A DNA stretch of 52,932 nt. It comes from a virus. The first letter of the stretch is position 1. Every line of letters begins with the position of its first letter. This document shows, in pieces, positions 1-52,932 of the stretch. The notes under the pieces are model-generated. The model worked only from the letters and a program-made list of their open reading frames with translations. It was not told where the DNA came from and searched no databases. The DNA lies in IMG/VR virus record IMGVR_UViG_3300045988_134091, positions 1 through 52,932 of that record. One strand, written 5' to 3'. The position numbers were made by a program, and so were the translations under genes.

Positions 1-55
1 AAGCACTCTTTTATGAGAAATATCCGCTCCCAGGGGTTCAAGGAATCAAGAGATG
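1..55. repeat. Terminal direct repeat, copy 1 (identical to 52878-52932); overlap of a circular or terminally redundant assembly
   Basis: Read directly: aagcactcttttatgagaaatatccgctcccaggggttcaaggaatcaagagatg is present at both window ends. Confidence 0.95.
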
Positions 56-105
56 GGAAGTCAAGGGAATACCTTTGGCTAGGAATTGGGCTGAAGAAGG
101 GGTGA
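1..105 (+). CDS. 3' end of the primase-helicase ORF that begins at 51054 (continues across the circular junction)
   Basis: Position 52878 equals position 1, so the frame of the 51054 ORF maps to frame 1 here. It reads KHSFMRNIRSQGFKESRDGKSREYLWLGIGLKKG and stops at TGA 103-105. Confidence 0.8.
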   Translation, partial: KHSFMRNIRSQGFKESRDGKSREYLWLGIGLKKG

Positions 106-353
106 TTGACTTGACTGTAAACTTGTCTGATGGGAGTTGGACACCCATACCCGGCTATGACGGAGCATACTTCATCAATCAAAAAGGGCTGGTATGCAAT
201 CTTGATGGGCATATTATCAAGCCAGCCCCTTCAAAGGCTGGTCTCAGAGTTGAGCTGAGAAGGAACGGCCAGCGCGAGAAAATTTTAGTGCTTGACTTAT
301 TGAGTCAAATCGGGTATAATACCCTTGGAGGTGGTATCGATGAGACAAGTTGA
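75..353 (+). CDS. NUMOD4-like motif protein (homing-endonuclease-associated DNA-binding module; no nuclease domain seen)
   Basis: WTPIPGYDGAYFINQKGLVCN...GLRVELRRNGQREKILVLDLL resembles NUMOD4. The likely true start is GTG 102, overlapping the primase stop (GTGA). Confidence 0.4.
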   Translation: MARNWAEEGVIDLTVNLSDGSWTPIPGYDGAYFINQKGLVCNLDGHIIKPAPSKAGLRVELRRNGQREKILVLDLLSQIGYNTLGGGIDETS

Positions 354-696
354 TGTATATCGGTTGGCCGTCAAACTTTTAAAAAAGATGGCCAAAGAAA
401 ACCCTGGCAAGAGTTTTACCAACTCAGCCGGGGAAACGGCTACAATTGAAGACATTGCTGATGCTTTGGATAAAATGTCCAAGTGGTTGTATAAAGATTT
501 CCATACTGAGGATATAGACAGAGTTGTCCGCTGCAAAAAATGCAAGTTCTATAAGAAGTACAAGAAGAAGGGCGCATTCAAAGCTCAAGCATTCCAAGCC
601 TGTAGCAAGGATATGAAGAGGCGTGACCCTATGTTTTTCTGTAAGGATGGTGACGAAAGACTTGAAGCAAAAAATTGGGACCCTGAAGCCGATTGA
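340..696 (+). CDS. Hypothetical Cys-pair (zinc-ribbon-like) protein
   Basis: ggagg lies upstream of ATG 340; CKKCKF...FCKDG motif; same strand as flanking genes. Confidence 0.5.
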   Translation: MRQVDVYRLAVKLLKKMAKENPGKSFTNSAGETATIEDIADALDKMSKWLYKDFHTEDIDRVVRCKKCKFYKKYKKKGAFKAQAFQACSKDMKRRDPMFFCKDGDERLEAKNWDPEAD

Positions 697-1036
697 TGAA
701 CCCGTAACGGACCTGGATGTGGCTTTTGTTGCAATTTACAATGTTCTGTATGAAAAGATTGAGCAAGAGCCCAATAAGGGGATTGTTGTATCTAAAGGAA
801 ACCCCAATCAACGCAAAGCAACCTGGAACGAGGTTATGTCCATAGCACACATGCTTGAAGATTTCTTCACTATGAGGGAACAGCGCACTGGGTGTAAAAT
901 CTGTGAAGAATGTGCCTATTGGAAGTCGATTTCTGTAGCCTCTCCTCATATCGGGGAGTGTACCAAATATGGGAAGCATTTGCACAAGTTCAACAGCTGT
1001 AAAAAGGGATTCAAGCCCAAGGAGGGAGAAAAATGA
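623..1036 (+). CDS. Hypothetical Cys-rich protein (start uncertain: ATG 647 or GTG 719)
   Basis: ORF track; CKICEECAYW...GEC...SCKKG motif; ends in an ATGA overlap with the next gene. Confidence 0.45.
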   Translation: MTLCFSVRMVTKDLKQKIGTLKPIDEPVTDLDVAFVAIYNVLYEKIEQEPNKGIVVSKGNPNQRKATWNEVMSIAHMLEDFFTMREQRTGCKICEECAYWKSISVASPHIGECTKYGKHLHKFNSCKKGFKPKEGEK

Positions 1037-1452
1037 ACCGTAGGGAACGCAGAAAACTGGAGCGCCAGGGGAAAATACCCAAGGCTGAGCCTGTCTATTT
1101 GATGAAGCCCTCAGACATTAAGGATGCGGCCCTGAAGGGGGCTGGTGAACAGGCTATGCTGAATGAGATTCATCAGCAGTGTTTGGCTGCAGACAAGTCA
1201 TTCACCCTTGATATGGATACCATATATCTCTGGACACTCCATAGCAAATATGGCTGGGGACTGAAACGCCTGAAACAGTTCTACAAGGAGGTGTTTGTTG
1301 AACACCGCCGTATGCGGGAGTTCTATGAGATGGATAGCACATATCCAGAGCGTTATCAACTGAAAAGCAAGGGCATAGACATTGAAGCTTGGTATAATGA
1401 GCTGTTTGATGAAGAAGGAAACTTCAAGAAGCCTGAGGAGATCAACATATGA
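1033..1452 (+). CDS. Hypothetical protein
   Basis: ORF track; RBS ggaggg upstream; start and stop both overlap the neighbouring genes. Confidence 0.55.
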   Translation: MNRRERRKLERQGKIPKAEPVYLMKPSDIKDAALKGAGEQAMLNEIHQQCLAADKSFTLDMDTIYLWTLHSKYGWGLKRLKQFYKEVFVEHRRMREFYEMDSTYPERYQLKSKGIDIEAWYNELFDEEGNFKKPEEINI

Positions 1453-3155
1453 GTTATGGTTTTGCCACAATTGATATTGAGACTACAGGTCTGAATCGGT
1501 ACAAGGATAAAATCACCTGGATTGGTGTTGGATTGGCAAAAGACATTGACAGTCCCATATCCAAGTTGTTGATATACGATGCATCCAATGGGGATGACCT
1601 GAGAAAATTCAGGAATGTGGTTAAACACATCAAGAAGGAGAAAGCCCAGACAGTGTTCCAAAATGGCAAGTTTGATACCCTATTCATAGAACACCATCTT
1701 GGGCTGAGAATCCCTATTGACGAGGATGTAATGCTGATGGGCACGGCTTATGATTTGGTAGCAGAGCATGGTCTGAAAAAGATGGCTCAAGCCTATCTGG
1801 GAGTGCCTGATTGGGATATCAAGAAGAAGGACAAGCTGGGTGGAGAGAGGGACACAATTGTTCCATACCTGAGCTGCGATGTTCGGTACACTTGGGAATT
1901 GTATCAGTACTTCTATCAGAACATGAGTGAGCGATCTATGAAGATATATAGAGAGCTTCTGAGACCTGCTTACAGAGCATACCGGGACATTGAACGAAAT
2001 GGGTTGTACCTTGATCTGGATTCACTGGAGGAAGTCAGAAAGAAGTACAACAAGGAAGAAAAGAGGCTGCTCAAAGAACTGAAATCACACTACGACATCA
2101 ACTGGAATAGCTCTGCGCAAGTGGCCCATGCCTTCTTTGATTTGGAGGGTATGCCAGTCATTTACAAGACCGGGAAGGGTGCTCCATCCACCGCAGCGGA
2201 TGTGTTGAAGGAGCTTGCAATGAAGGGGTATGAGCTTCCAGACCTTCTGATGAAGTACAAGGATGCGGCCACACGAAACAAGATGTTTTTGAACAGATGG
2301 GCAGATGACTGCTATGAAAGCCGAATTCACCCCAACTTCAACCTTACAAATGTGGTGTCAGGACGTACATCTTGTAACAGTCCCAATCTTCAGCAAGTCC
2401 CCCGGACAAAGGACATCAGAGGCTTGTTCAGTGGTGCACCCGGTATGATTTTATTTGAGGCAGACTATTCTCAGCTGGAGTTGCGTATTGCGGCGCATTA
2501 TGCGAAGGATAAAACCATGCTGAATATCTATCTACATGATGGCGATATTCACACAGAGACCGCAAGGCTGTTCACAAATGGGAGAGAGCCCACCAAGGAG
2601 GAAAGAGGCAAGGCAAAAGCAGTCAACTTTGGATTTTTGTATGGTATGCAGGCAAAGAAGTTTGTCAAGTATGCCTTGGACAGCTATGGGCAAGTATTCA
2701 CGCTGGCTGAAGCAAAGCACATCCGTGACCTGTATTTTGCCAAGTATTCCAGACTGCTTCCCTGGCACAAGGAGCAAGAGGACTTGTGTGAAATGCAGGG
2801 TGGTGTATCCAATATGTTTGGACGGTTTCGCCGCCTCCCTCTCATATACTCCCCCAACAAATGGGAGAGAGCCAGTGCAGCACGCAGAGCTATCAATACC
2901 CCAGTTCAGGGTTCTGGTTCTGACCTTTTGATTTCTGCAGTAACTCAAATCAATAAGGAACTCAAAGGCATTGCTTGGATTGGAGCAACTGTTCATGACT
3001 CAATCATTGGTGAATGCAGGGTGGAAGACAAGGACTATGTTGATGAAACCATCAGACGGATTATGAAGCACCCAAAGGTGCTGGATGATTTTGGGGTTGA
3101 GCTTCTGGTTCCTTTGGATGTAGACATCGGATGGGGCCCATGGGGAACGCATTAA
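1449..3155 (+). CDS. Family A (Pol I-like) DNA polymerase with N-terminal 3'-5' exonuclease domain
   Basis: ATIDIETTGL (Exo I DxE), DYSQLELRIAAH (motif A), RGKAKAVNFGFLYGM (motif B), TVHDSII (motif C). Confidence 0.95.
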   Translation: MSYGFATIDIETTGLNRYKDKITWIGVGLAKDIDSPISKLLIYDASNGDDLRKFRNVVKHIKKEKAQTVFQNGKFDTLFIEHHLGLRIPIDEDVMLMGTAYDLVAEHGLKKMAQAYLGVPDWDIKKKDKLGGERDTIVPYLSCDVRYTWELYQYFYQNMSERSMKIYRELLRPAYRAYRDIERNGLYLDLDSLEEVRKKYNKEEKRLLKELKSHYDINWNSSAQVAHAFFDLEGMPVIYKTGKGAPSTAADVLKELAMKGYELPDLLMKYKDAATRNKMFLNRWADDCYESRIHPNFNLTNVVSGRTSCNSPNLQQVPRTKDIRGLFSGAPGMILFEADYSQLELRIAAHYAKDKTMLNIYLHDGDIHTETARLFTNGREPTKEERGKAKAVNFGFLYGMQAKKFVKYALDSYGQVFTLAEAKHIRDLYFAKYSRLLPWHKEQEDLCEMQGGVSNMFGRFRRLPLIYSPNKWERASAARRAINTPVQGSGSDLLISAVTQINKELKGIAWIGATVHDSIIGECRVEDKDYVDETIRRIMKHPKVLDDFGVELLVPLDVDIGWGPWGTH

Positions 3156-3255
3156 AATTTGTGAAAATTCACGATATGGTGAGCAATCAGAAGAAAAAGT
3201 GAGTTATTGGGGCATAATTGAGCAAAACCTTGTGAAAATAGTTTAAAATTACCCC

Positions 3256-3284
3256 TTTACTTTTGATTGAAGATAGGGTATGAT
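3256..3284 (+). promoter_or_regulatory. Class B promoter B1 (CTTTACTTTT type)
   Basis: TTTACT 3256-61, 17 nt, TATGAT 3279-84, then ACCAATGTAAGCAGGAGG. Confidence 0.55.
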
Positions 3285-3350
3285 ACCAATGTAAGCAGGA
3301 GGGAACGCCAGAAGCCCTCCCACAATAAAAATTTTAAGGAGTGTATTACA

Positions 3351-3899
3351 ATGCTGGAAATGAACAAGGGTGATAAGGTTATTCTAAAGGGTTTCACGGG
3401 TATCAAGCTGGGTGTGTTCCCGGTTGCGAGCACCACCAAAAAGACCATCACTGTGCTGAAAAAGAATGGTGATGAGATGGTGTTCGACCGCAAGACCGGT
3501 AAGCAGGTCAATGTTGAGGAGGGCAAGGAGAAGTATGCCAACAGCATCATCCCTGATGATGGCAGCTTTGTTGCTCCTTCCACGGCTGGTGCCAAGCGCA
3601 AGTCCACCAAGAAGGCAGCCAAGGTCAAGACCAAGGTTGAGGATGAGGCTGACGAGGACGATGAGGAGGACGATGAGGACAAGGCCCCCAAGAAGTCCAA
3701 GAAGGCAGCCAAGAAGCCTGCAAAGAAGTCTGCCCCCGTTGAGGATGACGAGGACGAGTATGAAGACGATGACGAGGACGATGAGCCCGTCCCTGTCAAG
3801 AAGTCCGTAAAGAAGGGCAAGAAAGCTGCCAAGAAGGGCAAGAAAGCAGCTGCGGATGACGACGAGGACGACGATGAGTTTGAGGAAGTTGATGACTGA
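3351..3899 (+). CDS. Early protein: N-terminal FTG domain (paralogs at 45214 and 45734) plus Lys-rich/acidic block tail
   Basis: RBS aaggag upstream of ATG 3351; KGFTGIKLGVF...FDRKTGKQVN...KYANSI motif; tail made of KKAAKK and DEDDE blocks. Confidence 0.7.
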   Translation: MLEMNKGDKVILKGFTGIKLGVFPVASTTKKTITVLKKNGDEMVFDRKTGKQVNVEEGKEKYANSIIPDDGSFVAPSTAGAKRKSTKKAAKVKTKVEDEADEDDEEDDEDKAPKKSKKAAKKPAKKSAPVEDDEDEYEDDDEDDEPVPVKKSVKKGKKAAKKGKKAAADDDEDDDEFEEVDD

Positions 3900-4168
3900 T
3901 TGTCATACCCTCTAAACTGAATACGGGTGGGGCAACAGCCCCTCCCTTAATGCGGCTGACTGAGGAGCCTCCCAGCTGAAGTCAACGGTGACAAGCCCGT
4001 GTAAACTGCAGAGTCAAGGGACTGTATACCCGGCTCTTGTTTAGGCGCCAGCGAAGAGCAAAGGAAAAGAGTACAGAAGGAAGGAGTTCCCTTGGAGTGC
4101 TCCAAGGTAGAGAAGCTACTACAGCCAGGTGCTAAACCAGTCCTGGCATTAAGTTACAATAAACGGGG

Positions 4169-5134
4169 GTGAGTGAGATACACATCAGCTACTCCAGGGA
4201 AAGCTCCTATTTGCGTTGCCCGTATCAGCATTGGCTAAGGTATGTACGAAGATTGGAGAAGAAGAAGCCTGAACGCCCATTGTATTTTGGAACAGACTTT
4301 CATAAGCTCCTTGAGCTCCGTAATGACCCTGAAGCCCTGAGAGATGCAAAGGAAACCATCAGAGACACCTACTATGAAATGCCGGCATCTTGGCAGGGAG
4401 AGCTGGGTGAGAATTACCTTGATGACCTGTTTAACATTTTCAAGGACTACAGACGGGTGTACAAAGGAGTGAGGCAACCCCAAGTAACAGAGCATGAGTT
4501 TGAGCTTGATGTTGGTGATTGTAAGGGTGAGCCCATAATCTTTGTAGGGAAGATTGATGAGCTGTATTTGCTGAAGCACAGTGGTGTAAAGTCCATAACG
4601 GTTGGTGAACATAAAACTTTCTCCAATAAGCCTAATATGGACATCTTGGTTATGAACACACAAAAGTGCTTGTATGCGAAAGCAGTCCAATTTTTAAGAG
4701 GTATTTTACCCGACAAGGTAAAATGGGATTACATTCGTTCAACACCTGCGGCTGAGCCGATTTGGCTTGAGAAGTCAAAGAGATTCAGTGAGGCAGCATC
4801 AACCAAGATTACACCCATGAGCTGGAAAAGGGCCTGCAAAGCACGCGGGATAATTGACCCAGAGGTTATCCAGAAGGGACAAAAGTACAAGTCCAATATC
4901 CCTGAGTTTTTCTTCCAAGTTGAGCTGGATATTGACCCGGCTATGGTAGATGTGATTTGGGACGGTTTCTTGTACACGGCAAAGCAGATTATCCGGTTTG
5001 GAGACAAGAACAAAACCCGGAATGTAACACGGGACTGTTCCTGGTGTCCGTACCATGATATTTGCTATACAGAAATGACTGGAGGAGATGTACAATATGT
5101 CATCGGTAGAGACTTCAAAGAAAGAGAACACTGA
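4169..5134 (+). CDS. PD-(D/E)XK nuclease, Cas4/RecB-like, with 4-Cys cluster
   Basis: N-terminal YLRCPYQHW Cys; GKIDELYLL...VGEHKT (D...ExK); C-terminal CSWCPYHDIC; GTG start after gggg. Confidence 0.8.
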   Translation: MSEIHISYSRESSYLRCPYQHWLRYVRRLEKKKPERPLYFGTDFHKLLELRNDPEALRDAKETIRDTYYEMPASWQGELGENYLDDLFNIFKDYRRVYKGVRQPQVTEHEFELDVGDCKGEPIIFVGKIDELYLLKHSGVKSITVGEHKTFSNKPNMDILVMNTQKCLYAKAVQFLRGILPDKVKWDYIRSTPAAEPIWLEKSKRFSEAASTKITPMSWKRACKARGIIDPEVIQKGQKYKSNIPEFFFQVELDIDPAMVDVIWDGFLYTAKQIIRFGDKNKTRNVTRDCSWCPYHDICYTEMTGGDVQYVIGRDFKEREH

Positions 5135-5474
5135 GGAGAAAGCTCTGCTGCCCCTCAGGGTCATAATTGAAGACCCAAACACAGGGGATAAATTTGTGAC
5201 TCATCCCAACTTGTTTGTTGGGGTCTATACCCGTAAAACAGAGGACATGCCTGAAGGAACGGTTGGTATTGGTCAGGTTCTGAAAGGTCACGCCAATACT
5301 CTTGAACAGATTTCTGTGGCAAAGGCACTGCAGGAAAAAGTTATCCCCATGCTTCTGGACCAGATTGAGTCCAAATTGACTGGGGAAGGAGGAGAGGATG
5401 CCAGAAACTATACCGACAAGTTGAGCGTACTTCTTTCCACTCTCCTGCTGGGTTCTCTGTTTTCAGACGATTAA
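5097..5474 (+). CDS. Hypothetical protein
   Basis: ggaggag lies upstream of ATG 5097, within track ORF 5088-5474. Confidence 0.5.
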   Translation: MSSVETSKKENTEEKALLPLRVIIEDPNTGDKFVTHPNLFVGVYTRKTEDMPEGTVGIGQVLKGHANTLEQISVAKALQEKVIPMLLDQIESKLTGEGGEDARNYTDKLSVLLSTLLLGSLFSDD

Positions 5475-5489
5475 ACAAGGAGGATTCCA

Positions 5490-6221
5490 ATGGCCCTGTT
5501 AGACTCAGCAGTTGACATCCAAGAATTGGGTCAACGCAACCTTTGGGTGCTGTATGGGAAGTCAAACAGTGGAAAAACATATGTTGCTTCCACTTTCCCC
5601 AAGCCCCTTCTGTACCTTCGGATTGGTGATGATGGTTCCAATACCATTGCTCATGTAGGCAGTATCAGAGCAATACCTATTTCCACGGTCAAAGAGCTCA
5701 AAGACATAGCAAAGGAGCTGCTCAAAGACAAGAAGTATGTGACTGTTGTGGCTGACACATTCTCTCTTATTGTCAATGAGTGGACAGACCAGAATGTAAT
5801 TAGCAAGAACAAAAAGATGACACAGCAGCTTTGGGGTGAGCTCAAGACCGAAACCGAAGAGGTTATCAAGGCCATGCATAAAGTTGCGAAGAACCATATT
5901 GTTGTTCTGACCTGTCATGAGAGTACAGACGCAATCGAAGGGATGGAAGATGAGATTGCCCCGGACATCCGCCCCTCTGTGTCAAAGGGTGCCCGCACAT
6001 ATTTGGAAGGTATGGCCAATTATGGTATTCATACCACCAAAATTATAAAAGAAATTACAAAGGGGAACAGCACCAAAGAAGTGGTGAAGTATGCGGCTGA
6101 CATTGGCCCCAACCCCTATTACTGGACCAAGCTCCAGATTGACCCATCAATCAAAGTCCCCAAACGCATCATCAATCCGACCTATGACAAGTTCATGGAG
6201 ATTATTGGTGCGGTGGAATAA
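5490..6221 (+). CDS. AAA_24 / Sak4-like RecA-fold ATPase
   Basis: Walker A LYGKSNSGKT; hydrophobic strand plus D (VTVVADTF); usual position next to a DUF669-type gene. Confidence 0.75.
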   Translation: MALLDSAVDIQELGQRNLWVLYGKSNSGKTYVASTFPKPLLYLRIGDDGSNTIAHVGSIRAIPISTVKELKDIAKELLKDKKYVTVVADTFSLIVNEWTDQNVISKNKKMTQQLWGELKTETEEVIKAMHKVAKNHIVVLTCHESTDAIEGMEDEIAPDIRPSVSKGARTYLEGMANYGIHTTKIIKEITKGNSTKEVVKYAADIGPNPYYWTKLQIDPSIKVPKRIINPTYDKFMEIIGAVE

Positions 6222-6248
6222 TTTAACAACTACAGGAGGAACCAAGCA

Positions 6249-6932
6249 ATGAGCAGAAAAGTCAAAGTCAACATGGAAGGTGTTGAGAGTTTCACCCGCT
6301 GCCCCGAAGGAGAGTGGCTGGCCCGTCTGAAGAAAGCTGAGATGGGTGAAGTGCAGGGTAGTGGTGATGACTGCATCAAGGCACAGTTTGAGGTCATCAA
6401 AGGCAGCGCCAAAGGAAATACTGTTTTTGAGACCTTCTCCCTGACCGAAAAGGCCCTGTGGAAGCTGAAAAGTTTCCTGGATGCAGTTGGCATGAAGTCC
6501 AATGGCAAGTTGACCCTGGACCTGGACAAGATGGAAGGCAAGGTGTGTATCATCGATGTCATCCATGATGAGTACAATGGCCAGAAGCGGGCCAAGATTT
6601 CTTCTTACATCAAGCCCGGTGAGGACGAAGATGATGAGGATGAGGACGACGATGACGAAGATGACGACATCGATGAGGACGATGAGGAGGAAGAAGCCCC
6701 CAAGAAGAAGGGCAAAAAGGCTGCTTCCAAGTCTGCTCCTGCCAAGAAGTCCAAGAAGCGTCCTGAGCCGGAAGATGAGGATGAAGACGAAGATGAGGAG
6801 GAAGATGAACCTGCTCCTGCCAAGTCTAAGAAGGGCAAGAAAGCTGCCCCTGCCAAGTCCAAGAAGAAAGCCAAGGATGAGGACGATGACGAAGACGATG
6901 AGGACGATGATTGGGAAGAGGACGATGACTGA
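6249..6932 (+). CDS. DUF669-like protein (putative ssDNA-binding) with long Lys-rich/acidic block tail ending DDDWEEDDD
   Basis: N-terminal PEGEWLARLKKAE...KAQFEVIKGSAKGNTVFETFSL pattern typical of DUF669; aromatic-acidic C-terminal tip as in SSB tails. Confidence 0.6.
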   Translation: MSRKVKVNMEGVESFTRCPEGEWLARLKKAEMGEVQGSGDDCIKAQFEVIKGSAKGNTVFETFSLTEKALWKLKSFLDAVGMKSNGKLTLDLDKMEGKVCIIDVIHDEYNGQKRAKISSYIKPGEDEDDEDEDDDDEDDDIDEDDEEEEAPKKKGKKAASKSAPAKKSKKRPEPEDEDEDEDEEEDEPAPAKSKKGKKAAPAKSKKKAKDEDDDEDDEDDDWEEDDD

Positions 6933-6982
6933 AATGCTATCGACTGGCCCCCATCCGATTTACCATTTTAACTGACAGGCAC

Positions 6983-7010
6983 GAGGGGGCCTCAGCCCCC
7001 TCTCCTGATT
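6983..7010 (+). terminator. Intra-operon hairpin (attenuator/terminator-like)
   Basis: gagggggc-ctca-gccccctc followed by tcctgatttt. Confidence 0.5.
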
Positions 7011-7022
7011 TTGGAGGTTTAC

Positions 7023-8018
7023 ATGGATTTGTATCATATACCGGGTGATACAGGCGGGGACTGGAGACTGGGAAAGTTTGTTGAGTATCAACATGAAGTC
7101 CCAAGCATCCATTACCGGGTTATGGGGCACTACATTGTTGACTGGGTACCAGATCGTGATGATGCTGTCATGATGTGTTGGTATATGTCGGCTACATACA
7201 ATGAAATAACCTGTATGCTGCTACAGGAACTGTTTGATTGGAGAAGCCTGACCCCAAAAACAGTGAAGGACTATTGCCAGAGATTTTGGCAGGAAACTAA
7301 ACCTGTACTTGACTTTGGGTCATCCCGAAGGTATGCCAAGAATATGGATTGGTTTCCAACCTTGATGGAGGCTTTTATCAGAACCACACACCGTAAACCC
7401 TACTCTTGGCTGCGAGGCTTAATTCAGGGTGATCCTGTGGAAGATTACAGACGGGTATTCAGTGCAGTTTCTGCCCTCCCCTACACAGGTAGGTTTGCAG
7501 CAGACCTGTTTATGGAGTCAGTCCTGTATTTGGGTGAGTATCTGGGCATAGAACTGACTGAGCCCTCCCTGTTAAACTGGAAAAAGTGCAGCAATCTCAC
7601 TTCCGGGTTGTTGAATATCTTCTATCGTGATGAGGAAGCAAATGAGTATGACAAGACTGGGAAACTCCCTGTGTCAGAAAAGTTCCTGACCAAGAAACTT
7701 GAAACTGTTCAGAGAAAGATTGAAAAGGTTTACCCTGAACAAGACAATGACATCAACCTATTCATTGGGAAAATCTGTAGCTTCAGAAACTTATTCAAAG
7801 CAACCCGTTATGGTGGATTTCATCATGACAGAGAGCTGGGTGTGCTGAGAGAGTACGAGCATGTATTGCCTGACTTTCAATACATTTGGGATAGGGCTTT
7901 TGACCTCAGAGAACAGATGTTTGATAAGCGGTTTCTTGGAGAGTTCCATGACTGGGATGGAATACGCCCAGAAAGAAAAAAGCTATGGCTGAGAGAGGGG
8001 TTGACTGGGGTTGAGTAG
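7023..8018 (+). CDS. Divergent paralog of the 47915 DNA base hypermodification protein (aGPT-Pplase / 5-hmdU-DNA-kinase helical-domain-like)
   Basis: Same length class as 47915-48922; shared GRFAADLF/GKFLSYQIF and CSFRNLFK/CFCELSKY motif positions; stop overlaps the start of the P-loop kinase; RBS tggagg upstream of ATG 7023. Confidence 0.4.
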   Translation: MDLYHIPGDTGGDWRLGKFVEYQHEVPSIHYRVMGHYIVDWVPDRDDAVMMCWYMSATYNEITCMLLQELFDWRSLTPKTVKDYCQRFWQETKPVLDFGSSRRYAKNMDWFPTLMEAFIRTTHRKPYSWLRGLIQGDPVEDYRRVFSAVSALPYTGRFAADLFMESVLYLGEYLGIELTEPSLLNWKKCSNLTSGLLNIFYRDEEANEYDKTGKLPVSEKFLTKKLETVQRKIEKVYPEQDNDINLFIGKICSFRNLFKATRYGGFHHDRELGVLREYEHVLPDFQYIWDRAFDLREQMFDKRFLGEFHDWDGIRPERKKLWLREGLTGVE

Positions 8019-8613
8019 AGTGCTGGTCAATGTACGGGGTTGTAACGGGGCTGGGAAGTCTACCATTCCCATGTCCATGATGGATGACCCTGAAATGTAT
8101 GTACACGAGATTATGGGGAGTGACGGGAAGAAAATAAGTGCCATCACCGTCTTTCCCTCCTATGGCTGGGTTGCCTTGGGAACATACTTCAACAAAACAG
8201 GTGGCCTGGATACCCTGAAGAACAATGCAGTTACCAAGCTGACTTTGTTCGCTGCCCTTGATGGGTTTCCTGAGTATGATGTGCTCCTGGAGGGCATTAT
8301 GGCAAGCACTATTCGCTCAACTTACATTGACTTGTTCCATGAAGTTGAGGACTACTACGGGAAGAAGCAGCTGAAGGTCATCGTGGTGTCCCTTCTCCCA
8401 CCCGTAGATGTGGCACTGAGCCGTGTTTATAAGCGCAATGGGGGTAAACCCATCAATGAAGCTGCGGTGGCAGGGAAGTGGAAGACTGTGGCAAGAAATG
8501 TGGCTGAATTTGCTGATGCTGGGTTCACCTCTATCAAAGTTAATTCCGCCAAGGTTAAAAAGAAGAACATGTTGCCGGCTTTTCTCAAGACCGTGAACAA
8601 ATACAGGGGGTAA
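8011..8613 (+). CDS. P-loop kinase, candidate 5-hydroxymethylpyrimidine DNA kinase (5-HMUDK-like)
   Basis: Walker A GCNGAGKST near the N-terminus; about 200 aa; translationally coupled to the upstream hypermodification-like gene. Confidence 0.5.
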   Translation: MSRVLVNVRGCNGAGKSTIPMSMMDDPEMYVHEIMGSDGKKISAITVFPSYGWVALGTYFNKTGGLDTLKNNAVTKLTLFAALDGFPEYDVLLEGIMASTIRSTYIDLFHEVEDYYGKKQLKVIVVSLLPPVDVALSRVYKRNGGKPINEAAVAGKWKTVARNVAEFADAGFTSIKVNSAKVKKKNMLPAFLKTVNKYRG

Positions 8614-8618
8614 CAAGA

Positions 8619-8906
8619 ATGGACAAAGTTCAGATTCATAAGCAGCTGTGTGACAGCATGCATGCTTTGTATGAGAGAAAAAACGCTGACTATGGTGACT
8701 CCTTCGCTCAGCTCAGAAAGAGATACCCCAATTTTGTATGTATGAGGTTGTTTGACAAGCTCAACCGTTTAGATACCATCATTCAGCCTGGGTATGAATG
8801 CAAGGTGTCTGACGAGAAGATTGAGGACACCCTGATGGACATAGCAAATTATGCCGTCATGGAGCTGACTGAGCGGAGAGCAGAAGGAGGATTCAATGAA
8901 GATTGA
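8619..8906 (+). CDS. DUF1599 / MazG-like all-alpha NTP pyrophosphohydrolase-fold protein
   Basis: KNADYGDSF...RLFDKLNRL...EDTLMDIANYAVM signature. Confidence 0.55.
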   Translation: MDKVQIHKQLCDSMHALYERKNADYGDSFAQLRKRYPNFVCMRLFDKLNRLDTIIQPGYECKVSDEKIEDTLMDIANYAVMELTERRAEGGFNED

Positions 8907-9030
8907 TACCAATTGGCTGGATGAGGCTGTGGCCATTATTTCCAAGGGTACAGCTGACAGGCTCACAAAAGGAAACATTACTGTATACCGGGTGACGAAC
9001 ATCATCCGGATTGATATCAAGGAGGTTTAA
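8896..9030 (+). CDS. Small hypothetical protein (44 aa, below the ORF-track cutoff)
   Basis: gaaggagg lies 5 nt upstream of ATG 8896; the stop lies immediately upstream of the RBS-preceded ATG 9032. Confidence 0.4.
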   Translation: MKIDTNWLDEAVAIISKGTADRLTKGNITVYRVTNIIRIDIKEV

Positions 9031-9031
9031 C

Positions 9032-9742
9032 ATGGTCACCGTATTTGAAGGAAGAACTGTAAATGACGCTTGGCTGGCTGGGTTCAATGCCCTTCAGACT
9101 CAGGCTGAGAAAGGATACACCGCTGACTCCAGAGACGGGGGTGTGGTTGGGGAGATTTGCGATGCGGTTTTCTGTATTGAAGACCCCACACGGAACATCG
9201 TGAGCAGCCCCATTCGCAAGATGCCTATGCGGTATGCTGTGGGTGAGCTGGCCTGGTATCTTTCTGGATCCAATAAGGTCAAGGACATCTCCCAGTTTGC
9301 CAAGAAGTGGGCTGACATCTCTGATGATGGCGAGACAAACAACTCTGCCTATGGTTGGAGAATCTTTGACAAGTTTGGTTTTGACCAGTGGCAGTACGTG
9401 AAGGAGCTGCTTTGGAAAGACCCCAGTAGCCGTCAAGCCGTTATCCACATCAAGGATGCAAACAATCAGCCTACCAAAGATGTACCCTGCACGGTGTATC
9501 TTCAGTTCTTCATCCGGGATGGAAAACTGAACCTGTCTACCCATATGCGCTCCAATGATATTTGGATGGGTGTACCCTATGATATGTTCAGCTTCTGCTT
9601 CCTTCAGATGTTGATGGCTATGCAGCTGGGTGTTGAGATTGGGCATTATACCCATTATGCTGGTTCTCTCCACATGTACGCCAGAGACTATGAAGCAGCC
9701 AAGAAAAACATTTCAGCGTTGCCTCAGGCATCTTCTAACTGA
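9032..9742 (+). CDS. ThyA-family deoxypyrimidylate hydroxymethylase (T4 gp42-like; Asp at the TS Asn177 position suggests dCMP)
   Basis: aggagg RBS; NNSAYGWRIF, DPSSRQAVIHI, PCTVYLQFFIRDGKL, MRSNDIWMGVPYDMF, GSLHMYARDY. Confidence 0.8.
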   Translation: MVTVFEGRTVNDAWLAGFNALQTQAEKGYTADSRDGGVVGEICDAVFCIEDPTRNIVSSPIRKMPMRYAVGELAWYLSGSNKVKDISQFAKKWADISDDGETNNSAYGWRIFDKFGFDQWQYVKELLWKDPSSRQAVIHIKDANNQPTKDVPCTVYLQFFIRDGKLNLSTHMRSNDIWMGVPYDMFSFCFLQMLMAMQLGVEIGHYTHYAGSLHMYARDYEAAKKNISALPQASSN

Positions 9743-9757
9743 GGGTGGGGTGGTATT

Positions 9758-10108
9758 ATGCGGGAAGGGCTTATCAAGTTTCTGATAAAGGTTCTTGATG
9801 AGAACAGAGATAAGCTGGTCTGGGAACACCTCTGTTATGCCCCCAAGGGCTTGTATTTGAAGTTTATTGACACCATGGGGATAGAGCGGTTTGAGATGGC
9901 TGATTTTGTGTCCAAATGGGCCAAGGAGGACTTCAATATTGACCTCCCCATGACAACCGCCAAGGACATTACCATTCTCCGGGAGCTTGTTCTGGACAAG
10001 TACAGTAGCGCATACCCCCATCTGCTGAGGAAGTCTGCTACAGATCACCAAGGCTGGGTCAGGGTTTGGGTATCAACACATATGGAAAGGGATTTACAAA
10101 GACAATGA
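9758..10108 (+). CDS. Hypothetical protein
   Basis: ORF track; ATGA overlap with the next gene. Confidence 0.5.
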   Translation: MREGLIKFLIKVLDENRDKLVWEHLCYAPKGLYLKFIDTMGIERFEMADFVSKWAKEDFNIDLPMTTAKDITILRELVLDKYSSAYPHLLRKSATDHQGWVRVWVSTHMERDLQRQ

Positions 10109-10497
10109 TTGAATCTACACAGTACAATGAGAAAGAGCTGTTCCCGCCCATCCTTGCGGTGGACTTTGATGGAACGCTGGTTGAAAACAAGTTCCCTGAG
10201 ATCGGGGAAGTCAACCCCGTGATTTGGGAAGCGGTATCTGCTTACAAAGCTGCGGGTTGGAAAATCATCTTGTGGAGCTGCCGAACAGAGACTATGCTTC
10301 AGGATGCGGTGGACTTCTGCGCATATCGGGGCTTGACCTTTGATGCTGTGAATGAAAACCTTCCTGAAGTTCAGGCATATTATGGCGGTGATACCAGGAA
10401 AGTGTTTGCCAATATGTACATCGATGACCGCTCCGCCGCCCTCTTTGTACAGCCGGATGTATCAGAGTTTGCCCCGGTCAATCTGGTATGGGGGTGA
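10105..10497 (+). CDS. HAD-superfamily hydrolase (putative nucleotidase/phosphatase)
   Basis: AVDFDGTL (DxDxT motif I); WSCRT (motif II-like); IDDR near the C-terminus. Confidence 0.6.
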   Translation: MIESTQYNEKELFPPILAVDFDGTLVENKFPEIGEVNPVIWEAVSAYKAAGWKIILWSCRTETMLQDAVDFCAYRGLTFDAVNENLPEVQAYYGGDTRKVFANMYIDDRSAALFVQPDVSEFAPVNLVWG

Positions 10498-10502
10498 GCA
10501 GG

Positions 10503-10826
10503 ATGTCTGTAAAACGGTTGTGTGATTGCTGTGGCACGGAAATTGCCGAGGATGATTTCATGGTGCTCAATCTTCTTCCCAAATGGAAAACCCGTGGGTT
10601 CAGCTTTGATATACCCTTTGCTACTCCAATGCCCAATCAGGAGTTGTGTGATAGTTGCGCTGCAGAAGTATATGAGCATTATCAGCTGATGAAAGCCAAT
10701 AAGCAGGGCAAAACCCTGAAGCGGGTGTGTCTCAATTGTGGTCAAGAGAATGACTACGATATTGTTTGTCCGATTTGCGGATTCTCCGCATTCAAATTGA
10801 CAGAGGGGGATACAAGTGGGGCTTGA
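10503..10826 (+). CDS. Zinc-ribbon protein (three CxxC pairs)
   Basis: CDCCGTE, CDSCAAE, CLNCGQ...CPICG. Confidence 0.5.
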   Translation: MSVKRLCDCCGTEIAEDDFMVLNLLPKWKTRGFSFDIPFATPMPNQELCDSCAAEVYEHYQLMKANKQGKTLKRVCLNCGQENDYDIVCPICGFSAFKLTEGDTSGA

Positions 10827-11178
10827 ATCTACACTTCAAAGCCGTGTACTTGATTATCTCAATCAGCTGCCCGGTTGTAAAGCAGAAAATGTCTCAGGAA
10901 ATGCTTCACAATCGGGCAGACCTGATATCAATGGATGCTTCCGGGGGAGAATGTTCAAGCTGGAGTTGAAAACCCCTGACCACAGGTACAAGGCCAGTAA
11001 AAAGCAACAGCTTGAGTTGAGACGCTGGAAGAATACCGGGTGTGTTGTTGGGGTTATCTACAGTATGGCTATGATTTACAAATTGTTCTCTTTGGACTGG
11101 GAAGAATACCCTGGTTATGAAGAAAAGACTGAGGCCAATAATTGCTTGTCATGGTTTGACATTCCTGACTGGGGGTGA
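10816..11178 (+). CDS. VRR-NUC domain nuclease
   Basis: GRPDINGCFRGRMFKLELKTP (D...ExK); position next to an SNF2 helicase. Confidence 0.75.
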   Translation: MGLESTLQSRVLDYLNQLPGCKAENVSGNASQSGRPDINGCFRGRMFKLELKTPDHRYKASKKQQLELRRWKNTGCVVGVIYSMAMIYKLFSLDWEEYPGYEEKTEANNCLSWFDIPDWG

Positions 11179-11182
11179 GTTC

Positions 11183-12601
11183 GTGGTTGTACATGGGTTT
11201 ACAATGAAGACAAAGCCTTGGGAACATCAGCTCAAGGCTTTGGAGTATTTATACCCCAGAGATGCCGCTGCACTGTACACAAAACCAGGAAGTGGCAAAA
11301 CCAAAATCATGATTGATTTGATTGTCAATAGAGAGTTCAAGAGAGTGTTGGTTGTGGCTCCGAAAAAACCTTGTGATGTTTGGCCCCCTCAAATCAAACT
11401 CCATTCAAGTTTGGAGTATGGCAATATAATCCCGCTTCATAAGTTGAATTGGGAAGGAAAGAAAAAAGCCCTTCAGTCGGCTATGAAACAGCCAAAAGAC
11501 AAGCCCTTGATATTCGTATGTAACTATGAATCGGTTTGGAGAAAACCCCTGGACAAGATGCTATTCTACAAAAAGCTAGGGATTGACTGCGTTATTTGTG
11601 ATGAAAGCCATAGAATCAAATCGCCCAGTAGCAAATGCTCCAGATTCCTTGCCCGGTTAGGAAAGAGTGTGCCACACCGATACTTGCTCACGGGCACTCC
11701 GTTGGCAGAAAACCCCATGGATGTATATGCGCAGTATAGGTTTCTTGACCCGGCGATATTTGGTACCAACTACTATGCATTTTGCGAGGAATACCAGAAT
11801 GTAGATACAGCACTCAGCTCCAGAGTTGGATTTCCTGTTTTGAACAAGAAGGAACCATACAAAAACCTGGATAGACTAAGGGAGAAAATGTTCAGTTGTG
11901 CTTTCTACATGAAGTCAACTGTAAAACTTCCCAAAACAACCCGCATGGTTATCAAAGTTCCTATGGACCAAAAGACTGAGGAAGTGTACAGGGAGCTGGC
12001 AAAAGAGGGTGCTGTGGAGCTGGGTGAGGGCTTTATGACAGTGAACAATGTCTTGGCTATGACCATCCGTAAACAACAAGTCACAAGCGGATATCTCCCT
12101 ATTGAGTATGACGATGGTACAAAAGAGCTGAAAAGAATCAGCACATACAGACGAACATTTCTGTACAACTTTGTGAAAAATCTCCCTGATGAGGAGCCAC
12201 TGGTCATATTTGCCAAGTTCAGAAAAGACTTGTATGCCATCCGAAAAGTGGCTGAGAAACTGGGATGCGGATATTCTGAGGTGTCCGGTTCAGAAGATAC
12301 CTTGAAGGATTGGAAGGAAGGCAAAACCCGGATATTGGGTGTTCAGTACACCTCTGGCTCTGAAAGTATAGACTTGACCCGTGCCCACATATGTATCTTT
12401 TACACACTGGACCACTCTTTGGGGAAGTATGACCAAGCCAGGAAACGGGTACACCGTCCCGGTCAGGAGAATCCTTGTTTGTACTACCATTTTGTAGCAA
12501 CCATGTCCACAGGAAAGACTGTTGACCAAGATATACTACAATGCTGGAAGAACAAAGAAGACTATGTCAAAGCTGTAATGAATGGGGCTGAGGCCCACTG
12601 A
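11183..12601 (+). CDS. SNF2-family helicase (start uncertain: GTG 11183 or ATG 11204)
   Basis: GSGKTK Walker A, DESHRIK (DExH), QARKRVHRPGQ (motif VI). Confidence 0.9.
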   Translation: MVVHGFTMKTKPWEHQLKALEYLYPRDAAALYTKPGSGKTKIMIDLIVNREFKRVLVVAPKKPCDVWPPQIKLHSSLEYGNIIPLHKLNWEGKKKALQSAMKQPKDKPLIFVCNYESVWRKPLDKMLFYKKLGIDCVICDESHRIKSPSSKCSRFLARLGKSVPHRYLLTGTPLAENPMDVYAQYRFLDPAIFGTNYYAFCEEYQNVDTALSSRVGFPVLNKKEPYKNLDRLREKMFSCAFYMKSTVKLPKTTRMVIKVPMDQKTEEVYRELAKEGAVELGEGFMTVNNVLAMTIRKQQVTSGYLPIEYDDGTKELKRISTYRRTFLYNFVKNLPDEEPLVIFAKFRKDLYAIRKVAEKLGCGYSEVSGSEDTLKDWKEGKTRILGVQYTSGSESIDLTRAHICIFYTLDHSLGKYDQARKRVHRPGQENPCLYYHFVATMSTGKTVDQDILQCWKNKEDYVKAVMNGAEAH

Positions 12602-12631
12602 AAAATTTTTCAGAAAACTTTGAAAAATCTC

Positions 12632-12677
12632 TTGACTTTTGTTTGAGAGCGGAGTATAATCATGATTGTAAGGAAGG
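12632..12677 (+). promoter_or_regulatory. Class A promoter A1 plus conserved leader box
   Basis: TTGACT 12632-37, 17-nt spacer, TATAAT 12655-60, then CATGATTGTAAGGAAGG. Confidence 0.75.
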
Positions 12678-12710
12678 TAAAACCACAAACAAACTGAGGA
12701 GGAATACAAA

Positions 12711-12899
12711 ATGAAGACCATCTCTGAAATTCGCAGCACTATGAAGCTCCATCACACCGCAAGCCGTAGAGGTTATGAAAGCCGCAAAACTGAGGGTCAT
12801 GTTGAAGAGTACAAAGGCAGATTTGGAACTGGTTATATCATTGTAACCCCCAGATTTGATACAACCCAGTATGTTAACATTGAGTACTACATTGTATAA
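12711..12899 (+). CDS. Small early protein (62 aa), monocistronic unit between promoter A1 and a terminator
   Basis: gaggagg RBS; consensus promoter 12632-12660 upstream; hairpin plus T-run immediately downstream. Confidence 0.65.
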   Translation: MKTISEIRSTMKLHHTASRRGYESRKTEGHVEEYKGRFGTGYIIVTPRFDTTQYVNIEYYIV

Positions 12900-12906
12900 A
12901 AGACAG

Positions 12907-12933
12907 CCCCGCCACACGGCGGGGTTTTCTTTT
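12907..12933 (+). terminator. Rho-independent terminator
   Basis: ccccgcc-acac-ggcgggg followed by ttttctttt. Confidence 0.85.
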
Positions 12934-12964
12934 GAAAATTTTTCATCTATTTTCAAAATAATGC

Positions 12965-13012
12965 TTGACTTTTGATTCAGTTGGTAGTACAATATGATTG
13001 TAAAGAGGAAAG
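12965..13012 (+). promoter_or_regulatory. Class A promoter A2 plus conserved leader box
   Basis: TTGACT 12965-70, 17 nt, TACAAT 12988-93, then ATGATTGTAAAGAGGAAAG. Confidence 0.75.
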
Positions 13013-13235
13013 CCCCCTGAAGAAAGAACCGGGGGAAGGAACCAAGGCCACTCGCCAAAGGGAAATAGTTCTGAGGGAACGGCGTGGAGCGGGTCAACGG
13101 CTTAGATGCGACAGTGAGACCCCGCACATACACTACAGCGACTGAGTAGTGGGAATGGGTGGTACAGTGAGCTGACTTAAAGAGCCGTAGACGGGGGCTG
13201 ACCTCTTTCTTATGAATGACTTGGAGGAACAAACA

Positions 13236-14399
13236 ATGCTGTATGAGATTTTTGAGGACAATATGCCTCGTCTGCAGAAGAAGCTGGCCCGTATTCAGAA
13301 GAAGTGCATTGAATATGGCTGTGAGTTCTCTTACAAAGAGCTGGGTGAGACCTTCAGAAAGGTCAAGGATGAGGAAACTGGCCTGGTACACACTGCCAAG
13401 TTCATCACTGTTGATGTTTCTGGAACGGCCCATGTAAATGACTGGGAGTTCATTGCTACCATTGAACACTCCAAGCCCATCAACATCATTCGCTCTTTCC
13501 GTCCTGAAGTTGAGATCCCTGAGAACTACTACACCGCTGATACCCGCTGTGATCACTGCAATACCAAGCGCAACCGCAAGGACACCTATCTCATCCGCAA
13601 TACCGTTACAGGTGAGTTCAAGCAGGTGGGCAAGACTTGCCTGAAGGATTTCACCAAAGGCCTGTCTGCTGAAGCCGTGACTGCTTACGTGTCTTGGTTT
13701 GATGAGCTCATCAAAGGTGAGCAGCCCACCCCCGGTTTCAAGCCCTATTACCCTGTGTCTGAAGTTCTTCAGTATGCGGTTGAAGCTGTTCGTCTGTATG
13801 GCTACACCAAGACCTATTCTGAGGGTGTCAGTACTCAAACAATTGTCCGTGAGCAGATGTTCCAGCAAGCTGGCTGGGAGGAAAGAGTCAGAGAAGACGG
13901 CTTTGATGTTGACCACCGTGGTAATAAGCAGCGTGTTGAGCAGATTTTGACTTGGGTGCCCTCTCTGGCTGATGAGTTTGGATACAACACCAACCTGAAG
14001 GCTGTTTGCCATAAGGAGTTCTGTGAAGGCCGGGATTTTGGTTTGATTTGCTCTGCTGTTGCGGTTTACAACCGCGAGATGGAGCGCAAAGCCCGTCAGG
14101 AGTTCTCCCACAGAGCGGATGAGAAGTCTGTATGGGTTGGGGCTGAGGGTGACCGCATTGAGCTTCATGACCTCAGTGTGCGTCTCTTGACAGGGTGGGA
14201 GACTCAGTTTGGGTATACCTATCTGTACAAGCTCACTGCTCCTGATGGAACCATTTTCACCTGGAAAACCGGAAAGTGGCTGGGGAGTTCTGATGAGATC
14301 TCTGACAATGATCGCGTGTCCCTGAAAGGAACGATCAAAGGGCATAATGAGTACAAGGGAGTTATGCAGACTGAGCTCACCCGCTGCCGGGTGATTTAA
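13236..14399 (+). CDS. Hypothetical protein with CxxC...C zinc-ribbon-like centre; has its own promoter and a roughly 240-nt leader
   Basis: ggagg lies upstream of ATG 13236 (track start 13212); RCDHCNTKRNRKDTYLIRN...VGKTCLKDF. Confidence 0.7.
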   Translation: MLYEIFEDNMPRLQKKLARIQKKCIEYGCEFSYKELGETFRKVKDEETGLVHTAKFITVDVSGTAHVNDWEFIATIEHSKPINIIRSFRPEVEIPENYYTADTRCDHCNTKRNRKDTYLIRNTVTGEFKQVGKTCLKDFTKGLSAEAVTAYVSWFDELIKGEQPTPGFKPYYPVSEVLQYAVEAVRLYGYTKTYSEGVSTQTIVREQMFQQAGWEERVREDGFDVDHRGNKQRVEQILTWVPSLADEFGYNTNLKAVCHKEFCEGRDFGLICSAVAVYNREMERKARQEFSHRADEKSVWVGAEGDRIELHDLSVRLLTGWETQFGYTYLYKLTAPDGTIFTWKTGKWLGSSDEISDNDRVSLKGTIKGHNEYKGVMQTELTRCRVI

Positions 14400-14557
14400 C
14401 AGAAATACCAGGCCGGGAGTAGGAAAGAAACCTGCCCCCGGCCCGGATTCGCGAGAGTCTGGCAATCCTCTCAATCTATTTCCTCACGGAAAGAAGGTGG
14501 GTGTATAACTACCACCCCAGGAATAAAAACACCGCTGCAGCCATTCTACGATGGAAA

Positions 14558-14586
14558 AGTGCCCCCAGCCTGAAACCGGGGGCACT
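14558..14586 (-). terminator. Terminator at the convergent junction of + and - strand transcription
   Basis: 9-bp stem agtgccccc/gggggcact with an 11-nt loop; the - strand RNA is followed by UUUUCC. Confidence 0.6.
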
Positions 14587-14589
14587 CCC

Positions 14590-14712
14590 TTATTGGGTCT
14601 GCTGAACCTTTTCTTTGAGGATAATGCGCTGGAGAGAATCATCCCATGCATAGATGTCGTGGTCAGGCCAGGGTCGCTCCACGGGAACATACTTGTTTGG
14701 GCCAATCTTCAT
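14590..14712 (-). CDS. Possible small ORF (40 aa) ending just before the - strand terminator
   Basis: Hand translation MKIGPNKYVPVERPWPDHDIYAWDDSLQRIILKEKVQQTQ; no clear RBS. Confidence 0.25.
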   Translation of the reverse strand: MKIGPNKYVPVERPWPDHDIYAWDDSLQRIILKEKVQQTQ

Positions 14713-14729
14713 AAACAGCTGGGGTTGTT

Positions 14730-15338
14730 TTAACAAGTGCTGACCCCGATGTTTTTGAGCTTTCCCTTGTATTTCTTGTGGTAGCTGTCCTGAAGTTCAG
14801 CGATGTAGTCTGCACTGTACTCAACAGACTCCAATTCAATGCACAGCCGTTCCAGGCGTTTGAGCTCCATGTCAACATCCTTTACCAGCTCATTGACCCT
14901 GTTGAAGTCTGCAATCTTCTGCCATGCCATCAGGTATGCGGCACACTTCTCGTACAGTTCCTTGGTGCCACATTCCCATTCCTTGTATTGCTCCATGGCT
15001 CTCTGAACAGCCTGTTTGCGAACAGCCAGGGTGACATCCATGCGGTTGTACTGATACCAGTCATCCGGGGCAACATCAACAGGGTTGATTTCCTCATCGG
15101 GAAGAAGCATACCATGATGATTGAGGTAATACCTTTTGAGAGCACGATGTTCAGCAGATTCAGCAAAATACTGATATTCATGCATTCGCTTGAACCCTCT
15201 CAGTCCAAGGAAGTCGAACAAATCTGCCATCTCGTCATGAAACATGAGAGCGGTAATCTGTCTTGTATTGATGACACTGAAGACATCTTTACAATTTTTG
15301 GGCTCATAATCCATGAATACGGATTTGGACTTTGACAC
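14730..15338 (-). CDS. Hypothetical protein
   Basis: ORF track; last large gene of the - strand transcription unit. Confidence 0.6.
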   Translation of the reverse strand: MSKSKSVFMDYEPKNCKDVFSVINTRQITALMFHDEMADLFDFLGLRGFKRMHEYQYFAESAEHRALKRYYLNHHGMLLPDEEINPVDVAPDDWYQYNRMDVTLAVRKQAVQRAMEQYKEWECGTKELYEKCAAYLMAWQKIADFNRVNELVKDVDMELKRLERLCIELESVEYSADYIAELQDSYHKKYKGKLKNIGVSTC

Positions 15339-15340
15339 TT

Positions 15341-15550
15341 TCAGTCCTCCTTTTCTTGTAGTTTGTTCAAGAGAAAGTTCAATTTCTCATCTTGTTCTTT
15401 GAGGTGATTGTGTATGTCCAACACAGCCTCATTTACGGTTTCTTGTAGTTGACTTTGACCCACATTCTCAGAATAGTTGGCCAACCCAACAAGAAAAGAC
15501 ACAATTGCTATTGCATCCAGAATTGAGAATTGTTCCCCTTGGTTGCTCAT
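15341..15550 (-). CDS. Small single-TM protein
   Basis: ATGA overlap with the upstream gene at 15547-15550; FSILDAIAIVSFLVGLANY hydrophobic segment. Confidence 0.5.
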   Translation of the reverse strand: MSNQGEQFSILDAIAIVSFLVGLANYSENVGQSQLQETVNEAVLDIHNHLKEQDEKLNFLLNKLQEKED

Positions 15551-15969
15551 GCCAGTTTCACAGCTCCCACACAAGTGTGATTCACCGTACCTGCAACACC
15601 ACTGATGTCCAGTGTGATGAGAGGATGGTTCACGCAGCAGGTAGTCAAGCACAGGTCAGTTTCGATGTGGCTTGTGTACACATCCCCAGCCGCTACGGTT
15701 TGCTGAGCAATAGCGCAGGGAAGGGCAACCCCATCTTTGTACAGCTGAAGGATGGCTACGCCCGCAGCGGTTGGAGTATAGGTGACATCAGCGGAAAGAT
15801 GATACAGACCAGACTTGTTAACCCGGATGCTTGCCGTGTTCAGGGTCAGAGAGCATCCGCTGTTTACAACAGGAGTTCCTTCCAGATTCAGAGGGGTCAG
15901 AGCAGCCGTGAAAGCCTGAGCGGTGTTGTTGTATACCCGGATACAAGATTTTGCATACTGATTATTCAT
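15547..15969 (-). CDS. C1q/TNF-like (BclA C-terminal-domain-like) jelly-roll protein
   Basis: About 140 aa of beta-rich sequence; ...SGLYHLSADVTYTPTAAGVAILQLYKDGVALP... pattern as in BclA-type C-terminal domains. Recognition by eye only. Confidence 0.35.
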   Translation of the reverse strand: MNNQYAKSCIRVYNNTAQAFTAALTPLNLEGTPVVNSGCSLTLNTASIRVNKSGLYHLSADVTYTPTAAGVAILQLYKDGVALPCAIAQQTVAAGDVYTSHIETDLCLTTCCVNHPLITLDISGVAGTVNHTCVGAVKLA

Positions 15970-16056
15970 ACAAAAGCTCCTTTCATAGATAAAGGGGGAG
16001 AGCAGCGTGCCCTCCCCCCTTCAAGTTGGGCATAAGTATATGCCAGTGTTCAGATG

Positions 16057-16749
16057 TTAGCAGCCGCAGCCGTTGCCGCAACCACAAACCCCATAGCCAT
16101 TCGCTGCAGTATAGGGGCTGCAGGTGACATAGCTAGGAATGGGGAAGGGACGCACCGCATTGATGATGGTCTGCGTCTGAGAGAAGTTGCCCAACTGGAG
16201 CTGAGCCGCCTGCAGGTTGTCACGCAGCTCCTGGATAGTGTTCTGAGTCATCAGAGCACGAGTGGCATCGCCGTCAGCCTTGATGGCATTGACAATGTCG
16301 CAGGTGTTGCGTGCGTTCTCATAGCGTACCGCATCAATGTTTCGGTTGGTTTCGCAGCAGCACTGCTGAGCAGCAAAACGGCTCTCAGCGATGTTGCTGT
16401 TCACGCCGTTGAAGCCCTGGCACAGCTGGTTCTGAATTCCATTCATGCCCTGCAGCATGGTAGTGTTCTGAGCATAAAAGCCATCACACAGACCATTCTG
16501 GATGCCGCGCACAGCATGATCCAGCTGGCTGTAGTTCAGGCCGTCATACAGCTCAGCACGAGTCAGAGCACCCTGAGCCGCTGCGTTGTTGCCAAAGCCA
16601 AAGCCACCGCCACCCCAGGCAAGCAGGAAGAACAGGAAGAACACCCAGATCCAGGTACTACTGCCACCTCCAAACATGCCATCGTTGTCTTTGTTCTGAA
16701 GAGCCAGAGCATCAGCAACAGACAGACCGCTACCAGATTCCATACCCAT
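16057..16749 (-). CDS. Membrane-anchored Cys-rich protein (C-terminal CGCGNGCGC)
   Basis: aaggagg RBS; TM segment WIWVFFLFFLLAW; repeated QNxLCxGF units; QQCCCE. Confidence 0.6.
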   Translation of the reverse strand: MGMESGSGLSVADALALQNKDNDGMFGGGSSTWIWVFFLFFLLAWGGGGFGFGNNAAAQGALTRAELYDGLNYSQLDHAVRGIQNGLCDGFYAQNTTMLQGMNGIQNQLCQGFNGVNSNIAESRFAAQQCCCETNRNIDAVRYENARNTCDIVNAIKADGDATRALMTQNTIQELRDNLQAAQLQLGNFSQTQTIINAVRPFPIPSYVTCSPYTAANGYGVCGCGNGCGC

Positions 16750-16773
16750 ACAATTGTCCTCCTTGTAATAGAT

Positions 16774-17019
16774 TTATTTCACCCCAGGAAACTGGGATTG
16801 AAACTGAGCCCAAGCATCATCAAAGCTGATGCCACGCTGTTTACAGAGGTTTTCACAAGTCTGCTTTAGTTCCTCTGGGGATTTCCCCTGAGCCATCTGT
16901 TGAGCCTGTCGAAACATTGGATTGGCATTTAGCTGACTCATCATGAGGTTCATAGGATTCAGACCTTTGCCCCCATTCATAAGCATGCCCATCATCTGCA
17001 TTGGATTGAAACCCATCAC
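16774..17019 (-). CDS. Met/Asn/Gln-rich small protein
   Basis: ORF track; MMGFNPMQMMGMLMNGG...; ATGA overlap with the upstream gene. Confidence 0.55.
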   Translation of the reverse strand: MMGFNPMQMMGMLMNGGKGLNPMNLMMSQLNANPMFRQAQQMAQGKSPEELKQTCENLCKQRGISFDDAWAQFQSQFPGVK

Positions 17020-17522
17020 TTGTTTCCTCCTTTGCCGTTATGCACGGGCAACCTCTGCTCTAGCCCGTTGAATCTCTGGTGGATTTCTATAAGTTTCTGG
17101 TTCAGGTCATCCTTCTTCACATACTCACTCATATCCTGACCACTGACCCCAGCAGAAGTGGGATTCTGACCATTTCCAGGTTGTCCCCCGGATTCTAGGG
17201 AGTATTTCAGGAAGATAATGTTGCCATCCAGCCCCAGCTGCTTTGTATAGATTTTTCCATGAGCCTTGTCCGGGAATACGAACAATGACCCATCAAAATC
17301 AATCATAGCAGCATTTGCTTCTTCCTCATTGGAAACAGGCCGCCCTTTGAGAATAGGAGCAGCGGGAGCTGCTTGCTGAGGATTGGGTGTATAATTCCCA
17401 GGCTGCGGATAACCCATAGCAGGGTTGGCAGCAAACTGTGGATACTGGGATTCCATTATTTGGAGCCTTTGCTGAGCAGTCTGCATAGCCGGGTTGGGGT
17501 AGTAGGTCGGTTGACCATACAT
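17016..17522 (-). CDS. Hypothetical protein with Pro/Gln-rich N-terminus
   Basis: caggagg RBS directly after a 16-bp inverted repeat. Confidence 0.6.
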   Translation of the reverse strand: MYGQPTYYPNPAMQTAQQRLQIMESQYPQFAANPAMGYPQPGNYTPNPQQAAPAAPILKGRPVSNEEEANAAMIDFDGSLFVFPDKAHGKIYTKQLGLDGNIIFLKYSLESGGQPGNGQNPTSAGVSGQDMSEYVKKDDLNQKLIEIHQRFNGLEQRLPVHNGKGGNK

Positions 17523-17538
17523 GATGCTTTACCTCCTG

Positions 17539-17578
17539 TAATTGAATTGTAAGGCCCATCCCCCTTACAATTCAATTA
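17539..17578. repeat. Perfect 16-bp inverted repeat with 8-nt spacer in the leader/promoter of gene 17522
   Basis: taattgaattgtaagg (17539-54) and ccttacaattcaatta (17563-78). Confidence 0.9.
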
Positions 17579-17603
17579 TACTATACTAGCAAATGGCAGA
17601 AGT
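17575..17603 (-). promoter_or_regulatory. Candidate promoter with good -10 and poor -35, overlapping a 16-bp inverted repeat
   Basis: - strand TATAAT (17580-75) followed by TGAATTGTAAGGGGG, which resembles the class A leader box; the -35 reads ACTTCT. Confidence 0.35.
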
Positions 17604-17640
17604 ATACAGAAAGGATCTCGAAAGTATCCCTAAAAGGTAA

Positions 17641-17674
17641 AGAAAACCCCCGCACCACAGTAGCAGTGCGGGGG
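17641..17674 (-). terminator. Rho-independent terminator after the sigma-like gene
   Basis: 9-bp GC stem cccccgcac/gtgcggggg; the - strand RNA is followed by UUUUCU. Confidence 0.8.
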
Positions 17675-17679
17675 TTTCC

Positions 17680-17910
17680 TCAAAAGAGTTTATTCAGTTT
17701 GGAAAGTGCTTTTGCGTGTCGTTTCTTGATTGTGACTTCCGCATAACCCAAGGTGTCTCCAATGTATCGGAAATCTTTTCCCTTGAGGTAGTGCAAACGC
17801 AAGATTTCCTTGTCTTCATCAGTCAATGTTGACCGTTCTAACAAGTCATCAAACCGGGATACATCAGGGATGTCCTTGAGCTTTCTTCTGGTGTCAAGAT
17901 GAACGCTCAA
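17680..17910 (-). CDS. Sigma-70 region-4-like HTH regulator (candidate late activator)
   Basis: LTDEDKEILRLHYLKGKDFRYIGDTLGYAEVTIKKRHAKALSKL; TTG start; followed by a terminator. Confidence 0.55.
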   Translation of the reverse strand: MSVHLDTRRKLKDIPDVSRFDDLLERSTLTDEDKEILRLHYLKGKDFRYIGDTLGYAEVTIKKRHAKALSKLNKLF

Positions 17911-17995
17911 TCTTTACATCCCTCACTTTGATCTATACCTCCCACAAGTAGGGCAACGGGATAGACCCCCACGGTGACCAGAACCGATATGGGTT

Positions 17996-18430
17996 TTACC
18001 CGATGGGTTGGAGTGAGTCACTGTTGATCCCTTGCTCTTGCTGCTGGATGTTCGTGTCCTGGTTACTGTTCTTGTGGTTGTCACTGTTTGTTTCGCCATT
18101 TGGTGTTACCTCCTCAAAGTTCCCTTGGATGTAGTCGGCATTTTCTCCAGCTTGATACACATTGTTACCTGAGCCCTCTCCTGTATCTTGAGTGACTGTA
18201 GTTGCGGTTGTACTATTGTATTCCCACCCACTCTCATACCAGGTGAAAATTCCTGCAATAGCGATGTTGACCAGGAGGCTGATGATGAGGATAATCCTCA
18301 ACCAAAAGTCTTCCCGCCTTTTGGATTCAAGCATGGTTATAACAATTCGGTTGAGTGCCACGCTCTGGTCCAGTGCATCCTCCTCTTTGTGAAGGGCATC
18401 CAGTTCCTGGATTGGAGTATCTGGTTTCAT
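17996..18430 (-). CDS. Coiled-coil plus single-TM protein (XhlA-like architecture; lysis-associated?)
   Basis: WLRIILIISLLVNIAIAGIF TM after an N-terminal helical segment; lies downstream of the tail fibre gene. Confidence 0.35.
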   Translation of the reverse strand: MKPDTPIQELDALHKEEDALDQSVALNRIVITMLESKRREDFWLRIILIISLLVNIAIAGIFTWYESGWEYNSTTATTVTQDTGEGSGNNVYQAGENADYIQGNFEEVTPNGETNSDNHKNSNQDTNIQQQEQGINSDSLQPIG

Positions 18431-18432
18431 TG

Positions 18433-18750
18433 TTATGCACCTCTGTCCTTTATGTGGTTTAGGGTTTCCATGATAGTAATTAGAGCTTGTGTATTGGCAT
18501 CAGATGCATGCATCATATTGAACAAAGTTTTGATTTGTTCCTCATGAGAGTTGACAAGGAGCGCAAGAGATTGTTGGCTTGACGTCAAGCCCTTCACATC
18601 TGATTTCAACTCCTCAATGCCCTCGATTGCTTGGTTGATTTTCTGGACTACAACGCCATCACCCTTGGCTCGTCCATTCATACCAACGACAAATGTGAGA
18701 ATACCTATCAAACAAGCCACAATACTACATACAAACAGTATGTAGTCCAT
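18433..18750 (-). CDS. N-terminal TM plus coiled-coil protein (holin-like candidate)
   Basis: aaggaggg lies upstream of ATG 18750; ILFVCSIVACLIGILTFVVG TM; consensus promoter upstream. Confidence 0.4.
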   Translation of the reverse strand: MDYILFVCSIVACLIGILTFVVGMNGRAKGDGVVVQKINQAIEGIEELKSDVKGLTSSQQSLALLVNSHEEQIKTLFNMMHASDANTQALITIMETLNHIKDRGA

Positions 18751-18776
18751 TAGTTGAGACCCTCCTTTCACTTTCT

Positions 18777-18806
18777 ATTATACTCCCGTTCGGTAGTAGA
18801 AGTCAA
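18777..18806 (-). promoter_or_regulatory. Sigma-70-type promoter on the - strand upstream of 18750
   Basis: - strand TTGACT (18806-18801), 18-nt spacer, TATAAT (18782-18777), followed by agaaagtgaaaggaggg. Confidence 0.6.
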
Positions 18807-18850
18807 GCAGGAATTTTTACAACTTGGGGGGGGGAGGTTTTGACTACCAC

Positions 18851-20089
18851 TTAAAAAATCCCTACATATGCAAAAGTACCTCCCAGGGTATCTAGCTGAT
18901 TGGCCGGATGAGAATCGGTTGACCTATAATACCAAGATACTGTATTGCCAGAAATGCTAACCACCAGATCTGACATCGTTCCTTCCACCCAAGAAAGCCC
19001 GGTGGAAGCAGACGGGGTGATAAGTAGCAACCCCCATCTTACAAGAGCACGATCCGCTTGTTTGATAAATACAACTTTTGGAGCTCCATTTACGAATGTG
19101 ATTGTATTTGGAGAATCTGCGCCAGTTCGACCTTGTCCTTGGTATGTACCAGCCTCGCTCGGGTAGCCCCAATAAGGTGCACCAGAAGTGTTTTGCTTAA
19201 GAAATGCCCCAGCTTGCGGGGGGAATGCGAGTTGAGCAAGAGTTGTTGCTGCTGATGGGTAGATGAGTCTATTTGCCGACCAGGATGATTTACCAGTACC
19301 ACCTTTTGCAACAGACAGGATAAGCTTATTATAAAGGTTGTCCCACCAGCTTTTTACTTTGGCCGGAGTCATCCATTTGGTGTCATCAGTCCCAGCTTGA
19401 GCTTGAGCCGTACTGGCCTTGTCAGATATGTTTACTTTGTTAGTTTCCAAGGCTGTAATTCGGCGTTGAAGATTTGCTGCTACATTCTCATCGAGCTGTA
19501 GTTGAAGATCAGAAAACCAAGTTTGAAACGCATCATCATATTGAGCAAACAAGCCCTCAGTATCAATTTGGTCAATTGTTCCAGCAACAATACCGCAGCG
19601 GGAAGTATTCTGCCGCATATCAATGATACTGGACTGAGAAATGCTTGCCATACCAGCGCTCACAGTAATCTGTGCAAGTTCAAGCTCATACAAGTCCTTG
19701 TCCCTTTGAAGAGAAACCGAAGACGGGCTGGCTGATACTGCACCCGATTTGATATACAGCTGAATTTTGCGGTCAACATAGTTCAAACCCATAATGACAG
19801 AATCAATACGGGACAAACTGGAATTGGCAGTAGGAACTGTTAGCTGCTCCGGGACATTGTCCTCAACTGTAATGTAGTACCCATTTATCCATCCGCTGCC
19901 CGGCTGAACGCTCACGTGCATATCCGGGTTGGAAGAGGCTTTTACCTGCATACCTGTAGATGGGTCAGGGAAAACACCATTTTTCACCAACAGGCTGAAG
20001 TAGTGGGCAAAGGATGATGCGCTGTAAACCCGGTCATAATCCCCACCGCCTTGGTCTACAGCATCAAAAAATCCGCTTGTGTATGACAT
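18851..20089 (-). CDS. Tail fibre / receptor-binding protein (BppU-like N-terminus)
   Basis: Position after Dit and Tal; coiled segment LQLQLDENVAANLQRRITALE; TDDTKWMTPAKV motif. Confidence 0.6.
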   Translation of the reverse strand: MSYTSGFFDAVDQGGGDYDRVYSASSFAHYFSLLVKNGVFPDPSTGMQVKASSNPDMHVSVQPGSGWINGYYITVEDNVPEQLTVPTANSSLSRIDSVIMGLNYVDRKIQLYIKSGAVSASPSSVSLQRDKDLYELELAQITVSAGMASISQSSIIDMRQNTSRCGIVAGTIDQIDTEGLFAQYDDAFQTWFSDLQLQLDENVAANLQRRITALETNKVNISDKASTAQAQAGTDDTKWMTPAKVKSWWDNLYNKLILSVAKGGTGKSSWSANRLIYPSAATTLAQLAFPPQAGAFLKQNTSGAPYWGYPSEAGTYQGQGRTGADSPNTITFVNGAPKVVFIKQADRALVRWGLLLITPSASTGLSWVEGTMSDLVVSISGNTVSWYYRSTDSHPANQLDTLGGTFAYVGIF

Positions 20090-20091
20090 TG

Positions 20092-21198
20092 TTATGTCCT
20101 CCTTCTTAGTTTATTTGCAAGGGTTGGCTGTTCGTATCCAAATGTGATGTCCAGCCGTTCTCCATCTTCATCAAAGGTTCTCATTACCTCTGTGATTACA
20201 GCGTTCGCTCTGACTTTGAATCTGCTGTCATACACAGTGACTTTGTCCCCCAAGAAGAAGTCCACTCCATACTCATACCCGGTCACACCAAATGTTCTCA
20301 GAGTAGCAGAGAATGACTCAATATCCTTGTAATCTTCCAAGGAGGTTTTTCCACGTTCAACTAGCATAGAGTTGTACTCAGTTTCTGGTATCGTGGTCCC
20401 ATCTGTTTTCTCACTCTGCAAATCTCTTGCATCAACAAACAGTTCCCTTCGGAAAAGTCCTGTTGTTGAACCAACGGTTTGAGTTTTCCGTGATGTTCCA
20501 CTGTCTTCCCCAGCGACGTATGCAAAATTTCTTAGCTCAGACTTGTTATGTGAGTAGGTCGATTCAAGGATGTCATCAAGGTCGGACGAAAACAACACCG
20601 GGTTGACCTCAGATTGGTCTAATGTTCTGTCTGTACCCTGGTACACTCGGAAAACGAATTTGGTTTGTCTGGGGAAGAACTGAAGTCTGAACCCCAGAGA
20701 ATTGGCCTCACAGAGTTTTGAGGATTCCAGCAAAACAGTGTCGCCCGTTTTCTGGTAAGAAACCGATGGACCATAGGCAACTTGGTCAGAAGCCAGCTCA
20801 ATCAATGGAATTTTCCGGGCTGTGTCTGTCGGGTTTATCAGGTTGTCATTCACATGTTTGCGAAGTATGCTACTGATTTTTCCTGTCATAATCACAGTTG
20901 GGTAAATCGTCCTGTAATCAAGATAGCTTTCAGCCAAACGGCCTTGAATATGAATTGTCTTGGTCCCATCTTCATCGCTGGTCAATTCTTTGAACTCAAT
21001 GACACCAGCGGATTCTCCACCAATCCACAACAAGTTGTCCTCTTTCAACAGCTCTGCGTTTTGGTCATTTAAGGGGCACCACAGCTCAAAGTTTCCTGCA
21101 TCAGAGAACTTTTCCAACCAAGTCAACCCTGTGACCACATCGATGACCCCTAGAGGGGTGATGGAGCTGTCAAACACATACAAATCAAGCCCCATCAC
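20092..21198 (-). CDS. Tail tip protein (Tal / siphovirus Gp37-like)
   Basis: Position directly after Dit; overlapping start and stop. Confidence 0.55.
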   Translation of the reverse strand: MMGLDLYVFDSSITPLGVIDVVTGLTWLEKFSDAGNFELWCPLNDQNAELLKEDNLLWIGGESAGVIEFKELTSDEDGTKTIHIQGRLAESYLDYRTIYPTVIMTGKISSILRKHVNDNLINPTDTARKIPLIELASDQVAYGPSVSYQKTGDTVLLESSKLCEANSLGFRLQFFPRQTKFVFRVYQGTDRTLDQSEVNPVLFSSDLDDILESTYSHNKSELRNFAYVAGEDSGTSRKTQTVGSTTGLFRRELFVDARDLQSEKTDGTTIPETEYNSMLVERGKTSLEDYKDIESFSATLRTFGVTGYEYGVDFFLGDKVTVYDSRFKVRANAVITEVMRTFDEDGERLDITFGYEQPTLANKLRRRT

Positions 21199-22076
21199 TG
21201 CACCTCCAGGTATCTGGGCAAGAAGGAGATGAGCACCTCCAGCCCGGCCACATTGTTATCAGCATCATACTTGAGGGTGTTTTCTCCAGTATGAAGCTGA
21301 AGCCAAGTGGAATCAAAATCCATGTACTTGAAATAGTTGTATTCCACACCATTGACGATTCCTTTGATGTACTTCTCACCACTTCCCGTAGAAATGACAA
21401 TCTGTTCACCAGCGGACATAGTCTTGTTAACCTTAATGAATTCTCTGGTATCTACATTCAACAAGCTGGGGTTTGTAACGGTGCTTGTACAGGAGAATGT
21501 AACCAGCAACCCAGTGTCAATATCCCCTCCATTGTTGAGTGTGGCCAACAACGAAGGTTCACGCAGCCCCATAAGGATTCCAGTGCCCTGAGGAATAACC
21601 AAAGGAAACCGAAACTTGGGAATAGTGGATGCAATCAAAGCGGACTGTTTATCTTTTGTGGTAAACATTGGGTCAGCACAGGTTCCTTGAATGAGGAACT
21701 TGCACAATACCTCATTGTTTTCCTCATAGGACACAGAGTACTTTACAGAGTAGTCAGGCTTGAATGAAAGTTTGTACTTTTCCTGAACAATCGCATCAAT
21801 CGGATGTAGGGGGTTCACCAGACGGTTCAAAGTCTTTTTGTTTTCCCTGAGCTCATCATAGGTATCTCCAATCACCCAACCGCTGATTGCCACAGTCCTT
21901 TGTTCGAGCGTTGTACTGTCGATATAAACCCCTACTTGACTCACATATTTGTAGCTGTGATGAGTCCCTTCCACAGTTCCAAGGTCTGCTTCATCAAGTA
22001 CAAGGTGACTATCATCTTTGTCCAATAACACGGACTGGAGAGTGACCGTGTTTGTAAGTATCAAGGATTCAATCAT
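21195..22076 (-). CDS. Distal tail protein (Dit)
   Basis: Position directly after the tape measure gene; ggaggg RBS. Confidence 0.6.
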   Translation of the reverse strand: MIESLILTNTVTLQSVLLDKDDSHLVLDEADLGTVEGTHHSYKYVSQVGVYIDSTTLEQRTVAISGWVIGDTYDELRENKKTLNRLVNPLHPIDAIVQEKYKLSFKPDYSVKYSVSYEENNEVLCKFLIQGTCADPMFTTKDKQSALIASTIPKFRFPLVIPQGTGILMGLREPSLLATLNNGGDIDTGLLVTFSCTSTVTNPSLLNVDTREFIKVNKTMSAGEQIVISTGSGEKYIKGIVNGVEYNYFKYMDFDSTWLQLHTGENTLKYDADNNVAGLEVLISFLPRYLEVQ

Positions 22077-22089
22077 GATTCACCCTCCT

Positions 22090-24792
22090 TTACGCGATAC
22101 CCATAGAAATTTGTTGAGATGTCTGCTTGAGCTTCTTTGCGGCGACAGTGGGTGTAACAGCAACAGGGCTGTTGAACACGTAGGTGTTACCGGATTGCTG
22201 GCTTGTTCTTCCTGCCGAATCCCAAGCTGAGAGTTTGCTTCCAGAGGATTTTGCAGCGTTACTGCTAGAAAGGGAAAGGGCATTGTTGCTAACAGAAAGC
22301 GTTTTGGCAACTGAGGCTGCAGTTTGAATAGCTTGAAGATCTCGCAGTGCTGTAATCTGTTGTTTTATACTTTCTGTAACCCTGTCATAGGCAGCCTTTT
22401 GGCTATCCATAACAGCAATAACAGAAGTACTCTGTCCAATCAAGGTTTTATACAAGTCAGTATTCATCAGCTGAGCTACTTGAGAAACAAGGGATTCCAG
22501 CTTTGTGATTAACGTATCAGCCATTTCCATGACCGCAGACATAACCACATTAGAAGAATCTGACACACCCCCTGCCAAGCCCTGCATGAGCATATTGCCC
22601 ATTTTTGCTGTTGCTTTGGATGGAGAATGGATATCAAATGCATCTCTGAAACCGCTCAGAATACTTCCAGCAACACTCTTGACCTTGTCTACAACAGCCC
22701 CCACTGCGCTTGAGATACCATCAGCCAAGCCCCTCAGAAGGTTTTTACCAATCTCAAGCATCTTTCCGGGGAGTTCCTCAAAGAAACTTATGATTGTATG
22801 GATGACATTTGGGATAGCAGTTCGAGCCCAGCTTATGATGTCTGAACCCCACTGTTTAATTTTGGCGATTGCATTCAACAGGGCATTCCAGATCCGCTCA
22901 GGCAGCTGAAGGAAAAAGTTCACAACTGTGTCGACGATTTGAGGGCCTACAGTCAAGGCTGTTTCCTTGGCCTGAACAACCCAGTTTGCAAAGTTGGTAG
23001 CGATCTGAACAAGAAAATCCCAGATTTTACCCGGCAACTGGCTGAAGAAGTTTACAATGGCATCGATGACCAGGGGGCCGACTTCTGCGGCTTTTTCAGC
23101 CAAGCTCACAACCCAGTTCGCCAGTGTACCAATCGCAAAGCCAATAGCATAGCCAATCCGTTCAGGAAGCCCCGTGAACCACTGTACAAGCTCATTGATT
23201 TTCTCAGGTATGACAACAGTAAAGAAATTGGATATGTTATCAGCCAGAGTCTGGAACCAAGCAACTACAGCGTCAATGGCTCCAGGAATGGTAACTGTAA
23301 AGAAAGTTACAAGGGCATTTACAACACTGCTGATGACTTCCTTGATTTGAGCCCAGGCCGTGTTGACAAAGTTTCTGAATGTCTCATTTTTGTTGTAGAG
23401 AGTAACCAGAGCGGCTACCAGCCCTGCGATTGCTACAATGACAATTCCAACCGGATTTGCTGCCATAACAGCATTCAGAGCTGCAAAAGCAGGTTTCAGT
23501 AAATTCACAACCTTAATGATGTCAGTCACAGCAGTTATGAGTTTTCCAATAATGAGAAGGGCTGGTCCAATGGCTGCTACAACCATTGCGATTGTTACAA
23601 CCAGCTGCTTTTGGCCATCAGTTAGTCCATTCAGCCAGCTCAAGAAGTCTTGAAGAGATTCAGCAACTTTCTTCACAGCCGGGAGAAGAATGTTGCCAAA
23701 GCTGATAGCGATACCTTCCAGGGTGGACTTGAGGATGGTTAGCTGACCCCCCAAGTTGTCCATCATAACATCAGCTACATTCTGGGCTGCTCCACTGGAG
23801 TTATTGATTGCTTCAGTCAGGTTGTCGAAGTCAGTCTGAGAAGAATTAACGATGGCCAACAGACCAGACATACCTTCCTTGCCGGCAATACCTGCCGCAT
23901 ACTCCGCTTTTTCAGCTTCTGTCAAGCCATTGAACCCATCTCTCATCTCATTGAGGAGCTGATTTAGGGGCTTTACATTCCCGGCTGAGTCAGTCAAGGA
24001 GATGTTCAGTTTGTCCATATAAGCCTGGACTTGGTCGGTGGGTTTGGCAAGGTTGGTCAACACATTCTTCAAGGATGTACCAGCCTGAGAGCCTTTGATA
24101 CCGGAATTGGCCATCAGACCGATGGCAACAGAAGTATCTTCAATGCTGTACCCCAGAGCACCAGCAACAGGGGCTACATATTTGAATGTTTCACCCATAA
24201 GGGCCACACTTGTGTTGGAACGGTTGGCTGTCTGAGCCAGAACATCAGCGAAACGGGTGGACTGGTCTGCGGAAAGACCAAAAGCGGTCATTGCATCTGT
24301 AACGATATCAGAGGTGCTGGCGAGATCTTCACCAGAGGCCGCAGCAAGCTGCATAACACCATTGATACCATTCAGCATAGCCTCGGTGTCCCAACCCGCC
24401 ATTGCCATGTATTTCAGGGCCGCAGCGGATTCACTGGCGCTAAACTTTGTGGTTGCACCCATTTCTTGAGCTTTGTCTGTCAGTGCTTGGAGCTCATCCC
24501 CGGATGCACCAGAGATAGCTGCCACCTCAGACATTGCACTCTCAAACTTGGCTGCTACACCTGCAACTGCGGCACCTGCGCCAGCAATTGGGACAGTGAG
24601 GTTTTTGGTCATAGCTGACCCAGCGCCTTGGAATGCTGAGCCAAGTGCGCCCAACTTGGTTGTCGCAGTTGCAGAATTATCGTTGAATGTTCGGAGGTCT
24701 TGCAGAGCGGACTTGAAACCCCGTTGAAACCCGGATGTATCCAAATCCAGATACCCTACTGCTTGACCTACATTAATGGACACTGGGCTCAC
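22090..24792 (-). CDS. Tail tape measure protein
   Basis: 900 aa; Ala/Gly-rich helical repeats; central hydrophobic stretch; canonical position. Confidence 0.9.
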   Translation of the reverse strand: MSPVSINVGQAVGYLDLDTSGFQRGFKSALQDLRTFNDNSATATTKLGALGSAFQGAGSAMTKNLTVPIAGAGAAVAGVAAKFESAMSEVAAISGASGDELQALTDKAQEMGATTKFSASESAAALKYMAMAGWDTEAMLNGINGVMQLAAASGEDLASTSDIVTDAMTAFGLSADQSTRFADVLAQTANRSNTSVALMGETFKYVAPVAGALGYSIEDTSVAIGLMANSGIKGSQAGTSLKNVLTNLAKPTDQVQAYMDKLNISLTDSAGNVKPLNQLLNEMRDGFNGLTEAEKAEYAAGIAGKEGMSGLLAIVNSSQTDFDNLTEAINNSSGAAQNVADVMMDNLGGQLTILKSTLEGIAISFGNILLPAVKKVAESLQDFLSWLNGLTDGQKQLVVTIAMVVAAIGPALLIIGKLITAVTDIIKVVNLLKPAFAALNAVMAANPVGIVIVAIAGLVAALVTLYNKNETFRNFVNTAWAQIKEVISSVVNALVTFFTVTIPGAIDAVVAWFQTLADNISNFFTVVIPEKINELVQWFTGLPERIGYAIGFAIGTLANWVVSLAEKAAEVGPLVIDAIVNFFSQLPGKIWDFLVQIATNFANWVVQAKETALTVGPQIVDTVVNFFLQLPERIWNALLNAIAKIKQWGSDIISWARTAIPNVIHTIISFFEELPGKMLEIGKNLLRGLADGISSAVGAVVDKVKSVAGSILSGFRDAFDIHSPSKATAKMGNMLMQGLAGGVSDSSNVVMSAVMEMADTLITKLESLVSQVAQLMNTDLYKTLIGQSTSVIAVMDSQKAAYDRVTESIKQQITALRDLQAIQTAASVAKTLSVSNNALSLSSSNAAKSSGSKLSAWDSAGRTSQQSGNTYVFNSPVAVTPTVAAKKLKQTSQQISMGIA

Positions 24793-24989
24793 CCCCTCTT
24801 GTAGCTATCATACATCTCAGTGAAGCTCCTGTATTTGGTCTTGAATCTGGGGCTGTCCCCAGATTCAATTCTTGCTTGGATGTATGCACAGGCTTCATTT
24901 AGGCAATAACCCGTGTACTCATCTTCAATAGCCAGAAGCTCACTGGGCGTCCTGTTGTACAGGCTGCTCATCCTCAGAAGTTCCATCAC
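24789..24989 (-). CDS. Tail assembly chaperone, downstream frame (probable frameshift extension of 24940-25395)
   Basis: Overlaps the upstream chaperone ORF by 50 nt; no RBS; lies between the chaperone and tape measure genes. Confidence 0.5.
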   Translation of the reverse strand: MMELLRMSSLYNRTPSELLAIEDEYTGYCLNEACAYIQARIESGDSPRFKTKYRSFTEMYDSYKRG

Positions 24990-25395
24990 CCGTGAGCTGG
25001 CTACGAAAGCTGCCCAGGGCGGTCACCCCCCTCTGAGTATAATTGAACACAAACATCAGCTGGTCATCCGTGAGAGTGACACCGGCATCCTTCATCTGAG
25101 CATAGGTGGGCTCAACAAAGCATGCTTCACAGATAGCATCCAGGACATCGAACAGATTGCTCATGGCCTGATCATCTTCAGTGTCAAGGCTCCCCTTGGA
25201 GAACAGCTCACTGGCCGTGGCGATGAGAGCATTGGGGATTTTACCAGCCCGGACAAGGGCCAGCATGGAAGGTCGCTTCAGACGGGCCACAAAAGGCTGA
25301 CCCTCAGCAAACGGGGGCAGCTCAATAAGTGTGCCTTGACTTGCTTTTACAAGGTCATCAATGGGAGTGACAACCAGCCCATTCTGATTATACAT
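24940..25395 (-). CDS. Tail assembly chaperone (gpG-like)
   Basis: Position between the major tail and tape measure genes; aaggagg RBS; acidic C-terminus. Confidence 0.65.
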   Translation of the reverse strand: MYNQNGLVVTPIDDLVKASQGTLIELPPFAEGQPFVARLKRPSMLALVRAGKIPNALIATASELFSKGSLDTEDDQAMSNLFDVLDAICEACFVEPTYAQMKDAGVTLTDDQLMFVFNYTQRGVTALGSFRSQLTGDGTSEDEQPVQQDAQ

Positions 25396-25419
25396 ATTGC
25401 CTTTTCCTCCTTCTTGTTA

Positions 25420-26016
25420 TCAGCTCACGCTGGGCAAAGTCTGCACATAATGAATATCATACGGGGATTCATCCTTCTTGGGTGCAGAGTTGATAGTGTA
25501 CTCAGGAGCACGGAAAGCTCCGTCCTCAGAGCCAAATGCCACAGGAACACCCTGGCAGTTGGGATAGGTAATCTGTTCATACTGAACAATCTGACCGCTG
25601 GCGTCATACTGAGCAGAGTAGGCATGGAGCTTGAACACCTCGCCCTTCTCCCCGCTGCCGACAGTGGGCGGCGTATAGGAACTCACGCCAAAAGCGGTTT
25701 CCTCAGTGCCTTCAGTGGTTTTTTCAGCACTGGTCCAGTACTTGATAGTGCCACCCTGCAGGATTTTGACCAACTCAGGAGCAAACACATTGTCGGTCAG
25801 AGTAATCTTGTTACCAGTGATAGTGCTCACTGCAGGCTTCTGAGCCTTCAGCTTGCCCTTGATGACCAGCTTGACCGCATCTTCCTCCTCAATCTGGGGC
25901 TCAACCCCGATCTGAGAGGCCGTATCCAGAGCATAGGACTTGGTGGCAGTTTCAACCACAACCATGACTACATCAATGGTCGGGATTTCAGTGATTGCTT
26001 TGGGAGTAACAGCCAT
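25420..26016 (-). CDS. Major tail protein
   Basis: aaggagg RBS; about 200 aa, beta-rich; canonical position. Confidence 0.7.
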   Translation of the reverse strand: MAVTPKAITEIPTIDVVMVVVETATKSYALDTASQIGVEPQIEEEDAVKLVIKGKLKAQKPAVSTITGNKITLTDNVFAPELVKILQGGTIKYWTSAEKTTEGTEETAFGVSSYTPPTVGSGEKGEVFKLHAYSAQYDASGQIVQYEQITYPNCQGVPVAFGSEDGAFRAPEYTINSAPKKDESPYDIHYVQTLPSVS

Positions 26017-26033
26017 TGTTACATACCTCCTTG

Positions 26034-26381
26034 TTAATTTTTACGGTTATTTCTGTACTGTACGCTAATCATGTGCCCTTTAACTGTATCATCCAGGAAG
26101 GAGGCTGTCTGGAAGTAAACCGGGATGATGGCCGGGTACAATCCTTTCATCGCCTCTTTCACCTTCTCCACATAGGGTTCAAGGGTGCTGAACTGATCTT
26201 TGGGTACATAACACATCACATCATACAGAGCTTGGGAGCTGGAAAAGCTGGAGAGCGGATTCAAGCCGGCATCCTTCAAGACAACATATGGGCTTGTGCA
26301 TTCACCCTGGTGCTGACCGGGGCTATACACATCCAGTCCGCTTGCTTTCAGATGCTTGTAGATGTTCTGCCACTGGCTCAT
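26034..26381 (-). CDS. Tail terminator / neck protein candidate
   Basis: Gene order only. Confidence 0.35.
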   Translation of the reverse strand: MSQWQNIYKHLKASGLDVYSPGQHQGECTSPYVVLKDAGLNPLSSFSSSQALYDVMCYVPKDQFSTLEPYVEKVKEAMKGLYPAIIPVYFQTASFLDDTVKGHMISVQYRNNRKN

Positions 26382-26743
26382 ACCTTCCCCAACCTTTCCA
26401 TAAGTCTTTCAAACCCAGGCATAATTTCAAATGCTCCCACGTATTCGATTGCCTGGGGAATAATGCTGAATCGTTTTTCGTTGGCCAGCTCCAACCAGAT
26501 ACCATAGTCAACTCCGTGGGCCAAGTAGATTCTGTAGCCTGTTTCAGACTTGCCTACATATCCAGTGAGCCTCTGCCGGGCATGACCAGTTCGGTCTGTC
26601 CAACGGCGGTTTTCTTTGGCAAAGTTTTCAAGCTGGCGTGCTCCTTGTTCGGCATACATACGGATGGCCAAATCAGCTTTGTCCTGAGCCCCAATGAGCC
26701 CATTGGCCAGTTTGCTGATATCAAGTCGAAACCCGTTGGCCAT
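26378..26743 (-). CDS. HK97 gp10-like head-tail component
   Basis: RWTDRTGHARQRLTGYV...YGIWLE pattern; ATG 26743 lies inside track ORF 26378-26869. Confidence 0.5.
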   Translation of the reverse strand: MANGFRLDISKLANGLIGAQDKADLAIRMYAEQGARQLENFAKENRRWTDRTGHARQRLTGYVGKSETGYRIYLAHGVDYGIWLELANEKRFSIIPQAIEYVGAFEIMPGFERLMERLGKV

Positions 26744-27104
26744 TCGTCTGCACCTCCTCAAGAGAAATGTCACCGACAATATTGACCTCAGAGATGTTTT
26801 TGACCTCTCCCACCTTGTAGGTTTTCCCATTGAAGGAAAGCTCATCAGTGTGTAGGATTTTCTGAGCATCTTCCCACAGACACAGAATCATGGGGGAAGG
26901 TTTCTGCCGGATTGTAGTGGATTCAGTTGCAGTCTTGGACAAGAAACTTGTAGTTTCGTGATATACCCCTACAATATCAACAGATTCGGTCTGTCCGTTG
27001 GGTTCACCAAACTCGTTTGTTTCTTTCCTCTGAAAACTGAAGTGCTGCCCTTGAGTATTGATGAGACGGCGCACTTTGTTCAGTTGAAAAGATACAGCAT
27101 CCAC
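26721..27104 (-). CDS. Head closure / head-tail joining protein candidate
   Basis: GTG 27104 lies 7 nt after aaggaggg, right after the upstream stop; gene order. Confidence 0.4.
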   Translation of the reverse strand: MDAVSFQLNKVRRLINTQGQHFSFQRKETNEFGEPNGQTESVDIVGVYHETTSFLSKTATESTTIRQKPSPMILCLWEDAQKILHTDELSFNGKTYKVGEVKNISEVNIVGDISLEEVQTNGQRVST

Positions 27105-27105
27105 A

Positions 27106-27363
27106 TCAATACCCTCCTTGTAGCACGCCAGAATTGTAAGGCCGATACTTTGCCGCAAGTCTGCGGAAGTACTTGGAGCTGTCCCCGGCACTGAGGCCGG
27201 ACACGGAGAGGGTTGTGTCCTCAGCTTTGATGAGCAGACACTGGTATGCCGTGGCATTGTAGTCCCCGCCATTCTCTTTGAGGTAGAAGTTCAGCTGTTC
27301 ATCGGTAAAGAACGGCACATCAGCCTCTCTGAGCACAAGTTTGAGTTCTTCCATGCTGCTCAT
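27106..27363 (-). CDS. Head-tail connector candidate
   Basis: Gene order; 85 aa. Confidence 0.35.
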   Translation of the reverse strand: MSSMEELKLVLREADVPFFTDEQLNFYLKENGGDYNATAYQCLLIKAEDTTLSVSGLSAGDSSKYFRRLAAKYRPYNSGVLQGGY

Positions 27364-27376
27364 GATTTTGCCTCCT

Positions 27377-27763
27377 TTACTTCTTCAGGTGTTCCCGGAT
27401 GAGGGCACGCAGCTCCTTTTTGGAGCGGATGCCATCGTGGTCCAGTTCCAGCTGGTCGGCGTACTCATTGAGCTGGTCAAAGCTCATCTCACCCAGAGGG
27501 ATTTCCGACAGGTCAACATCGTCCTCGGTGTCGTCATCGTCATCCTCGTCTTCGTCCTTCGGGGCATCGATGTCCTGCCGCAATTCCTGCTGAGAGGAAT
27601 GGCCGGGGTGGCCAGTTTCGGGGGTGGGGTGGGTAGTTACCACCCCGGCCTCCTCGTGGCCATCCTCACCATCTACGGCGTGGAAACCGTTAGGCTCATA
27701 GAAGGACTTGAACGCGCCCTTTGTAACCATGAGGGTTACAGTCCCATTAGTGACCTGGAGCAT
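27377..27763 (-). CDS. Protein with acidic linker and C-terminal Rho_N/HeH-like domain
   Basis: MSFDQLNEYADQLELDHDGIRSKKELRALIREHL; DEDEDDDDDTEDD linker. Confidence 0.5.
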   Translation of the reverse strand: MLQVTNGTVTLMVTKGAFKSFYEPNGFHAVDGEDGHEEAGVVTTHPTPETGHPGHSSQQELRQDIDAPKDEDEDDDDDTEDDVDLSEIPLGEMSFDQLNEYADQLELDHDGIRSKKELRALIREHLKK

Positions 27764-27782
27764 GTTCTTGTACCCCCTTTAC

Positions 27783-28823
27783 TCAGGATGCAATGACATC
27801 CAGGATGTACACGCTGTCCGCAGCCTCAAAGGAAGGCAGGCAAATCATGGTCACCTTAGTTTCCACATTCACCGGGTCAGCCTTTTCAATGGTGGTTACA
27901 GCCACACCCACATCAGTGAGGGAGACATTGGCCACCTTGCCACCCATCAGATCGGATTCTTCCGGGGTGGTGCCGAACCAGGTGGTGCCCAGATTACCCG
28001 CAGGGAACAGAACCACAGTGTCATCAGGAACAAACTGAGTAGCAGTGCCGGCATCGTTTTTGTAACGCTTGCCATACACAATCAGCTCCAGACCCAGCTC
28101 ATCCATCAGATACTGGCTCAGGCGGGCATCAGACAGGGCAGACACCTGACCGTTGGACAGGACAAAGATGGACTTGATGATTTTCTCGTTTTTGCGCAGA
28201 TAACCCCAAGTCTTGCGGGTGCAGACACCGCGGGTGGGACGGATGCCAGTGTCATCCTCAATCTTGTCCATGGCAGTGCGCATATCCTCGATGGGATCGG
28301 AAGTCGTGGTGCTCCAAGAAGTGGTCACCTCAGACTTGTGGTCAGCGGGCATGCCATAGTCATAATTGTAAGCCTGGCCATTGGCCGTGATGGCGATAGC
28401 ACCAGTGGTCAGGGCCATCATGCGCATTTCCTCACGGCGGGCACGAGCACCTTCCAGCAGGTGAGTCTCATCGGCAAACACCCGGCGCACAACAGCGTCA
28501 ATGTAAGCCTGATTGCCGGTTTCCAGCACCATGTTCAGCTCCTGGCGCAGTTCCTCATCCACATAGGTGGATTCTTTGAAGAACGGCATCTGAGTGGACA
28601 GTTTGTCGAAACCGATGCGGGCACGGGGAACAGCGCCAGCATCAAAGGCAGAGGGCTTCAGAACAACGGGCAGACCGTTGGCGCCCTTGATCCAATCCAG
28701 CTTCAGGCCCAGCTTCTTGTCGGCGGGGAACAGTTCCTCACCCAGATACGGGGGCATGTCCTGGATATGTTCTTCCCAGTAGGAAGTCAGCTCAGGGGCT
28801 TTGATGAGGTCAAAGATAGACAT
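27783..28823 (-). CDS. Major capsid protein (lambda gpE-like family)
   Basis: MSIFDLIKAPELTSYWEE...LPVVLKPSAFDAG... pattern; aaggagg RBS; follows scaffold and decoration genes. Confidence 0.85.
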   Translation of the reverse strand: MSIFDLIKAPELTSYWEEHIQDMPPYLGEELFPADKKLGLKLDWIKGANGLPVVLKPSAFDAGAVPRARIGFDKLSTQMPFFKESTYVDEELRQELNMVLETGNQAYIDAVVRRVFADETHLLEGARARREEMRMMALTTGAIAITANGQAYNYDYGMPADHKSEVTTSWSTTTSDPIEDMRTAMDKIEDDTGIRPTRGVCTRKTWGYLRKNEKIIKSIFVLSNGQVSALSDARLSQYLMDELGLELIVYGKRYKNDAGTATQFVPDDTVVLFPAGNLGTTWFGTTPEESDLMGGKVANVSLTDVGVAVTTIEKADPVNVETKVTMICLPSFEAADSVYILDVIAS

Positions 28824-28856
28824 ATATTGTTTCCTCCTTTTCTACAGTTGTGTTGG

Positions 28857-29270
28857 TTAGTCCTTCAGGAACCAGACCTTACCAGCCAGCTCGGTCTTGC
28901 GGCTGTCGGTAATCTTAGCCGCAGTGGTAGAATCCACACGGGACAGATTCACGAAACCCCAAATGAGCAGGGTGGCATTGGCGGCGTCATCAGTGACATC
29001 CACATCGTGGAGCAGGATGCCCACGGCGGGCTTGGCATCGCCAGCACTGCCAGTGGAATCATCCGCAGCGGCAACGAAAGCTGTGCCACGAGCCGTTAGG
29101 TCACCGTTCAGGGGAGTGCCAGCCTTCACAATCTTGCGGCCATTCTCGGTGACCGCACCTGCGAAGTTCTTGGCCAGCTTGATGCCCACAGACATCTGAT
29201 TCTGCACATTGAACAGAATCTGAACCGGGGCAGCGCCAGTAGTTTTCTTGATACCAGACTGATTGAGCAT
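28857..29270 (-). CDS. Head decoration protein candidate
   Basis: Lies between the scaffold and capsid genes; 137 aa; aaggagg RBS. Confidence 0.45.
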   Translation of the reverse strand: MLNQSGIKKTTGAAPVQILFNVQNQMSVGIKLAKNFAGAVTENGRKIVKAGTPLNGDLTARGTAFVAAADDSTGSAGDAKPAVGILLHDVDVTDDAANATLLIWGFVNLSRVDSTTAAKITDSRKTELAGKVWFLKD

Positions 29271-29291
29271 GTTGTTTTCCTCCTTATGTTG

Positions 29292-29915
29292 TTAGTTTTT
29301 GAAATAAGAACTTTTGGCTGTGGGCTTGTTGACCTTTGCCAGTCTCTGACCCAGGCCTTCAGTCCCAGCCGGGGGCTTGCGGGGCGGATTGTTGGAACGG
29401 CCAGTGCCGGAACCACCAGAGGTTTCTGCGAAAAAAGACGGATATTTGGTCTTGAATTCCTCCATGACCTTCTCCACAGGCATAGTTTCGGAAACTTTGG
29501 ACTGAGCCAGGACGATGACATCATCCAAAAACTCAGGGTTGACTCCAGCAGCCAGTGCAGCCACCTTCATCTCCAGCTTGGCTGCCTTGGTCTCAGCCTC
29601 AGCCTTTGCGGTCTCAGCCGCAGCCTTGGCTTCAGCATCCAGCTGTGCCTGGGTTTTACCCGCATCAAGGGTGGCTTTGATGTTCTTCATGGTGTCCTTG
29701 AAATTCTTGTCGTCCTTGATGTCAAACCCCAGTTCTTTGAGAATTGCCTGACGGGCAGTGCGCTTCTCGTTGGCCATCATGGAGTTTAGCTGCTCCTGCG
29801 TGTAAGTTTTCCCAGAAGTAGGTTCAGCCGGGGGCTCAGCGGGAGCTGCGGAAGGTGCGAGGGGCTCAGTGGTGGGTGTAGTGGGTGTCGTTGCGTCTTT
29901 GATGGGTTCTGCCAT
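29292..29915 (-). CDS. Scaffolding protein
   Basis: taaggagg lies upstream of ATG 29915; Ala/Lys/Glu-rich coiled coil AEAKAAAETAKAEAETKAAKLE. Confidence 0.7.
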   Translation of the reverse strand: MAEPIKDATTPTTPTTEPLAPSAAPAEPPAEPTSGKTYTQEQLNSMMANEKRTARQAILKELGFDIKDDKNFKDTMKNIKATLDAGKTQAQLDAEAKAAAETAKAEAETKAAKLEMKVAALAAGVNPEFLDDVIVLAQSKVSETMPVEKVMEEFKTKYPSFFAETSGGSGTGRSNNPPRKPPAGTEGLGQRLAKVNKPTAKSSYFKN

Positions 29916-29943
29916 TGTTCGTTCCTCCTTATGATATCCATGC

Positions 29944-30354
29944 TCACCGTGCATGGTAACGGTAATCCAGTTGAATTGTATCACCCTCAGACTGGTAAAG
30001 GGCACCATTAAACTTCTCCGCCAACTGATGGCGTTTGAAGTCTAATTTCCGATTTAGTTCTGTATACTTCCCTTGAAGCTTCCGGGGGATGGGCTTCTGT
30101 TTCCCGTAAAACTTCATGCGGCGCACCATGCAACCCTTGAGCTCATGGAGAATGGGAAGTGTTTCTGCGTCATCCATGATAACAGGGTATCTTTTTCCGC
30201 AGCTAGGGCAACACAGATAGGTCAGGACAACATCATGGGTTAGACCGTCTTTCTCAAGTGTGACATTCTCCTCCTTGAGTGTGTCCCGGCTGACCTGAAA
30301 CTGTTGGTGACAAAGGTCACAAACCGTATTGTTGTCAGGCAGAATGTTCTTCAT
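29944..30354 (-). CDS. Zinc-ribbon protein
   Basis: CDLCHQ...CCPSCGK. Confidence 0.5.
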   Translation of the reverse strand: MKNILPDNNTVCDLCHQQFQVSRDTLKEENVTLEKDGLTHDVVLTYLCCPSCGKRYPVIMDDAETLPILHELKGCMVRRMKFYGKQKPIPRKLQGKYTELNRKLDFKRHQLAEKFNGALYQSEGDTIQLDYRYHAR

Positions 30355-30512
30355 AGGTTTACTCCTTCTTTTTCAGCTTTTGCATAATCGGCAAGGAACT
30401 CATAAAATGCTTTTTTCACTTGTTCGGGAGCAGTGTCTTTCACTTTCCAGTCACCAAAGTCGAACTCTATGTACTCTTCTGTTAGGAAAGGCAAATCTTT
30501 TGAAGATAGCAT
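30351..30512 (-). CDS. Small acidic protein (53 aa), coupled on both sides; candidate immunity/antidote to the MuF C-terminal domain
   Basis: Hand translation MLSSKDLPFLTEEYIEFDFGDWKVKDTAPEQVKKAFYEFLADYAKAEKEGVNL; TGATG overlap with the MuF stop and ATGA overlap with the next gene. Confidence 0.45.
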   Translation of the reverse strand: MLSSKDLPFLTEEYIEFDFGDWKVKDTAPEQVKKAFYEFLADYAKAEKEGVNL

Positions 30513-32146
30513 CACTCTACACCTCCAAGAAGGATTTCAATTTGTTTTCCAAGTGACACTGCTGCTTTACTTGGATTTTCACTTGTTATGTACTCCGAAA
30601 ACAGCTCTGCAAAGCACTCTCTCTCATTCTTTGATGCATAGGTGCTGATTTTCAGTTTCACCTGGTTCTCTTTGATTCCCCCTGCTTTCAGAGCTTTCTT
30701 TACAACATCAGAAGATATTGTATCTTTCCCTAGGCTTCTTCCAATGTACCCATCCAAGGCATGACCAAACTCGTGAGCAATTATTCCTGTGGCATTTGTA
30801 CCCTCCGGGTGAAGCCCTATGAATATATCATACTTGTAAGATTTTTTGACCTTGTCCCAATCAGAAAAATATGCTTTGCTCAGGCTTATACCACCATCTG
30901 TAGTTGTCCTGCAGTTTGCATACACTCCTTTTCTCAGCTCCTTCACTTCTGGAGCAGGGAATTTTCCTACCAGTGATGGGTATCTTTTAAACAGGGTATC
31001 ATACATTTCTCCTACTGCTCTTGCGCTTTCTACATCGCAACCTCTCATGTAGGTTTTCGTCTTGAACCATTTTGATTCATTGAATACCTTGTCTATGTCT
31101 TTTATTGAAGAAGCCTCCTGAAGTCGTTTCTGTGTAGGCTTAGAGGGGGCCTGTTTGCTAGTGCTTTCTCTTATACGTTTATGTGTTGGTGCTGAAGTCC
31201 CTTTCAAGTCAGCAGCCCAAGTATCAAGAGCCTCGTCAGGTGCACCCTGAGCCCAGTCAGCAATCCTGTCTGCTGTGTCAGTCATACTGTTTTCAATGAC
31301 AGCGATGAATGTACACATACCGTTGGGATGGTCCAGCGGGAGATCTGTTTTGGAGTATTCAACTCCATCACGCTCTGCACAAATCTCGCATGTGCGTGCG
31401 CCTCCTGCGGATACCCATTTGTATTTTGTGACAAAGGGGTTTTTCTGTGTGGTTCTCACAAAGCTCTGTTGATAAGCATGTGAAACCATTGTGCGGGCAA
31501 GTCTTTGAGCACTATAGTCAACTTTTCTGGCCGTTCCCGGATAGACTTTAGACCAGCCCCAATCCTTCCTGGCTGAAGGGTCAACATACTTCTCCAAATC
31601 CTTGGCAATGTCGTAGGCACTTTTGTTCTGAGCAATACCCTGGGCAACCACATTCTGGACATCTCTCTGTGTCCTCTTGGTGTTTTTCCATAGTGCCCTG
31701 CTCAGGCTCCATTTACCCTCATAGAGCTGTCCTGTAGCCACAGCACGCACAACCTCATCGGGAACATGGGAGAAAGCACCCTGTACAGGCATACCAACTT
31801 CTTTCAAGAAGTCAATATTGTCTCCTACAACAGCCTCAGCTGTTTTCTTCATGTTGCCCTTAACAGTGGATTCAATCTCACCTCGGATTTTGTCCAGCTC
31901 CTTGTTGAGCTGATTCTGAAGCTGACTGAGATACTGTTTTCTGAGTGCATCTGATGGCACCCTGGGGGCTTTCTCAGCTTGCTTGGCTACTTCCTTGGCT
32001 GCATTCTCATACAGCCTCTGAATCTGCTTCTGTTGGGCAGCTGTAAGCCGTACACGCTCTTGTTCCGCAGCTCTGAGGTTCAGTTTTCCGGTGCTCCGGG
32101 TCATGTGTTGTTTTACAGTCTTGCTTGAAAAGTCGGCTGTAGACAA
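30512..32146 (-). CDS. MuF / SPP1 gp7-like minor head protein with C-terminal HExxH zincin-like domain
   Basis: GGARTCEICAERDGV (Mu F motif) in the first two thirds; C-terminal GIIAHEFGHALD...NERECFAELFSEY. Confidence 0.8.
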   Translation of the reverse strand: MSTADFSSKTVKQHMTRSTGKLNLRAAEQERVRLTAAQQKQIQRLYENAAKEVAKQAEKAPRVPSDALRKQYLSQLQNQLNKELDKIRGEIESTVKGNMKKTAEAVVGDNIDFLKEVGMPVQGAFSHVPDEVVRAVATGQLYEGKWSLSRALWKNTKRTQRDVQNVVAQGIAQNKSAYDIAKDLEKYVDPSARKDWGWSKVYPGTARKVDYSAQRLARTMVSHAYQQSFVRTTQKNPFVTKYKWVSAGGARTCEICAERDGVEYSKTDLPLDHPNGMCTFIAVIENSMTDTADRIADWAQGAPDEALDTWAADLKGTSAPTHKRIRESTSKQAPSKPTQKRLQEASSIKDIDKVFNESKWFKTKTYMRGCDVESARAVGEMYDTLFKRYPSLVGKFPAPEVKELRKGVYANCRTTTDGGISLSKAYFSDWDKVKKSYKYDIFIGLHPEGTNATGIIAHEFGHALDGYIGRSLGKDTISSDVVKKALKAGGIKENQVKLKISTYASKNERECFAELFSEYITSENPSKAAVSLGKQIEILLGGVE

Positions 32147-32170
32147 AACAGGTCACCTCTCCTCCCAGGA

Positions 32171-33121
32171 TTAAGTTGCGTGGCCCCCAAGCATTCTGTG
32201 CACGATCACCAGCGTCCGCATCATATCCATGGACAGAGCGAGATTGCCATCCCCAGTACCTCTAAGTGTACCATCATTGACGAATGCCTGCAAGCTATCA
32301 AGCGCCCAATCGGGCACATCAGTCACCTTGCCATCAACGATACGGCCATAGGTTTTGTGATTCGCATCCGCCATGCGCTTCATCACATAAAACATTCGCA
32401 CCATATCGGTGGACAGATCAAGATTGCCGCCACCCGTCCCGGCGATAAGACCTTCATTCATCATTTCTTTGATCGTGCCACGTGCCCAGCCGGGCACATC
32501 GTCAATGCTGTTGTATCTCATAACATCTTCCTCCTCATCGTTATCGTTGTTGATGCAGTGCATCGCATTGTAGACATCGCGTCGGAACATATCCATCGTC
32601 AGGCCAAAAGCGCTCCAGAGATGTGCGGGATCGGCGTGGGGACTAGCAACGCCACGCATACGTCCTTCTGCATGACTGATAATCACGCCGTCAGCCAAGG
32701 GGTCAAGGCCAAACTGGTCACAAAGCTGTGCAAAAAGCGGCACGGCTGCGGCGTAAGTACCTTTTACATGCGTTTCGGTTGCTGTAGGATCAAGATCGCG
32801 CCACTCAGCGCCATGACCAGTGTAGACGATAGATGCAGGCTCGGTCATCTCGATACCGATGTGCGTGCTGTTGGCGCTCCCGCCACAATGCCACGCTTGA
32901 ACAGTCCATGGCAGTGTCTGGTATACTGTGCCATCCCGCTGCACAAAAGCATGGACGCAAACAGATTGGCCATTTGGCCTGTACTGATTGTAACTTTGTG
33001 CCATGACGGATGCATTAGGTTGAGGGCACCCAATGCTATGTAGCATAATGCCGCGTGGTTTAAGTGGCGTACCAATCTGGTAGCACCTATTTCTGGTTGT
33101 AAATGCCTTGATGATCTTCAT
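32171..33121 (-). CDS. Endolysin: N-acetylmuramoyl-L-alanine amidase (Amidase_2/PGRP) with two C-terminal SLH-like repeats
   Basis: IMLHSIGCPQ, WHCGGSANSTHIGIEMTEP, HAEG; repeats DVPGWARGTIKEMMNEGLIAGTGGGNLDLS and DVPDWALDSLQAFVNDGTLRGTGDGNLALS. Confidence 0.85.
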   Translation of the reverse strand: MKIIKAFTTRNRCYQIGTPLKPRGIMLHSIGCPQPNASVMAQSYNQYRPNGQSVCVHAFVQRDGTVYQTLPWTVQAWHCGGSANSTHIGIEMTEPASIVYTGHGAEWRDLDPTATETHVKGTYAAAVPLFAQLCDQFGLDPLADGVIISHAEGRMRGVASPHADPAHLWSAFGLTMDMFRRDVYNAMHCINNDNDEEEDVMRYNSIDDVPGWARGTIKEMMNEGLIAGTGGGNLDLSTDMVRMFYVMKRMADANHKTYGRIVDGKVTDVPDWALDSLQAFVNDGTLRGTGDGNLALSMDMMRTLVIVHRMLGGHAT

Positions 33122-33194
33122 TCCGTTGCCCCCTTGTTTTCCCTTCTCCTGGATGATTTCAAGCCCATTCTTCATCAGTCATTTAAGCGCCTCC

Positions 33195-35117
33195 TCATGG
33201 GATCGGTTCGTTGATGGTAGCGATAACTGCCGACGCATCAGTGCAGATCAGACTTACGCGGATGTAATGCTCTGCGGATGCTGTGACCGTGACGATGTCT
33301 CCGCTGCTGGTAAAATGAAGACTATTCCATGCATACCCGTTGTATAGGTAGCCCGCGCTTATAAACATTGCTGTTGCGCTATATGCCACCGCTATGCTGT
33401 GCCCATCGTTCGCTGCAGGAAGGCTCACACCCTTGATACGAAGTGTATCGCCAGCTTTCAGGTGGATCAAGCTTGTAGCGTTCATATTTGCGCCAATCGT
33501 CGCCCAGCCCGCTTGCGCTTTGTTCGTACCGCTCCCTGCGCTCAACCTTGTGTCTGCAGAGATTCCGACTGTATCAAGGATGTTTGTAACGGTCGCAGCG
33601 CATGTAATTACAATATTGCCCGTTACCTTGGCAATAGTGATCGTGTTCCCGGACACCGCCGACGCGGAAATATCTGTTCCACCCATTGTGACAGTGATCG
33701 CACCGAGCTTCTTGTATGTTCCCGTCGGAGAGAGCATCGTTGTGTAAGCTGCACCCTCGGCAATGGTATTCGCCGTGTTAGACGATGCGCAGTTGATCAG
33801 ATTGCGTGTGATACTGTAATGTACAGTCGGCGCAGAGGCCGCCGCAGTAATCGTTATTGCCCCCGTTACATTGGCGATGTTGATTGCGCCGCTTCCGGCC
33901 GAATAAGCAGTGGCCGTTATATCAACGCCGCCCATTTTGATCACTACCGACGTGATCGTCTTCCCGTTATCCGCCGAGAGTACTGCAGTATAAGCATCCC
34001 CATAGTCTACCTGCGCTGCGCCATTGCTAATACTGCATCCTGTGAGATTTTTTGTAATTGATTGATACCAGTGCAACACTTCGGGCGTCCCATTGATCAT
34101 AGCCGCGCGGTAAGCGTTGATGTAGGCCATCGACATTCCGCACGTTCCCACGGCAAAATGCACGCATTTGTCACGGAACGTGTCTCCGGAAACGGCGTTG
34201 ATCGCATTGATAAGCCCCTTCCACTCTGGCTCATTACGGCGGCGGGCAAGTGCGTCTGTCCCGGAGCCGGAATAAAAGGTAGTCAACTCGTAGTCTTTGT
34301 CGATGTCGGACTGGCTCATGCCGAGCAGCCCCTCCAGCACGCAGGCCAGCGTGCCTGTACGGTCCGCACCTGCGGTGCAGTGAAAATATACCGGCTCACG
34401 ATGCGTCACTGCGTCGATAACGCATCGAAGATAGAGCTGCCACGTTGCAACCGGCGTCAGCGCGTAGGACGCCGCCTTGTCAGCAATTGTAAACCGTACA
34501 TCGTTACCAAGCGGGGATTCCGTTGCAACGTCACCGTCGGACGGATCGCGTCCCTCTTTGCCTCTGAGGTCGATTTCATGCTGCACACCGAACTGGCCAA
34601 CCAGCACCGCCCGGTCTGCTGCAGAGATACGCCCGCCGCGAATCAGCAGTCCATATTTCACCGTGCCGCCGTCACAAGCCCAGCCACCAAGGTCGCGTAC
34701 ATTCCACGCCTCGGCGGAGTTGTCCCGCGTGCGAATCCATCTTAATGCGTCCAGCGGTTTGAGCGTCCCAGCTTTCCCGCCAGAGGCAAATGGCGTGAGC
34801 ACATTTGGCACTTCGTTGTAGTACGTAACGCCGCCAACCGTCTGCCCGATGGGCTTGTAATTGCTCACTATCGCTGTTGCGGGGGCATAATTTGCAATTT
34901 GAGATGTGCTGTAATCGCCGGGGTCATAGGTCACGTTGGCCAGATAATGACGCACCGCCTCTGGGCACTGATGCCACTCGAATGCTTCACTCCCAGAAAG
35001 CGCCCGCACAGCATCTGCCATATCAGCAACTTTGTACTTCAGCGTGGACCCGTTTTTTTCGCGGATAGCATCTGCGATGTCCTGTATGGAAGCTTCTTCG
35101 TAAAGCTTCTTTGCCAT
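33195..35117 (-). CDS. Structural (fibre-like) protein containing a CX5R protein-tyrosine-phosphatase-like domain
   Basis: VYFHCTAGADRTGTLACV (HCxxGxxRT P-loop); N-terminal IADAIREKNGS...MADAVRAL fibre-type motif; two Ig-like repeats (MGGVDITATAYS / MGGTDISASAVS). Confidence 0.7.
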   Translation of the reverse strand: MAKKLYEEASIQDIADAIREKNGSTLKYKVADMADAVRALSGSEAFEWHQCPEAVRHYLANVTYDPGDYSTSQIANYAPATAIVSNYKPIGQTVGGVTYYNEVPNVLTPFASGGKAGTLKPLDALRWIRTRDNSAEAWNVRDLGGWACDGGTVKYGLLIRGGRISAADRAVLVGQFGVQHEIDLRGKEGRDPSDGDVATESPLGNDVRFTIADKAASYALTPVATWQLYLRCVIDAVTHREPVYFHCTAGADRTGTLACVLEGLLGMSQSDIDKDYELTTFYSGSGTDALARRRNEPEWKGLINAINAVSGDTFRDKCVHFAVGTCGMSMAYINAYRAAMINGTPEVLHWYQSITKNLTGCSISNGAAQVDYGDAYTAVLSADNGKTITSVVIKMGGVDITATAYSAGSGAINIANVTGAITITAAASAPTVHYSITRNLINCASSNTANTIAEGAAYTTMLSPTGTYKKLGAITVTMGGTDISASAVSGNTITIAKVTGNIVITCAATVTNILDTVGISADTRLSAGSGTNKAQAGWATIGANMNATSLIHLKAGDTLRIKGVSLPAANDGHSIAVAYSATAMFISAGYLYNGYAWNSLHFTSSGDIVTVTASAEHYIRVSLICTDASAVIATINEPIP

Positions 35118-35278
35118 CAGTAGCTCACCTCATCCCCATTGAGAATTGTGCCAGTAATGCGCTCACCAGCTGCGTTGTGGGCGGTTGTCCCGAATACCAT
35201 CTTATCCGGTGTTACGCTGTCACTGGAAACGTCCAATAGGATCGTTCCATTTGAAAGTTGTACTTTGTTGTTTGCCAT
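35117..35278 (-). CDS. Small ORF (53 aa), paralog of the N-terminus of 35314-35904
   Basis: gaggag RBS; MANNKVQLSNGTILLDVSSDSVTPDKMVFGTTAHNAAGERITGTI compared with MADKYNSKVVLASGEVLMDLTGDDITAADLAKGKKAHDKTGAPIVGT; ATGA overlap with the next gene. Confidence 0.45.
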   Translation of the reverse strand: MANNKVQLSNGTILLDVSSDSVTPDKMVFGTTAHNAAGERITGTILNGDEVSY

Positions 35279-35313
35279 TGCGCATCTCCTCTTTTCGGGG
35301 GCAGACCCATCCG

Positions 35314-35904
35314 TTATCCGATCGTGACCGTTTGACCACCCTGCGGATTGTCGGCATACTTAACCGGAATAGCGCCCACAGTCACCTGAGACAGATAGTT
35401 ATATGTGGGGCTGTCGGGGGCAATGACCTGCTGCTTGAACGATGGAGTTACAGTCTTGGCCTGTGCCTTTGCACCCTCGGTGCCGGACATGGTTCCCTCA
35501 ACACCCAGAATCGAAATGCCCTGACGGATGTTGTTAGGGAGAATCTTTGCCGCCTCGGTTGGGTCAATCTGTGCAGCGCCACTGCCATCATGATAGCCAT
35601 GAGGAATGGGGATAGAAACGCCCTTTTTGGCAACATTCAAAGTCTTTGCGCCGTTGTTGGGCATGGTACCAGTAACCTTGGCCCCGGTCACATACGCTGT
35701 TTTACCGAGCAGAATTTCTGCTGCTCCCGCATTGGCATCACTGGTATCAGCATCCTTTGTGCTTGTACCCACAATCGGAGCACCAGTTTTGTCATGAGCT
35801 TTCTTGCCTTTCGCAAGGTCAGCAGCGGTAATGTCATCCCCGGTCAAATCCATCAGGACTTCTCCAGATGCCAGGACCACTTTGCTGTTGTACTTGTCAG
35901 CCAT
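35314..35904 (-). CDS. Fibre-associated structural protein
   Basis: ILLGKTAYVTGAKVTGTMPNNGA motif; C-terminal NPQGGQTVTIG shared with 35897-36148. Confidence 0.5.
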   Translation of the reverse strand: MADKYNSKVVLASGEVLMDLTGDDITAADLAKGKKAHDKTGAPIVGTSTKDADTSDANAGAAEILLGKTAYVTGAKVTGTMPNNGAKTLNVAKKGVSIPIPHGYHDGSGAAQIDPTEAAKILPNNIRQGISILGVEGTMSGTEGAKAQAKTVTPSFKQQVIAPDSPTYNYLSQVTVGAIPVKYADNPQGGQTVTIG

Positions 35905-36148
35905 TTATTGTACCTCCAATGTATACTGTTGTGCCTCCGCTGGGGTTGCTTACGCGTGTCACTTCTATGGGGTTGACAATAACGTCTTCATTCATGGTTT
36001 TACCCTTTGTTTCAAGAGTTTTGCCACTAAAGTCCGGGTTAACCGTATAATCTCCTGTATAGAGGTCTCCACCAACACTCACTGTAACGGCAGGTTCCAC
36101 AATAAGTATATACTCTTCCGGGCAGATATGACCAATCCAGTTACTCAT
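35897..36148 (-). CDS. Small structural protein (shares the NPxGGxTVxIG C-terminal motif)
   Basis: VSNPSGGTTVYIGG; overlapping start and stop. Confidence 0.45.
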   Translation of the reverse strand: MSNWIGHICPEEYILIVEPAVTVSVGGDLYTGDYTVNPDFSGKTLETKGKTMNEDVIVNPIEVTRVSNPSGGTTVYIGGTING

Positions 36149-36452
36149 AACCAGTCTCCCTCAACAGCTCTTCTACACACAGAGGCGCAGCTAAAGATGC
36201 TTTTTTATTGCCATACTCATCTGTCCAGCAAAGTTGGCCTTTAGTCGGAGATGTGGTTAGCTTCATTGCATCTTTATATGGTATGGTGACTAAAAGCTTC
36301 CCATTCACATACTGCGCCGGAAACTCCATATATGCACCATACTGTTGTTTCACACAGAACAGGAAGTTTCTTGCATTGGAAAAGTCAACCAGCTCGCCGT
36401 TCCTGCCTTTTCGCACCGACAAAACCAGTTTTGATTCAATTCTCTGGAGCAT
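36141..36452 (-). CDS. Hypothetical protein
   Basis: ORF track; overlaps the portal stop. Confidence 0.5.
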   Translation of the reverse strand: MLQRIESKLVLSVRKGRNGELVDFSNARNFLFCVKQQYGAYMEFPAQYVNGKLLVTIPYKDAMKLTTSPTKGQLCWTDEYGNKKASLAAPLCVEELLRETGYE

Positions 36453-37986
36453 TGTTATTCACATCCTCCTCGGCCTGACCATTGATGCTCTCTCCTCCCT
36501 CACTCTCATTCAGATCCATAAAAGAATCTTCAAGGATTTGGCGCTCAAGAGCAATCTGTCTCAGCTCCTCCTCGGCCTCATCATCGGTCAGATTGCGCCA
36601 CTTCTTCATGTAGGATTTGCGGCTCATAGTCTGCGCGGTGACCTCAGCCAAGTCGGTCTGCTTCTCCTCTTGCTCATCCTCAGGCAGAGAATATTGATTG
36701 TCCACTCGGATTGTATATCCAATATCAGGCAGGGCCTCGTCAATGTAAAACTGCCCAGCCTTGGGGTACAGCCGTACACCCTCAATGATACATCTACCAA
36801 GGAACTGAAGTGCGGGCCTCCAGGCAAGCATCTTCTCGTCGCAGCGGACAATCAAATCCCAGTAAATGGCCTTCAGGGTCTTTCCAGAGGACACAACACC
36901 TTTCAGAGCTTCAGGAGATACATTGGGAACAGCGCACTGCTCATACATTGTGTTCTTGATTCTGTCAAGTGTGGTTCCCAGTGGGGTGGAATAACTCATA
37001 GGAGAATCCAACACACCCACCTGAGCAGAGCGGTCAACAGCCTGATTCTGGTCTGAAGACAAATCCCAAAAAGCACCTGCGGAAATAGACAATCCCTTGG
37101 TGGACTCAGGAGAGGCATCCACAGTATAGCGGATCGGATTCATACCTTTGCGCTCTGCATCCATATCGGCTGCGGCCAAACGGCTGTACCAGCTTTCATA
37201 ATCCTCCAGCTGAGAGATTTCAGACACTCCAATCAGGTCACCCGTCAGGCCATCGTTTACAATGACCCAAGCAGGGATGAAGGAAAACCGGGTCTGTGTA
37301 TCAGGCTGGATTTCCTCAACCAGCTGGCCCATACCGTTGTACACATTCTCAGAGTAGTAGCACAGGCCATTCTGCATCCAATACTTCTTCTTGTAAATGC
37401 GTTGGTCAACCTTGGCTTTCTCGTCATTCAACCCATAAAATGCCACAATCTTGGTCAGAATGTTGGCGTTGTTAGGATCAACATCGTACACAAACTCAAG
37501 GCTGGGAAGGAAGCTGACCTGAATGCCGCTGTCCTCGTTGATGTTGAACATGAGGGCCACTCTTTTGCTGATGAAGCAATCCTTGGCAGCTTTGAGCAGA
37601 GCATTTTTGAAGCCGTTTTCCTCCAGAACATTGTCAATCAAAGTCTGGTAAATGGTTCCCGCATCTTTGGCTGCTTCCCGCTCCGCTTTGTTCCCACCCA
37701 GGTCTACATCCACATAAAAGTCGGGGGATTTGGAGAACAAAAAGCGCACTTCTTTGTCCAGCAGAGAGCGGGTCGTCTTGTATCTCAGGTCTGCAGGCGT
37801 GTAGTCCAGCTGGCCCTCCTGAACATAGGGAGCACCGTGCTCATACACATTATACAGCCGGATAACTTCATACATATCCTCCAGGACATTTGTGCCATAC
37901 AAGCCCTCCAACTCAGCCTTGATAATGCTGGTAGGAATGTTCAAAAGCCTTGTTACATCAACCGTTGCTTGTAATTTGTCAGCCAT
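36436..37986 (-). CDS. Portal protein (SPP1 gp6-like)
   Basis: ggggtgag RBS upstream of ATG 37986; size, position and acidic C-terminus. Confidence 0.85.
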   Translation of the reverse strand: MADKLQATVDVTRLLNIPTSIIKAELEGLYGTNVLEDMYEVIRLYNVYEHGAPYVQEGQLDYTPADLRYKTTRSLLDKEVRFLFSKSPDFYVDVDLGGNKAEREAAKDAGTIYQTLIDNVLEENGFKNALLKAAKDCFISKRVALMFNINEDSGIQVSFLPSLEFVYDVDPNNANILTKIVAFYGLNDEKAKVDQRIYKKKYWMQNGLCYYSENVYNGMGQLVEEIQPDTQTRFSFIPAWVIVNDGLTGDLIGVSEISQLEDYESWYSRLAAADMDAERKGMNPIRYTVDASPESTKGLSISAGAFWDLSSDQNQAVDRSAQVGVLDSPMSYSTPLGTTLDRIKNTMYEQCAVPNVSPEALKGVVSSGKTLKAIYWDLIVRCDEKMLAWRPALQFLGRCIIEGVRLYPKAGQFYIDEALPDIGYTIRVDNQYSLPEDEQEEKQTDLAEVTAQTMSRKSYMKKWRNLTDDEAEEELRQIALERQILEDSFMDLNESEGGESINGQAEEDVNNNAPEN

Positions 37987-37999
37987 GTTCTCACCCCTT

Positions 38000-38203
38000 T
38001 CAAAATCGTTTTCTGTTGCATTTTTCACTTATCAAGTTGCGTTTCCAAATTTGTTCTGACTCATATGCGTCTGCAGGATGTACTTTGCGTTCTTCAGCCT
38101 TTACCCGCTCAAGCTCTGCCTTGAAAGTCTTGTATGCTGTACAACTCCCATGGCAGAGCTCAGAACGGGATTCACACCCCAAACAGGGGGCATGGGGCCT
38201 CAT
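38000..38203 (-). CDS. Small Cys-rich protein
   Basis: CLGCESRSELCHGSC. Confidence 0.45.
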   Translation of the reverse strand: MRPHAPCLGCESRSELCHGSCTAYKTFKAELERVKAEERKVHPADAYESEQIWKRNLISEKCNRKRF

Positions 38204-38409
38204 TCCTTGCCAGAGTTTGCATCAATTGCGTTCTGCTGCTTCTGGCTCTGAGTACCAAAGTAAAACGCAATGACAACAGCATAGACGGTCATAAATTCCT
38301 GGCTGATGGTCCCGTTCAGTGCCATGATTGCAAAAACAACCGTCAGACACAGCGTCACCAAAGACTTCACAGACAGAAGATCGGTCACCCGTTTAATCAC
38401 CTTGTCCAT
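38200..38409 (-). CDS. Small two-TM membrane protein (holin-like candidate)
   Basis: aaggagg lies upstream of ATG 38409; SLVTLCLTVVFAIMAL and FMTVYAVVIAFYFG. Confidence 0.4.
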   Translation of the reverse strand: MDKVIKRVTDLLSVKSLVTLCLTVVFAIMALNGTISQEFMTVYAVVIAFYFGTQSQKQQNAIDANSGKE

Positions 38410-38686
38410 CTGCTTCACCTCCTTTACTCCTTCCGAACACAACTCCATCGTTGTGCTCAAAAATATTCTCCAAAACCTTCAGAAACCCCACCCCCAGAAT
38501 TGTGCGAATTGCGGGTTCAGAAAGCTCTGCCATGGTGTAGACTTGCCCCAGCTTGACTGTGGCATAGATTGCTATGCCATAGCTGGCGAATACCCAAATC
38601 AGGGCTGAGATTTGCGTTGTGACGAAGATGAACCGAGTGATTTGCATCAGCCGGGTTTTGGTCATCAGATTCTTTCCTTTGCTCAC
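38393..38686 (-). CDS. Small membrane protein
   Basis: ggagggg lies upstream of GTG 38686; [24 protein letters not shown]. Confidence 0.4.
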
Positions 38687-39996
38687 GCTGCTCCCCTCCT
38701 GCTGTTTCTGGGGATCTCTTTCACATCGGCCACCTCATAGTTGTCCAAGGCGTACCAGATTGCAGAGAATGTATGTGGGTCGATATTGAACTGATCATAG
38801 ATGGGATTATCCTGCTTATCTTTGGCATAGATGAGTGTGGACAGCTCCCGGATTGTATTGGGACAATTGGGAGAACAGATAATCTTGTGGAATCTCTTGA
38901 CTTTTCTGGTGTTCGCCAGTCTGGAGCCAGGGAATTTGTGGCAACCACGCATCCTGAAGCCGTTTTGGCGATAGAAAGCAATTGCCTTGGGGTCTTCACA
39001 GTCCGCAACAATCTGCTCATGGTCCAGACCTTCCTTGGCCAGCTCCTTGGCTGTCTTGTCATCGGTCATACCATTCTTGTAATATTCCCAATAGATGTAT
39101 AGGTATTTGTTCTTGTCATCAACAGCCAACCGTACAACAGCATTGTAAGATTCTTCAAAACCAAAGTCCATACCCACAAACCGGAACTTGGCCGGGATAG
39201 ACTGTACAGCTCTGAGCACTTCGTTGTGGCTCTTGGCCACCTCAAACTGGGGCAGCACCCTTTTACCATTCAGACCGAAACGACCCAATCTGGCAACTCT
39301 GTACAGATCAGGATCATATTCCTTCATCTGGTCCAGAGTCTCAATGTAGGATTGAGGCAGGAATAGATTGTCATCAGCAACGCTGTGATGGTAGTAGACC
39401 CCGTTCTTGACGATGGTTCTGCGCTGATACAGCAGGTTGTCGTCCAGAGTCACATGCTCATTTCCGTCCTCGTCTATTCTCTTGAAAAAGTGCTGATACA
39501 CCCAGTTCTCTGTGCCCACCGGGTTGGTGGAGAGAATGAAGTGAAGGCTGAGTGTGGGATGACGCAGACGACCAAGCAGCTCCTTGTAACCGGCATATTT
39601 GATTTCACTGCACTCCTCAAGCCATACGATGGAAACGCCATTGATGGATTTGAGCTTTGTGGGCTTGTCCATGCCCTTGAAGATGATTTTGGACCCATTA
39701 GGAAACTTGATTGTCATAGGACTTGTGGTGCAGCGCACCTTTTGTTTACCCGTGCCAATCAAGTCCAGCTCTTCCAGAATCTCAACAAGGAGGTCATAGC
39801 AGCTGTCTCGGATGGTATCAAAGACCTCACGAACAACCAGCACCTTGCGCTTCTCCTGTAGGCACTTGAGGATGATTTTGAGTGCAATGTGGTAGGATTT
39901 ACTGGAGCCATACCCACCCACTAGCAGGTATGTCTTGTAGTCCCAGTCAAAGAGGAAGGATTCAAACCGGGGATTGACCTCCTTGTCAACTACCAT
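38683..39996 (-). CDS. terL: Terminase large subunit (PBSX/XtmB-like)
   Basis: Walker [12 protein letters not shown]; LEECSE (Walker B-like); C-terminal nuclease-domain length. Confidence 0.9.
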
Positions 39997-39998
39997 TG

Positions 39999-40229
39999 TC
40001 AGTCACCCGCCTCAGCAATCTGCTTGTTGATGTACTCACCCTCAGAGATGTACTGTTGAGCCATATCAACAGTGTACTGATAGATGGTCATCTTGCGCTG
40101 GATATTTGCCACAGCTCTTTTGTCCCCACGCTTCAGGGCATTGACCAGATTGGTCTTGGCCCGTCTAAGCTGAGTCTTATTGAACCGAACAACATCAGAA
40201 GGGGTTGCCACAAAAGTTTCAACTTTCAT
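39999..40229 (-). CDS. Hypothetical protein between terS and terL
   Basis: ATG 40229 lies inside track ORF 39999-40253. Confidence 0.45.
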
Positions 40230-40911
40230 CAGTGTCCCTCCTTCCTCGCACAATATTGATGGTCAGGTTGTCATCCTCGTTACCCTCATCAATCAGTCTG
40301 CGCTTGAGCTCAAACTCATCCCGACGCAGCTGAGAATCGGCTTTGGCTTTCTTGATATCAGCCTGTTCCTTGTGCCCAACCCAATTGTAGCAACAGTCAA
40401 GAACAAATTGAGCACCCCTCTGACCATCTTTGTCATACAATCGTTTTTCAGCATAGGCTTCAATGGTCTGCTTTGCTTTCAGTATAACGCGGGAGAATGT
40501 CAGCTTGTCATCTGTCTCAGCTTTCATCTCATCCAATACTTCATCAATGAACCCGTCTTGGTATTTCTTCAGGGTAGTCGTTGATACTCCCAAGTACAAG
40601 CTCAAGCCTGACACTGTGTAAGGTTGAACTTGGACTTTTACAAGGTTTCCTTGCTTGTCATACACAAGTTGACCCCATTTGTCAATCAAAGGCCCATTGC
40701 AGCTCTCAAAGTACTCGTTGACCATACACTGCAGATGTTCCGGGCTCATGAATTTCCGCTTCATCCCTTTTGAAGGGTTCAACCGTCCATTGAAAGGATT
40801 GTGCGGATTTCTGATACCTCTCAAGTCCAGTTCCAGATGTCGCTCATCCTTGAGGATGTACCGCACAACAGGCTTCTTTGGTGCGTCAATAATGATTTGC
40901 TTTTTTGCCAT
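40219..40911 (-). CDS. terS: Terminase small subunit
   Basis: gggaggg lies upstream of ATG 40911; PYTVSGLSLYLGVSTTTLKKY HTH; first gene of the late operon. Confidence 0.75.
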   Translation of the reverse strand: MAKKQIIIDAPKKPVVRYILKDERHLELDLRGIRNPHNPFNGRLNPSKGMKRKFMSPEHLQCMVNEYFESCNGPLIDKWGQLVYDKQGNLVKVQVQPYTVSGLSLYLGVSTTTLKKYQDGFIDEVLDEMKAETDDKLTFSRVILKAKQTIEAYAEKRLYDKDGQRGAQFVLDCCYNWVGHKEQADIKKAKADSQLRRDEFELKRRLIDEGNEDDNLTINIVRGRRDTDES

Positions 40912-40960
40912 GTACACCCTCCCTTCTTTGTCAATACAACGGGTTCCCCCGTTTACACCT

Positions 40961-40989
40961 ATATTACTATAAGTATTCGGAAAAGTAAA
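40961..40989 (-). promoter_or_regulatory. Class B promoter B3 (CTTTACTTTTCCGA type) upstream of terS
   Basis: - strand TTTACT (40989-84), 17 nt, TAATAT (40966-61); the 14-mer CTTTACTTTTCCGA is shared with B2. Confidence 0.55.
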
Positions 40990-41158
40990 GCATTTACTCC
41001 CAAAATAAACAAGATTTGTGTATTTTTCACGATTTTTCTTGAGTTTTACCCTCAAAATAAATAGAAATTCGAGCCCAGGGGGCACGCCCTATACCCGGCG
41101 CAGCCGATTTTACCGAAAAACATGTGAGTGTTCATGTATTCAGACTTGTTTACACTTT

Positions 41159-41214
41159 CACGATTATAACGCCGTAATCGTGTCTTGAACCACGCGATTA
41201 TGGCGGCGTATCGC
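41159..41214. repeat. Two related short inverted repeats upstream of the late operon
   Basis: cacgatta-taacgccg-taatcgtg (41159-82) and gcgatta-tggcggc-gtatcgc (41194-214). Confidence 0.6.
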
Positions 41215-41672
41215 ATCTGTGGAAATACACTCAAGCCCTCATAATTCCATACAAGTACACGACTATTTTCTGTTTTCCCTTGAGGGGTTGAGCCCTTTTC
41301 CTTGACTTTTGAGGGAGGCTTTTTCTTGATATTACTTCTGGGAGTTATTCATTCACCCCGAAAAATAGGCGGAAATGCGAAAAATTGCTTGATACTACTC
41401 CCGCGAGTAATGCAAAAATAGGTAAAATAGTCTCATAATCACACTCAAGTGCACGAAAATGGTGGTGAAGGTTCATTGGTGAAAAAGTGAGAAAACGAAA
41501 CTTTCTCTCAATGGTGGTTCAGCAGCCTTGAAAATCCCGCCTATTTTTAGTCCTATCTCTTTTATATATAAATAGTATATTATACTTTCTATTTTATATA
41601 TATTTTCTATTACCTCTAAAAATAGAGTGTAAAAATAGGCGTTGATAAACTTGAGTGAATCTTGTGTGTTTA

Positions 41673-41761
41673 CGCCTATTTTACTGTTACTCCACGGAGT
41701 AAAATGTTTGAACTCTCAGAGACACTTTTTCCGCTTTACGCCTATTTTTATACCTATTTTT
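41673..41761. repeat. 89-bp direct repeat, copy a
   Basis: Aligns without gaps to 41902-41990, about 85 percent identity by hand count. Confidence 0.85.
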
Positions 41762-41901
41762 CGATTTCATCCCCAATAAATCCGCCTATTTTTAGAAAAT
41801 TCCCCCATACTTGTACACCCTCCCCCCTTAAATTTTCGTTACCTCCGGCGATAGAGTGTAAAAATAGTCTCATAATTTGCCCCAAAATCCTTGGGGAATT
41901 G

Positions 41902-41990
41902 CGCCTATTTTACTGTTACTCCGTGAAGTAAAATCCTTGAACTCTCAGAGGCGATTTTTTCATTTCCCGCCTATTTTTATACCTATTTTT
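41902..41990. repeat. 89-bp direct repeat, copy b
   Basis: Aligns without gaps to 41673-41761. Confidence 0.85.
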
Positions 41991-41996
41991 GCAAAA

Positions 41997-42059
41997 TTGA
42001 TATATCAACAAATTCCTTGACCCCTATTGAGACTATTTTTACACTTTTTGATATATCAA
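41997..42059 (+). promoter_or_regulatory. Promoter-like element flanked by two identical 12-bp palindromes (candidate operators)
   Basis: TTGATATATCAA at 41997-42008 and 42048-42059; TTGACC 42017-22, 17 nt, TACACT 42040-45 between them. Confidence 0.5.
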
Positions 42060-42190
42060 AAACTCGCTCCCGCTGTGAAAAATTATTCTTGACTCCCAAG
42101 TGACCATTTGTGAGGATTTCAACAAGCCCAAGCAATAACTTCTGGAGCTGCCACAGTTTCAAAATTTTTTCAAAAGTTTCAAAATTTCGC

Positions 42191-42238
42191 TTGACTTTTC
42201 CAATTCTTGGTAGTATGATATGATTGTAAAGAGGAAAG
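42191..42238 (+). promoter_or_regulatory. Class A promoter A3 plus conserved leader box
   Basis: TTGACT 42191-96, 17 nt, TATGAT 42214-19, then ATGATTGTAAAGAGGAAAG. Confidence 0.75.
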
Positions 42239-42287
42239 AACACTCAAAGAAAACACGACAGGCCAAAAGGCCGGAAAGGACAACAAA

Positions 42288-42779
42288 ATGGAAAGCATTA
42301 AAGTCACCTCTCAGAATCAGCTTGATAAGCTGCCGACCAATTACATTGGAAGAATTTGCGTTTGCTTCGGGACTCCGATCAACCCCGCAATTATAAGAGG
42401 CGAGCATAAATACGCCACTATTCTAGTCGCTGGCCACAGTTGCGCGGTAGTTATGGGCGATGCCCACATCATCGCGCGCGACAGCAGCAGCGTTGTGGCA
42501 CTTGGCGGCAGCACTGTTGCGGCGCACAATAGCAGCCATGTCGAGGCACGAGACGTCAGCAGCGTTGTGGCTTTTGATTATAGCACCGTCGTCGCTTGGG
42601 ATCGCAGCCACGTCGAGGCACGCGGCCACGTATGCGTCGACGCGCGCGATGACAGTGAGATTAACGTCGTTATGCTGAACAACACCATTGTCGCGCGGGA
42701 CAACAGCAAAGTTGAGGCATGGAGCGGCAACAACATCACGGCGCTTGGCAACGCCACTGTCCTGTATTTTGATCTCTAA
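42288..42779 (+). CDS. Beta-solenoid-like repeat protein (about 8-residue xSxVxAxD repeats)
   Basis: SSHVEARD/VSSVVAFD/YSTVVAWD/RSHVEARG/HVCVDARD... tandem units; GC-rich; first gene after promoter A3. Confidence 0.65.
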   Translation: MESIKVTSQNQLDKLPTNYIGRICVCFGTPINPAIIRGEHKYATILVAGHSCAVVMGDAHIIARDSSSVVALGGSTVAAHNSSHVEARDVSSVVAFDYSTVVAWDRSHVEARGHVCVDARDDSEINVVMLNNTIVARDNSKVEAWSGNNITALGNATVLYFDL

Positions 42780-42797
42780 TCCCGCACCACTGATGTG

Positions 42798-42854
42798 CCC
42801 AACTGACGAGAGCCGGATGGCGACCGGCCGAAACGTCCTGATGGGCGTCTTGGG
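42798..42854 (+). ncRNA. Type I hammerhead ribozyme HH-2
   Basis: Stem I CCCAA/UUGGG. CUGACGA 42803-09. Stem II GCCGG/CCGGC. GAAA 42830-33. Stem III ACGUCC-UGAU-GGGCGU. GUC 42847-49. Compensatory changes in stems II and III relative to HH-1. Confidence 0.85.
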
Positions 42855-42898
42855 AAGCCAAAACAGCAGGCCGCAGTGCGGCCGGAAAGGACAACAAA

Positions 42899-43054
42899 AT
42901 GAAAGTATTTGGAGACCCGCGCGCACGGGCAAAGGCGCGCAAATACATCGTCTGGGGCATCGAGGATGGTATCGTCTGCGCAAGCTTCCTCGGTGGTATC
43001 GCGCTGGCTGGATGGGTATTCCATGTGATCTTCACGGCATTGGGGGTGGAATGA
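42899..43054 (+). CDS. Small TM protein (51 aa)
   Basis: Hand translation MKVFGDPRARAKARKYIVWGIEDGIVCASFLGGIALAGWVFHVIFTALGVE; same leader sequence as gene 42288. Confidence 0.45.
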   Translation: MKVFGDPRARAKARKYIVWGIEDGIVCASFLGGIALAGWVFHVIFTALGVE

Positions 43055-43326
43055 TGGAGAATCCAATCGAGAAGGTGCGTGAGTTGCTGAACCGGCCGCG
43101 CTCAAGTACAGATTTCTCGCCGGCTGCAAGATACGCCGTCAGCAGATTGTGCGACTATGCCGCGCAGGAGCACGAGCAGCGGGAGAAGGCGGAAACCATG
43201 CTCTGTAACGAACGGCGCAAGGCACTTGCGTTTTCCGCAGAAATGGCGCGGCAGGAACGCAACATCGACGACCTGCGGCAGCAGCTGTCATTTATGCAAC
43301 AGGCAATGCAGGACGCGGGGATGTAA
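43051..43326 (+). CDS. Small coiled-coil protein (91 aa)
   Basis: ATGA overlap with the previous ORF; internal part of track ORF 42688-43326. Confidence 0.5.
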   Translation: MMENPIEKVRELLNRPRSSTDFSPAARYAVSRLCDYAAQEHEQREKAETMLCNERRKALAFSAEMARQERNIDDLRQQLSFMQQAMQDAGM

Positions 43327-43333
43327 ATCTGAA

Positions 43334-43469
43334 TCCCACCTGACGATGGCCCAGCTGGTAACTGGCCGAAACACCCCGAAACGGAAAGCCTGGTTGGAAA
43401 GTACCTGCAACGACAGGGAGGATACAATTAGATGCGCCGTGGCGATAGTGCGAGAGGGGTGTCGTGGGA
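43334..43469 (+). ncRNA. Type I hammerhead ribozyme HH-3 with a roughly 78-nt insertion in stem III
   Basis: Stem I UCCCAC(43334-39)/GUGGGA(43464-69). CUGACGA 43340-46. Stem II GGCC.AG/CU.GGCC. GAAA 43368-71. Stem III ACACCCC(43371-77)/GGGGUGU(43456-62). GUC 43461-63. Confidence 0.65.
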
Positions 43470-43507
43470 AACCACCCAATCTTGAAACCATATAGGAGGT
43501 ATTCAAC

Positions 43508-43771
43508 ATGAAGTTTGAAACCGTGAGCCCGGAAACCGTGAACAAGCTCTTCAAGCCCACCAAGCTCCAGACTATCCTTGACTCATTTATGCGCAGTGAT
43601 GCTCTGGCTGTCCGCTGCGTGATGGCTCCTGGAGAATACGCCAATGCAGACTCTGCTCAGAGTAGCTATCACGCCGCAATCAAGCGGTTGGGTTATCCGA
43701 TTGCAGCCCGTGTCTTCAATGGGGATATGTATCTTATCAAAATCAGTCCTGACAAGGAGGAGAACAAATGA
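43508..43771 (+). CDS. Hypothetical protein
   Basis: taggagg RBS. Confidence 0.6.
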   Translation: MKFETVSPETVNKLFKPTKLQTILDSFMRSDALAVRCVMAPGEYANADSAQSSYHAAIKRLGYPIAARVFNGDMYLIKISPDKEENK

Positions 43772-43812
43772 GCATTTCTAAAGTCATTCAAGAAGGAGGA
43801 TTTTGAGAAGCT

Positions 43813-44106
43813 ATGAACAGTGTACCATTTCAGTGCTTGGAAAGTTCTGAGCCACTTGGTAGCGGTATAACCAGAGAAATTTGGTTCATTACCACAGCTG
43901 AGGGTCAGCCTGTAAGACGCACAGTGTACAAGGAGGAGGATGGCTCAGTGGTAGCCATTCAGGACTATGGGCAAGGACTGAGTACTGATTTGTATGTTGA
44001 GGCTATGTTCTATGAGCTTTTCAAAGGAGAAGACAACTGGTTGAAGATTCAGACCGACAGTGGGGTATATAGCACCAGTCGCATACAGTTGTTCAATATG
44101 AGGTGA
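43813..44106 (+). CDS. Hypothetical protein
   Basis: ORF track; aggagg upstream. Confidence 0.55.
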
Positions 44107-44110
44107 AACC

Positions 44111-44380
44111 ATGAATGCTATCAATATTGGATTGGGCAACTTTGTCTCCGCAGACCGGGTGGTTGCCATTGTGAGTCCGGAATCTGCCCCCATCAAGCGT
44201 ATGGTACAGGAGGCCAAGGACAAGGGAACGGCAGTTGATTCCACCTATGGTCGTAGAACAAGAGGGGTGTTGATTATGGATAGCGGGCAGCTTGTGCTGT
44301 CCTCTCTCCAGCCCTCTACGATTGTTGCCAAGAGCACAACAAAGAATGCCAAAGAAAAGGCGGTTGATGACGATGACTGA
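44111..44380 (+). CDS. remA: RemA (DUF370) family DNA-binding regulator homolog
   Basis: [68 protein letters not shown] matches the B. subtilis RemA pattern recalled from memory. Confidence 0.85.
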
Positions 44381-44564
44381 TTGTGTACTGTTCTCCAAAG
44401 AAGACTATGACAGCATACTATCTCATCTCAAGTCAATACAGATTGAGTGTGAGAATTCTCAAGCCATCAATCTGTCTGGTCGGAGAAACAACTCATACCA
44501 TATCTGTGAGATTGAGAGACACATCGAAGCAATTGAGGCCCTGCTGAAGAAGGAGGGGCTGTAA
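44367..44564 (+). CDS. Hypothetical protein (65 aa)
   Basis: ATG 44367 lies inside track ORF 44292-44564. Confidence 0.45.
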
Positions 44565-44800
44565 TGGATAAAGGCTTTCTCAGGCCCTGTGAAGTCACAG
44601 TTGAATCCAAAGGGGGGAAGACTGTATACAAAGGTTGGTTTCATTGCTGGGAGCATTATTCAGAAGTTGTTGGTGAATCTCCTTTGAGGGGTGGTCACTC
44701 TGCTGGTCAAATCTCTTTTGTTCTTGGTATTGTTGAGAATGAGGAAGGGCAGATTGCCCGGTTTTACCCAACACAGATACGGTTTACAGACCGAGATTGA
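44564..44800 (+). CDS. Hypothetical protein
   Basis: ORF track; its ATG begins on the last base of the upstream stop codon (TAATG overlap). Confidence 0.55.
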   Translation: MDKGFLRPCEVTVESKGGKTVYKGWFHCWEHYSEVVGESPLRGGHSAGQISFVLGIVENEEGQIARFYPTQIRFTDRD

Positions 44801-44806
44801 AAATAC

Positions 44807-44844
44807 AAGCCCTTGTGGAAGCTACACAGTTTCCGCAGGGGCTT
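44807..44844 (+). terminator. 14-bp hairpin immediately upstream of promoter A4
   Basis: aagcccttgtggaa / ttccgcaggggctt (includes G:U pairs), 10-nt loop, followed by gaaaattttt. Confidence 0.55.
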
Positions 44845-44875
44845 GAAAATTTTTCAACAAATTTCAAAATAATGC

Positions 44876-44923
44876 TTGACTTCTTGTAGTGCTGGTAGTA
44901 TACTAATGATTGTAAGGAACAGG
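44876..44923 (+). promoter_or_regulatory. Class A promoter A4 plus conserved leader box
   Basis: TTGACT 44876-81, 17 nt, TATACT 44899-904, then AATGATTGTAAGGAACAGG. Confidence 0.75.
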
Positions 44924-44953
44924 AACACCTGATAAAACAAGGAGGATTACAAA

Positions 44954-45127
44954 ATGATGTATACCGTAACAACCTATTTCAAGCTTGAGCGTTTGTACCA
45001 TATAACGGAAAAGATTGAAGCAGAGAATCCAAAAGAGGCAAAGAAAATTGCACTTGTAAAAGTTTTGTCTTCCAATCCTGAAGCTACAAACATCCGTCAA
45101 AGGGCTCAAAAATCTCACAGAGAATAA
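44954..45127 (+). CDS. Small early protein (57 aa), followed immediately by a hammerhead ribozyme
   Basis: aaggagg RBS; promoter A4 upstream; hand translation MMYTVTTYFKLERLYHITEKIEAENPKEAKKIALVKVLSSNPEATNIRQRAQKSHRE. Confidence 0.55.
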   Translation: MMYTVTTYFKLERLYHITEKIEAENPKEAKKIALVKVLSSNPEATNIRQRAQKSHRE

Positions 45128-45184
45128 CCCAACTGATGAGAGCTGGATGGTGACCAGCCGAAACCAGGGCAACCTGGTCTTGGG
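45128..45184 (+). ncRNA. Type I hammerhead ribozyme HH-1
   Basis: Stem I CCCAA(45128-32)/UUGGG(45180-84). CUGAUGA 45133-39. Stem II GCUGG/CCAGC, closed by G45140:C45159. GAAA 45160-63. Stem III ACCAGG-GCAA-CCUGGU. Cleavage triplet GUC 45177-79. Confidence 0.85.
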
Positions 45185-45213
45185 AAACCAAACCAAACTG
45201 AGGAGGTTCAATT

Positions 45214-45603
45214 ATGAATTACATATACATCAACACCCGTGACAATCGTCAGTACATCCTCAACCCCATGATCACAATGGGTGAGAAGGTTTGCTTGGTT
45301 GATATGGCCAATTGTGAGGACAAGTTTGTATCCCTCAAGACCTTGAAGCGGTGGTACAGCAAAACCATTACTGAGCAGCCTGTTGTTGAACTGCGGGCCT
45401 TTACTGGTATGAAGATTGGACTATTCCGGGCTGAGCTTGCTACCAATACCAACACTCTGTATCTGTGGACCAAGCAGAACAAGCTCCTGACCTTTGACCT
45501 AGATATGGGGAATCAGACCAATGCCAAGAATCCCAAGTTTGCCAATCGCATTCACGACACATACGACTTCTTGGAAAGCTCCTTGAACTGGGTTTTGTCT
45601 TGA
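45214..45603 (+). CDS. Early protein with C-terminal FTG domain
   Basis: gaggagg RBS; RAFTGMKIGLF...FDLDMGNQTN...KFANRI. Confidence 0.65.
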   Translation: MNYIYINTRDNRQYILNPMITMGEKVCLVDMANCEDKFVSLKTLKRWYSKTITEQPVVELRAFTGMKIGLFRAELATNTNTLYLWTKQNKLLTFDLDMGNQTNAKNPKFANRIHDTYDFLESSLNWVLS

Positions 45604-45636
45604 ATCGAAATTTTTGAGAGAAGTTCAAATTTGTGC

Positions 45637-45686
45637 TTGACTTTTCCTTGATACAAGAGTATAATCATAATTGTAAAGAGGAAAAC
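45637..45686 (+). promoter_or_regulatory. Class A promoter A5 plus conserved leader box
   Basis: TTGACT 45637-42, 17 nt, TATAAT 45660-65, then CATAATTGTAAAGAGGAAAAC. Confidence 0.75.
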
Positions 45687-45733
45687 ACATACAGACCGGA
45701 ACACCTGTACATTTGAAAAGGAGATTGAATACA

Positions 45734-46483
45734 ATGAAAAAGACCATCATCACCTACACCAGCCGCAAGAATGCTTCCAAGGTTTACACCCTGGTTTCCT
45801 TCGATGAGGCCAATAACACCGCTGTTCTGACTGATTCCAATGGAACTGAGCACATCATGAAGCTGACCACTCTTCGCAAGACCTTCAAGAAGTCCGTTGA
45901 GGAAGTCGAGGTTGAGGAGCCCAAGACCGAAACCGAGACTATGACCAAGCATCAGAAGAGTGCCCTGAAGAATATCCGCTGCGGATACAACTGGGTCATC
46001 GGTGGCCTGGAAAACGCCGTTCAGGATGGTGAGATGGAAGAGATGCCCGCTGTCGAGGAGATGTTTGAGGAAGTGTACGATGAGGTTACCAGCTGCACCT
46101 TTGATGAAGGTTTCGGTGATTCCCAGGCTGCTCCCATCTGCATGAAGTTCGCTGGTAAGAAGTTCATCCGTGAGCAGATTGCCAAGCTGTTCCGGGCTGA
46201 TGGTTATGAGGTGTCTGAGGAACTGGTTGCTGTTCCTGAGCACAAGACTGGTCACAGCAACTTTGTAGATGGTGAGCGCATCAATCTCCGCAAGGATGAG
46301 GGCGAGAGAGTGGTCAAGGTCAGAGCCTTCACGGGTATGCTGATTGGGACATTCAAGGTGGAGAAGGAAACCAAGACCACCATCACCGTCAAGACTGCCA
46401 AAGGAAAGATGAAGTTTGATCGAGAAACTGGAATCCAGGTTAACTCGAACAACAAGAAGTTCGCCAACCGCATCGAAGTCTGA
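45734..46483 (+). CDS. Early protein with C-terminal FTG domain
   Basis: aaaggag lies upstream of ATG 45734; RAFTGMLIGTF...FDRETGIQVN...KFANRI. Confidence 0.65.
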   Translation: MKKTIITYTSRKNASKVYTLVSFDEANNTAVLTDSNGTEHIMKLTTLRKTFKKSVEEVEVEEPKTETETMTKHQKSALKNIRCGYNWVIGGLENAVQDGEMEEMPAVEEMFEEVYDEVTSCTFDEGFGDSQAAPICMKFAGKKFIREQIAKLFRADGYEVSEELVAVPEHKTGHSNFVDGERINLRKDEGERVVKVRAFTGMLIGTFKVEKETKTTITVKTAKGKMKFDRETGIQVNSNNKKFANRIEV

Positions 46484-46595
46484 TGCGGTGGTGGATTTCA
46501 CGAAAAGAAAAGCAGGGGTGAGATAGGGGAAGAAAAGTCTGTGAGTGCACGATATAATGATGTGATTTCCGGGCTTTTCTCCCCGTTTCCCGGCC

Positions 46596-46625
46596 TTTAC
46601 TTTTCCGAGGGTGATACCTTATAAT
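46596..46625 (+). promoter_or_regulatory. Class B promoter B2 (CTTTACTTTTCCGA type)
   Basis: TTTACT 46596-601, 18 nt, TATAAT 46620-25; upstream of the HD gene. Confidence 0.55.
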
Positions 46626-46666
46626 ATATGCATGAGGCTGAATGGCCAGAAAAGGAGGTATCACCA

Positions 46667-47245
46667 GTGAAACAGTATCTGTTATCGGAGGAAGATCGCA
46701 AGAAGGACTTGTTGGAGCTGCTTGAAAAGAACAATGTTCCGCTTGAGTTGTTCCCGTATGAGTGGTTGTGTACCACAGATTTCTTCAGAGCACCTGCTTC
46801 AAAAGGATTCCACGCAGCATATCCGGGGGGATTGTATGACCACTGTGTAAATGTCACTTCCCAGCTCTTGGATATGAGAGACAAGGGAGTGACGCAAACT
46901 TGGGGCCGGGTTGAAAGCCCAATTATTGTGGGCATGCTACACGATGTCACAAAGATCGGTATGTACATCCTGAGTCAAGACATGAACCCAATCAAGCAGG
47001 GGATTGAAACATTTCACATCAAAAACCCTCTGTACAGCGGCTTTGGTGGACATGGGTATGATTCAGTATGCAAGATTGAACAGCACATGAGGCTGACAGA
47101 AGAGGAACGGTTGTGTATCAGATACCATATGGGTGCCTATGAGACAGATGATTGGAGCGGGTATGATAGAGCAATCAGAAAGTTTCCAAATGTACTCTGG
47201 ACACACACCGCTGATATGTTGGCCTCCAAACTGATGGAGGATTGA
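46667..47245 (+). CDS. HD-domain phosphohydrolase
   Basis: aaaggagg lies 8 nt upstream of GTG 46667; FHAAYPGGLYDHCVNV and MLHDVTKIG (H...HD) motifs. Confidence 0.65.
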   Translation: MKQYLLSEEDRKKDLLELLEKNNVPLELFPYEWLCTTDFFRAPASKGFHAAYPGGLYDHCVNVTSQLLDMRDKGVTQTWGRVESPIIVGMLHDVTKIGMYILSQDMNPIKQGIETFHIKNPLYSGFGGHGYDSVCKIEQHMRLTEEERLCIRYHMGAYETDDWSGYDRAIRKFPNVLWTHTADMLASKLMED

Positions 47246-47249
47246 AACA

Positions 47250-47918
47250 ATGGTTCTATACTCTGGGAACAAGGGGAAACCTCTCAAGAAAAGACACTCC
47301 AACCCGTACTGCATATTTTTCTTTATCTGCTGTGTGCTTCTGATGGCCTCAGTACTGTTGAATGTGAAGGCCATTAACCTGCTCAGGGCCTCTGTGGAAC
47401 AAACCAAACAGGCTATCTCTGTGGCAGAGGATGCACAGACGATTGCAAACCAGGCTGTGTACAATATGAGAACCACAAAATACCCTGAGCTTGAGCCTGA
47501 GTTATGCTGTGACAAGGAAGCCTATGTGGACTCTGTAGCGGCAGAATACCTGGCCAATGTTGCTTGGGGCGAGGCTCGTGGTTGCTCTGTGACAGAACAG
47601 GCAGCTGTTATGTGGTGTGTACTCAACAGAGTGGATAGCCCTTTGTACCCAGATTCTGTAGGGGAGGTTGTTACACAGAGGGCTCAATTTAATGGATATT
47701 CTGCAAGCAACCCGATTACTCCAGAGTTACTCCAGTTGGCTAATGATGTGTTGACCTATTGGTCTAAGGAGGATGACTCTGGCCGGGTTTTGCCAAAAGA
47801 ATATCTGTATTTCATCGGGGATGGTAAACATAACTATTTTTATAAAACATGGGGTGGCAATGCAACAGCTTGGGATTGGAGCTTGCCCAGCCCTTATAAG
47901 GAGGATACGATAAAATGA
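47250..47918 (+). CDS. SleB/CwlJ-family cell wall hydrolase with N-terminal signal-anchor TM
   Basis: YCIFFFICCVLLMASVLL TM; NVAWGEARGCSVTEQAAVMWCVLNRV...QRAQFNGY. Confidence 0.75.
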   Translation: MVLYSGNKGKPLKKRHSNPYCIFFFICCVLLMASVLLNVKAINLLRASVEQTKQAISVAEDAQTIANQAVYNMRTTKYPELEPELCCDKEAYVDSVAAEYLANVAWGEARGCSVTEQAAVMWCVLNRVDSPLYPDSVGEVVTQRAQFNGYSASNPITPELLQLANDVLTYWSKEDDSGRVLPKEYLYFIGDGKHNYFYKTWGGNATAWDWSLPSPYKEDTIK

Positions 47919-48922
47919 GAACCAAGCCTGCAGATACCCTGTATTGCGGAGTAGACAAGGAGCGCATCAAGAAAGCTAAACCTGTGCTGAATGAGCGCAA
48001 TCTTTTGTACCTGTACAATTTTATCAAGCGAAGATATGTCATCCACTTGAGAAAGGATGTTTTGAAGAAAGACCCACCCTGGACCAATGACCAAGTGCTG
48101 CGGAATTTCCGGTTCACCAACATTCGCCGAGAGCATGACAAGGAGAGCAAGTGGGTGATTGAGCACATCGCCAATAACCCTGAGCTGTCTTATGAGGACA
48201 AACTGCTCAATGCCATCCTTTTTCGGCTTTACAACAAGCATGAAACCGCTGAGCTGATTTCCATGCCGATCAAGTTCAGCCAAACCCCTGACTGGAATCC
48301 TGAGTGGTACAGAAGTCTGTTTGAAGCTGCTCTGGCTGAAGATCCTCATGTGAAGTTCTTTACTGGTGCATTTAACACCGGAGGCCTGAAGCGCGCCTTG
48401 AAATGGTATCTTCCCAAGGATGACCCAAAAAACAGTATGCCCATGAGGGTGCTTTGGTTTATCCAGTATCTTATTGGGGAAGACATCGTTGGTCAAGTGA
48501 AGAGCTGTACCAGACAAGATGAAGTATGTAATACATTGTCATCTTATATGGGTCTTGGGAAATTCCTTTCCTACCAGATTTTTGTTGATATGACTTATAT
48601 CAAGGAGTTTCCATTCTCTGAGAATGAGTACACACAGGCTGGCCCCGGCTGCGTTATGGGCCTCGACTATCTGTTTGAAGACAGAGATGGGATGACCTAT
48701 GAGGAATGTCTGTTTTGGCTGAGGGATAACCTGGACAGGCTGTTTGTGGAGGAGCTGGGAAAAGACTGGGATGCCAAACGGGTATTCTGGGATTTGCCTG
48801 AAGAAGACAGGTGCTTCAATGTTATGTCCCTGGAAAATTGCTTCTGCGAGTTGTCAAAGTACATCCGAGCCAAGGATGGAACAGGCAGACCTCGGAAAAA
48901 GTACAATGGTGGTGGAAGATGA
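47915..48922 (+). CDS. DNA base hypermodification protein family (aGPT-Pplase / 5-hmdU-DNA-kinase helical-domain-like)
   Basis: PPWTNDQVLRNFRFTNIRREHDKESKW signature plus GKFLSYQIFVDMTY...GPGCVMGL and ENCFCELSKY, recalled from phage thymidine-hypermodification genes. Confidence 0.55.
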   Translation: MRTKPADTLYCGVDKERIKKAKPVLNERNLLYLYNFIKRRYVIHLRKDVLKKDPPWTNDQVLRNFRFTNIRREHDKESKWVIEHIANNPELSYEDKLLNAILFRLYNKHETAELISMPIKFSQTPDWNPEWYRSLFEAALAEDPHVKFFTGAFNTGGLKRALKWYLPKDDPKNSMPMRVLWFIQYLIGEDIVGQVKSCTRQDEVCNTLSSYMGLGKFLSYQIFVDMTYIKEFPFSENEYTQAGPGCVMGLDYLFEDRDGMTYEECLFWLRDNLDRLFVEELGKDWDAKRVFWDLPEEDRCFNVMSLENCFCELSKYIRAKDGTGRPRKKYNGGGR

Positions 48923-49737
48923 TTCCTGTATTTGTACCATCCTATCAGAGACCTGACGCTGTATTTTTGAAGAGGAGTGTTCTGTACAAGTTTCCTCTAT
49001 ACGTGTTCATTCGCAAAGAAGAGAAAAGTGAATACGAGTGGCTGAAATGTCGCCCTGAAACAACCTTGGTTTTACTTAAGAATGTGGAAAACATTGGAGA
49101 AACCAGACGAGCAATGTTCAATTATGCTGTCAAGAAAGGAATTGACAAAGTTTTCATGATTGATGATGATGTTTCTCGGTTAGACATATCCGTGTGGGAT
49201 GAGGAAAGAGAAGTAGTTCGTGCTTCTGGAACAGTCAAAGGGAAACCTGAGGATTGGAGAAAGGCTCTGACCAAATGGGAGACCGAATGGGAAAATGAAG
49301 CCCTATTTGGTGCATCCTATCGCCCATTCAGCTGGTCTATGAAGAAAGAAGTGTTTGGAGGGAAAAGTCGGGCACAACTACAACAAGCTGTTGGTGTGAA
49401 TATTGCTCTTCTCAACTCTGCCGGCCTCAACTACCAAAGCAATTCTGTAGTTGGTAATGAAGATCTGTTTCTTCAACTGGAGTGCTATCAACATGGACTT
49501 GAGTGCCTAAAGACTTCTATGGTTCAGTATGACTGCCCAGCAATGGGTTCCGGTACAGGAGGATGCAACTCATCAGAATTGGGAACAATACAAGAAAAAC
49601 AAGAAGTCCGGGTAGAACGATTTTGTCGTGCTTGTACTGAGCCCTCTTTGATTCGTGTTGGCCAAACTCGTTCTGGCGTAAAGAGTGTGAAATTTGTTTG
49701 GTCACAAATTTCAAGATTGATGGAGGATACAAAATAA
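48919..49737 (+). CDS. GT-A-fold glycosyltransferase-like protein (TET/JBP-associated-glycosyltransferase-like)
   Basis: N-terminal IPVFVPSYQRPD strand; FMIDDDV (DxD); ATGA overlap with the upstream gene. Confidence 0.5.
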   Translation: MIPVFVPSYQRPDAVFLKRSVLYKFPLYVFIRKEEKSEYEWLKCRPETTLVLLKNVENIGETRRAMFNYAVKKGIDKVFMIDDDVSRLDISVWDEEREVVRASGTVKGKPEDWRKALTKWETEWENEALFGASYRPFSWSMKKEVFGGKSRAQLQQAVGVNIALLNSAGLNYQSNSVVGNEDLFLQLECYQHGLECLKTSMVQYDCPAMGSGTGGCNSSELGTIQEKQEVRVERFCRACTEPSLIRVGQTRSGVKSVKFVWSQISRLMEDTK

Positions 49738-50228
49738 TGAGTAAATTGAAAAGCCTGTGTCGGAAAGACTGTCTGGATATGGCTCAGTCCTATGCTGACA
49801 AAGTCAGTGGGTGTAGAAAAGTGGCAGTGGGTTCTGCCATTGTGAGTGCTGAGGGGAATGTTATTGCTATGGGGGCCAACCGGGCTGTGCCTGACTTGTG
49901 TAAAACACCCCGTGGATGCCTCCGTGTGGAAAAATATGGGGAGGATAGCAAGAATCACAGAAACCCTGAAGACTGCCGTGCAATTCACAGCGAGATTGAT
50001 GCCATTTGTAGTGCAGCCTCTTCTGGTGTGCCTGTAAAGGGTTCTTCCATTTTTGTAACCAGATACCCATGCGAGGGTTGTGCCAAAGCCATTATTGCTG
50101 CTGGTATCAAGAAGGTGTACTATGGTGGGACAGCCCATATAAGCCCGCAGACGGCAGTTATGTTCAGGGCCTTTGGTGTGGATTGTACCTATATCTCAGA
50201 CTGGAAGGAAGACAATAGTGATAGATGA
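49737..50228 (+). CDS. dCMP deaminase (ComEB/T4 Cd-like)
   Basis: CRAIHSEIDAI (HxE) and RYPCEGCAKAI (PCxxC); ggagg RBS; TAATG overlap. Confidence 0.85.
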   Translation: MSKLKSLCRKDCLDMAQSYADKVSGCRKVAVGSAIVSAEGNVIAMGANRAVPDLCKTPRGCLRVEKYGEDSKNHRNPEDCRAIHSEIDAICSAASSGVPVKGSSIFVTRYPCEGCAKAIIAAGIKKVYYGGTAHISPQTAVMFRAFGVDCTYISDWKEDNSDR

Positions 50229-50320
50229 GCCAGTTTCGGCTGAGTAGAATGGCCAGGGTGCCATTTTAAGTGTTCGGAGGTATAAACTACCCACCCCCAT
50301 ATAAGGAAGGAGAAAAGTGT

Positions 50321-50656
50321 ATGGAAAACACTGAACAGTTAGTTCTGCCCACTCTGCCTGTTACGCCTATATTGACCGAAGAAACCTGTACCAAATTGGT
50401 AGAGGCTTTTCAGGCCATTGGAGATGCTATTGTAAAAGCGTTTGAGCCTGTAGTATTGGCTATATCTGAGGTTGTAAATAGCCTGGTTATCCCCGTAGTA
50501 CAGGAGCTGATGAAAAAGCTGTTCAAGATTGCATCACCTTCCAAAGTGTATTATTTGGCATATCATGGAAAGAAGCGTCGAACAAGAAAGAAAAATCTGA
50601 AACGCTTGATGCGTTATTGGGAGGAATTCATCAATGGATGTTACAAGGTTCATTAA
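50321..50656 (+). CDS. Hypothetical protein with basic C-terminus
   Basis: ggaaggag lies upstream of ATG 50321, inside track ORF 50270-50656. Confidence 0.5.
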   Translation: MENTEQLVLPTLPVTPILTEETCTKLVEAFQAIGDAIVKAFEPVVLAISEVVNSLVIPVVQELMKKLFKIASPSKVYYLAYHGKKRRTRKKNLKRLMRYWEEFINGCYKVH

Positions 50657-51050
50657 CAAAAAGCAGCGGGAAGTTCTGGCAAGGGCAAGAAAAACTTATG
50701 GGGACACTGCCCAAATTCTGGTGTCTACGGAAGAACTGTGTGAGCTGGCTGCGGTCTGTTCCAAATACCCCCGGTACCAGACCAAGGAAAAGGCTCAGGA
50801 TGAGCTTCATGACAAGGCTGTAGATGAGGTTGCAGATGTCCTAATTGTACTTGACCATGTCATCAATATTTTTGGTTTGACTCCGGTTGATATTGGGGAC
50901 AGGATTGCTGGGAAGGTTGCCCGTCTGGAAAGATGGCTCAATACATCTAACAGCATGGAACAGACCACGGTAGACAGAAAGGTTCCTGGTCAGCTTCACA
51001 TCACAGAAATGTGCCAGGGAGGTTTGTTTGAGCCGATTGAGGAGGAATGA
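50634..51050 (+). CDS. MazG-like nucleoside triphosphate pyrophosphohydrolase
   Basis: EELCELAA...DEVADVLIVLDHV EExxE/D-type helices. Confidence 0.65.
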   Translation: MDVTRFINKKQREVLARARKTYGDTAQILVSTEELCELAAVCSKYPRYQTKEKAQDELHDKAVDEVADVLIVLDHVINIFGLTPVDIGDRIAGKVARLERWLNTSNSMEQTTVDRKVPGQLHITEMCQGGLFEPIEEE

Positions 51051-51053
51051 CGC

Positions 51054-52932
51054 ATGAAGCTGAGTGAGTTTGACTCTCTCATTGGTCAAGACAGCTATGT
51101 GCGTTGTATGGGAAAGAAGCGGTTGGACAACTCCATCGTGAACGAAAAGGCCGCAGACGCTCACCTGTTCTCTGGGGGACAGATTGGCTGGTGGGTGCGG
51201 TCTGGCTACATAGTTGTAGATATAGATGAAGGAAAAGAAGAAGCCATGAAAGTGGTGAAGAGGCTGGGTCTCAAAACTCTGATGGCTCAGACTCCAAAAG
51301 GGCTTCATCTGTATTTCAAATGTGATAAGGAATACCCCCAGCGGGTTGGAATGGTTCTCCCTTGTGGATTGAAATGTGACTTTCGCTGTGCCAATAAGGG
51401 TTATGTCATATTGCCTTTTGGGTCAGAGGGTCGCCGGTTCAATAAGTGCAGAAAGATTGCAGAGCTGCCACCTGAGTTTACACCGATGGTGAACCGCAAA
51501 GAAAGCCTGTTGGGGTTGAAAGATGGGGATGGAAGAAATGCAACCCTGTTTGCTCACCTTATGGCCTACAAGAACAGAGGTGCTTCAGATGAGCAGATTG
51601 AGGAAATGGCTGATGTTATCAACAGTATCATATTCGCTGACCCTATGGATGAGAAGGAACTGGAGAAAATTGTTGAGAACACCAGGAAATATGAGGCATC
51701 AAAGCAGTTCGACAACCCCTATCTGATTTACAGTGCAAAAGGAGTCCCCACAAATATCAACCATAGGGCTATCTGTGACTACTTTGTGAACAAAGGGGGC
51801 ATCTTTGTACTAGGCGGGGAGTGCTATCAATACCGGGATGGCGTGTATGTTGAAGCAAGCAGCCATGTCCGGAATACCATCAAGGATATGATTGTTGTGG
51901 ATACGCTTATCACACAAAATCGTATCATGGAGTGCTTCAGGTTGATTTGTGATGATGTGAGGCTTCAGCGGACTGCAGCCGAACTGAACCATGACAAAAA
52001 CCTTATCAATTTCCAGAACGGGGTTTGGGATATAGAACGAGGAGAGCTTTTGCCTCATGACAGCAAGTATCTCCAGACGCTTCAAATTCCGCACCCGGTT
52101 GGAGAGTATAAGCCATTCAAGGAAACCCGGCTGTATGACTTTTTCAAGAAAACCAACCTGCCCAAAGAGGACATCAAGATGCTGCTCAAATACATGGCCT
52201 ATTGTCTCACCTTGGACTACGGGTTGAAGACATTCATGATTCTCTGCGGTCAGTCCAATACCGGTAAATCTGTGTTGATTCGATTCTTTGAAAACCTTGT
52301 TGGCAAGCAAAATGTGTCCTCTCTGAGCATGCATGAGCTGAATATGCGGTTCTACCCATCCCAGCTGTACAATAGGTTACTGAACTCTTGTGCAGATAAC
52401 TCATCTTTGCCATTGTCATCTATTGAAAACCTGAAGAAGATTACAGGCGGTGACCAGATTATGCATGAGAAGAAGGGCAAGGAACCATTTTTCTTTGTGC
52501 CGTTCTGTAAGTTGATTTTTAGTTTCAACCAGTTACCGCTTCAGCTGGAAGAAAAGTCCAATGCATTCTACAAGCGCATGAGGATTCTGTTCATGAACAA
52601 TGAGTTGTTTTTGAACAATGACTATGTAAATGACCTATGTAGTGAGGAGAGTGTATCTGAGATTATTCCATACCTGCTTCATCTTCTGCCAGTGAAAGAC
52701 ATCCCTCGTACATCGACCAGTGACAAGTATGTGGAGGCACTGCGGCAGGATTCTGACAGCATCCACGCCTTCATTGCTAAACATTGTGAGCTGGGACCAG
52801 GGTTGTCTGTAGAGAAAAATGCACTATATGAGGCATACTGCCGGTTTTGTGTGGATACGGGCCGGGAAAACAGCAAAAAGCACTCTTTTATGAGAAATAT
52901 CCGCTCCCAGGGGTTCAAGGAATCAAGAGATG
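51054..52932 (+). CDS. Bifunctional prim-pol / D5-like SF3 helicase (continues to 105 across the junction)
   Basis: No stop before the window end; YIVVDIDEG and TPKGLHLYF (prim-pol); LCGQSNTGKS Walker A; LIFSFNQLP (SF3 motif). Confidence 0.85.
   Translation, partial: MKLSEFDSLIGQDSYVRCMGKKRLDNSIVNEKAADAHLFSGGQIGWWVRSGYIVVDIDEGKEEAMKVVKRLGLKTLMAQTPKGLHLYFKCDKEYPQRVGMVLPCGLKCDFRCANKGYVILPFGSEGRRFNKCRKIAELPPEFTPMVNRKESLLGLKDGDGRNATLFAHLMAYKNRGASDEQIEEMADVINSIIFADPMDEKELEKIVENTRKYEASKQFDNPYLIYSAKGVPTNINHRAICDYFVNKGGIFVLGGECYQYRDGVYVEASSHVRNTIKDMIVVDTLITQNRIMECFRLICDDVRLQRTAAELNHDKNLINFQNGVWDIERGELLPHDSKYLQTLQIPHPVGEYKPFKETRLYDFFKKTNLPKEDIKMLLKYMAYCLTLDYGLKTFMILCGQSNTGKSVLIRFFENLVGKQNVSSLSMHELNMRFYPSQLYNRLLNSCADNSSLPLSSIENLKKITGGDQIMHEKKGKEPFFFVPFCKLIFSFNQLPLQLEEKSNAFYKRMRILFMNNELFLNNDYVNDLCSEESVSEIIPYLLHLLPVKDIPRTSTSDKYVEALRQDSDSIHAFIAKHCELGPGLSVEKNALYEAYCRFCVDTGRENSKKHSFMRNIRSQGFKESRD
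52878..52932. repeat. Terminal direct repeat, copy 2 (identical to 1-55)
   Basis: Exact 55-nt match to the window start. Confidence 0.95.

What the first reader, a model, noticed from the sequence alone, without database searches (positions are those of the whole stretch)
7023..10497. Pyrimidine hypermodification locus I: hypermodification-like protein, P-loop kinase, DUF1599, hydroxymethylase, HAD
A run of overlapping or tightly packed genes encodes the following:
- a divergent paralog of the 47915 'DNA base hypermodification' protein
- a P-loop kinase (GCNGAGKST) whose start overlaps that gene's stop
- a DUF1599/MazG-like protein
- a 44-aa ORF
- a ThyA-family hydroxymethylase
- an unknown protein
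- a HAD hydrolase

In characterised phages (SP10, PhiW-14, ViI, M6) a 5-hmdU DNA kinase and aGPT-pyrophosphorylase-type enzymes convert hydroxymethylated bases in DNA into hypermodified thymidines. This phage has that logic, combined with a second paralog and a glycosyltransferase at locus II. I do not recognise that combination from any described modification pathway, so its DNA may carry an uncharacterised base.
Basis: partly seen in the sequence, partly recalled or inferred. Interest (0 to 1): 0.8.

Follow-up and report, generated by a model that had tools for sequence, protein, structure and literature searches.

The report
Phage DNA hypermodification cassette, cytosine-type entry
An uncultured phage lineage (host probably Bacillota) carries the kinase-plus-transferase machinery known for decorating thymine in phage DNA, but pairs it with a hydroxymethylase built for cytosine and a DNA glycosyltransferase, so its DNA probably contains an undescribed modified base.

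Summary
- 8011-8613 is a PF18748 5-hmdU-DNA-kinase homolog, 45% identical to the validated SP10 gp186.
- 8619-8906 is DUF1599.
- 9011-9742 is a ThyA-family hydroxymethylase.
- 10066-10497 is a HAD phosphatase.

Two points need correction.
1. The first protein (A, 7023-8018) is not a detectable paralog of the 47915 protein (PF18723). It is a Pfam-invisible subfamily of the amino acid:DNA transferase (AADT, ex-aGPT-Pplase2) superfamily. The evidence is fold matches to PaMx11 gp46 and profile continuity with PF18724. It keeps the catalytic Cys but lacks the metal-binding Glu.
2. The hydroxymethylase carries the T4 gp42 dCMP signature (L143D, D169, N177D, Ser/Arg deoxy residues). All 15 syntenic relatives scored share the three base/product positions. 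SP10, M6, PaMx11 and LysYB1 have Asn at the N177 position.

A is fused to the kinase in some relatives and to a TAGT glycosyltransferase in one protein, so kinase, transferase and glycosyltransferase belong to one pathway.

I cannot tell whether the kinase and transferase act on 5hmC, or on 5hmU made by deaminating 5hm-dCMP. Neither route has been described. Verdict: a new variant of a known kind.

The parts
7023..8018 (+). Protein A: divergent, Pfam-invisible member of the amino acid:DNA transferase (AADT / aGPT-Pplase2-3) superfamily. All-alpha. Conserved motif K-I-C252-S-F-R-N-L-F-K-x-x-R-Y-G-G-F-H-H-D-R. Predicted to transfer a nucleophile onto a phosphorylated 5-hydroxymethylpyrimidine in DNA.
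   Evidence: - No Pfam or NCBIfam hit.
- AF2 model: pLDDT 86, pTM 0.82.
- Foldseek against BFVD finds AADT-domain phage proteins at E 3e-7 to 4e-4.
- Best PDB match is 8z2n, PaMx11 gp46 (5-PmdU glycinyltransferase): probability 0.99, TM 0.52/0.58.
- An A-family profile search over 1.84e9 proteins gives 209 hits. Of 93 members scanned, 58 are PF18724.
- Cys252 aligns to the PUGT catalytic Cys247.
- A is fused to the kinase in P0090, P0139, L015 and L055, and to TAGT in P0172.
8011..8613 (+). P-loop kinase of the 5-hmdU DNA kinase family (Walker A GCNGAGKST). Predicted to phosphorylate the 5-hydroxymethyl group of a pyrimidine in DNA.
   Evidence: - PF18748, 9e-25, 87.7 bits against a cutoff of 27.
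- 45% identical to SP10 gp186, E=2e-41.
- 37% identical to M6 gp54, E=4e-19. Both are validated 5-HMUDKs (PMC8989533).
- Its start overlaps the stop of A.
8619..8906 (+). DUF1599, 'nucleotide modification associated domain 1'. Role inferred only: handling of the nucleotide pool.
   Evidence: - PF07659, 3e-10.
- phrog_1485, 3e-23.
- Conserved between the kinase (or GT) and ThyA in close relatives.
8896..9030 (+). 44-aa ORF, doubtful as a gene.
   Evidence: - No family hit.
- tblastn matches only in L006-L009; absent from L010 and L014.
9011..9742 (+). ThyA-family pyrimidine hydroxymethylase with the dCMP (T4 gp42-type) signature. The likely true start is ATG 9032. Predicted to be a 5-hydroxymethyl-dCMP synthase.
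   Evidence: - PF00303, 8e-29.
- The best PDB hit is MilA, a CMP hydroxymethylase, at 7e-34.
- Diagnostic residues are L143->D, C146, D169 kept and N177->D. Their meaning comes from PMC13326640.
- The deoxy-type Ser/Arg pair is present.
9758..10108 (+). Protein F: conserved orphan protein, always between the ThyA and HAD genes. Function unknown.
   Evidence: - 96 homologs. In the loci read, F is found only in the syntenic lineage, always between the ThyA and HAD genes.
- AF2 model with pLDDT 91.
- No PDB fold neighbour; best E=0.96.
- No Pfam, PHROG or NCBIfam hit.
10066..10497 (+). HAD-superfamily phosphatase. The likely true start is ATG 10105, overlapping the stop of F. Substrate unknown: a nucleotide, a phosphorylated donor, or a phosphate on DNA.
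   Evidence: - NCBIfam BT0820-family HAD phosphatase, 2e-28, below its cutoff.
- phrog_24386, 4e-34.
- Weak PF25109 PNKP-phosphatase match, 2e-3.
- 35% identical to LysYB1 gp56.
46628..47245 (+). HD-type metal-dependent phosphohydrolase. A candidate for remodelling the dNTP pool. Membership of the pathway is inferred from position only.
   Evidence: - phrog_28876 'metal-dependent phosphohydrolase', 4e-20, and phrog_5889, 5e-26.
- No BLASTP similarity to the M6 gp59 HD protein.
47915..48922 (+). PF18723 protein (ex-aGPT-Pplase clade 1, now '5-hmdU DNA kinase helical domain'). An accessory protein of kinase-dependent hypermodification whose activity is unknown.
   Evidence: - PF18723, 2e-63.
- 27-28% identical to M6 gp55 and PaMx11 gp50, E about 1e-20.
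- M6 gp55 was dispensable in vitro (PMC8989533).
- ATGA overlaps with both neighbouring genes.
48919..49737 (+). TET-associated-type DNA glycosyltransferase (GT-A). The mechanical ORF start is 48811. ATG 48919 fits the Pfam match and overlaps the upstream stop.
   Evidence: - PF20691, 9e-10, 39.3 bits against a cutoff of 27.5.
- phrog_842, 5e-13.
- In L011, L012, L015 and L055 the ortholog sits directly after the kinase.
- P0172 is a natural TAGT::A fusion.
49737..50228 (+). dCMP deaminase, translationally coupled to the GT gene. It either supplies dUMP or converts 5-hm-dCMP to 5-hm-dUMP.
   Evidence: - PF00383, 2e-16.
- Found upstream of locus I in 10 of the 11 syntenic relatives with the full 10-kb upstream flank: L006-L009, L013, L014, L018, L019, L023, L024. 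It is not detected in L028.
- TAATG overlap with the GT stop.

Best explanation
Loci I and II together encode a two-stage pyrimidine hypermodification pathway.

Stage 1 acts on nucleotides before replication.
- The ThyA homolog converts dCMP to 5-hydroxymethyl-dCMP. This is predicted from four diagnostic residues; it is not shown.
- DUF1599, the HD hydrolase, the HAD phosphatase and the dCMP deaminase reshape the nucleotide pools. This is inferred.
- The phage family A polymerase then builds hydroxymethylated pyrimidine into DNA.

Stage 2 acts on DNA.
- The PF18748 kinase phosphorylates the 5-hydroxymethyl group.
- Protein A, an AADT-superfamily enzyme, attacks C6 with its conserved Cys and expels the phosphate. 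It then lets a nucleophile add to the exocyclic methylene, as PaMx11 gp46 and M6 gp51 do. The identity of the nucleophile is unknown.
- The TAGT-type glycosyltransferase adds sugar, either to hydroxymethyl groups that were not converted or to a hydroxyl on the new adduct.
- The PF18723 protein is an accessory factor.

I lean, narrowly, towards the base on DNA being 5hmC. That would make this a cytosine counterpart of the known thymidine pathways.

Likelihoods:
- Core pathway (hm-pyrimidine, then kinase, then transferase, plus glycosyltransferase): about 0.8.
- Entry through 5-hm-dCMP: about 0.85.
- Cytosine as the target of the kinase and transferase: about 0.45.
For: ThyA homolog:
- It carries L143D, D169 and N177D. 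These are the positions that PMC13326640 uses to separate dUMP from dCMP substrates, methyl from hydroxymethyl products, and 5-hydroxy-dCMP synthases.
- It also has the deoxy-type Ser/Arg pair.
- All 15 syntenic relatives scored have the D-C-D-D signature, even where ThyA identity falls to 51% and A identity to 32%. SP10, M6, PaMx11 and LysYB1 have D-C-D-N.

Kinase:
- PF18748 at 87.7 bits.
- 45% identical to SP10 gp186 and 37% to M6 gp54.

Protein A:
- AADT fold.
- Profile continuity with PF18724.
- A conserved Cys that aligns to the PUGT Cys247.

Linkage of the parts:
- A::kinase fusions.
- A TAGT::A fusion.
- The GT gene lies directly after the kinase in L011, L012, L015 and L055.
- In unrelated phage backgrounds, A sits beside P-loop kinases together with TET/JBP dioxygenases. 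Hydroxymethylation there occurs on DNA, so the kinase and A must act on DNA.

Support for cytosine specifically:
- Characterised TAGT-type enzymes glycosylate 5hmC (PMC8256090).
- That paper also noted P-loop kinases and aGPT-Pplase genes in validated C5-MT/TET (5hmC) contigs.
Against: - The characterised 5-HMUDK phosphorylates 5hmU but not 5hmC in DNA (PMC6457204).
- The window kinase shows no sign of being a separate subfamily. It is as close to kinases from uracil-type contexts (SP10 45%, LysYB1 44%) as those kinases are to each other.
- The active-site motif of the A family is invariant between this lineage and the thymine-linked members, namely the T-dioxygenase cassettes and LysYB1 with its Asn-type ThyA. 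Only two positions are group-specific.
- A lacks the Glu of the essential Glu-Thr metal site of AADT. Its chemistry may therefore differ from that of AADT.
- No gene for a donor or for tailoring the adduct (PLP, rSAM, FAD, GATase, NDP-sugar synthesis) was found in the window.
- Nothing here is experimental.
Confidence: 0.45

Rival explanations
1. The genes and DNA-level chemistry are the same, but the target is uracil. The dCMP deaminase in the locus II operon converts 5-hm-dCMP to 5-hm-dUMP. This reverses the usual order, in which deamination comes before hydroxymethylation. 5hmU then enters DNA, and the kinase and A act on it exactly as in SP10, M6 and LysYB1. 5hmC may be incorporated alongside and glycosylated, so both pyrimidines could end up modified.
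For: - The known 5-HMUDK is specific for uracil.
- The kinase, A, the helical-domain protein and the HAD are 25-45% identical to their LysYB1 counterparts, and LysYB1 has an Asn-type dUMP hydroxymethylase.
- The active-site motif of A is the same in the T-dioxygenase cassettes.
- The deaminase is translationally coupled to the helical-domain and GT genes. It is found upstream in 10 of the 11 relatives with the full 10-kb upstream flank; L028 is the exception.
- From my own knowledge, not tested here: dCMP deaminases generally tolerate substituents at position 5.
Against: - No precedent exists for a phage making 5-hm-dUMP by deaminating 5-hm-dCMP.
- It is unexplained why this lineage would keep an Asp-type enzyme across deep divergence if uracil were the goal.
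- The deaminase could simply be feeding dTMP synthesis, as it does in T4.
- The deaminase is very divergent from any cultured-phage deaminase, so nothing can be read from its similarity.
Confidence: 0.35
2. This is a T4-like system and nothing more. The dCMP hydroxymethylase and the glycosyltransferase give glycosyl-5hmC. The P-loop protein is a nucleotide-level kinase for 5-hm-dCMP. A and the PF18723 protein are non-catalytic DNA-binding accessories.
For: - The window has no separate dNMP kinase, yet a pre-replicative 5hmC route needs 5-hm-dCMP to be phosphorylated.
- Some fused homologs also match PF01712 dNK.
- A lacks the AADT metal-binding Glu.
Against: - The kinase scores 87.7 bits on the DNA-kinase family PF18748 and is 45% identical to a validated DNA kinase.
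- It is fused or adjacent to an AADT-fold protein. The same pairing occurs beside TET/JBP enzymes, where a nucleotide kinase would have no role.
- L015 and L055 carry an additional small P-loop protein next to the fused A::kinase.
- The Cys motif of A is at least 90% conserved across the superfamily sample, which argues that A is catalytic.
Confidence: 0.1
3. This is ordinary nucleotide metabolism (thymidylate synthase, a nucleotide kinase, a phosphatase), and the DNA is not modified.
For: Generic annotation pipelines label these proteins as thymidylate synthase, terminase small subunit or kinase.
Against: - L143D and N177D are incompatible with a dTMP-forming enzyme according to the published diagnostics.
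- The NCBIfam thymidylate-synthase equivalog models score far below their cutoffs.
- PF18748, PF18723, TAGT and an AADT-fold protein are all families specific to DNA modification.
Confidence: 0.03

Closest known systems
Thymidine hypermodification pathways of phages SP10, PhiW-14, M6, PaMx11, ViI and SH-Ab 15599. Their parts are a dUMP hydroxymethylase, the 5-HMUDK kinase, an AADT (aGPT-Pplase2) and tailoring enzymes (PMC5889632, PMC8989533, PMC11472151, PMC13458397).
   Same: - A PF18748 kinase, 37-45% identical to validated members.
- An AADT-fold partner with a conserved Cys.
- A PF18723 paralog-type accessory protein.
- A ThyA-family hydroxymethylase.
- A dCMP deaminase and an HD-type hydrolase in the same early module.
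- Kinase-AADT gene fusions, as reported for metavirome contigs.
   Different: - The hydroxymethylase has Asp, not Asn, at the N177 specificity position, which is the dCMP type.
- The transferase belongs to a subfamily that PF18724 does not detect, and it lacks the essential Glu of the metal site.
- No PLP, rSAM, FAD or acetyltransferase tailoring genes are present.
- A TAGT glycosyltransferase is integral to the cassette and in one relative is fused to A.
T-even phage 5hmC pathway: T4 gp42 dCMP hydroxymethylase, gp1 dNMP kinase and the alpha/beta-glucosyltransferases.
   Same: - The ThyA homolog has the same D-C-D-D signature as gp42.
- A DNA glycosyltransferase and a dCMP deaminase are present.
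   Different: - T4 has no DNA-level kinase and no AADT-type or PF18723 protein.
- The GT here is a TAGT-type GT-A enzyme, not a T4 alpha/beta-GT.
- The window has no gp1-type dNMP kinase or recognisable gp56 dCTPase.
Phage C5-MT/TET and T-dioxygenase (5mYOX) hypermodification clusters (PMC8256090, PMC13229309).
   Same: - Distant A homologs lie in ParB_N - A - P-loop kinase - Tet_JBP cassettes and in Tet_JBP - A - AADT-like - kinase cassettes.
- TAGT is the glycosyltransferase family named after these clusters.
- A role for the P-loop kinase on 5hmC was hypothesised for some TET contigs.
   Different: Here the hydroxymethyl group is installed before replication by a ThyA homolog. The window has no TET/JBP, ParB or C5-MT gene.
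Lysinibacillus phage vB_LfM_LysYB1/2 (Spounavirinae), the only cultured phages with an A-family protein. Their DNA has not been characterised.
   Same: - gp48 (A-like, 45% identical).
- gp49 kinase (44%).
- gp51 PF18723 protein.
- gp54 ThyA homolog.
- gp56 HAD (35%).
   Different: - The LysYB1 ThyA homolog is the Asn (dUMP) type.
- gp48 carries an extra C-terminal domain of about 300 aa.
- No TAGT was detected in the region examined.

Membership tests
5-hmdU DNA kinase (5-HMUDK, PF18748) | P-loop (Walker A) kinase that matches the family model above its gathering score | tested here: met
   - GCNGAGKST motif.
- PF18748, 9e-25, 87.7 bits against a cutoff of 27.
5-hmdU DNA kinase (5-HMUDK, PF18748) | Sequence similarity to biochemically validated members | tested here: met
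   - SP10 gp186: 45% identity, E=2e-41.
- M6 gp54: 37% identity, E=4e-19.
- Both are validated in PMC8989533.
5-hmdU DNA kinase (5-HMUDK, PF18748) | Genomic pairing with an aGPT-Pplase/AADT-type partner | tested here: met
   - Its start overlaps the stop of A.
- The two are fused in P0139, L015 and L055.
5-hmdU DNA kinase (5-HMUDK, PF18748) | The substrate is 5-hydroxymethyl-uracil in DNA (the known enzyme rejects 5hmC) | tested here: inconclusive
   - The phage's only hydroxymethylase is the dCMP type.
- A deaminase could still supply 5hm-dUMP.
- The specificity of the known enzyme comes from PMC6457204.
- Resolving this needs biochemistry.
Amino acid:DNA transferase (AADT, PF18724, ex-aGPT-Pplase2) | Match to the PF18724 model | tested here: not met
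   - A has no Pfam hit at E<=0.1.
- Its 45%-identical relative LysYB1 gp48 reaches only 22.8 bits against a cutoff of 26.2.
- However, 58 of 93 proteins recruited by the A profile are PF18724 members.
Amino acid:DNA transferase (AADT, PF18724, ex-aGPT-Pplase2) | HhH-containing all-alpha fold as in PaMx11 gp46 (PDB 8z2n/8z2m) | tested here: met
   - Foldseek against PDB: top three hits are 8z2n/8z2m, probability 0.94-0.99, TM 0.48-0.58.
- Foldseek against BFVD: AADT-domain proteins at E 3e-7 to 4e-4, TM up to 0.74.
Amino acid:DNA transferase (AADT, PF18724, ex-aGPT-Pplase2) | Catalytic Cys (PUGT Cys247) that attacks C6 | tested here: met
   - Cys252 aligns to Cys247 in the global hhalign, although that alignment has low confidence.
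- Cys252 is conserved in at least 95% of the 55 A-family sequences and at least 90% of the 93 superfamily members.
Amino acid:DNA transferase (AADT, PF18724, ex-aGPT-Pplase2) | Essential Glu-Thr metal site four residues before the Cys (E-T-x-x-C) | tested here: not met
   - The A family proper has I, V or T at the Cys-4 position.
- The Glu reappears only in more distant members, whose consensus is ExxLC.
- The Glu-Thr site is essential according to PMC8989533 and PMC13458397.
   - BLASTP E=0.08.
- No Pfam hit.
- hhalign probability 0.8%.
- Foldseek to the PhiW-14 PF18723 protein: E=0.94, TM 0.42.
- The 47915 protein itself is a clear member at 2e-63.
dCMP hydroxymethylase (T4 gp42 type) | Catalytic Cys146; Asp at the ThyA N177 position (cytosine specificity) | tested here: met
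   - KDVPC and VPYD motifs.
- The criterion comes from PMC13326640 and PMC5175136.
dCMP hydroxymethylase (T4 gp42 type) | Asp or Glu at the L143 position (hydroxymethyl rather than methyl product), and Asp169 retained (so not a 5-hydroxy-dCMP synthase) | tested here: met
   - Asp lies three residues before the catalytic Cys, and the RSND motif is present.
dCMP hydroxymethylase (T4 gp42 type) | Ser167 and Arg126' (deoxyribose rather than ribose substrate) | tested here: met
   - MRSND and SSRQAV motifs in the alignment to MilA.
- The criterion comes from PMC5175136.
dCMP hydroxymethylase (T4 gp42 type) | Enzymatic conversion of dCMP to 5-hm-dCMP | not testable with these tools
   Needs an in vivo or in vitro assay, such as the one in PMC13326640.
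   The window protein and all 15 syntenic relatives scored have Asp. SP10, M6, PaMx11 and LysYB1 have Asn.
TET-associated glycosyltransferase (PF20691) | Match to the model above its gathering score | tested here: met
   39.3 bits against a cutoff of 27.5, residues 38-234.
HAD phosphatase superfamily | Motif I DxDx(T/V) and a family model match | tested here: met
   - DFDGT motif in the translation.
- NCBIfam BT0820-type, 2e-28. This is below the equivalog cutoff, so superfamily membership is supported but not that specific family.

The most novel reading that the evidence does not exclude
The kinase and the AADT-like protein act on 5-hydroxymethylcytosine in DNA through a 5-phosphomethyl-dC intermediate, and the fused or adjacent glycosyltransferase completes the product. 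This would be the first kinase-dependent cytosine hypermodification. It would also be a new hypermodified base, carried by an uncultured phage lineage whose host is probably Bacillota.
Probability: 0.35. Interest if true: 0.85.

Novelty: new variant of a known kind. Interest (0 to 1): 0.7.

Why it matters
- Every characterised kinase/AADT pathway decorates thymine, and the one tested DNA kinase rejects 5hmC. This lineage stably pairs that machinery with a cytosine-type hydroxymethylase. Either the chemistry has been extended to cytosine, or there is an unreported route to 5hmU through deamination of 5-hm-dCMP, possibly with both pyrimidines modified.
- In either case the result would be a new DNA base and new enzyme specificities. 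A 5hmC DNA kinase, or a metal-site-less AADT variant, could be useful for labelling or sequencing 5hmC.
- It also defines a small AADT subfamily that current Pfam and NCBIfam models miss (209 clusters among 1.84 billion representatives), so hypermodification surveys undercount it.
- Such modifications would also bias sequencing and restriction-based analysis of viromes that contain this phage.

Tried and rejected
- Direct paralogy between A and the 47915 protein: BLASTP, Pfam and hhalign were all negative.
- Nucleotide similarity to known phages: megablast of the locus found nothing.
- Cultured phages with A: only the Lysinibacillus phages LysYB1/2 have one.
- 5-hydroxy-dCMP synthase (RB69/DLP3 type) for the ThyA homolog: rejected, because D169 is retained.
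- CMP (ribo) hydroxymethylase like MilA: rejected, because Ser and Arg replace Ala and Lys.
- Using the HD hydrolase or the deaminase to decide between C and U: the HD protein has no similarity to M6 gp59. The deaminase is too divergent from any cultured-phage deaminase to be informative.
- Published 5-HMUDK structural data on base recognition: none in the text I could read, and no PDB sequence match for the kinase.
- Specificity-determining positions in A between the Asp-ThyA lineage and the thymine-linked members: only R102K and W110R, which I cannot interpret.
- Protein F: a homolog search, a confident AF2 model, a PDB profile search and a fold search gave no functional lead.
- Additional tailoring or donor-synthesis genes in the window: none found.
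- Literature on a 5hmC DNA kinase: nothing beyond a hypothesis in PMC8256090.

Full report
OBSERVATION

They are tightly packed.
- A's TAG stop (8016-8018) lies inside the kinase ORF, which starts at TTG 8011.
- The ThyA homolog most likely starts at ATG 9032, behind an AAGGAGG site.
- The HAD gene most likely starts at ATG 10105, an ATGA overlap with the stop of F.

GC and AT skew show that + strand genes run from about 42 kb to the window end and from 1 to about 15 kb. Loci I and II therefore lie in one early/replication module. That module also holds a D5-type primase-helicase, a family A DNA polymerase, a PD-(D/E)XK nuclease, AAA_24, DUF669 and an SNF2 helicase.

FAMILY ASSIGNMENTS

Pfam confirms three of the locus I calls:
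- the kinase as PF18748, '5-hmdU DNA kinase' (9e-25, 87.7 bits against a cutoff of 27);
- DUF1599 (3e-10);
- Thymidylat_synt (8e-29).

The HAD protein is confirmed by an NCBIfam BT0820-type match (2e-28, below that model's cutoff) and by its DFDGT motif.

In locus II:
- 47915-48922 is PF18723 (2e-63). This family was formerly called aGPT-Pplase1 and is now named the '5-hmdU DNA kinase helical domain'.
- The next gene is a TET-associated glycosyltransferase (PF20691, 9e-10).
- A dCMP deaminase follows (2e-16).
- The genes for the cell-wall hydrolase, the helical-domain protein, the GT and the deaminase overlap start to stop.

The 44-aa ORF is conserved only in very close relatives and is doubtful as a gene.

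Protein F has 96 homologs. In the loci I read, it occurs only in the syntenic lineage, always between the ThyA and HAD genes. It has a confident AF2 model (pLDDT 91) but no structural or sequence neighbour of known function.

WHAT PROTEIN A IS

A has no Pfam, NCBIfam or named PHROG match. It shows no similarity to the 47915 protein (BLASTP E=0.08; hhalign probability 0.8%).

Several lines of evidence place A in the AADT superfamily instead.
- An AF2 model built from 30 homologs is good (pLDDT 86, pTM 0.82, all-alpha).
- Foldseek against viral models returns AADT-domain proteins: Mycobacterium phage Fortunato (3e-7, TM 0.74), LilMcDreamy, and Salmonella phage 38 (4e-4). The PhiW-14 PF18723 protein scores only E=0.94.
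- The only meaningful PDB neighbours are 8z2n and 8z2m, PaMx11 gp46, the 5-PmdU glycinyltransferase (probability 0.94-0.99, TM 0.48-0.58).
- An exhaustive profile search with the A alignment finds just 209 clusters among 1.84 billion representatives.
- Of 93 members scanned, 58 are bona fide PF18724 (AADT) proteins and 6 match aGPT-Pplase3.
- LysYB1 gp48, 45% identical to A, gives a sub-threshold PF18724 hit.

A is thus a divergent subfamily of the AADT superfamily.

A global profile alignment places the family-invariant Cys252 on the PUGT catalytic Cys247 (mechanism from PMC11472151). Cys252 is at least 90% conserved across the superfamily sample. The Glu of the essential Glu-Thr metal site is absent from the A family proper.

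FUNCTIONAL LINKAGE

- A is fused N-terminally to the PF18748 kinase in about a dozen of its top 120 homologs, and in L015 and L055.
- P0172 is a natural TAGT::A fusion. Its GT half is 31% identical to the window GT.
- In L011, L012, L015 and L055 the GT gene sits directly after the kinase.
- In unrelated phage backgrounds A lies in ParB_N - A - P-loop kinase - Tet_JBP cassettes, in Tet_JBP - A - AADT-like - kinase cassettes, and in rSAM - A - kinase cassettes. These match the T-dioxygenase hypermodification clusters of PMC13229309. Hydroxymethylation there happens on DNA, so A and its kinase partner work on DNA.
- The window kinase is 45% identical to SP10 gp186 and 37% to M6 gp54. Both are validated 5-HMUDKs.

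THE TWIST: A CYTOSINE-TYPE HYDROXYMETHYLASE

The best solved relative of the ThyA homolog is MilA, a CMP hydroxymethylase (7e-34). PMC13326640 gives experimentally grounded diagnostics:
- N177: Asn indicates dUMP, Asp indicates dCMP.
- L143: a hydrophobic residue indicates a methyl product, Asp or Glu a hydroxymethyl product.
- D169: Asn marks a 5-hydroxy-dCMP synthase.

PMC5175136 adds Ser167 and Arg126' as markers for deoxyribose.

The window enzyme reads D, D, D plus Ser and Arg, which is the T4 gp42 pattern. All 15 syntenic relatives scored share D-C-D-D, down to 51% ThyA identity.

THE UNRESOLVED POINT

Two observations pull against a cytosine target.
- The characterised 5-HMUDK phosphorylates 5hmU but not 5hmC (PMC6457204).
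- A's active-site motif is essentially identical in thymine-linked members and in this lineage.

LysYB1 also carries the same module with an Asn-type ThyA homolog: A, kinase, PF18723 protein and HAD at 25-45% identity.

Two readings remain.
- (Z) The kinase and A have come to accept 5hmC. PMC8256090 raised this possibility only as a hypothesis, for C5-MT/TET contigs.
- (Y) The operon-linked deaminase converts 5-hm-dCMP to 5-hm-dUMP, so that 5hmU enters DNA, perhaps together with 5hmC.

I put Z at about 0.45 and Y at about 0.35. A T4-like reading with a nucleotide-level kinase gets about 0.1. I found no report of either Z or Y.

The window contains no PLP, rSAM, FAD, GATase or NDP-sugar genes. 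The nucleophile used by A and the sugar donor presumably come from the host.

CONTEXT

The phage has no cultured relative.
- The nearest family A polymerase is from a rodent-gut virome contig (56% identity), followed by Clostridium perfringens phages (36%).
- IMG/VR holds contigs whose protein A is identical to the window's (L006, L007).
- A RemA-like gene suggests a Bacillota host.

VERDICT

- This is a new variant of a known kind.
- Interest is about 0.7. The value lies in a testable prediction of either a 5hmC DNA kinase/transferase system or a reversed-order route to 5hmU, and in defining an AADT subfamily that current models miss.

Noticed in passing
window 44111-44380 (+): A RemA-like protein (PF04025, 1.7e-31) is encoded among the early genes. 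RemA is a regulator of biofilm-matrix genes in Bacillota. Here it hints at a Bacillota host and possibly at manipulation of the host.
   Followed up: no
window 47250-47918 (+): A SleB-type cell-wall hydrolase (PF07486, 2e-10) with a hydrophobic N-terminus lies inside the modification operon. Its stop overlaps the start of the PF18723 gene (ATGA). This is an odd position for a lysis-type enzyme.
   Followed up: no
window 45214-45603 and 45713-46483 (+): Two neighbouring ORFs share a similar C-terminal segment, read by eye from the translations: VELRAFTGMKIGLFRAE...KFANRI and VKVRAFTGMLIGTFKVE...KKFANRI. Neither has a Pfam hit. They look like a paralogous pair of unknown function.
   Followed up: no
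window 42288-42779 (+): A 163-aa protein is built from degenerate short repeats (...ARDSSSVVA / AHNSSHVEARDVSSVVAF...), which suggests a beta-helix-like repeat protein. It has no Pfam hit.
   Followed up: no
window 6249-6932 (+): The DUF669 protein (a candidate ssDNA-binding protein) has a long tail of alternating runs, strongly acidic (D/E) and then lysine-rich.
   Followed up: no
window 50634-51050 (+): A 138-aa protein has EExxE...ExxD-like motifs that resemble MazG-type NTP pyrophosphatases. This is my reading only; it has no Pfam or NCBIfam hit. It is conserved upstream of locus I in relatives and may belong to pool remodelling.
   Followed up: partly
L008, L009, L010, L014 (e.g. L008:11594-12019): Close relatives carry an extra dUTPase-family gene (PF00692, 2.7e-12) inserted between the kinase and DUF1599. 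The window lacks it.
   Followed up: partly
L055:2838-3377 and L015:5498-6139: Relatives with the A::kinase fusion encode a second small P-loop protein (GKAGVGKDT motif) between the GT and ThyA genes. It has no Pfam hit. It could be the nucleotide-level kinase for the hydroxymethylated dNMP.
   Followed up: partly
L067 (Logan SRR9866660 contig, 4.7 kb): The TAGT::A fusion protein P0172 is preceded by a HAD hydrolase and an Fe-ADH_2 (glycerol-1-phosphate-dehydrogenase-like) gene. This may hint at a polyol or phosphorylated donor for the transferase.
   Followed up: no
L002 (Lysinibacillus phage LysYB1, gp48-gp56): A cultured Spounavirinae phage carries an uncharacterised module with an Asn-type ThyA homolog: an A-like protein with an extra 300-aa C-terminal domain, a kinase, a PF18723 protein and a HAD. 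Its DNA is probably hypermodified at thymine and could be analysed directly.
   Followed up: partly
window 51054-52931 (+) and window ends: The primase-helicase ORF runs to the last bases of the window without a stop. Relatives are contigs of 49-53 kb. The window is probably a near-complete, permuted genome cut inside this gene.
   Followed up: no

What the first reader, a model, noticed from the sequence alone, without database searches (positions are those of the whole stretch)
9032..9742. Hydroxymethylase carries Asp at the thymidylate-synthase Asn177 position, so the modified base may be cytosine rather than thymine
I aligned the protein by eye to E. coli ThyA, recalled from memory as PCHAFFQFYV...YQRSCDVFLGLPFNIASY. 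The phage protein reads PCTVYLQFFI...HMRSNDIWMGVPYDMFSF.

The catalytic Cys is kept. The Asn that reads the uracil face is replaced by Asp, as in T4 gp42 dCMP hydroxymethylase (MRSNDVVFGFRNDYAW, from memory). The Asn-to-Asp change is known to switch TS-family enzymes toward dCMP.

This conflicts with the hmdU-type kinase and pyrophosphorylase-like genes nearby. Two readings are possible. One is that 5-hm-dCMP is made and then deaminated by the phage dCMP deaminase. The other is that the hypermodification machinery acts on hmC, which to my knowledge has not been described.
Basis: partly seen in the sequence, partly recalled or inferred. Interest (0 to 1): 0.7.

Follow-up and report, generated by a model that had tools for sequence, protein, structure and literature searches.

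The report
Cytosine-type hydroxymethylase beside thymine-hypermodification genes
A phage enzyme that by every sequence and structure test should hydroxymethylate dCMP, not dUMP, sits in a gene cluster so far known only for decorating thymine, and this pairing holds across a whole group of uncultured phages, so they may make an undescribed modified cytosine or reach hydroxymethyl-uracil by an undescribed route.

Summary
The 236-aa protein at 9032-9742 (+) is a thymidylate-synthase-fold enzyme. It has Asp184 where E. coli ThyA has Asn177.

It carries the full cytosine and hydroxymethyl signature:
- Asp at ThyA position 143 and Cys at 146.
- Thr at 147.
- Asp169 kept, which excludes a 5-hydroxy-dCMP synthase.
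- Arg and Ser at the two sites that select deoxyribose.

Its closest solved relative is the CMP hydroxymethylase MilA (TM 0.85-0.88, 36-37% identity).

The Asp is not a one-off. All 120 close homologues keep it, and so do 148 of 150 representatives of 50%-identity clusters.

I collected 80 viral loci through the neighbouring 5-hmdU-DNA-kinase-family gene. Twenty-six kinases of the window's clade sit beside an Asp/Thr-type hydroxymethylase. Forty-four kinases of the SP10, ViI and M6 types sit beside an Asn/Asn-type one. There were no exceptions.

The 335-aa neighbour folds like the PaMx11 5-PmdU glycinyltransferase.

Sequence cannot tell whether the kinase and transferase act on 5-hmC (my best guess, about 0.4) or whether hm-dCMP is first deaminated to hm-dUMP (about 0.3). 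I found neither route described in the literature searched. This is a new variant of a known kind and is directly testable.

The parts
9032..9742 (+). Thymidylate-synthase-fold enzyme of 236 aa, predicted dCMP 5-hydroxymethylase. Residues, with ThyA numbering in brackets: Asp150 (143), Cys153 (146), Thr154 (147), Arg173-Ser174 (166-167), Asp176 (169), Asp184 (177), His214/Tyr216 (207/209).
   Evidence: Pfam PF00303, E = 7.6e-29. Best solved sequence match is MilA, E = 7e-34. The residue signature is conserved in homologues. The AF2 model has pLDDT 97 and its top Foldseek hits are MilA at TM 0.85-0.88. NCBIfam thymidylate synthase equivalog models score far below their cut-offs, best 92.9 bits against 327.
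8011..8613 (+). P-loop kinase of the 5-hmdU DNA kinase family (200 aa).
   Evidence: Pfam PF18748, E = 9e-25. Identity is 44.6% to the N-terminal part of SP10 gp186 and about 37% to the ViI-like and M6-like kinases. It belongs to a monophyletic kinase clade that always sits beside an Asp-type hydroxymethylase. Database proteins fuse this kinase to the upstream 335-aa protein.
7011..8018 (+). 335-aa divergent member of the amino-acid:DNA transferase family (ADDT, formerly aGPT-Pplase2). The likely true start is the ATG at 7023 (MDLYHIPG...). Cys256 is invariant in the family. The E-[ST]-x-L-C metal-ligand motif of characterised members is absent here.
   Evidence: The window protein itself has no Pfam hit. 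Its relatives at 24-34% identity hit PF18724 ADDT at 6e-8, 2e-7 and 2e-4. The AF2 model has pLDDT 88. Its only credible Foldseek hits are PaMx11 gp46 5-PmdU glycinyltransferase, 8z2m/8z2n, at prob 0.97-0.99 and TM 0.46-0.52 over the full length.
8619..8906 (+). DUF1599, 'nucleotide modification associated domain 1' (95 aa). It lies directly upstream of the hydroxymethylase gene. It is possibly a nucleotide pyrophosphatase; that function is inferred, not shown.
   Evidence: Pfam PF07659, E = 3e-10. It is conserved next to the hydroxymethylase in most related loci. In some relatives a dNMP-kinase-like gene occupies this slot instead.
10066..10497 (+). Small HAD-type phosphatase (143 aa), conserved downstream of the hydroxymethylase. 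Its substrate is unknown.
   Evidence: NCBIfam BT0820-family HAD phosphatase, E = 2e-28 but below the cut-off. phrog_24386. It is present in all loci of the window's group and also next to Asn-type hydroxymethylases in L066, L068 and L069.
47915..48922 (+). PF18723 'HMUDK_hel' protein (335 aa). This is the helical family found next to or fused with the kinase in thymine-hypermodifying phages.
   Evidence: Pfam E = 1.8e-63. phrog_2396, E = 1e-81. It is conserved just upstream of the deaminase across the group, including relatives that lack the kinase cassette (L120, L121).
48811..49737 (+). Glycosyltransferase of the TET-associated glycosyltransferase (TAGT) family (308 aa by the mechanical ORF; the true start is probably further downstream).
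   Evidence: Pfam PF20691, E = 8.7e-10, 39.3 bits against a cut-off of 27.5. phrog_842, annotated 'beta-glucosyl-HMC-alpha-glucosyltransferase', E = 5e-13. One Asp-type hydroxymethylase in the database is fused to a TAGT domain (P0154).
49698..50228 (+). dCMP deaminase (176 aa).
   Evidence: Pfam PF00383, E = 1.7e-16. phrog_174 dCMP deaminase, E = 5e-30. It is conserved in relatives with and without the kinase cassette.
50634..51050 (+). Putative nucleoside triphosphate pyrophosphohydrolase (138 aa).
   Evidence: phrog_2245, E = 3.7e-12. No Pfam hit.
46628..47245 (+). HD-type metal-dependent phosphohydrolase (205 aa).
   Evidence: phrog_28876, E = 3.7e-20, and phrog_5889, E = 5e-26. It is conserved upstream of HMUDK_hel in relatives.

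Best explanation
The gene encodes a dCMP 5-hydroxymethylase. Cys153 attacks C6 of dCMP. Asp184 reads and protonates the N3/N4 face of cytosine. Methylene-tetrahydrofolate donates the carbon, and water quenches the exocyclic methylene to give 5-hm-dCMP. I put about 0.8 on this step alone.

The nucleotide is then phosphorylated. The window has no dedicated dNMP kinase, so a host enzyme is inferred, and the phage family-A polymerase incorporates the product. The replicated DNA therefore carries 5-hmC.

The neighbouring genes then work on that hydroxymethyl group in the DNA. The PF18748 kinase, possibly together with the PF18723 protein, phosphorylates it. The 335-aa transferase uses its invariant Cys256 to expel the phosphate and add a nucleophile that is not yet known. 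The TAGT-family glycosyltransferase glycosylates other 5-hmC residues.

On this reading the dCMP deaminase has its ordinary T4-like role of supplying dUMP for dTMP synthesis.

Everything after hm-dCMP formation is inferred from gene content and co-occurrence. The confidence given below is for the whole chain, including 5-hmC as the substrate of the kinase and transferase.
For: Enzyme identity:
- The Asp177, Asp143, Thr147 and Asp169 signature is shown.
- The published meaning of these positions comes from PMC13326640, PMC8670742 and PMC5175136.
- Arg134 and Ser174 match the state that prefers deoxyribose substrates.
- The nearest solved structure is the cytosine-specific MilA.
- Database homologues are fused to dNMP-kinase-like domains, and one is fused to a TAGT glycosyltransferase.

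Coupling to the kinase and transferase:
- Among 80 kinase-anchored viral loci, 26 of 26 kinases of the window's clade sit beside a D143/C146/T147/D169/D177 enzyme.
- In the same set, 44 of 44 kinases of the SP10, ViI and M6 types sit beside D143/C146/N147/D169/N177.
- The window-clade kinases are monophyletic yet diverge to 48% identity, so the pairing has been kept for a long time.
- The kinase is always adjacent to the 335-aa transferase homologue and is sometimes fused to it.
- The transferase family here is very distant from the thymine-acting ones. That is what a change of substrate base would predict.

Deaminase:
- It is present at the same conserved position in relatives that lack the kinase cassette (L120, L121).
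- dCMP deaminase is the second most enriched domain in experimentally cytosine-modified contigs.
- Its presence therefore needs no special explanation.
Against: - The only biochemically tested 5-HMUDK phosphorylates 5hmU but not 5hmC in DNA (PMC6457204).
- The kinase's closest cultured relative is from SP10, a hydroxymethyl-uracil phage, at 44.6% identity.
- Only one alignment column separates the two kinase groups consistently, Ala versus Ser in the Walker A loop. There is no visible retooling of the kinase for another base.
- The window's own transferase lacks the E-[ST] metal ligands that are essential in characterised members.
- The window has no dedicated dNMP kinase. E. coli cannot efficiently phosphorylate hm-dCMP without T4 gp1; this is general knowledge, not tested here. 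hm-dUMP appears to be handled by host kinases.
- In one sublineage the deaminase lies beside the kinase (L123, L125, L127).
- The kinase clade is monophyletic, so the perfect association counts as one evolutionary event, not many.
Confidence: 0.4

Rival explanations
1. Deamination route. The enzyme makes 5-hm-dCMP. The phage dCMP deaminase (49698-50228) then converts some or all of it to 5-hm-dUMP. Host thymidylate kinase and NDP kinase take this to the triphosphate. The DNA carries 5-hmU, and the kinase and transferase act on it exactly as in the SP10, M6 and ViI phages. A mixed version is possible: 5-hmC is also incorporated and glycosylated by the TAGT enzyme, so both pyrimidines end up modified.
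For: - The kinase family is known to be specific for 5hmU.
- The kinase clade is sister to the SP10-like 5hmU kinases and shows almost no group-specific residue changes.
- A dCMP deaminase is found in every lineage of the group that could be examined, and it is adjacent to the kinase in L123, L125 and L127.
- The window has no dNMP kinase, which would hinder direct use of hm-dCMP more than use of hm-dUMP.
- A homologous HAD phosphatase lies next to Asn-type hydroxymethylases in Bacillus-phage-like loci, where a dTMP-removing function would make sense.
- T-even dCMP deaminase is known to accept hm-dCMP in vitro. This is general knowledge, not tested here.
Against: - It is a roundabout route. 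An Asn-type enzyme acting on the deaminase's normal product, dUMP, does the same job in one step. All 44 other kinase-bearing loci use that solution.
- The deaminase is equally conserved in relatives without the kinase cassette, and it is typical of cytosine-modifying phages in general.
- No phage is known to make hm-dUMP this way.
Confidence: 0.3
2. Asp does not decide specificity in this clade. Despite Asp184, the enzyme hydroxymethylates dUMP, or both dUMP and dCMP, and the cluster is an ordinary thymidine-hypermodification system.
For: - The gene context is that of thymidine hypermodification.
- The closest cultured-phage homologue is annotated as deoxyuridylate hydroxymethyltransferase, but that is an unverified annotation.
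- Asn177 is not essential for chemistry on dUMP in mutagenesis studies of thymidylate synthase. This is general knowledge, not tested here.
Against: - Asp at this position switches both thymidylate synthase and T4 hydroxymethylase between dUMP and dCMP.
- The experimentally grounded dUMP hydroxymethylase types aligned here (SP10, ViI-like, M6-like) have Asn177 and Asn147. A published alignment also reports Asn at this position for SPO1 dUH.
- The window enzyme shares Thr147 and 36-37% identity with the cytosine-specific MilA.
- Position 177 was the top discriminator of cytosine-modified contigs in an experimental metavirome screen.
- Asp is kept in 148 of 150 diverse relatives.
Confidence: 0.12
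3. The kinase cassette does not act on the hydroxymethylase product in DNA. For example, the PF18748 protein could serve as the missing hm-dCMP nucleotide kinase, with the 335-aa protein doing something unrelated. Alternatively the cassette could be a decaying remnant.
For: - The window has no other small P-loop kinase.
- PF18748 proteins give weak matches to thymidylate and deoxynucleoside kinase models.
- The window's transferase lacks the metal-ligand motif.
Against: - Relatives carry a separate dNMP-kinase-like gene in addition to the PF18748 kinase (L016, L024).
- The kinase and transferase are always adjacent, are sometimes fused, and both are well conserved. The catalytic Cys is invariant across sequences of only 23-27% identity.
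- Related cassettes add radical-SAM and glycosyltransferase genes, as DNA hypermodification clusters do.
Confidence: 0.08

Closest known systems
T4 gp42 deoxycytidylate 5-hydroxymethylase (PDB 1B5E, 6A9A)
   Same: Same fold. Same catalytic Cys. Same Asp at ThyA position 177, Thr at 147, acidic residue at 143, Asp169 and Ser167. Short form with no C-terminal extension.
   Different: Only 25-29% identity. T4 pairs the enzyme with a dNMP kinase, a dCTPase and glucosyltransferases. The window pairs it with a PF18748 kinase, an ADDT-like transferase and a TAGT-family glycosyltransferase.
MilA, CMP 5-hydroxymethylase of mildiomycin biosynthesis (PDB 5B6D, 5JNH)
   Same: Closest solved relative: E = 7e-34, TM 0.85-0.88, 36-37% identity. 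Same cytosine-reading Asp.
   Different: MilA has Lys133 and Ala176, which favour the ribonucleotide. The window protein has Arg and Ser, the deoxyribonucleotide state. MilA also has a C-terminal extension and belongs to bacterial antibiotic biosynthesis, not to a phage.
Phage dUMP hydroxymethylases with the 5-HMUDK and amino-acid:DNA transferase pathway (SP10, M6/PaMx11/YuA, ViI, SH-Ab 15599)
   Same: Same cluster logic. A TS-fold hydroxymethylase sits next to a PF18748 kinase, a PF18723 protein and an ADDT-fold transferase. Relatives add optional radical-SAM and other tailoring genes.
   Different: Those hydroxymethylases are long forms (333-437 aa) with Asn177 and Asn147, without exception in 44 loci. 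The window type is short (221-291 aa) with Asp177 and Thr147. The window's transferase is so divergent that Pfam does not detect it, and it lacks the E-[ST] metal ligands. The PF18723 gene lies about 13 kb from the kinase instead of adjacent to or fused with it.
5-hydroxy-dCMP synthases (RB69 gp48, DLP3 gp80)
   Same: TS-fold enzymes with Asp at position 177 and an acidic residue at 143. They feed a glycosylated cytosine.
   Different: Their diagnostic D169N substitution is absent. The window protein keeps Asp176 (ThyA 169), as do 149 of 150 relatives.
5-carbamoyloxymethylcytosine phages found by MetaGPA
   Same: An Asp-type TS homologue supplies 5-hmC, and a DNA-level group-transfer enzyme then decorates it. 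The accompanying gene set (dCMP deaminase, MazG-like, family-A polymerase, SNF2, PD-(D/E)XK) resembles the window's.
   Different: The decorating enzyme there is a carbamoyltransferase acting directly on the hydroxyl. No kinase or ADDT-type domains appear in that study's association table.

Membership tests
Thymidylate synthase superfamily (PF00303 fold) | Significant match to the family profile, and the TS fold. | tested here: met
   PF00303 E = 7.6e-29, 101 bits against a cut-off of 24.3. The AF2 model has pLDDT 97 and matches TS-fold structures at TM 0.72-0.88.
Thymidylate synthase superfamily (PF00303 fold) | Catalytic Cys146 and the nucleotide-binding residues Arg166, Ser167, Asp169, His207 and Tyr209. 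| tested here: met
   Cys153, Arg173, Ser174, Asp176, His214 and Tyr216 are invariant columns in A1 and A5.
Canonical thymidylate synthase ThyA (dUMP methylase) | Asn177 reading the uracil face. | tested here: not met
   Asp184 occupies this column.
Canonical thymidylate synthase ThyA (dUMP methylase) | Leu143 and His147 (water exclusion and the methyl product), and a score above the curated equivalog cut-offs. | tested here: not met
   Asp150 and Thr154 occupy these columns. The best NCBIfam thymidylate synthase equivalog scores 92.9 bits against a cut-off of 327.
Phage dUMP 5-hydroxymethylase (SPO1, SP10, ViI, M6 type) | Asn at position 177, and Asn at 147 in the phage enzymes surveyed here. 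| tested here: not met
   SP10 gp188, the PhaxI protein, the Bella protein and 44 metaviromic loci have N147/N177. The window has T/D.
Phage dUMP 5-hydroxymethylase (SPO1, SP10, ViI, M6 type) | Acidic residue at 143 (hydroxymethyl rather than methyl product). | tested here: met
   Asp150.
Phage dUMP 5-hydroxymethylase (SPO1, SP10, ViI, M6 type) | Long form with a C-terminal extension of about 100-150 aa. | tested here: not met
   The window protein is 236 aa and ends about 20 residues after the conserved core. The Asn-type enzymes are 333-437 aa.
dCMP 5-hydroxymethylase (functional class of T4 gp42) | Asp at position 177. | tested here: met
   Asp184. It is conserved in 120 of 120 close homologues and 148 of 150 distant representatives.
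dCMP 5-hydroxymethylase (functional class of T4 gp42) | Acidic residue at 143, and Asp169 retained (not a 5-hydroxy-dCMP synthase). | tested here: met
   Asp150 and Asp176.
dCMP 5-hydroxymethylase (functional class of T4 gp42) | Deoxyribose selectivity residues: Ser167 and the Arg126' equivalent, rather than Ala and Lys as in MilA. | tested here: met
   The MilA alignment pairs Ala176 with window Ser174 and Lys133 with window Arg134. The meaning of these residues comes from PMC5175136.
dCMP 5-hydroxymethylase (functional class of T4 gp42) | Catalytic activity on dCMP with methylene-tetrahydrofolate, yielding 5-hm-dCMP. | not testable with these tools
   This needs a recombinant enzyme assay.
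5-hydroxy-dCMP synthase (RB69 gp48 type) | Asn replacing Asp169. | tested here: not met
   Asp176 is retained.
Thymidine hypermodification cluster (5-HMUDK plus amino-acid:DNA transferase) | PF18748 P-loop kinase. | tested here: met
   E = 9e-25, 87.7 bits against a cut-off of 27.
Thymidine hypermodification cluster (5-HMUDK plus amino-acid:DNA transferase) | Transferase of the PF18724 family with a catalytic Cys and neighbouring Glu/Thr metal ligands. | tested here: inconclusive
   The fold and the Cys are present. Family relatives pass the Pfam cut-off. The window protein itself has no Pfam hit and lacks the E-[ST] residues.
Thymidine hypermodification cluster (5-HMUDK plus amino-acid:DNA transferase) | A source of 5-hmdU: either an Asn-type dUMP hydroxymethylase or a thymine dioxygenase. 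| tested here: not met
   The only TS-fold gene found is Asp-type. None of the ORFs scanned matched a TET/JBP dioxygenase model. Not every ORF in the window was scanned.
Thymidine hypermodification cluster (5-HMUDK plus amino-acid:DNA transferase) | The kinase phosphorylates 5-hmU in DNA. | not testable with these tools
   Only the commercial enzyme has been tested. It accepts 5hmU and not 5hmC.

The most novel reading that the evidence does not exclude
A widespread clade of uncultured phages of about 50 kb has retargeted the kinase plus amino-acid:DNA-transferase pathway from 5-hydroxymethyluracil to 5-hydroxymethylcytosine. Their hosts are probably Firmicutes. The pathway would give a phosphorylated 5-hmC intermediate and a class of C5-substituted cytosines (amino-acid, amine or similar adducts) that has not been described in any DNA. 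These phages would also encode the first 5-hmC-specific DNA kinase, which could serve as a selective 5-hmC labelling reagent.
Probability: 0.4. Interest if true: 0.85.

Novelty: new variant of a known kind. Interest (0 to 1): 0.7.

Why it matters
Phage DNA hypermodifications are a main way of escaping restriction enzymes and CRISPR. They are also a source of enzymes for epigenetic sequencing.

All known kinase and transferase pathways start from 5-hydroxymethyluracil. All known elaborations of 5-hydroxymethylcytosine add a group directly to its hydroxyl. This phage group pairs a cytosine-type hydroxymethylase with the uracil-type tailoring machinery, and it does so consistently.

Two outcomes are possible, and either would be new:
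- **The machinery accepts 5-hmC.** That would mean a new family of modified cytosines and a 5-hmC-specific DNA kinase, a useful tool alongside the existing 5-hmU kinase.
- **The phages make hm-dUMP by deaminating hm-dCMP.** That would be a new branch of phage nucleotide metabolism.

The result also warns that annotating such genes as 'thymidylate synthase' or 'dUMP hydroxymethylase' from context is unsafe. The residue pair at ThyA positions 147 and 177 sorts them cleanly.

Tried and rejected
- **Nucleotide search.** Megablast of 7000-12000 against GenBank phages found nothing. No cultured close relative exists. The nearest, Agathobaculum phage AB434P2, has a 58% identical Asp-type enzyme, but the PF18748 kinase was not detected in the 12.5 kb examined or among the listed rows of the phage-collection search.
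- **Solved-structure sequence searches.** Searches with the kinase, the 335-aa protein (alone and as a profile) and the PF18723 protein gave nothing usable.
- **Profile comparisons.** hhalign of the 335-aa family against one true ADDT sequence gave nothing. BLASTP between the two 335-aa proteins of the window also gave nothing.
- **Structure prediction from locus-derived sequences.** I repeated it after a database search.
- **5-hydroxy-dCMP synthase.** Considered and rejected, because Asp169 is retained.
- **Ribonucleotide (CMP) enzyme like MilA.** Considered and rejected, because the Arg and Ser residues are present.
- **TAGT glycosyltransferase as evidence for 5-hmC.** This is not decisive. 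Many such enzymes are now thought to act on 5-hmU.
- **Deaminase as a way to separate the two readings.** It is present in relatives with and without the kinase cassette, so it does not discriminate. The pattern-based scan also misses some copies, so absence cannot be shown.
- **Group-specific residues in the kinase.** Only one column differs consistently.
- **MetaGPA supplements.** I looked for this phage group or for kinase and Pplase domains among experimentally cytosine-modified contigs. No domain names and no shared k-mers turned up in the stored part of the files.
- **Iyer et al. 2013.** The paper that defined these families is not held in the library.
Full report
**What is at the coordinates**

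The + strand ORF 9011-9742 contains an ATG at 9032 that gives a 236-aa protein. Close database homologues are 236 aa and align from their first residue, so 9032 is the likely start. The antisense ORF at 9017-9673 is a shadow of this gene.

The protein matches the thymidylate synthase family, PF00303, at E = 7.6e-29. The Cys153 codon is at 9488-9490 and the Asp184 codon at 9581-9583.

**Is Asp really at the Asn177 position?**

Yes. HMMER alignments to solved thymidylate synthases need nothing from memory. They align window 'MRSNDIWMGVPYDMFSF' with 'QRSADVFLGVPFNIASY'. The L. casei N229D mutant entry shows its engineered Asp in the same column.

Two MAFFT alignments give the same answer. They include E. 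coli ThyA, a T4-like gp42, SP10 gp188 (annotated dUMP hydroxymethylase), a ViI-like enzyme from PhaxI and an M6-like enzyme from Bella. Asp appears in the window protein, in the Agathobaculum phage homologue and in gp42. Asn appears in ThyA and in all three dUMP hydroxymethylase types.

A high-confidence AF2 model (pLDDT 97) is closest to the CMP hydroxymethylase MilA, at TM 0.85-0.88 and 36-37% identity. Thymidylate synthases and T4 dCMP hydroxymethylase follow at TM 0.72-0.78.

**The rest of the active site agrees**

A 2026 study of phage TS homologues lists diagnostic positions:
- Position 177: Asn for dUMP, Asp for dCMP.
- Position 143: Leu for a methyl product, Asp or Glu for a hydroxymethyl product.
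- Position 169: Asn marks 5-hydroxy-dCMP synthases.

A metavirome screen found positions 177 and 147 to be the two best discriminators of cytosine-modified contigs. The MilA study showed that Ser167 and the Arg126' equivalent select deoxyribose, whereas Ala and Lys select ribose.

The window protein has Asp143, Cys146, Thr147, Arg166, Ser167, Asp169 and Asp177 in ThyA numbering, plus the Arg at the 126' position. That is the signature of a dCMP 5-hydroxymethylase. It is not the signature of a thymidylate synthase, a dUMP hydroxymethylase, a 5-hydroxy-dCMP synthase or a CMP enzyme. NCBIfam thymidylate synthase equivalog models score far below their cut-offs.

**Conservation**

All 120 listed homologues at 75-97% identity keep the motif. 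An exhaustive HMMER search of 1.84 billion cluster representatives gave 845 hits below 1e-30. Among the best 150:
- 148 have Asp177.
- 149 have Asp143.
- 146 have Thr147.
- 149 have Asp169.

Several of these are fused to dNMP-kinase-like domains, and one is fused to a TAGT glycosyltransferase.

**Surroundings**

The window is a nearly complete, circularly permuted phage genome. In a 53-kb relative, the D5-like primase gene that runs off the window's end leads directly into the genes at the window's start. One same-strand region therefore reads as follows:

| Coordinates | Product |
|---|---|
| 46628-47245 | HD phosphohydrolase |
| 47250-47918 | cell-wall hydrolase |
| 47915-48922 | PF18723 'HMUDK_hel' protein |
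| 48811-49737 | TAGT-family glycosyltransferase |
| 49698-50228 | dCMP deaminase |
| 50634-51050 | NTP pyrophosphohydrolase-like protein |
| 51051 onward | D5-like primase/helicase |
| 1449-3155 | family-A DNA polymerase |
| between the polymerase and 7011 | recombination genes |
| 7011-8018 | 335-aa protein |
| 8011-8613 | PF18748 kinase |
| 8619-8906 | DUF1599 |
| 9032-9742 | hydroxymethylase |
| 10066-10497 | HAD phosphatase |
| 11117-12601 | SNF2 helicase |

The 335-aa protein has no Pfam hit of its own. Its relatives at 24-34% identity in sister phages do match the amino-acid:DNA transferase family PF18724. Its AF2 model (pLDDT 88) has only one credible structural match, the PaMx11 5-PmdU glycinyltransferase, at prob 0.97-0.99 and TM about 0.5 over the full length. 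The next hit has prob 0.07. Cys256 is invariant across the family. Some database members are fused to the PF18748 kinase.

**How general is the pairing?**

I searched IMG/VR with an alignment of diverse PF18748 kinases and obtained 80 loci with 10-kb flanks. I then typed the TS-fold gene in each.
- In all 26 loci whose kinase is at least 48% identical to the window's and that have a TS-fold gene in reach, that gene is a short D143/C146/T147/D169/D177 enzyme.
- In all 44 loci with a kinase at most 46% identical (SP10-like, ViI-like, M6-like and others), it is a long D143/C146/N147/D169/N177 enzyme.
- One further locus has a truncated Asn147 gene, and nine have no TS-fold gene in reach.
- There are no exceptions.

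In a neighbour-joining tree the Asp-associated kinases form one clade, sister to the SP10-like kinases. The association therefore reflects a single ancient event. It has since been maintained through divergence down to 48% kinase identity.

The cassette between the recombination genes and the hydroxymethylase varies like a hypermodification island:
- the transferase plus the kinase alone;
- or these with TAGT-like glycosyltransferases, a radical-SAM/SPASM enzyme, a dUTPase-like protein or a dNMP-kinase-like protein;
- or no kinase and no transferase at all (L011, L020, L025, L027, L028).

**Which base is finally modified?**

The computation stops here. The points below bear on the choice.

In favour of direct action on 5-hmC:
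- The enzyme signature itself.
- The long-term, exclusive pairing of this kinase clade with Asp-type enzymes.
- The extreme divergence of the transferase from the thymine-acting ones.
- The deaminase sits in a conserved block (HD, HMUDK_hel, optional TAGT, deaminase) that is equally present in relatives without the kinase cassette.
- dCMP deaminase is the second most enriched domain in experimentally cytosine-modified contigs, so it needs no special role.

In favour of deamination of hm-dCMP to hm-dUMP:
- The one tested 5-HMUDK rejects 5hmC.
- The kinase shows only one consistent group-specific residue difference.
- The window has no dedicated dNMP kinase.
- The deaminase is adjacent to the kinase in one sublineage.

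The TAGT enzyme does not decide the matter. Related glycosyltransferases are now thought to act on either base.

My estimates are about 0.4 for the direct 5-hmC route, 0.3 for the deamination route (including a mixed state with both bases modified), 0.12 for an Asp-bearing enzyme that nevertheless uses dUMP, and 0.08 for a cassette unrelated to the hydroxymethyl group in DNA. The remainder is for possibilities I have not thought of.

**Novelty**

Full-text searches found no paper that describes any of the following:
- a kinase or transferase pathway acting on 5-hmC;
- a 5-hmC DNA kinase;
- an hm-dCMP deamination route to hm-dUMP.

Surveys of these clusters have assumed that the neighbouring TS homologue is a dUMP hydroxymethylase. 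The founding comparative paper, Iyer et al. 2013, was not available to check, so prior mention there cannot be excluded.

I classify the finding as a new variant of a known kind. The parts are familiar but their combination is not, and it defines a large, coherent phage clade. It can be settled with a handful of recombinant enzyme assays.

Noticed in passing
window 46628-51050: A second island of nucleotide and modification genes: HD phosphohydrolase, PF18723 'HMUDK_hel', TAGT-like glycosyltransferase, dCMP deaminase and an NTP-pyrophosphohydrolase-like gene. The block HD / HMUDK_hel / (TAGT) / deaminase is conserved even in relatives that lack the P-loop kinase (L120, L121). So the PF18723 protein is not simply a kinase accessory in this group.
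   Followed up: partly
window 7011-8018 (residues 247-263): The ADDT-like protein keeps the invariant Cys256. It reads FIGKICSFRN where true transferases (EVETVLCKWK) and a sister subfamily (IESNLCFFRK) have the E-[ST]-x-L-C motif. The Glu and Thr of that motif bind the essential metal in characterised enzymes. Either the metal site differs here or the chemistry has changed.
   Followed up: partly
database proteins P0480, P0498-P0500, P0503, P0504, P0507: Proteins of about 532 aa fuse the 335-aa ADDT-like protein to a PF18748 kinase domain. This confirms that the two window genes work together.
   Followed up: no
database proteins P0129, P0131, P0134, P0143, P0167, P0154: Asp-type hydroxymethylase homologues are fused to thymidylate-kinase-like dNMP kinase domains. 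In P0154 the fusion is to a TAGT glycosyltransferase domain.
   Followed up: no
L001 (Agathobaculum phage AB434P2, OP172633) 769-4500: This is the only cultured phage with a close Asp-type homologue (58% identity, annotated dUMP hydroxymethyltransferase). That gene sits beside a dNMP-kinase-like gene, a choline/ethanolamine-kinase-like gene and a cytidylyltransferase-like gene. The arrangement hints at a different, possibly phospho-alcohol, decoration of 5-hmC. The published annotation is probably wrong about the substrate.
   Followed up: partly
window 47915-48922, 48811-49737 and 49698-50228: The mechanically called ORFs overlap: HMUDK_hel and TAGT by 112 nt, TAGT and the deaminase by 40 nt. 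The true starts of the TAGT and deaminase genes are probably downstream of the first possible start codons.
   Followed up: no
window 51051-52932 and 1-75: A D5-like primase/helicase ORF (PriCT_1, D5_N, DUF5906) runs off the window's end. In the 53-kb relative L136 it is followed directly by the genes found at the window's start. The window is therefore a circularly permuted, essentially complete genome.
   Followed up: partly
L136 11533-11937 and 19936-20711: The close relative L136 encodes a Spo0A C-terminal domain protein, an Amidase_3/SPOR endolysin and a Dp-1-type holin. These point to a spore-forming Firmicutes host.
   Followed up: no
window about 12600-42000 versus the rest: GC skew and coding strand flip near 14-16 kb and near 42 kb. 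The structural and lysis genes lie on the - strand, between two + strand replication and modification regions.
   Followed up: no

Follow-up and report, generated by a model that had tools for sequence, protein, structure and literature searches.

The question raised by this locus is what a protein with the catalytic loop of a protein tyrosine phosphatase (PTP) does behind a fibre-type N-terminus in a phage genome. The window, i.e. the whole stretch of viral DNA analysed (52,932 nucleotides, IMG/VR record IMGVR_UViG_3300045988_134091), carries on its minus strand an open reading frame that begins with ATG and codes for 640 amino acids, here called the PTP protein. In the reading to which we give a probability of roughly 0.5, the PTP protein would be the distal head of an accessory, modular virion fibre and would hydrolyse a phosphate ester of the host envelope. 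The deduced parts of the gene are the following.

33195..35117, minus strand: gene of the predicted fibre-head protein with a Cys-phosphatase core (ORF list; Pfam PF13350, E 2.3e-24; AlphaFold2 pLDDT 93.4)
34992..35117, minus strand: N-terminal adaptor module, residues 1-42, KKLYEE..IADAIREKNG..Y.V..M..AV (AlphaFold2 helices, BLASTP)
34713..34991, minus strand: family-specific extension of the phosphatase core, residues 43-135, WHQCPEAVR.YL.NVTYDP.DY... (conservation with the PTP domain)
34074..34712, minus strand: PTP-fold catalytic domain of Y_phosphatase3 type, residues 136-348, with the NVRDLGG motif (Pfam, Foldseek)
34356..34382, minus strand: P-loop HCTAGADRT with H246, C247, R253 and T254 (translation)
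33828..34067, minus strand: Ig-like repeat 1, residues 351-430 (all-beta in the AlphaFold2 model, repeat identity)
33588..33821, minus strand: Ig-like repeat 2, residues 433-510 (AlphaFold2 model, repeat identity)
33198..33587, minus strand: C-terminal beta-sandwich, residues 511-640, possibly a wall-binding module (separate AlphaFold2 model)

The AlphaFold2 (AF2) model of the 640-aa protein had a mean pLDDT of 93.4, and together with the Pfam match it indicated that the three-part layout given in the sequence-only reading (fibre-type N-terminus, phosphatase, Ig-like repeats with a C-terminal domain) was essentially correct. Residues 43-135, a strongly conserved part of the phosphatase core, were absent from that description. 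The whole protein gave zero matches to PHROGs, and scans of the N-terminal, Ig and C-terminal parts separately against Pfam and PHROG gave no usable family. Searches of deposited phages with the PTP protein (tblastn) returned just two weak fragments, and a megablast search with the 14-kb region around the gene returned zero matches.

Analysis of the phosphatase core showed a match of residues 136-312 to Pfam Y_phosphatase3 (PF13350) at 87.2 bits (E 2.3e-24), the cut-off being 22.2. The sole CX5R match in the protein, C247-R253, lies within YFHCTAGADRTGT, and since the Pfam match is far above the cut-off the HCX5R loop is not a chance motif; the canonical Y_phosphatase3-type loop claimed earlier is thus borne out by an intact HCTAGADRT inside the domain. 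The family profile matched the C. difficile PTP 8dhi with E 7e-17. Structure prediction followed by a fold search, which had been proposed as a check, returned the PTP fold: with the AF2 model Foldseek placed C. difficile PTP (8dhi/8dhj, E 7e-8) and Mycobacterium tuberculosis PtpB (1ywf/2oz5, E 1e-6) nearest, both with probability 1.0 and with target TM values between 0.52 and 0.63.

Alignment of the relatives indicated that the P-loop H, C, D and R were each conserved in 67 of 69 sequences and the G and T in 68 of 69 each, while N139, R141, D142, G144 and G145 showed no variation among the residues present. The strict P-loop HCxxGxxR[ST] was found in about 132 of 150 representatives; five further ones retained CX5R with an H-to-Q/N or T-to-A change, a minority subclade of six carried CX5K in place of CX5R, and in one the catalytic Cys was absent. 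A conserved general-acid Asp was not assignable from the alignment, the two candidates being only partly conserved: 37 of 67 relatives keep D or E at position 213, and position 183 holds D in 44 and N in 16. The general acid of PtpB could not be mapped onto the protein because the segment fails to align with PtpB or with the C. difficile enzyme. The extension at residues 43-135, for which no Pfam family was found, is conserved together with the PTP domain, both among representatives at 50% identity and among secreted homologues from bacteria, and homologue matches typically begin at residue ~40-47. Judged from sequence and predicted fold, the 640-aa protein carries a Cys-based phosphatase core with an intact catalytic loop.

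The N-terminal segment was modelled as two helices (residues 8-22 and 30-39) and gave a weak match to phrog_29123, a family of unknown function. In viral contigs the genes just upstream of ORFs with this module end in the heptapeptide [DN]G[TDN][EG]VxY, and by BLASTP the N-module was common to 82 of the 91 complete ORFs behind such a junction: 23 carry PTP heads, 13 Metallophos-like heads and the remainder other heads such as LRR_5. The genes upstream of the junction contain collagen runs in 42 of 119 cases, and one of them contains BppU_N (E 4e-11). The distribution of the module marks the first ~42 residues as an exchangeable fibre-type adaptor, and the fibre-type N-terminus of the sequence-only reading was upheld in that the same module occurs on many proteins with other heads, right after BppU/collagen-type fibre genes. 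The DNA of the heptapeptide includes GAGGTG or GGGGTG, which resembles a Shine-Dalgarno sequence, and its Ser has both AGC and TCG as codons, so that constraint at the nucleotide level and at the protein level are inseparable here; genetic linkage plus a Shine-Dalgarno sequence, and not docking, may be the cause of the correlation between heptapeptide and N-module.

The gene context of the relatives is that of fibre heads. The conserved N-terminal segment with variable distal domains (PTP, Metallophos, LRR_5 and other) is the arrangement of receptor-binding heads, and the head gene directly follows the baseplate or fibre shaft and precedes the lysis genes in L026, L034 and many of the contigs L036-L154. 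The identical relative P0041, a protein type present on NCBI genome contigs, is preceded by Prophage_tail and a fibre protein with collagen and followed by amidase and holin, and the order in L034 is TMP-Dit-Tal-BppU_N-PTP (820 aa)-...-lysin-holin. The PTP relatives P0200, P0145 and P0174 have Phage_fiber_rpt or PHROG tail-fibre N-termini.

In the distal part, residues 351-430 and 433-510 form the two Ig-like repeats, which align with each other at 44% identity (E 6e-15). The C-terminal domain (511-640), modelled alone by AF2 with a pLDDT of 96.6, gave no significant Foldseek match in the PDB (best E 0.03, with weak matches to carbohydrate-binding modules and tailspikes), and to label it a carbohydrate-binding module is therefore a guess. 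A Metallophos head (L043) shared with the PTP protein the N-module (50% identity), the Ig repeat (46%) and the C-terminal domain (30%), the catalytic core being swapped for a metallophosphoesterase in which the DxH, GD, GNHD and GHxH motifs are all present and which is apparently an active enzyme. By these alignments one scaffold accommodates either a Cys-phosphatase or a metallophosphoesterase core, and the exchange points, as a separate line of evidence, to a surface target that carries phosphate.

Bacterial homologues of the phosphatase core bear Sec or lipoprotein signals, dockerin-like repeats or three GDSL esterase domains, which argues that the core family acts outside the cytoplasm. 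More than 4,000 close matches to the PTP family were found in gut metagenomes, and 424 clusters were obtained (50% identity, E < 1e-30). Cys-phosphatases usually act on monoesters or anhydrides, and phosphodiester cleavage is atypical of them. Wall polymers are for the most part phosphodiesters, a bond that no Cys-phosphatase is known to cleave. Of the earlier proposal that the protein hydrolyses phosphodiester-linked surface polymers, the extracellular target is thus favoured by the secreted homologues and the metallophosphoesterase swap, but cleavage of a phosphodiester is weakened by this chemistry.

In the window the PTP gene is placed between portal and MuF, behind p196 and p53, in a cassette with the order p103-p83-p196-p53-PTP-endolysin at a variable portal-MuF cargo hotspot. 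The neighbours are the following.

36141..36452, minus strand: p103, first gene of the cassette, overlapping the end of the portal gene (co-occurrence with p83 and p196)
35897..36148, minus strand: p83, small cassette protein whose C-terminal end resembles that of p196 (phrog_31538)
35314..35904, minus strand: p196, fibre-type cassette protein (phrog_13589, function unknown, E 8e-47)
35117..35278, minus strand: p53, 53-aa ORF ending in NGDEVSY, candidate adaptor (translation; its stop codon overlaps the ATG of the PTP gene)
32171..33175, minus strand: Amidase_2 endolysin, immediately downstream of the PTP gene (Pfam PF01510, E 4.5e-20; PHROG endolysin/amidase)

The N-terminus of p53 resembles those of p196 and of other heads, and the same ORF was identified in L061, L089 and L098. 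The p196 protein has 50% identity with a protein that ends the tail module of the Oscillospiraceae phage NatCom_27610 and 32% with the protein annotated as tail fibre in phage phiOH2. In NatCom_27610, as in L077, a p83 homologue is located ahead of the p196 homologue, and in the former the two close the tail module and are followed by holin and endolysin. The genes p103, p83 and p196 occur together at the portal-MuF site in L155, L156, L162, L163 and L166, while in L169 p103 was matched at 60% by tblastn with no p103 ORF in the list. No BppU_N protein was clearly recognised in the window, where p103, p83 and p53 were compared with a home-made BppU_N-like HMM. The whole cassette is missing from close relatives of the phage (portal 88-97% identical), among them those of the L157-L159 type, and is therefore dispensable. 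The earlier assignment to a virion module stands in part: the fibre-gene context of the relatives agrees with it, but here the gene lies away from the tail module, in a dispensable cassette and beside the endolysin.

Since the PTP gene abuts the upstream side of Amidase_2 in the window, L001 and L024-L027, we asked whether the PTP protein may be a second lysis enzyme and not a virion protein, which we consider rather unlikely. Made late, it would reach the wall together with the amidase via the holin lesion, bind it by its Ig/beta-sandwich part as an endolysin does by its cell-wall-binding domain, and remove phosphate-linked wall parts (a teichoic-type polymer or an S-layer anchor) to complete lysis. 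The enzyme-then-binding-domain layout is like that of Gram-positive endolysins, the 640-aa sequence contains no signal peptide, as is the case in holin-dependent endolysins, and the PTP+amidase block of about 2.8 kb, 95-99% identical across different, unrelated phage backbones, behaves as a mobile unit. In related phages, holin and endolysin occupy this very portal-MuF site; in the window, the proteins with membrane segments at 18433-18771 and 17996-18430, after the tail module, matched no holin family, so that a hydrophobic stretch is the sole basis for calling them holins. However, lysin adjacency is not universal: L030, L031, L033 and L034 have a PTP gene without an Amidase_2 neighbour, and the genes that follow it are portal in L030, fibre-like genes in L031, and a 417-aa protein with two small genes in L034. 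Moreover, the last tail gene normally adjoins the lysis genes anyway, tail-fibre repeats are fused to some relatives, and the N-module and upstream heptapeptide link the PTP protein to BppU/collagen fibre genes. Its Pfam matches are only of PTP type, with no peptidoglycan hydrolase domain and no PHROG lysis family.

Two other roles concern what the PTP fold does and where. A lectin that recognises phosphate but hydrolyses little or none of it, by which the phage simply binds a phosphorylated wall polymer, would suit the slot of receptor-binding heads that the PTP protein holds, a slot also taken by BspA-type LRR heads that share its N-module; the altered loops (the six CX5K representatives and the one that misses its Cys) and the failure to find a conserved general acid point the same way. 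We nevertheless regard it as unlikely: Cys, Arg, His and the loop Asp are retained in about 97% of the aligned relatives and in the window protein, and catalysis is favoured over binding because an unrelated metallophosphoesterase with full motifs replaces the PTP core in the same scaffold. Very improbable is an intracellular effector, ejected with the DNA, made after infection or expressed from a prophage, that would dephosphorylate host proteins and act for example on tyrosine-kinase-regulated capsule synthesis. The nearest solved relatives do carry protein tyrosine phosphatase names, the absence of a signal peptide is compatible with such a role, and the gene neighbours the head genes portal and MuF; MuF-type proteins are carriers of ejected cargo in some phages. 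But Ig-like repeats, a beta-sandwich tail and a fibre adaptor would serve no purpose in a cytoplasmic enzyme, the cellular homologues of the subfamily are secreted, lipid-anchored or dockerin-bearing, and the gene belongs to a fibre-type cassette. Dephosphorylation of host proteins after ejection, one of the options of the sequence-only reading, found no support and fits poorly with the distal domains and the secreted relatives.

For the fibre-head reading we infer the following course. The N-module would dock the PTP protein onto the preceding fibre component, in the window probably p53, whose NGDEVSY end matches the heptapeptide of the upstream shafts and for which p103-p83-p196 would in turn form the base. 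Binding to a cell-wall glycopolymer of an Oscillospiraceae-type host would fall to the Ig-like and C-terminal domains, and Cys247 would attack a phosphate ester of an envelope polymer via a cysteinyl-phosphate intermediate, a phosphomonoester or phosphoanhydride being the likeliest bond. The phage would thereby strip off or expose a receptor determinant, or pass more easily through a wall layer rich in phosphate, and the PTP gene would travel with the endolysin as a block of host-envelope specificity. This suggests that phages of gut Clostridia with a PTP protein at the fibre tip modify a phosphate group on the host surface.

A wider proposal, which we put forward tentatively from the sequence comparisons and which falls short of an even chance, is that phages of gut Clostridia (Oscillospiraceae-type) build plug-and-socket fibres, with the heptapeptide as socket, the 42-aa module as plug and interchangeable heads that include two unrelated phosphoesterases. 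If it holds, the Cys-phosphatase head would be the first virion enzyme with a PTP fold that modifies a receptor, and wall polymers decorated with phosphate esters would be major phage receptors in poorly characterised commensals. Fibre enzymes (depolymerases, esterases, GDPD) set phage host range and serve as tools, the hosts include abundant lineages of butyrate producers about whose wall chemistry and phage receptors little is known, and the conserved junction is a natural handle for engineering fibre heads.

Papers on this phage PTP family were not found in the literature searched, which also contained no description of a PTP-fold phosphatase as a phage-fibre enzyme. PtpB and the C. difficile PTP (CdPTP) share with the PTP protein the Pfam family, the NxRDxGG and HCxAGxDRTG motifs and the fold, at ~18% identity in the structural alignment. 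Unlike both, the PTP protein has a unique conserved N-terminal extension of 93 aa and a phage fibre-type scaffold, its subfamily is extracytoplasmic in bacteria, and its P-loop reads AGADRTG (Ala) where PtpB and CdPTP have AGKDRTG (Lys). The glucan phosphatases laforin and SEX4/LSF2, in which a dual-specificity phosphatase fold is combined with a carbohydrate-binding module, strip phosphate monoesters from polysaccharides. They offer a functional analogy only to a Cys-phosphatase on beta-sandwich modules, and membership is not claimed, the PTP protein having no CBM20/48 and no detectable sequence relation to them.

Staphylococcal and enterococcal phages have GDPD domains in their tail proteins that are thought to act on phosphate-containing wall polymers, and in a survey of tail lysins GDPD was the only phosphoesterase, with no phosphatase (PMC10194240). 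Such virion teichoic-acid phosphodiesterases are, like the PTP protein, phosphoesterases in the tail/fibre region of Gram-positive phages. However, GDPD is a metal-dependent TIM-barrel diesterase and the PTP protein a Cys-phosphatase of unrelated fold and chemistry, and no GDPD domain was found in it by Pfam.

The lactococcal TP901-1/Tuc2009 baseplate (BppU with BppL/BppA) is comparable in gene order, since Dit-Tal-BppU_N-head recurs in PTP relatives, and in its heads, which in both systems are exchangeable and distal with a conserved N-terminal attachment segment. The lactococcal head is a lectin-like receptor-binding protein and not an enzyme, the shaft of the present system is often collagen-like, and the junction heptapeptide with the N-module constitutes a different sequence system. 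The mycobacteriophage LysB, an accessory lysis esterase encoded beside the endolysin, acts alongside LysA. Like the PTP gene it specifies a non-peptidoglycan envelope enzyme beside an endolysin, and it is the model for a role in lysis; it differs in fold and substrate, and it lacks the fibre adaptor and the tail-fibre fusions among relatives that set the PTP protein apart.

The PTP gene lies exactly where the sequence-only reading had placed it; it starts with ATG, encodes 640 aa and is preceded by a GAGGTGA Shine-Dalgarno sequence. Its ATG overlaps the stop of p53, a small ORF lying upstream. The minus-strand gene order in the window is TerL, portal, p103, p83, p196, p53, PTP, Amidase_2 and MuF (p-names give protein lengths in aa), followed on the same strand by scaffold, capsid, tail tube, tape measure, Dit, a Gp37-like tail protein and a 412-aa fibre-like protein. 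The genes of this TerL-to-tail run overlap or adjoin, and no convincing terminator was found between them. The main features of the locus, and the parts of the PTP protein, are as follows.

36436-38028, minus strand, portal
35117-35278, minus strand, p53, an unlisted 53-aa ORF (MANNKVQ...TGTILNGDEVSY) whose stop overlaps the PTP start
33195..35117, minus strand, PTP protein
32171-33175, minus strand, Amidase_2 endolysin with two ~45-aa C-terminal repeats
30512-32146, minus strand, MuF-type head protein
PTP protein residues 1-42, two helices (the N-module)
PTP protein residues 43-135, strongly conserved subfamily-specific extension
PTP protein residues 136-348, PTP domain
PTP protein residues 351-430 and 433-510, Ig-like repeats 1 and 2 (mutual identity 44%, E 6e-15)
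PTP protein residues 511-640, compact beta-sandwich (pLDDT 96.6 when modelled alone)

The two Ig-like repeats and the distinct C-terminal domain proposed from the sequence are both present. Searches of Pfam and PHROG returned no family over the N-terminal, Ig or C-terminal parts, and the C-terminal domain had no significant match in the PDB (best E 0.03), its weak matches being carbohydrate-binding modules and one tailspike.

The single CX5R match, C247-R253, is located inside YFHCTAGADRTGT. Pfam Y_phosphatase3 matched residues 136-312 with 87.2 bits (cut-off 22.2, E 2.3e-24), and the family profile matched the Clostridioides difficile PTP 8dhi (E 7e-17) and Mycobacterium tuberculosis PtpB (2e-6). 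The AlphaFold2 model, computed from an alignment of 71 diverse relatives, had a mean pLDDT of 93.4 and retrieved 8dhi/8dhj and PtpB as top PDB matches in Foldseek (probability 1.0), followed by TpbA, Siw14 and plant and fungal atypical dual-specificity phosphatases. Given these Pfam, profile and structural matches, the motif is not a chance occurrence. Alignment of 69 relatives revealed that H246, C247, G250, D252, R253 and T254 are conserved in 67-68 of them and that the NxRDLGG motif does not vary. No general-acid Asp could be assigned. It is close to certain that the protein is modular and that its PTP-fold domain has kept the nucleophile loop intact; the phosphatase loop first noticed in the sequence holds. 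Variants occur in the family: relatives P0180, P0185, P0193, P0257, P0264 and P0265 form a subclade with HCG(A/V)GADKTGT, in which Lys replaces the loop Arg, P0214 has lost the Cys, and tandem loops are found in P0141 (three) and P0171 (two).

Full-length relatives of >80% identity take all of the best 120 of more than 4,000 matches, which are mainly metagenomic. Clustering at 50% gave 8,818 matches, 424 of them with E < 1e-30, and across these clusters conservation spans residues ~43-348, the ends being variable. Matching genomes were MAGs from Subdoligranulum, Oscillospiraceae, Ruminococcus, further Clostridia and two Coriobacteriia; the deposited phage genomes searched contained next to nothing similar. 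BFVD contains three proteins of uncultured gut phages, auto-annotated as 'tyrosine phosphatase family protein', and the IMG/VR contig UViG_3300045988_135080 is in essence the window phage (PTP 99%, portal 98% and amidase 100% identity).

Several observations link the family to a fibre system. Relative P0041, 84% identical to the window protein, occurs as the same protein in several different phage backbones, among them a siphophage-type prophage ordered Prophage_tail protein, collagen-bearing fibre protein, P0041, amidase and holin. An 820-aa relative stands in the order TMP-Dit-Tal-BppU_N protein-PTP-...-lysin-holin, and P0200, P0145 and P0174 carry Phage_fiber_rpt or PHROG tail-fibre segments on the N-terminal side of the phosphatase. 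Proteins encoded upstream of the PTP genes end in a conserved heptapeptide, [DN]G[TDN][EG]VxY, whose codons contain the ribosome-binding site and whose stop overlaps the next start (TACTGATG), and the next gene opens with the N-module. This junction was seen in L004, L005, L009, L030 and L033 and, when searched as a DNA pattern in IMG/VR, at no fewer than 119 loci (L036-L154). Among the matches listed, 42 of 119 upstream ORFs contained collagen-like Gly-X-Y runs, and one tested example carried BppU_N (E 4e-11) and Collagen. BLASTP found the N-module (first ~42 residues) in 82 of the 91 complete downstream ORFs among the matches listed; their heads comprised 23 PTPs, 13 metallophosphoesterase-like proteins, BspA-type LRR_5 proteins and unknowns. 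Since the N-module is common while the heads differ, the N-terminus is an exchangeable module that serves the attachment or recombination of fibre heads; the fibre-type N-terminus proposed earlier is borne out in substance, and no library names the module. Again among the matches listed, heptapeptide and N-module variants go together: of 59 DGTEVSY cases 54 have KKLYEE, and all 20 DGNEVAY cases have NVLV. This co-variation fits docking and is equally well explained by genetic linkage.

Comparison with 34 IMG/VR portal relatives (L155-L188) showed that the nearest (88-97% identity) have MuF ~100 nt past the portal. Some carry p103-p83-p196 followed by an LRR_5 protein with the N-module, a propeller-like 742-aa protein or short proteins, and others hold a holin and endolysin or a 563-aa fibre-like protein at this site. 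On this varied or absent cargo, the portal-MuF junction (window 32146-36452) is a variable cargo hotspot of the lineage, and the PTP cassette is dispensable for particle formation. In Oscillospiraceae phage NatCom_27610, homologues of p196 and p83 close the tail module directly ahead of holin and endolysin, p196 also matches the annotated tail fibre of phage phiOH2, and in junction locus L077 homologues of both lie between BppU-like and collagen-like genes upstream of a PTP head; p196 and p83 are fibre-type proteins. The p53 ORF, found also in L061, L089 and L098, consists of an N-terminal motif common to p196 and other heads at the site plus the junction heptapeptide (its last 7 residues) and nothing more, and for this reason it looks like a minimal adaptor joining a p196-type platform to the PTP head.

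Other genes of the window are also of note. The C-terminal extension of the MuF-type protein contains an HEFGH zincin motif and matches, below threshold, the domain of anthrax lethal factor (ATLF, E 6e-4), which suggests that a MuF-fused metalloprotease cargo is possible. Amidase_2 is the only recognisable endolysin and lies ~14 kb from two membrane-segment proteins (17996-18771, minus strand, after the tail genes), neither of which matched a holin family. Further downstream, 15547-17910 (minus strand) contains an unusual set of genes. They code for a protein of 140 aa that matches BclA_C weakly, a Gly/Cys-rich one of 230 aa that ends in GCGNGCGC, small proteins rich in Q, P and M, and a sigma-70 region-4 protein of 76 aa.

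We consider it probable that the PTP protein is displayed on the particle, where it would form an accessory fibre head. An unlikely alternative, that it is an accessory enzyme of lysis, draws its chief argument from two otherwise unrelated loci, L024 (podophage-like) and L026 (siphophage prophage). Their shared DNA, 95-99% identical, starts 25 nt before the PTP start, exactly at the heptapeptide codons, and stops where the Amidase_2 gene ends; this 2.8 kb PTP and Amidase_2 block is found in L024, L025 and L026 (~9976-12780). PTP and lysin can thus move as a single unit. An adjoining lysin gene is, however, not found in all PTP loci, and the block also fits a host-envelope specificity block of last fibre gene plus lysin.

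As to what such a fibre head would do, the 650-aa protein of junction locus L043 shares the N-module (50% identity, E 5e-13), an Ig repeat (46%) and the C-terminal domain (30%, to the final residue) with the PTP protein, while a Metallophos domain with a complete set of metal-binding motifs replaces the PTP core. Metallophos heads with these three parts occur in L043, L047, L090, L097, L123, L134 and L146 (downstream ORFs of 570-656 aa), and several precede an amidase related to that of the window. That the same scaffold carries two unrelated phosphoesterase folds argues for catalysis on a phosphate ester. A mostly non-catalytic phosphate lectin seems to us still less likely than a lysis role. 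PTP-fold enzymes are known for acting on monoesters and anhydrides, not diesters, and hydrolysis of phosphodiester-linked polymers, as suggested in the sequence-only reading, is therefore the less likely chemistry; such polymers are perhaps better suited to the Metallophos heads. The other suggestion of that reading, dephosphorylation of host proteins after ejection, is argued against by bacterial proteins homologous to the core and its 43-135 extension. These carry one or more of Sec signal peptides, lipoprotein signals, dockerin-like repeats and GDSL/SGNH domains, and the subfamily accordingly acts outside the cytoplasm; an intracellular effector is very improbable. Such secreted homologues were found in L028/L029 (a bacterial contig), L012, L016, L020, L021 and L022, the dockerin-like ones from Ruminococcus and the lipoproteins from Coriobacteriia MAGs. 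The 1,748-aa P0251 has three GDSL/SGNH esterase domains and adjoins surface-polysaccharide genes. Taken as a whole, the reading that a displayed PTP head would hydrolyse a phosphate ester of the host wall glycopolymer is given a probability of about 0.5.

A literature search found no paper on a PTP-fold head, the junction/N-module system or PTP/Metallophos swaps, and the sole existing label of the family is an automatic 'tyrosine phosphatase family protein'. Virion-borne enzymes that modify the host envelope are a known kind. GDPD is the documented phosphoesterase among them (PMC10194240).

What the first reader, a model, noticed from the sequence alone, without database searches (positions are those of the whole stretch)
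41362..41990. Iteron-rich, AT-rich repeat field in the divergent intergenic region: candidate origin of replication
The 1.2-kb gap between the late (-) and early (+) units has no convincing ORF. It contains these elements:
- eight perfect copies of CGCCTATTTT (six forward, two reverse), plus three degenerate copies
- two 89-bp direct repeats (41673-41761 and 41902-41990, about 85 percent identical with no gaps), each holding two iterons and an internal TTTTACT...AGTAAAA inverted repeat
- three copies of AGTGTAAAAATAGTCTC (one inverted, at 42027-42049)
- a roughly 55-bp almost pure A/T tract (about 41560-41615)

Iterons flanking an A/T-rich unwinding element are the classic origin architecture. 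In phage P4 the primase-helicase itself binds origin iterons, and this phage encodes a prim-pol/SF3 helicase.
Basis: partly seen in the sequence, partly recalled or inferred. Interest (0 to 1): 0.65.

Follow-up and report, generated by a model that had tools for sequence, protein, structure and literature searches.

The report
Likely phage replication origin with iterons
A 630-base non-coding stretch between the early and late genes of an uncultured gut phage carries about 15 copies of a short repeat arranged symmetrically around the easiest-to-melt DNA in the genome, which most likely marks where the phage's own primase-helicase starts DNA replication; this is a new example of a known design, not a new kind of element.

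Summary
CGCCTATTTT occurs 8 times, all within 41362-41977 (0.05 expected). Counting weaker copies, 17 of the genome's 20 CTATTTT heptamers lie in the field.

The field surrounds the least stable 80 bp of the 52.9-kb circular genome. About 60 related phage contigs carry the same architecture. An AT-rich tract of roughly 60-170 bp is bracketed by two inward-pointing repeats, further repeats point outward on both sides, and same-strand spacings follow the DNA helical repeat (about 10.8 bp).

The repeat sequence drifts between clades (CCTATTTTT, CCTAATTTT, CCGATTTTT, CCAATTTTT), but the layout is kept.

The phage encodes a P4-alpha-type primase / SF3 helicase with an RFX-type winged-helix C-terminal domain. 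Its closest solved relative is SaPI5 PriRep5, a self-loading initiator-helicase whose origin has iterons in opposite orientation on both sides of a central AT-rich region.

- **Best reading (about 0.57):** an iteron origin of the SaPI/P4 type.
- **Rivals:** a transcription-switch complex, or a terminase (pac) recognition region.
- **RemA-like early protein:** I considered it as the binder and rejected it.

This is a new member of a known kind, of moderate interest. Nothing here shows replication directly.

The parts
41538..41547 (+). Left bracket iteron CGCCTATTTT, pointing into the AT tract
   Evidence: Perfect copy. An inward-pointing + site sits immediately left of the AT tract in 14 of 16 related fields.
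41548..41631 (.). AT-rich tract, candidate DNA-unwinding element (core 41560-41615 is 89% A+T)
   Evidence: Only 60-nt window with at least 85% A+T in the genome. Least stable 80-bp duplex, 5.6 sd below the genome mean. Composition is conserved in relatives, but the sequence is not and indels are frequent.
41632..41641 (-). Right bracket iteron CGCCTATTTT, pointing into the AT tract
   Evidence: Perfect copy. The bracket pair lies 90-105 bp apart across iteron classes A, B, D and E.
41362..41434 (-). Left outer iterons pointing away from the AT tract: one perfect (41362-41371), plus degenerate TACCTATTTT (41415-41424) and GAGACTATTTT (41424-41434)
   Evidence: Invariant in close relatives.
41673..41761 (+). 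Direct-repeat unit 1: iteron 41673, inverted repeat TTACTCC..GGAGTAA, TTGAAC, then a double iteron at 41739 / 41751 (12-bp spacing, 66 bp from the first iteron)
   Evidence: The module with 65-66 bp spacing recurs in L005, L006, L008 and L013; L018 has a related module at 70-75 bp.
41783..41792 (+). Perfect iteron, 32 bp after the double iteron
   Evidence: A 32-bp spacing is the commonest same-strand spacing family-wide.
41855..41871 (-). Degenerate iteron GAGACTATTTTTACACT (written AGTGTAAAAATAGTCTC on the + strand)
   Evidence: GACTATTTTT is a principal iteron form in relative L016.
41902..41990 (+). Direct-repeat unit 2 (85% identical to unit 1): iterons at 41902, 41968 and 41980
42029..42045 (+). 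Degenerate iteron GAGACTATTTTTACACT overlapping a promoter-like TTGACC-N17-TACACT (42017-42045)
41260..41269 (+). Outlying degenerate iteron CGACTATTTT
51054..52932 (+). Primase / SF3 helicase gene (642 aa; runs across the circular junction to about window position 105); candidate initiator with a winged-helix C-terminal domain
   Evidence: Domains found: PriCT_1, D5_N, DUF5906, and RFX_DNA_binding at residues 570-618. TIGR01613 P4 family, 125.5 bits against a cut-off of 108.7. Best PDB match is 7OLA, SaPI5 PriRep5. The recognition-helix segment GRE..KKH.F.RN.R..G is conserved across all iteron classes.
42191..42219 (+). Early promoter candidate TTGACT-N17-TATGAT, right boundary of the control region
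   Evidence: 10 of 12 consensus matches. Conserved in relatives.
40219..40911 (-). Small terminase gene (P22 gp3 type), left neighbour of the region and the binder in the rival packaging hypothesis
   Evidence: phrog_606. PF16677 GP3_package.

Best explanation
The field is most likely the phage's origin of replication, of the type used by self-loading SF3 initiator-helicases (SaPI Rep/PriRep, P4 alpha).

Proposed mechanism; every step is inferred, none is shown:
1. The winged-helix C-terminal domain of the 642-aa primase-helicase recognises the 9-11 bp iterons, (CG)CCTATTTTT.
2. The iterons lie on one face of the helix and form two mirror-image sets around an AT-rich tract of about 84 bp.
3. 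Two helicase rings assemble, one on each side, and melt the tract. This tract is the least stable duplex in the genome.
4. The N-terminal prim-pol domain primes synthesis, and the phage PolA extends bidirectionally.

The degenerate outer iterons, the 89-101 bp duplicated modules and the overlapping promoters probably tune loading. They may also couple initiation to early and late transcription.
For: **Shown directly**
- Extreme, exclusive clustering of the repeat.
- A unique AT-rich minimum of duplex stability inside the field.
- No other non-coding repeat cluster in the genome.

**Comparative evidence**
- The field lies in the same place in all relatives found through terS, RemA, primase and terL.
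- Its iteron core drifts between clades: CCTATTTTT, CCTAATTTT, CCGATTTTT, CCAATTTTT, CGACTTTT.
- Three features stay constant despite that drift. One AT tract is bracketed by inward-pointing iterons 90-105 bp apart in 14 of 16 fields. Outer iterons point outward. Same-strand spacings peak at 11-12, 21-22, 32-33, 42-43, 53-54 and 64-66 bp, with Rayleigh R 0.58 at a 10.8-bp period over 175 pairs.

**Trans-factor evidence**
- The primase-helicase has PriCT_1, D5_N, an SF3 core and an RFX-type winged helix at 570-618. It passes the TIGR01613 P4-family cut-off.
- Its best solved relative is 7OLA, SaPI5 PriRep5.
- Published SaPI origins have 6-12 iterons, a central AT region and at least two iterons on each side in opposite orientation. 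They are read by the Rep winged-helix C-terminal domain (PMC9371898).
- P4 alpha has the same primase / SF3 / winged-helix organisation (PMC2777425).

**Elimination**
- No small early protein is shared by all iteron classes.
- Among the gene families shared by all classes, only the primase-helicase and terS belong to known classes of sequence-specific DNA binders.

**Decoupling from terS**
- In the distant relative bajarodcaudo virus 5 (primase 39% identical, terL 60%), tandem 13- and 15-bp repeats abut a 140-bp AT tract. They sit at the head of the replication unit, 9 kb from terS.
Against: - No replication data of any kind were available.
- The origin is 9 kb from the initiator gene. SaPI origins lie immediately downstream of rep.
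- Iteron variants do not track the primase C-terminal domain cleanly. L032 and L033 have 97% identical C-terminal domains but different iteron sets. L044 and L056 keep CCTA-type iterons with a domain only about 51-55% identical.
- The few class-specific residues (positions 562, 611, 632) can be explained by a single branch of the tree.
- The ratio of between-class to within-class divergence is the same in all primase domains (about 1.8).
- Within the family, the field is always adjacent to terS.
- The field is larger (630 bp, about 15 sites) and its iterons longer than in SaPI origins.
- The GC-skew minimum is confounded with gene orientation.
Confidence: 0.57

Rival explanations
1. The field is a transcription-switch region. 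The repeats would be operator or activator sites of a phage or host regulator, forming a wrapped complex that controls the divergent early promoter and the late terS promoter. The AT tract would act as bendable DNA or an UP-like element.
For: - The field lies exactly between the early and late units.
- Promoter-like sites overlap iteron variants: TTGACC-N17-TACACT at 42017-42045 and TTGACT-N17-TATGAT at 42191-42219.
- CTTGA-type -35-like elements recur beside iterons.
- Two perfect TTGATATATCAA palindromes flank one promoter.
- Helical phasing also suits a cooperative regulator.
- A RemA-like multi-site DNA-wrapping protein is encoded in the early unit (PMC8481266).
Against: - No early-region regulator is shared by all clades that keep the field. 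RemA, e4 and e5 homologues are missing from class D, and RemA and e5 from class E, by both tblastn and HMM search.
- RemA-like genes in four unrelated gut-phage contigs have no repeat field within 10 kb.
- RemA's known sites are poorly conserved 7-bp repeats with a contiguous 10-bp period, unlike these dispersed, well-conserved, two-orientation sites.
- An AT tract of 60-170 bp under compositional constraint only, with dyad symmetry around it, is not a usual promoter feature.
- A regulator encoded in the untested late region or by the host is not excluded.
Confidence: 0.2
2. The field is a packaging recognition (pac) region. The small terminase ring would bind the phased repeats on both sides of the AT tract, and the terminase would make the first headful cut there, as in P1 pac or SPP1 pacL/pacR.
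For: - terS is the immediate neighbour of the field in every family member examined, in all iteron classes.
- terL is a PBSX-family headful terminase.
- The terS N-terminal 50 residues differ between iteron classes A/B/C and D/E.
- Repeats flanking a central region is also the layout of P1 pac (own knowledge).
- Many family contigs end inside the field.
Against: - The terS is of the P22 gp3 type. P22's pac site lies inside the terS gene itself (own knowledge).
- The first iteron is 450 bp from the terS start. A different, family-wide conserved element (GCCCAGGGGGCAC, with two TTTACYCYCAAAATAAA repeats) lies in between.
- Contig ends are scattered over about 600 bp, and one carries a Nextera adapter. 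They look like assembly breaks, not termini.
- L056 and L018 share CCTAATTT iterons but have unrelated terS N-termini.
- In bajarodcaudo virus 5 the repeat and AT field is 9 kb from terS.
- At 630 bp with about 15 sites, the field is much larger than any pac site I know of.
Confidence: 0.12

Closest known systems
SaPI (staphylococcal pathogenicity island) origins read by Rep / PriRep5 self-loading helicases
   Same: - Short iterons, 6-12 or more, around a central AT-rich region.
- At least two iterons on each side, in opposite orientation.
- The initiator is an SF3-type helicase, fused to a primase in SaPI5, with a winged-helix C-terminal domain (PMC9371898).
- PriRep5 (7OLA) is the best PDB match of this phage's primase-helicase.
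   Different: - A SaPI ori lies immediately downstream of rep. Here the field is 9 kb upstream of the gene, in the early/late divergent region.
- Iterons here are 9-11 bp rather than 5-6 bp.
- The field is about 630 bp, with duplicated 89-101 bp modules.
- The element is a 52.9-kb virulent-looking phage with its own PolA, not a satellite.
- Similarity to PriRep5 is remote (E 3.8e-12).
Satellite phage P4 ori / crr with the alpha protein
   Same: - The initiator has the same domain order: primase, SF3 helicase, C-terminal winged helix (PMC2777425).
- It passes the TIGR01613 P4-family cut-off.
- The origin is distant from the initiator gene, and the 89-101 bp direct repeats carrying iterons recall crr's direct repeats (own knowledge).
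   Different: - The iteron sequence is unrelated (P4 type I is TGTTCACC; own knowledge).
- Only one field is present, with no second cis region.
- The primase domain is of the prim-pol/PriCT type, not DnaG-like as in P4 alpha.
Iteron origins of plasmids and lambdoid phages (RK2, pSC101, F, lambda ori)
   Same: Repeated initiator sites in helical phase next to an AT-rich unwinding element.
   Different: - Those origins use tandem direct repeats, about 22 bp apart, on one side of the unwinding element, often with DnaA boxes.
- Here the sites are dispersed, in both orientations and dyad-symmetric.
- No DnaA box lies in the field.
Lactococcal phage c2 origin
   Same: The origin lies in the non-coding region between divergent early and late gene clusters and overlaps promoters (own knowledge, not checked in the library).
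   Different: Replication of c2 depends on an ori transcript and host functions. No P4-type initiator-helicase or symmetric iteron field is known there.
RemA-bound regulatory regions of Bacillus subtilis
   Same: Multi-site AT-rich repeats on one helical face. A RemA-like gene is present in the window.
   Different: - RemA sites have a contiguous 10-bp period and are poorly conserved.
- The gene is absent from clades that keep the field.

Membership tests
SaPI-type origin (self-loading Rep helicase) | Six or more short iterons | tested here: met
   8 perfect and at least 7 degenerate copies.
SaPI-type origin (self-loading Rep helicase) | AT-rich region near the centre with iterons on both sides | tested here: met
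   Tract 41548-41631, with 4-5 sites to the left and about 10 to the right. The same holds in relatives.
SaPI-type origin (self-loading Rep helicase) | At least two iterons on each side pointing in opposite directions | tested here: met
   Left of the tract the order is -, -, +. Right of it the order is -, +, +, +, +. This dyad pattern is kept in 14 of 16 fields.
SaPI-type origin (self-loading Rep helicase) | [quoted passage not shown] | tested here: not met
   The field is 9 kb upstream of the primase-helicase gene. No repeat cluster lies downstream of it.
SaPI-type origin (self-loading Rep helicase) | Cognate initiator-helicase with a winged-helix C-terminal domain | tested here: met
   RFX_DNA_binding at 570-618, 28.6 bits against a cut-off of 27. 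Best PDB hit is 7OLA.
SaPI-type origin (self-loading Rep helicase) | Initiator binds the iterons specifically and melts the AT region | not testable with these tools
   Needs EMSA, footprinting or permanganate probing. Covariation was inconclusive.
SaPI-type origin (self-loading Rep helicase) | The fragment supports replication | not testable with these tools
   Needs a plasmid or marker-frequency assay.
P4 alpha family initiator | P4-family primase C-terminal region (TIGR01613) above the curated cut-off | tested here: met
   125.5 bits against 108.7.
P4 ori/crr | Type I iterons TGTTCACC and a bipartite ori plus crr | tested here: not met
   The iteron sequence differs, and there is a single field in the genome. 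The P4 sequence is from own knowledge.
Plasmid / lambda-type iteron origin | Tandem direct iterons about 22 bp apart on one side of an unwinding element | tested here: not met
   Sites are phased at about 10.8 bp but dispersed (12-124 bp apart), in both orientations and on both sides.
Plasmid / lambda-type iteron origin | DnaA boxes in or beside the origin | tested here: not met
   No TTATCCACA match with up to 1 mismatch between 36463 and 49083.
Terminase pac site | Lies within or directly at the terS gene and is bound or cut by terminase | tested here: inconclusive
   The field is adjacent to terS family-wide, but 450 bp away with another conserved element in between. It is decoupled from terS in bajarodcaudo virus 5. 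Cutting is not testable here.
RemA-type wrapped regulatory region | A RemA protein co-occurs with contiguous 10-bp-period AT-rich repeats | tested here: not met
   RemA is absent in classes D and E, which keep the field. Unrelated RemA-encoding phages lack a field. The spacing pattern differs.

The most novel reading that the evidence does not exclude
These phages carry a full thymidine-hypermodification gene set: two 5-hmdU DNA kinase domains, a TS-like hydroxymethylase, dCMP deaminase, an NTP pyrophosphatase and a glycosyltransferase-like gene. The invariant half of every iteron is a T5 run, and the unwinding element is almost pure A/T. The origin could therefore be read and melted in a modification-dependent way. 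The winged-helix initiator might distinguish hypermodified from unmodified iterons, for example parental versus nascent DNA. In some clades a phage RemA-like ring might also wrap the AT tract. That would be an origin whose licensing depends on non-canonical bases.
Probability: 0.12. Interest if true: 0.7.

Novelty: new member of a known kind. Interest (0 to 1): 0.42.

Why it matters
If confirmed, this gives a defined origin and a cognate self-loading primase-helicase for a widespread family of uncultured gut phages. At least 60 contigs were seen here, many from a single metagenome.

The natural series of iteron variants (CCTA-, CCGA-, CCAA-, CGAC-) could be used to study how winged-helix initiators change specificity. 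It would also extend the SaPI-type origin design from satellites to full-size phages.

Practically, the field explains why assemblies of this family often break at this point. It also marks a hypervariable control region useful for strain typing.

The result does not change any general concept of replication initiation.

Tried and rejected
- **RemA-like protein (44111-44380) as the iteron binder.** This was attractive because RemA wraps DNA through many sites. I rejected it for three reasons. The gene is missing from clades D and E, which keep the field. Four unrelated RemA-encoding phage contigs have no field. The site pattern also differs.\n- **Non-coding RNA or tRNA.** There was no Rfam match at E up to 1 and no tRNA. 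The TTACTCC..GGAGTAA inverted repeats fold only weakly as single strands (-2.6 to -3.7 kcal/mol). Inner-pair changes between copies exist but are few.\n- **Hidden ORF.** ORFs are short, mostly with TTG or GTG starts. Frame-breaking indels occur among close relatives.\n- **Contig ends as physical genome termini.** The ends are scattered over the field, and one is an adapter junction.\n- **Covariation of iteron class with the primase C-terminal domain or the terS N-terminus.** Both correlate only along the main A/B/C versus D/E split. Discordant cases exist for both. Iterons are also heterogeneous within one genome (L016), which removes most of the power of the test.\n- **Finding family members with the same terS but a different replication module.** Every contig with this terS also has the field. 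More distant terL relatives have a different terS.\n- **blastn of the region against GenBank phages.** No match.\n- **GC skew.** The minimum is at 41-42 kb, but it is inseparable from the change in gene orientation.\n- **DnaA boxes.** None in the field.

Full report
**Context**

The window ends share 55 identical bases, so it is a circular assembly of about 52.9 kb. The - strand from 40911 downward encodes a small terminase (40219-40911), a large terminase and a portal. The + strand from 42288 onward carries a variable early unit. That unit runs across the junction into a replication module: primase-helicase 51054 onward, PolA 1449-3155, a PD-(D/E)XK nuclease, AAA_24, DUF669 and an SNF2 helicase. 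The finding lies in the 1376-bp gap between these units, 40912-42287.

Yes.
- CGCCTATTTT occurs 8 times, 6 on the + strand and 2 on the - strand, all within 41362-41977. Shuffles expect 0.05 copies.
- Relaxing the motif to CTATTTT places 17 of the genome's 20 copies in 41263-42033.
- The two 89-bp repeats are 85.4% identical. They extend to 101 nt with a 229-bp period.
It is not a separate element. The same GACTATTTTT form is a main iteron in a relative.
- The A/T tract is the only window of 60 nt with at least 85% A+T in the genome. It is also the least stable 80-bp duplex by 5.6 standard deviations.
- No other non-coding repeat cluster exists in the genome.
- No RNA family, tRNA or conserved ORF explains the region.

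**Comparative anatomy**

I collected relatives through four queries: terS (9 loci), the RemA-like protein (9 loci), the primase-helicase (47 loci, 66-100% identical) and terL (80 loci). Every contig that carries this terS family has a repeat field in the same place, and most of those fields also hold an AT tract.

The repeat core changes between clades:
- CCTATTTTT in the window's clade
- CCTAATTTT
- CCGATTTTT
- CCAATTTTT
- CGACTTTT

One genome mixes several forms. The consensus is a CG/CC-rich 5' part, two or three variable positions, and an invariant T4-5 run.

Three architectural features survive this turnover:
- A single strongly AT-rich tract of roughly 60-170 bp sits in the field. Its sequence is not conserved and it is full of indels, even among near-identical relatives.
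- The tract is bracketed by two iterons that point into it, 90-105 bp apart. This holds in 14 of 16 non-redundant fields across classes A, B, D and E. The next iterons on either side point outward, giving a dyad-symmetric layout.
- Same-strand spacings cluster at 11-12, 21-22, 32-33, 42-43, 53-54 and 64-66 bp. The Rayleigh R is 0.58 at a 10.8-bp period for 175 pairs, so the sites lie on one face of the helix. The fields are homologous, so these are not independent trials. What they show is conservation through sequence turnover.

**Who binds?**

The early unit between the field and the nucleotide-modification genes is almost completely different between clades.

A RemA-like protein (PF04025, E 1.7e-31) first looked like a good candidate. 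RemA wraps DNA through many AT-rich repeats (PMC8481266). I rejected it for three reasons:
- It is absent, by tblastn and by HMM search, from clades D and E, which keep the field.
- Four unrelated gut-phage contigs that encode it have no field.
- RemA's site pattern is a contiguous 10-bp period of poorly conserved sites, which does not match.

The gene families shared by all clades are nucleotide-modification enzymes, the primase-helicase, PolA, recombination proteins and one unknown acidic protein, plus the packaging and structural genes. Only the primase-helicase and TerS belong to known classes of sequence-specific DNA binders.

The primase-helicase has these features:
- PriCT_1, D5_N and an SF3 core (DUF5906).
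- A C-terminal RFX-type winged helix at residues 570-618.
- It passes the curated P4-family cut-off (TIGR01613).
- Its best solved relative is 7OLA, the SaPI5 PriRep5 protein.

The paper on that structure describes Reps as self-loading initiator-helicases whose C-terminal winged helix reads 6-12 short iterons. Those iterons are arranged with a central AT-rich region and at least two sites on each side in opposite directions (PMC9371898). P4 alpha has the same primase / SF3 / winged-helix organisation (PMC2777425). The presumed recognition segment, GRE..KKH.F.RN.R..G, is conserved in all clades. This fits the conserved half of the iteron.

**Limits of the trans-factor argument**

- The primase C-terminal domain is the fastest-evolving part of the protein. 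Its ratio of between-class to within-class divergence (about 1.8) equals that of the other domains.
- Two phages with 97% identical C-terminal domains have different iteron sets. Two phages with only about 51-55% identical domains keep CCTA-type iterons.
- Three C-terminal positions (562, 611, 632) separate classes A/B/C from D/E and follow the iteron type in the divergent lineages. A single ancestral branch can explain this.
- The terS N-terminus shows the same coarse split and its own discordances.

Covariation therefore decides nothing.

**Rival 1: packaging site**

In favour:
- The field is adjacent to terS in every family member.
- The terminase is a PBSX-family headful enzyme.

Against:
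- The terS is of the P22 gp3 type.
- A different conserved element lies between terS and the field: GCCCAGGGGGCAC plus two 17-nt repeats.
- Contig ends that fall in the field are scattered, and one is an adapter junction.
- In bajarodcaudo virus 5 (primase 39% identical, terL 60%), tandem 13- and 15-bp repeats abut a 140-bp AT tract at the head of the replication unit. They are 9 kb from terS.

**Rival 2: transcription switch**

In favour:
- The field lies between the early and late units.
- Promoter-like sites overlap iteron variants.
- Two perfect TTGATATATCAA palindromes flank one promoter.

Against:
- No conserved regulator was found.
- A long tract under compositional constraint only, with dyad symmetry, is not expected of a promoter region.

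The two functions are not exclusive. Phage origins often sit in promoter regions.

**Verdict**

- The origin interpretation is the best-supported reading, at about 0.57. Transcription-switch and pac readings stand at about 0.2 and 0.12, and the remainder is unassigned.
- In mechanism the field resembles SaPI and P4 origins. It meets their architectural and initiator features but fails the positional one, since it is not next to the initiator gene.
- It is not a classical tandem-iteron, DnaA-box origin.
- It is a new member of a known kind.
- The most unusual aspect, untested, is that the T-rich iterons and the unwinding element would be built from hypermodified thymidines. This follows from the phage's 5-hmdU kinase pathway genes.

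Noticed in passing
window 44111-44380 (+): An 89-aa RemA-like protein (PF04025, E 1.7e-31) is encoded in the early unit. It is the best-conserved early protein among close relatives (92-98%). It is present only in clades with CCTA-type iterons. It also occurs in four otherwise unrelated human-gut phage contigs (MT835604, MT835528, MT835556, MT835883). Its role in phages is unknown.
   Followed up: yes
window 47915-48922, 8011-8613, 9011-9742, 49698-50228, 50634-51050, 46628-47245, 48811-49737: A thymidine-hypermodification gene set is present. It comprises 5-hmdU DNA kinase helical and kinase domains, a thymidylate-synthase-like gene, dCMP deaminase, an NTP pyrophosphohydrolase, an HD hydrolase and a glucosyltransferase-like protein. 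The phage DNA probably carries modified T.
   Followed up: partly
window 41997-42008 and 42048-42059: Two perfect 12-bp palindromes, TTGATATATCAA, lie 51 bp apart and flank the promoter-like TTGACC-N17-TACACT. They look like operators of a dimeric repressor. They are conserved in close relatives, with more copies in L025.
   Followed up: partly
window 41074-41116, with 40993-41009 and 41045-41061: A GC-rich island, GCCCAGGGGGCACGCCC..CGGCGCAGCCG, is conserved across the family. Variants GCCCAGGGTGCA and GCCCAGGGCGCA occur in other clades. Two TTTACYCYCAAAATAAA repeats lie between it and terS. This could be a pac site or a late-leader element.
   Followed up: partly
window 42288-42779 (+): The first early gene (163 aa, with internal SSVVA/HVEAR-type repeats) has no homologue even in a relative whose terS is 99% identical. 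The first early position is hypervariable.
   Followed up: partly
window 45214-45603, 45713-46483, 3267-3899: Three proteins share a C-terminal domain (RAFTGM.IG.F...KFANRI). One of them, next to PolA, is present in all family members. Its function is unknown.
   Followed up: no
loci L038, L039, L042, L053, L055, L057, L063, L067, L001, L011: Many IMG/VR contigs of this family end inside the repeat field, at scattered positions. L011 starts with a Nextera adapter sequence. These are probably assembly breaks in a hypervariable, AT-rich region, not genome termini.
   Followed up: partly
window 41687-41702, 41916-41931, 41396-41412: An inverted repeat, TTACTCC-N2-4-GGAGTAA, follows a subset of iterons in clades A, B and C. 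Some copies and relatives show paired changes (CTCC/GGAG, CTTC/GAAG, and TTTTCTCC/GGAGAAAA in L008). It folds weakly as a hairpin and is not found in clades D or E. It remains unexplained.
   Followed up: partly
L071 44966-46000 and L070 1-440 (PQ006096.1 44966-46437): Bajarodcaudo virus 5 has its own repeat and AT field in a divergent intergenic region. The field holds three 47-bp-period repeats, tandem 13- and 15-bp repeats, a 140-bp AT tract and GTATACACCATAC repeats. The record annotates only tiny hypothetical ORFs there.
   Followed up: partly
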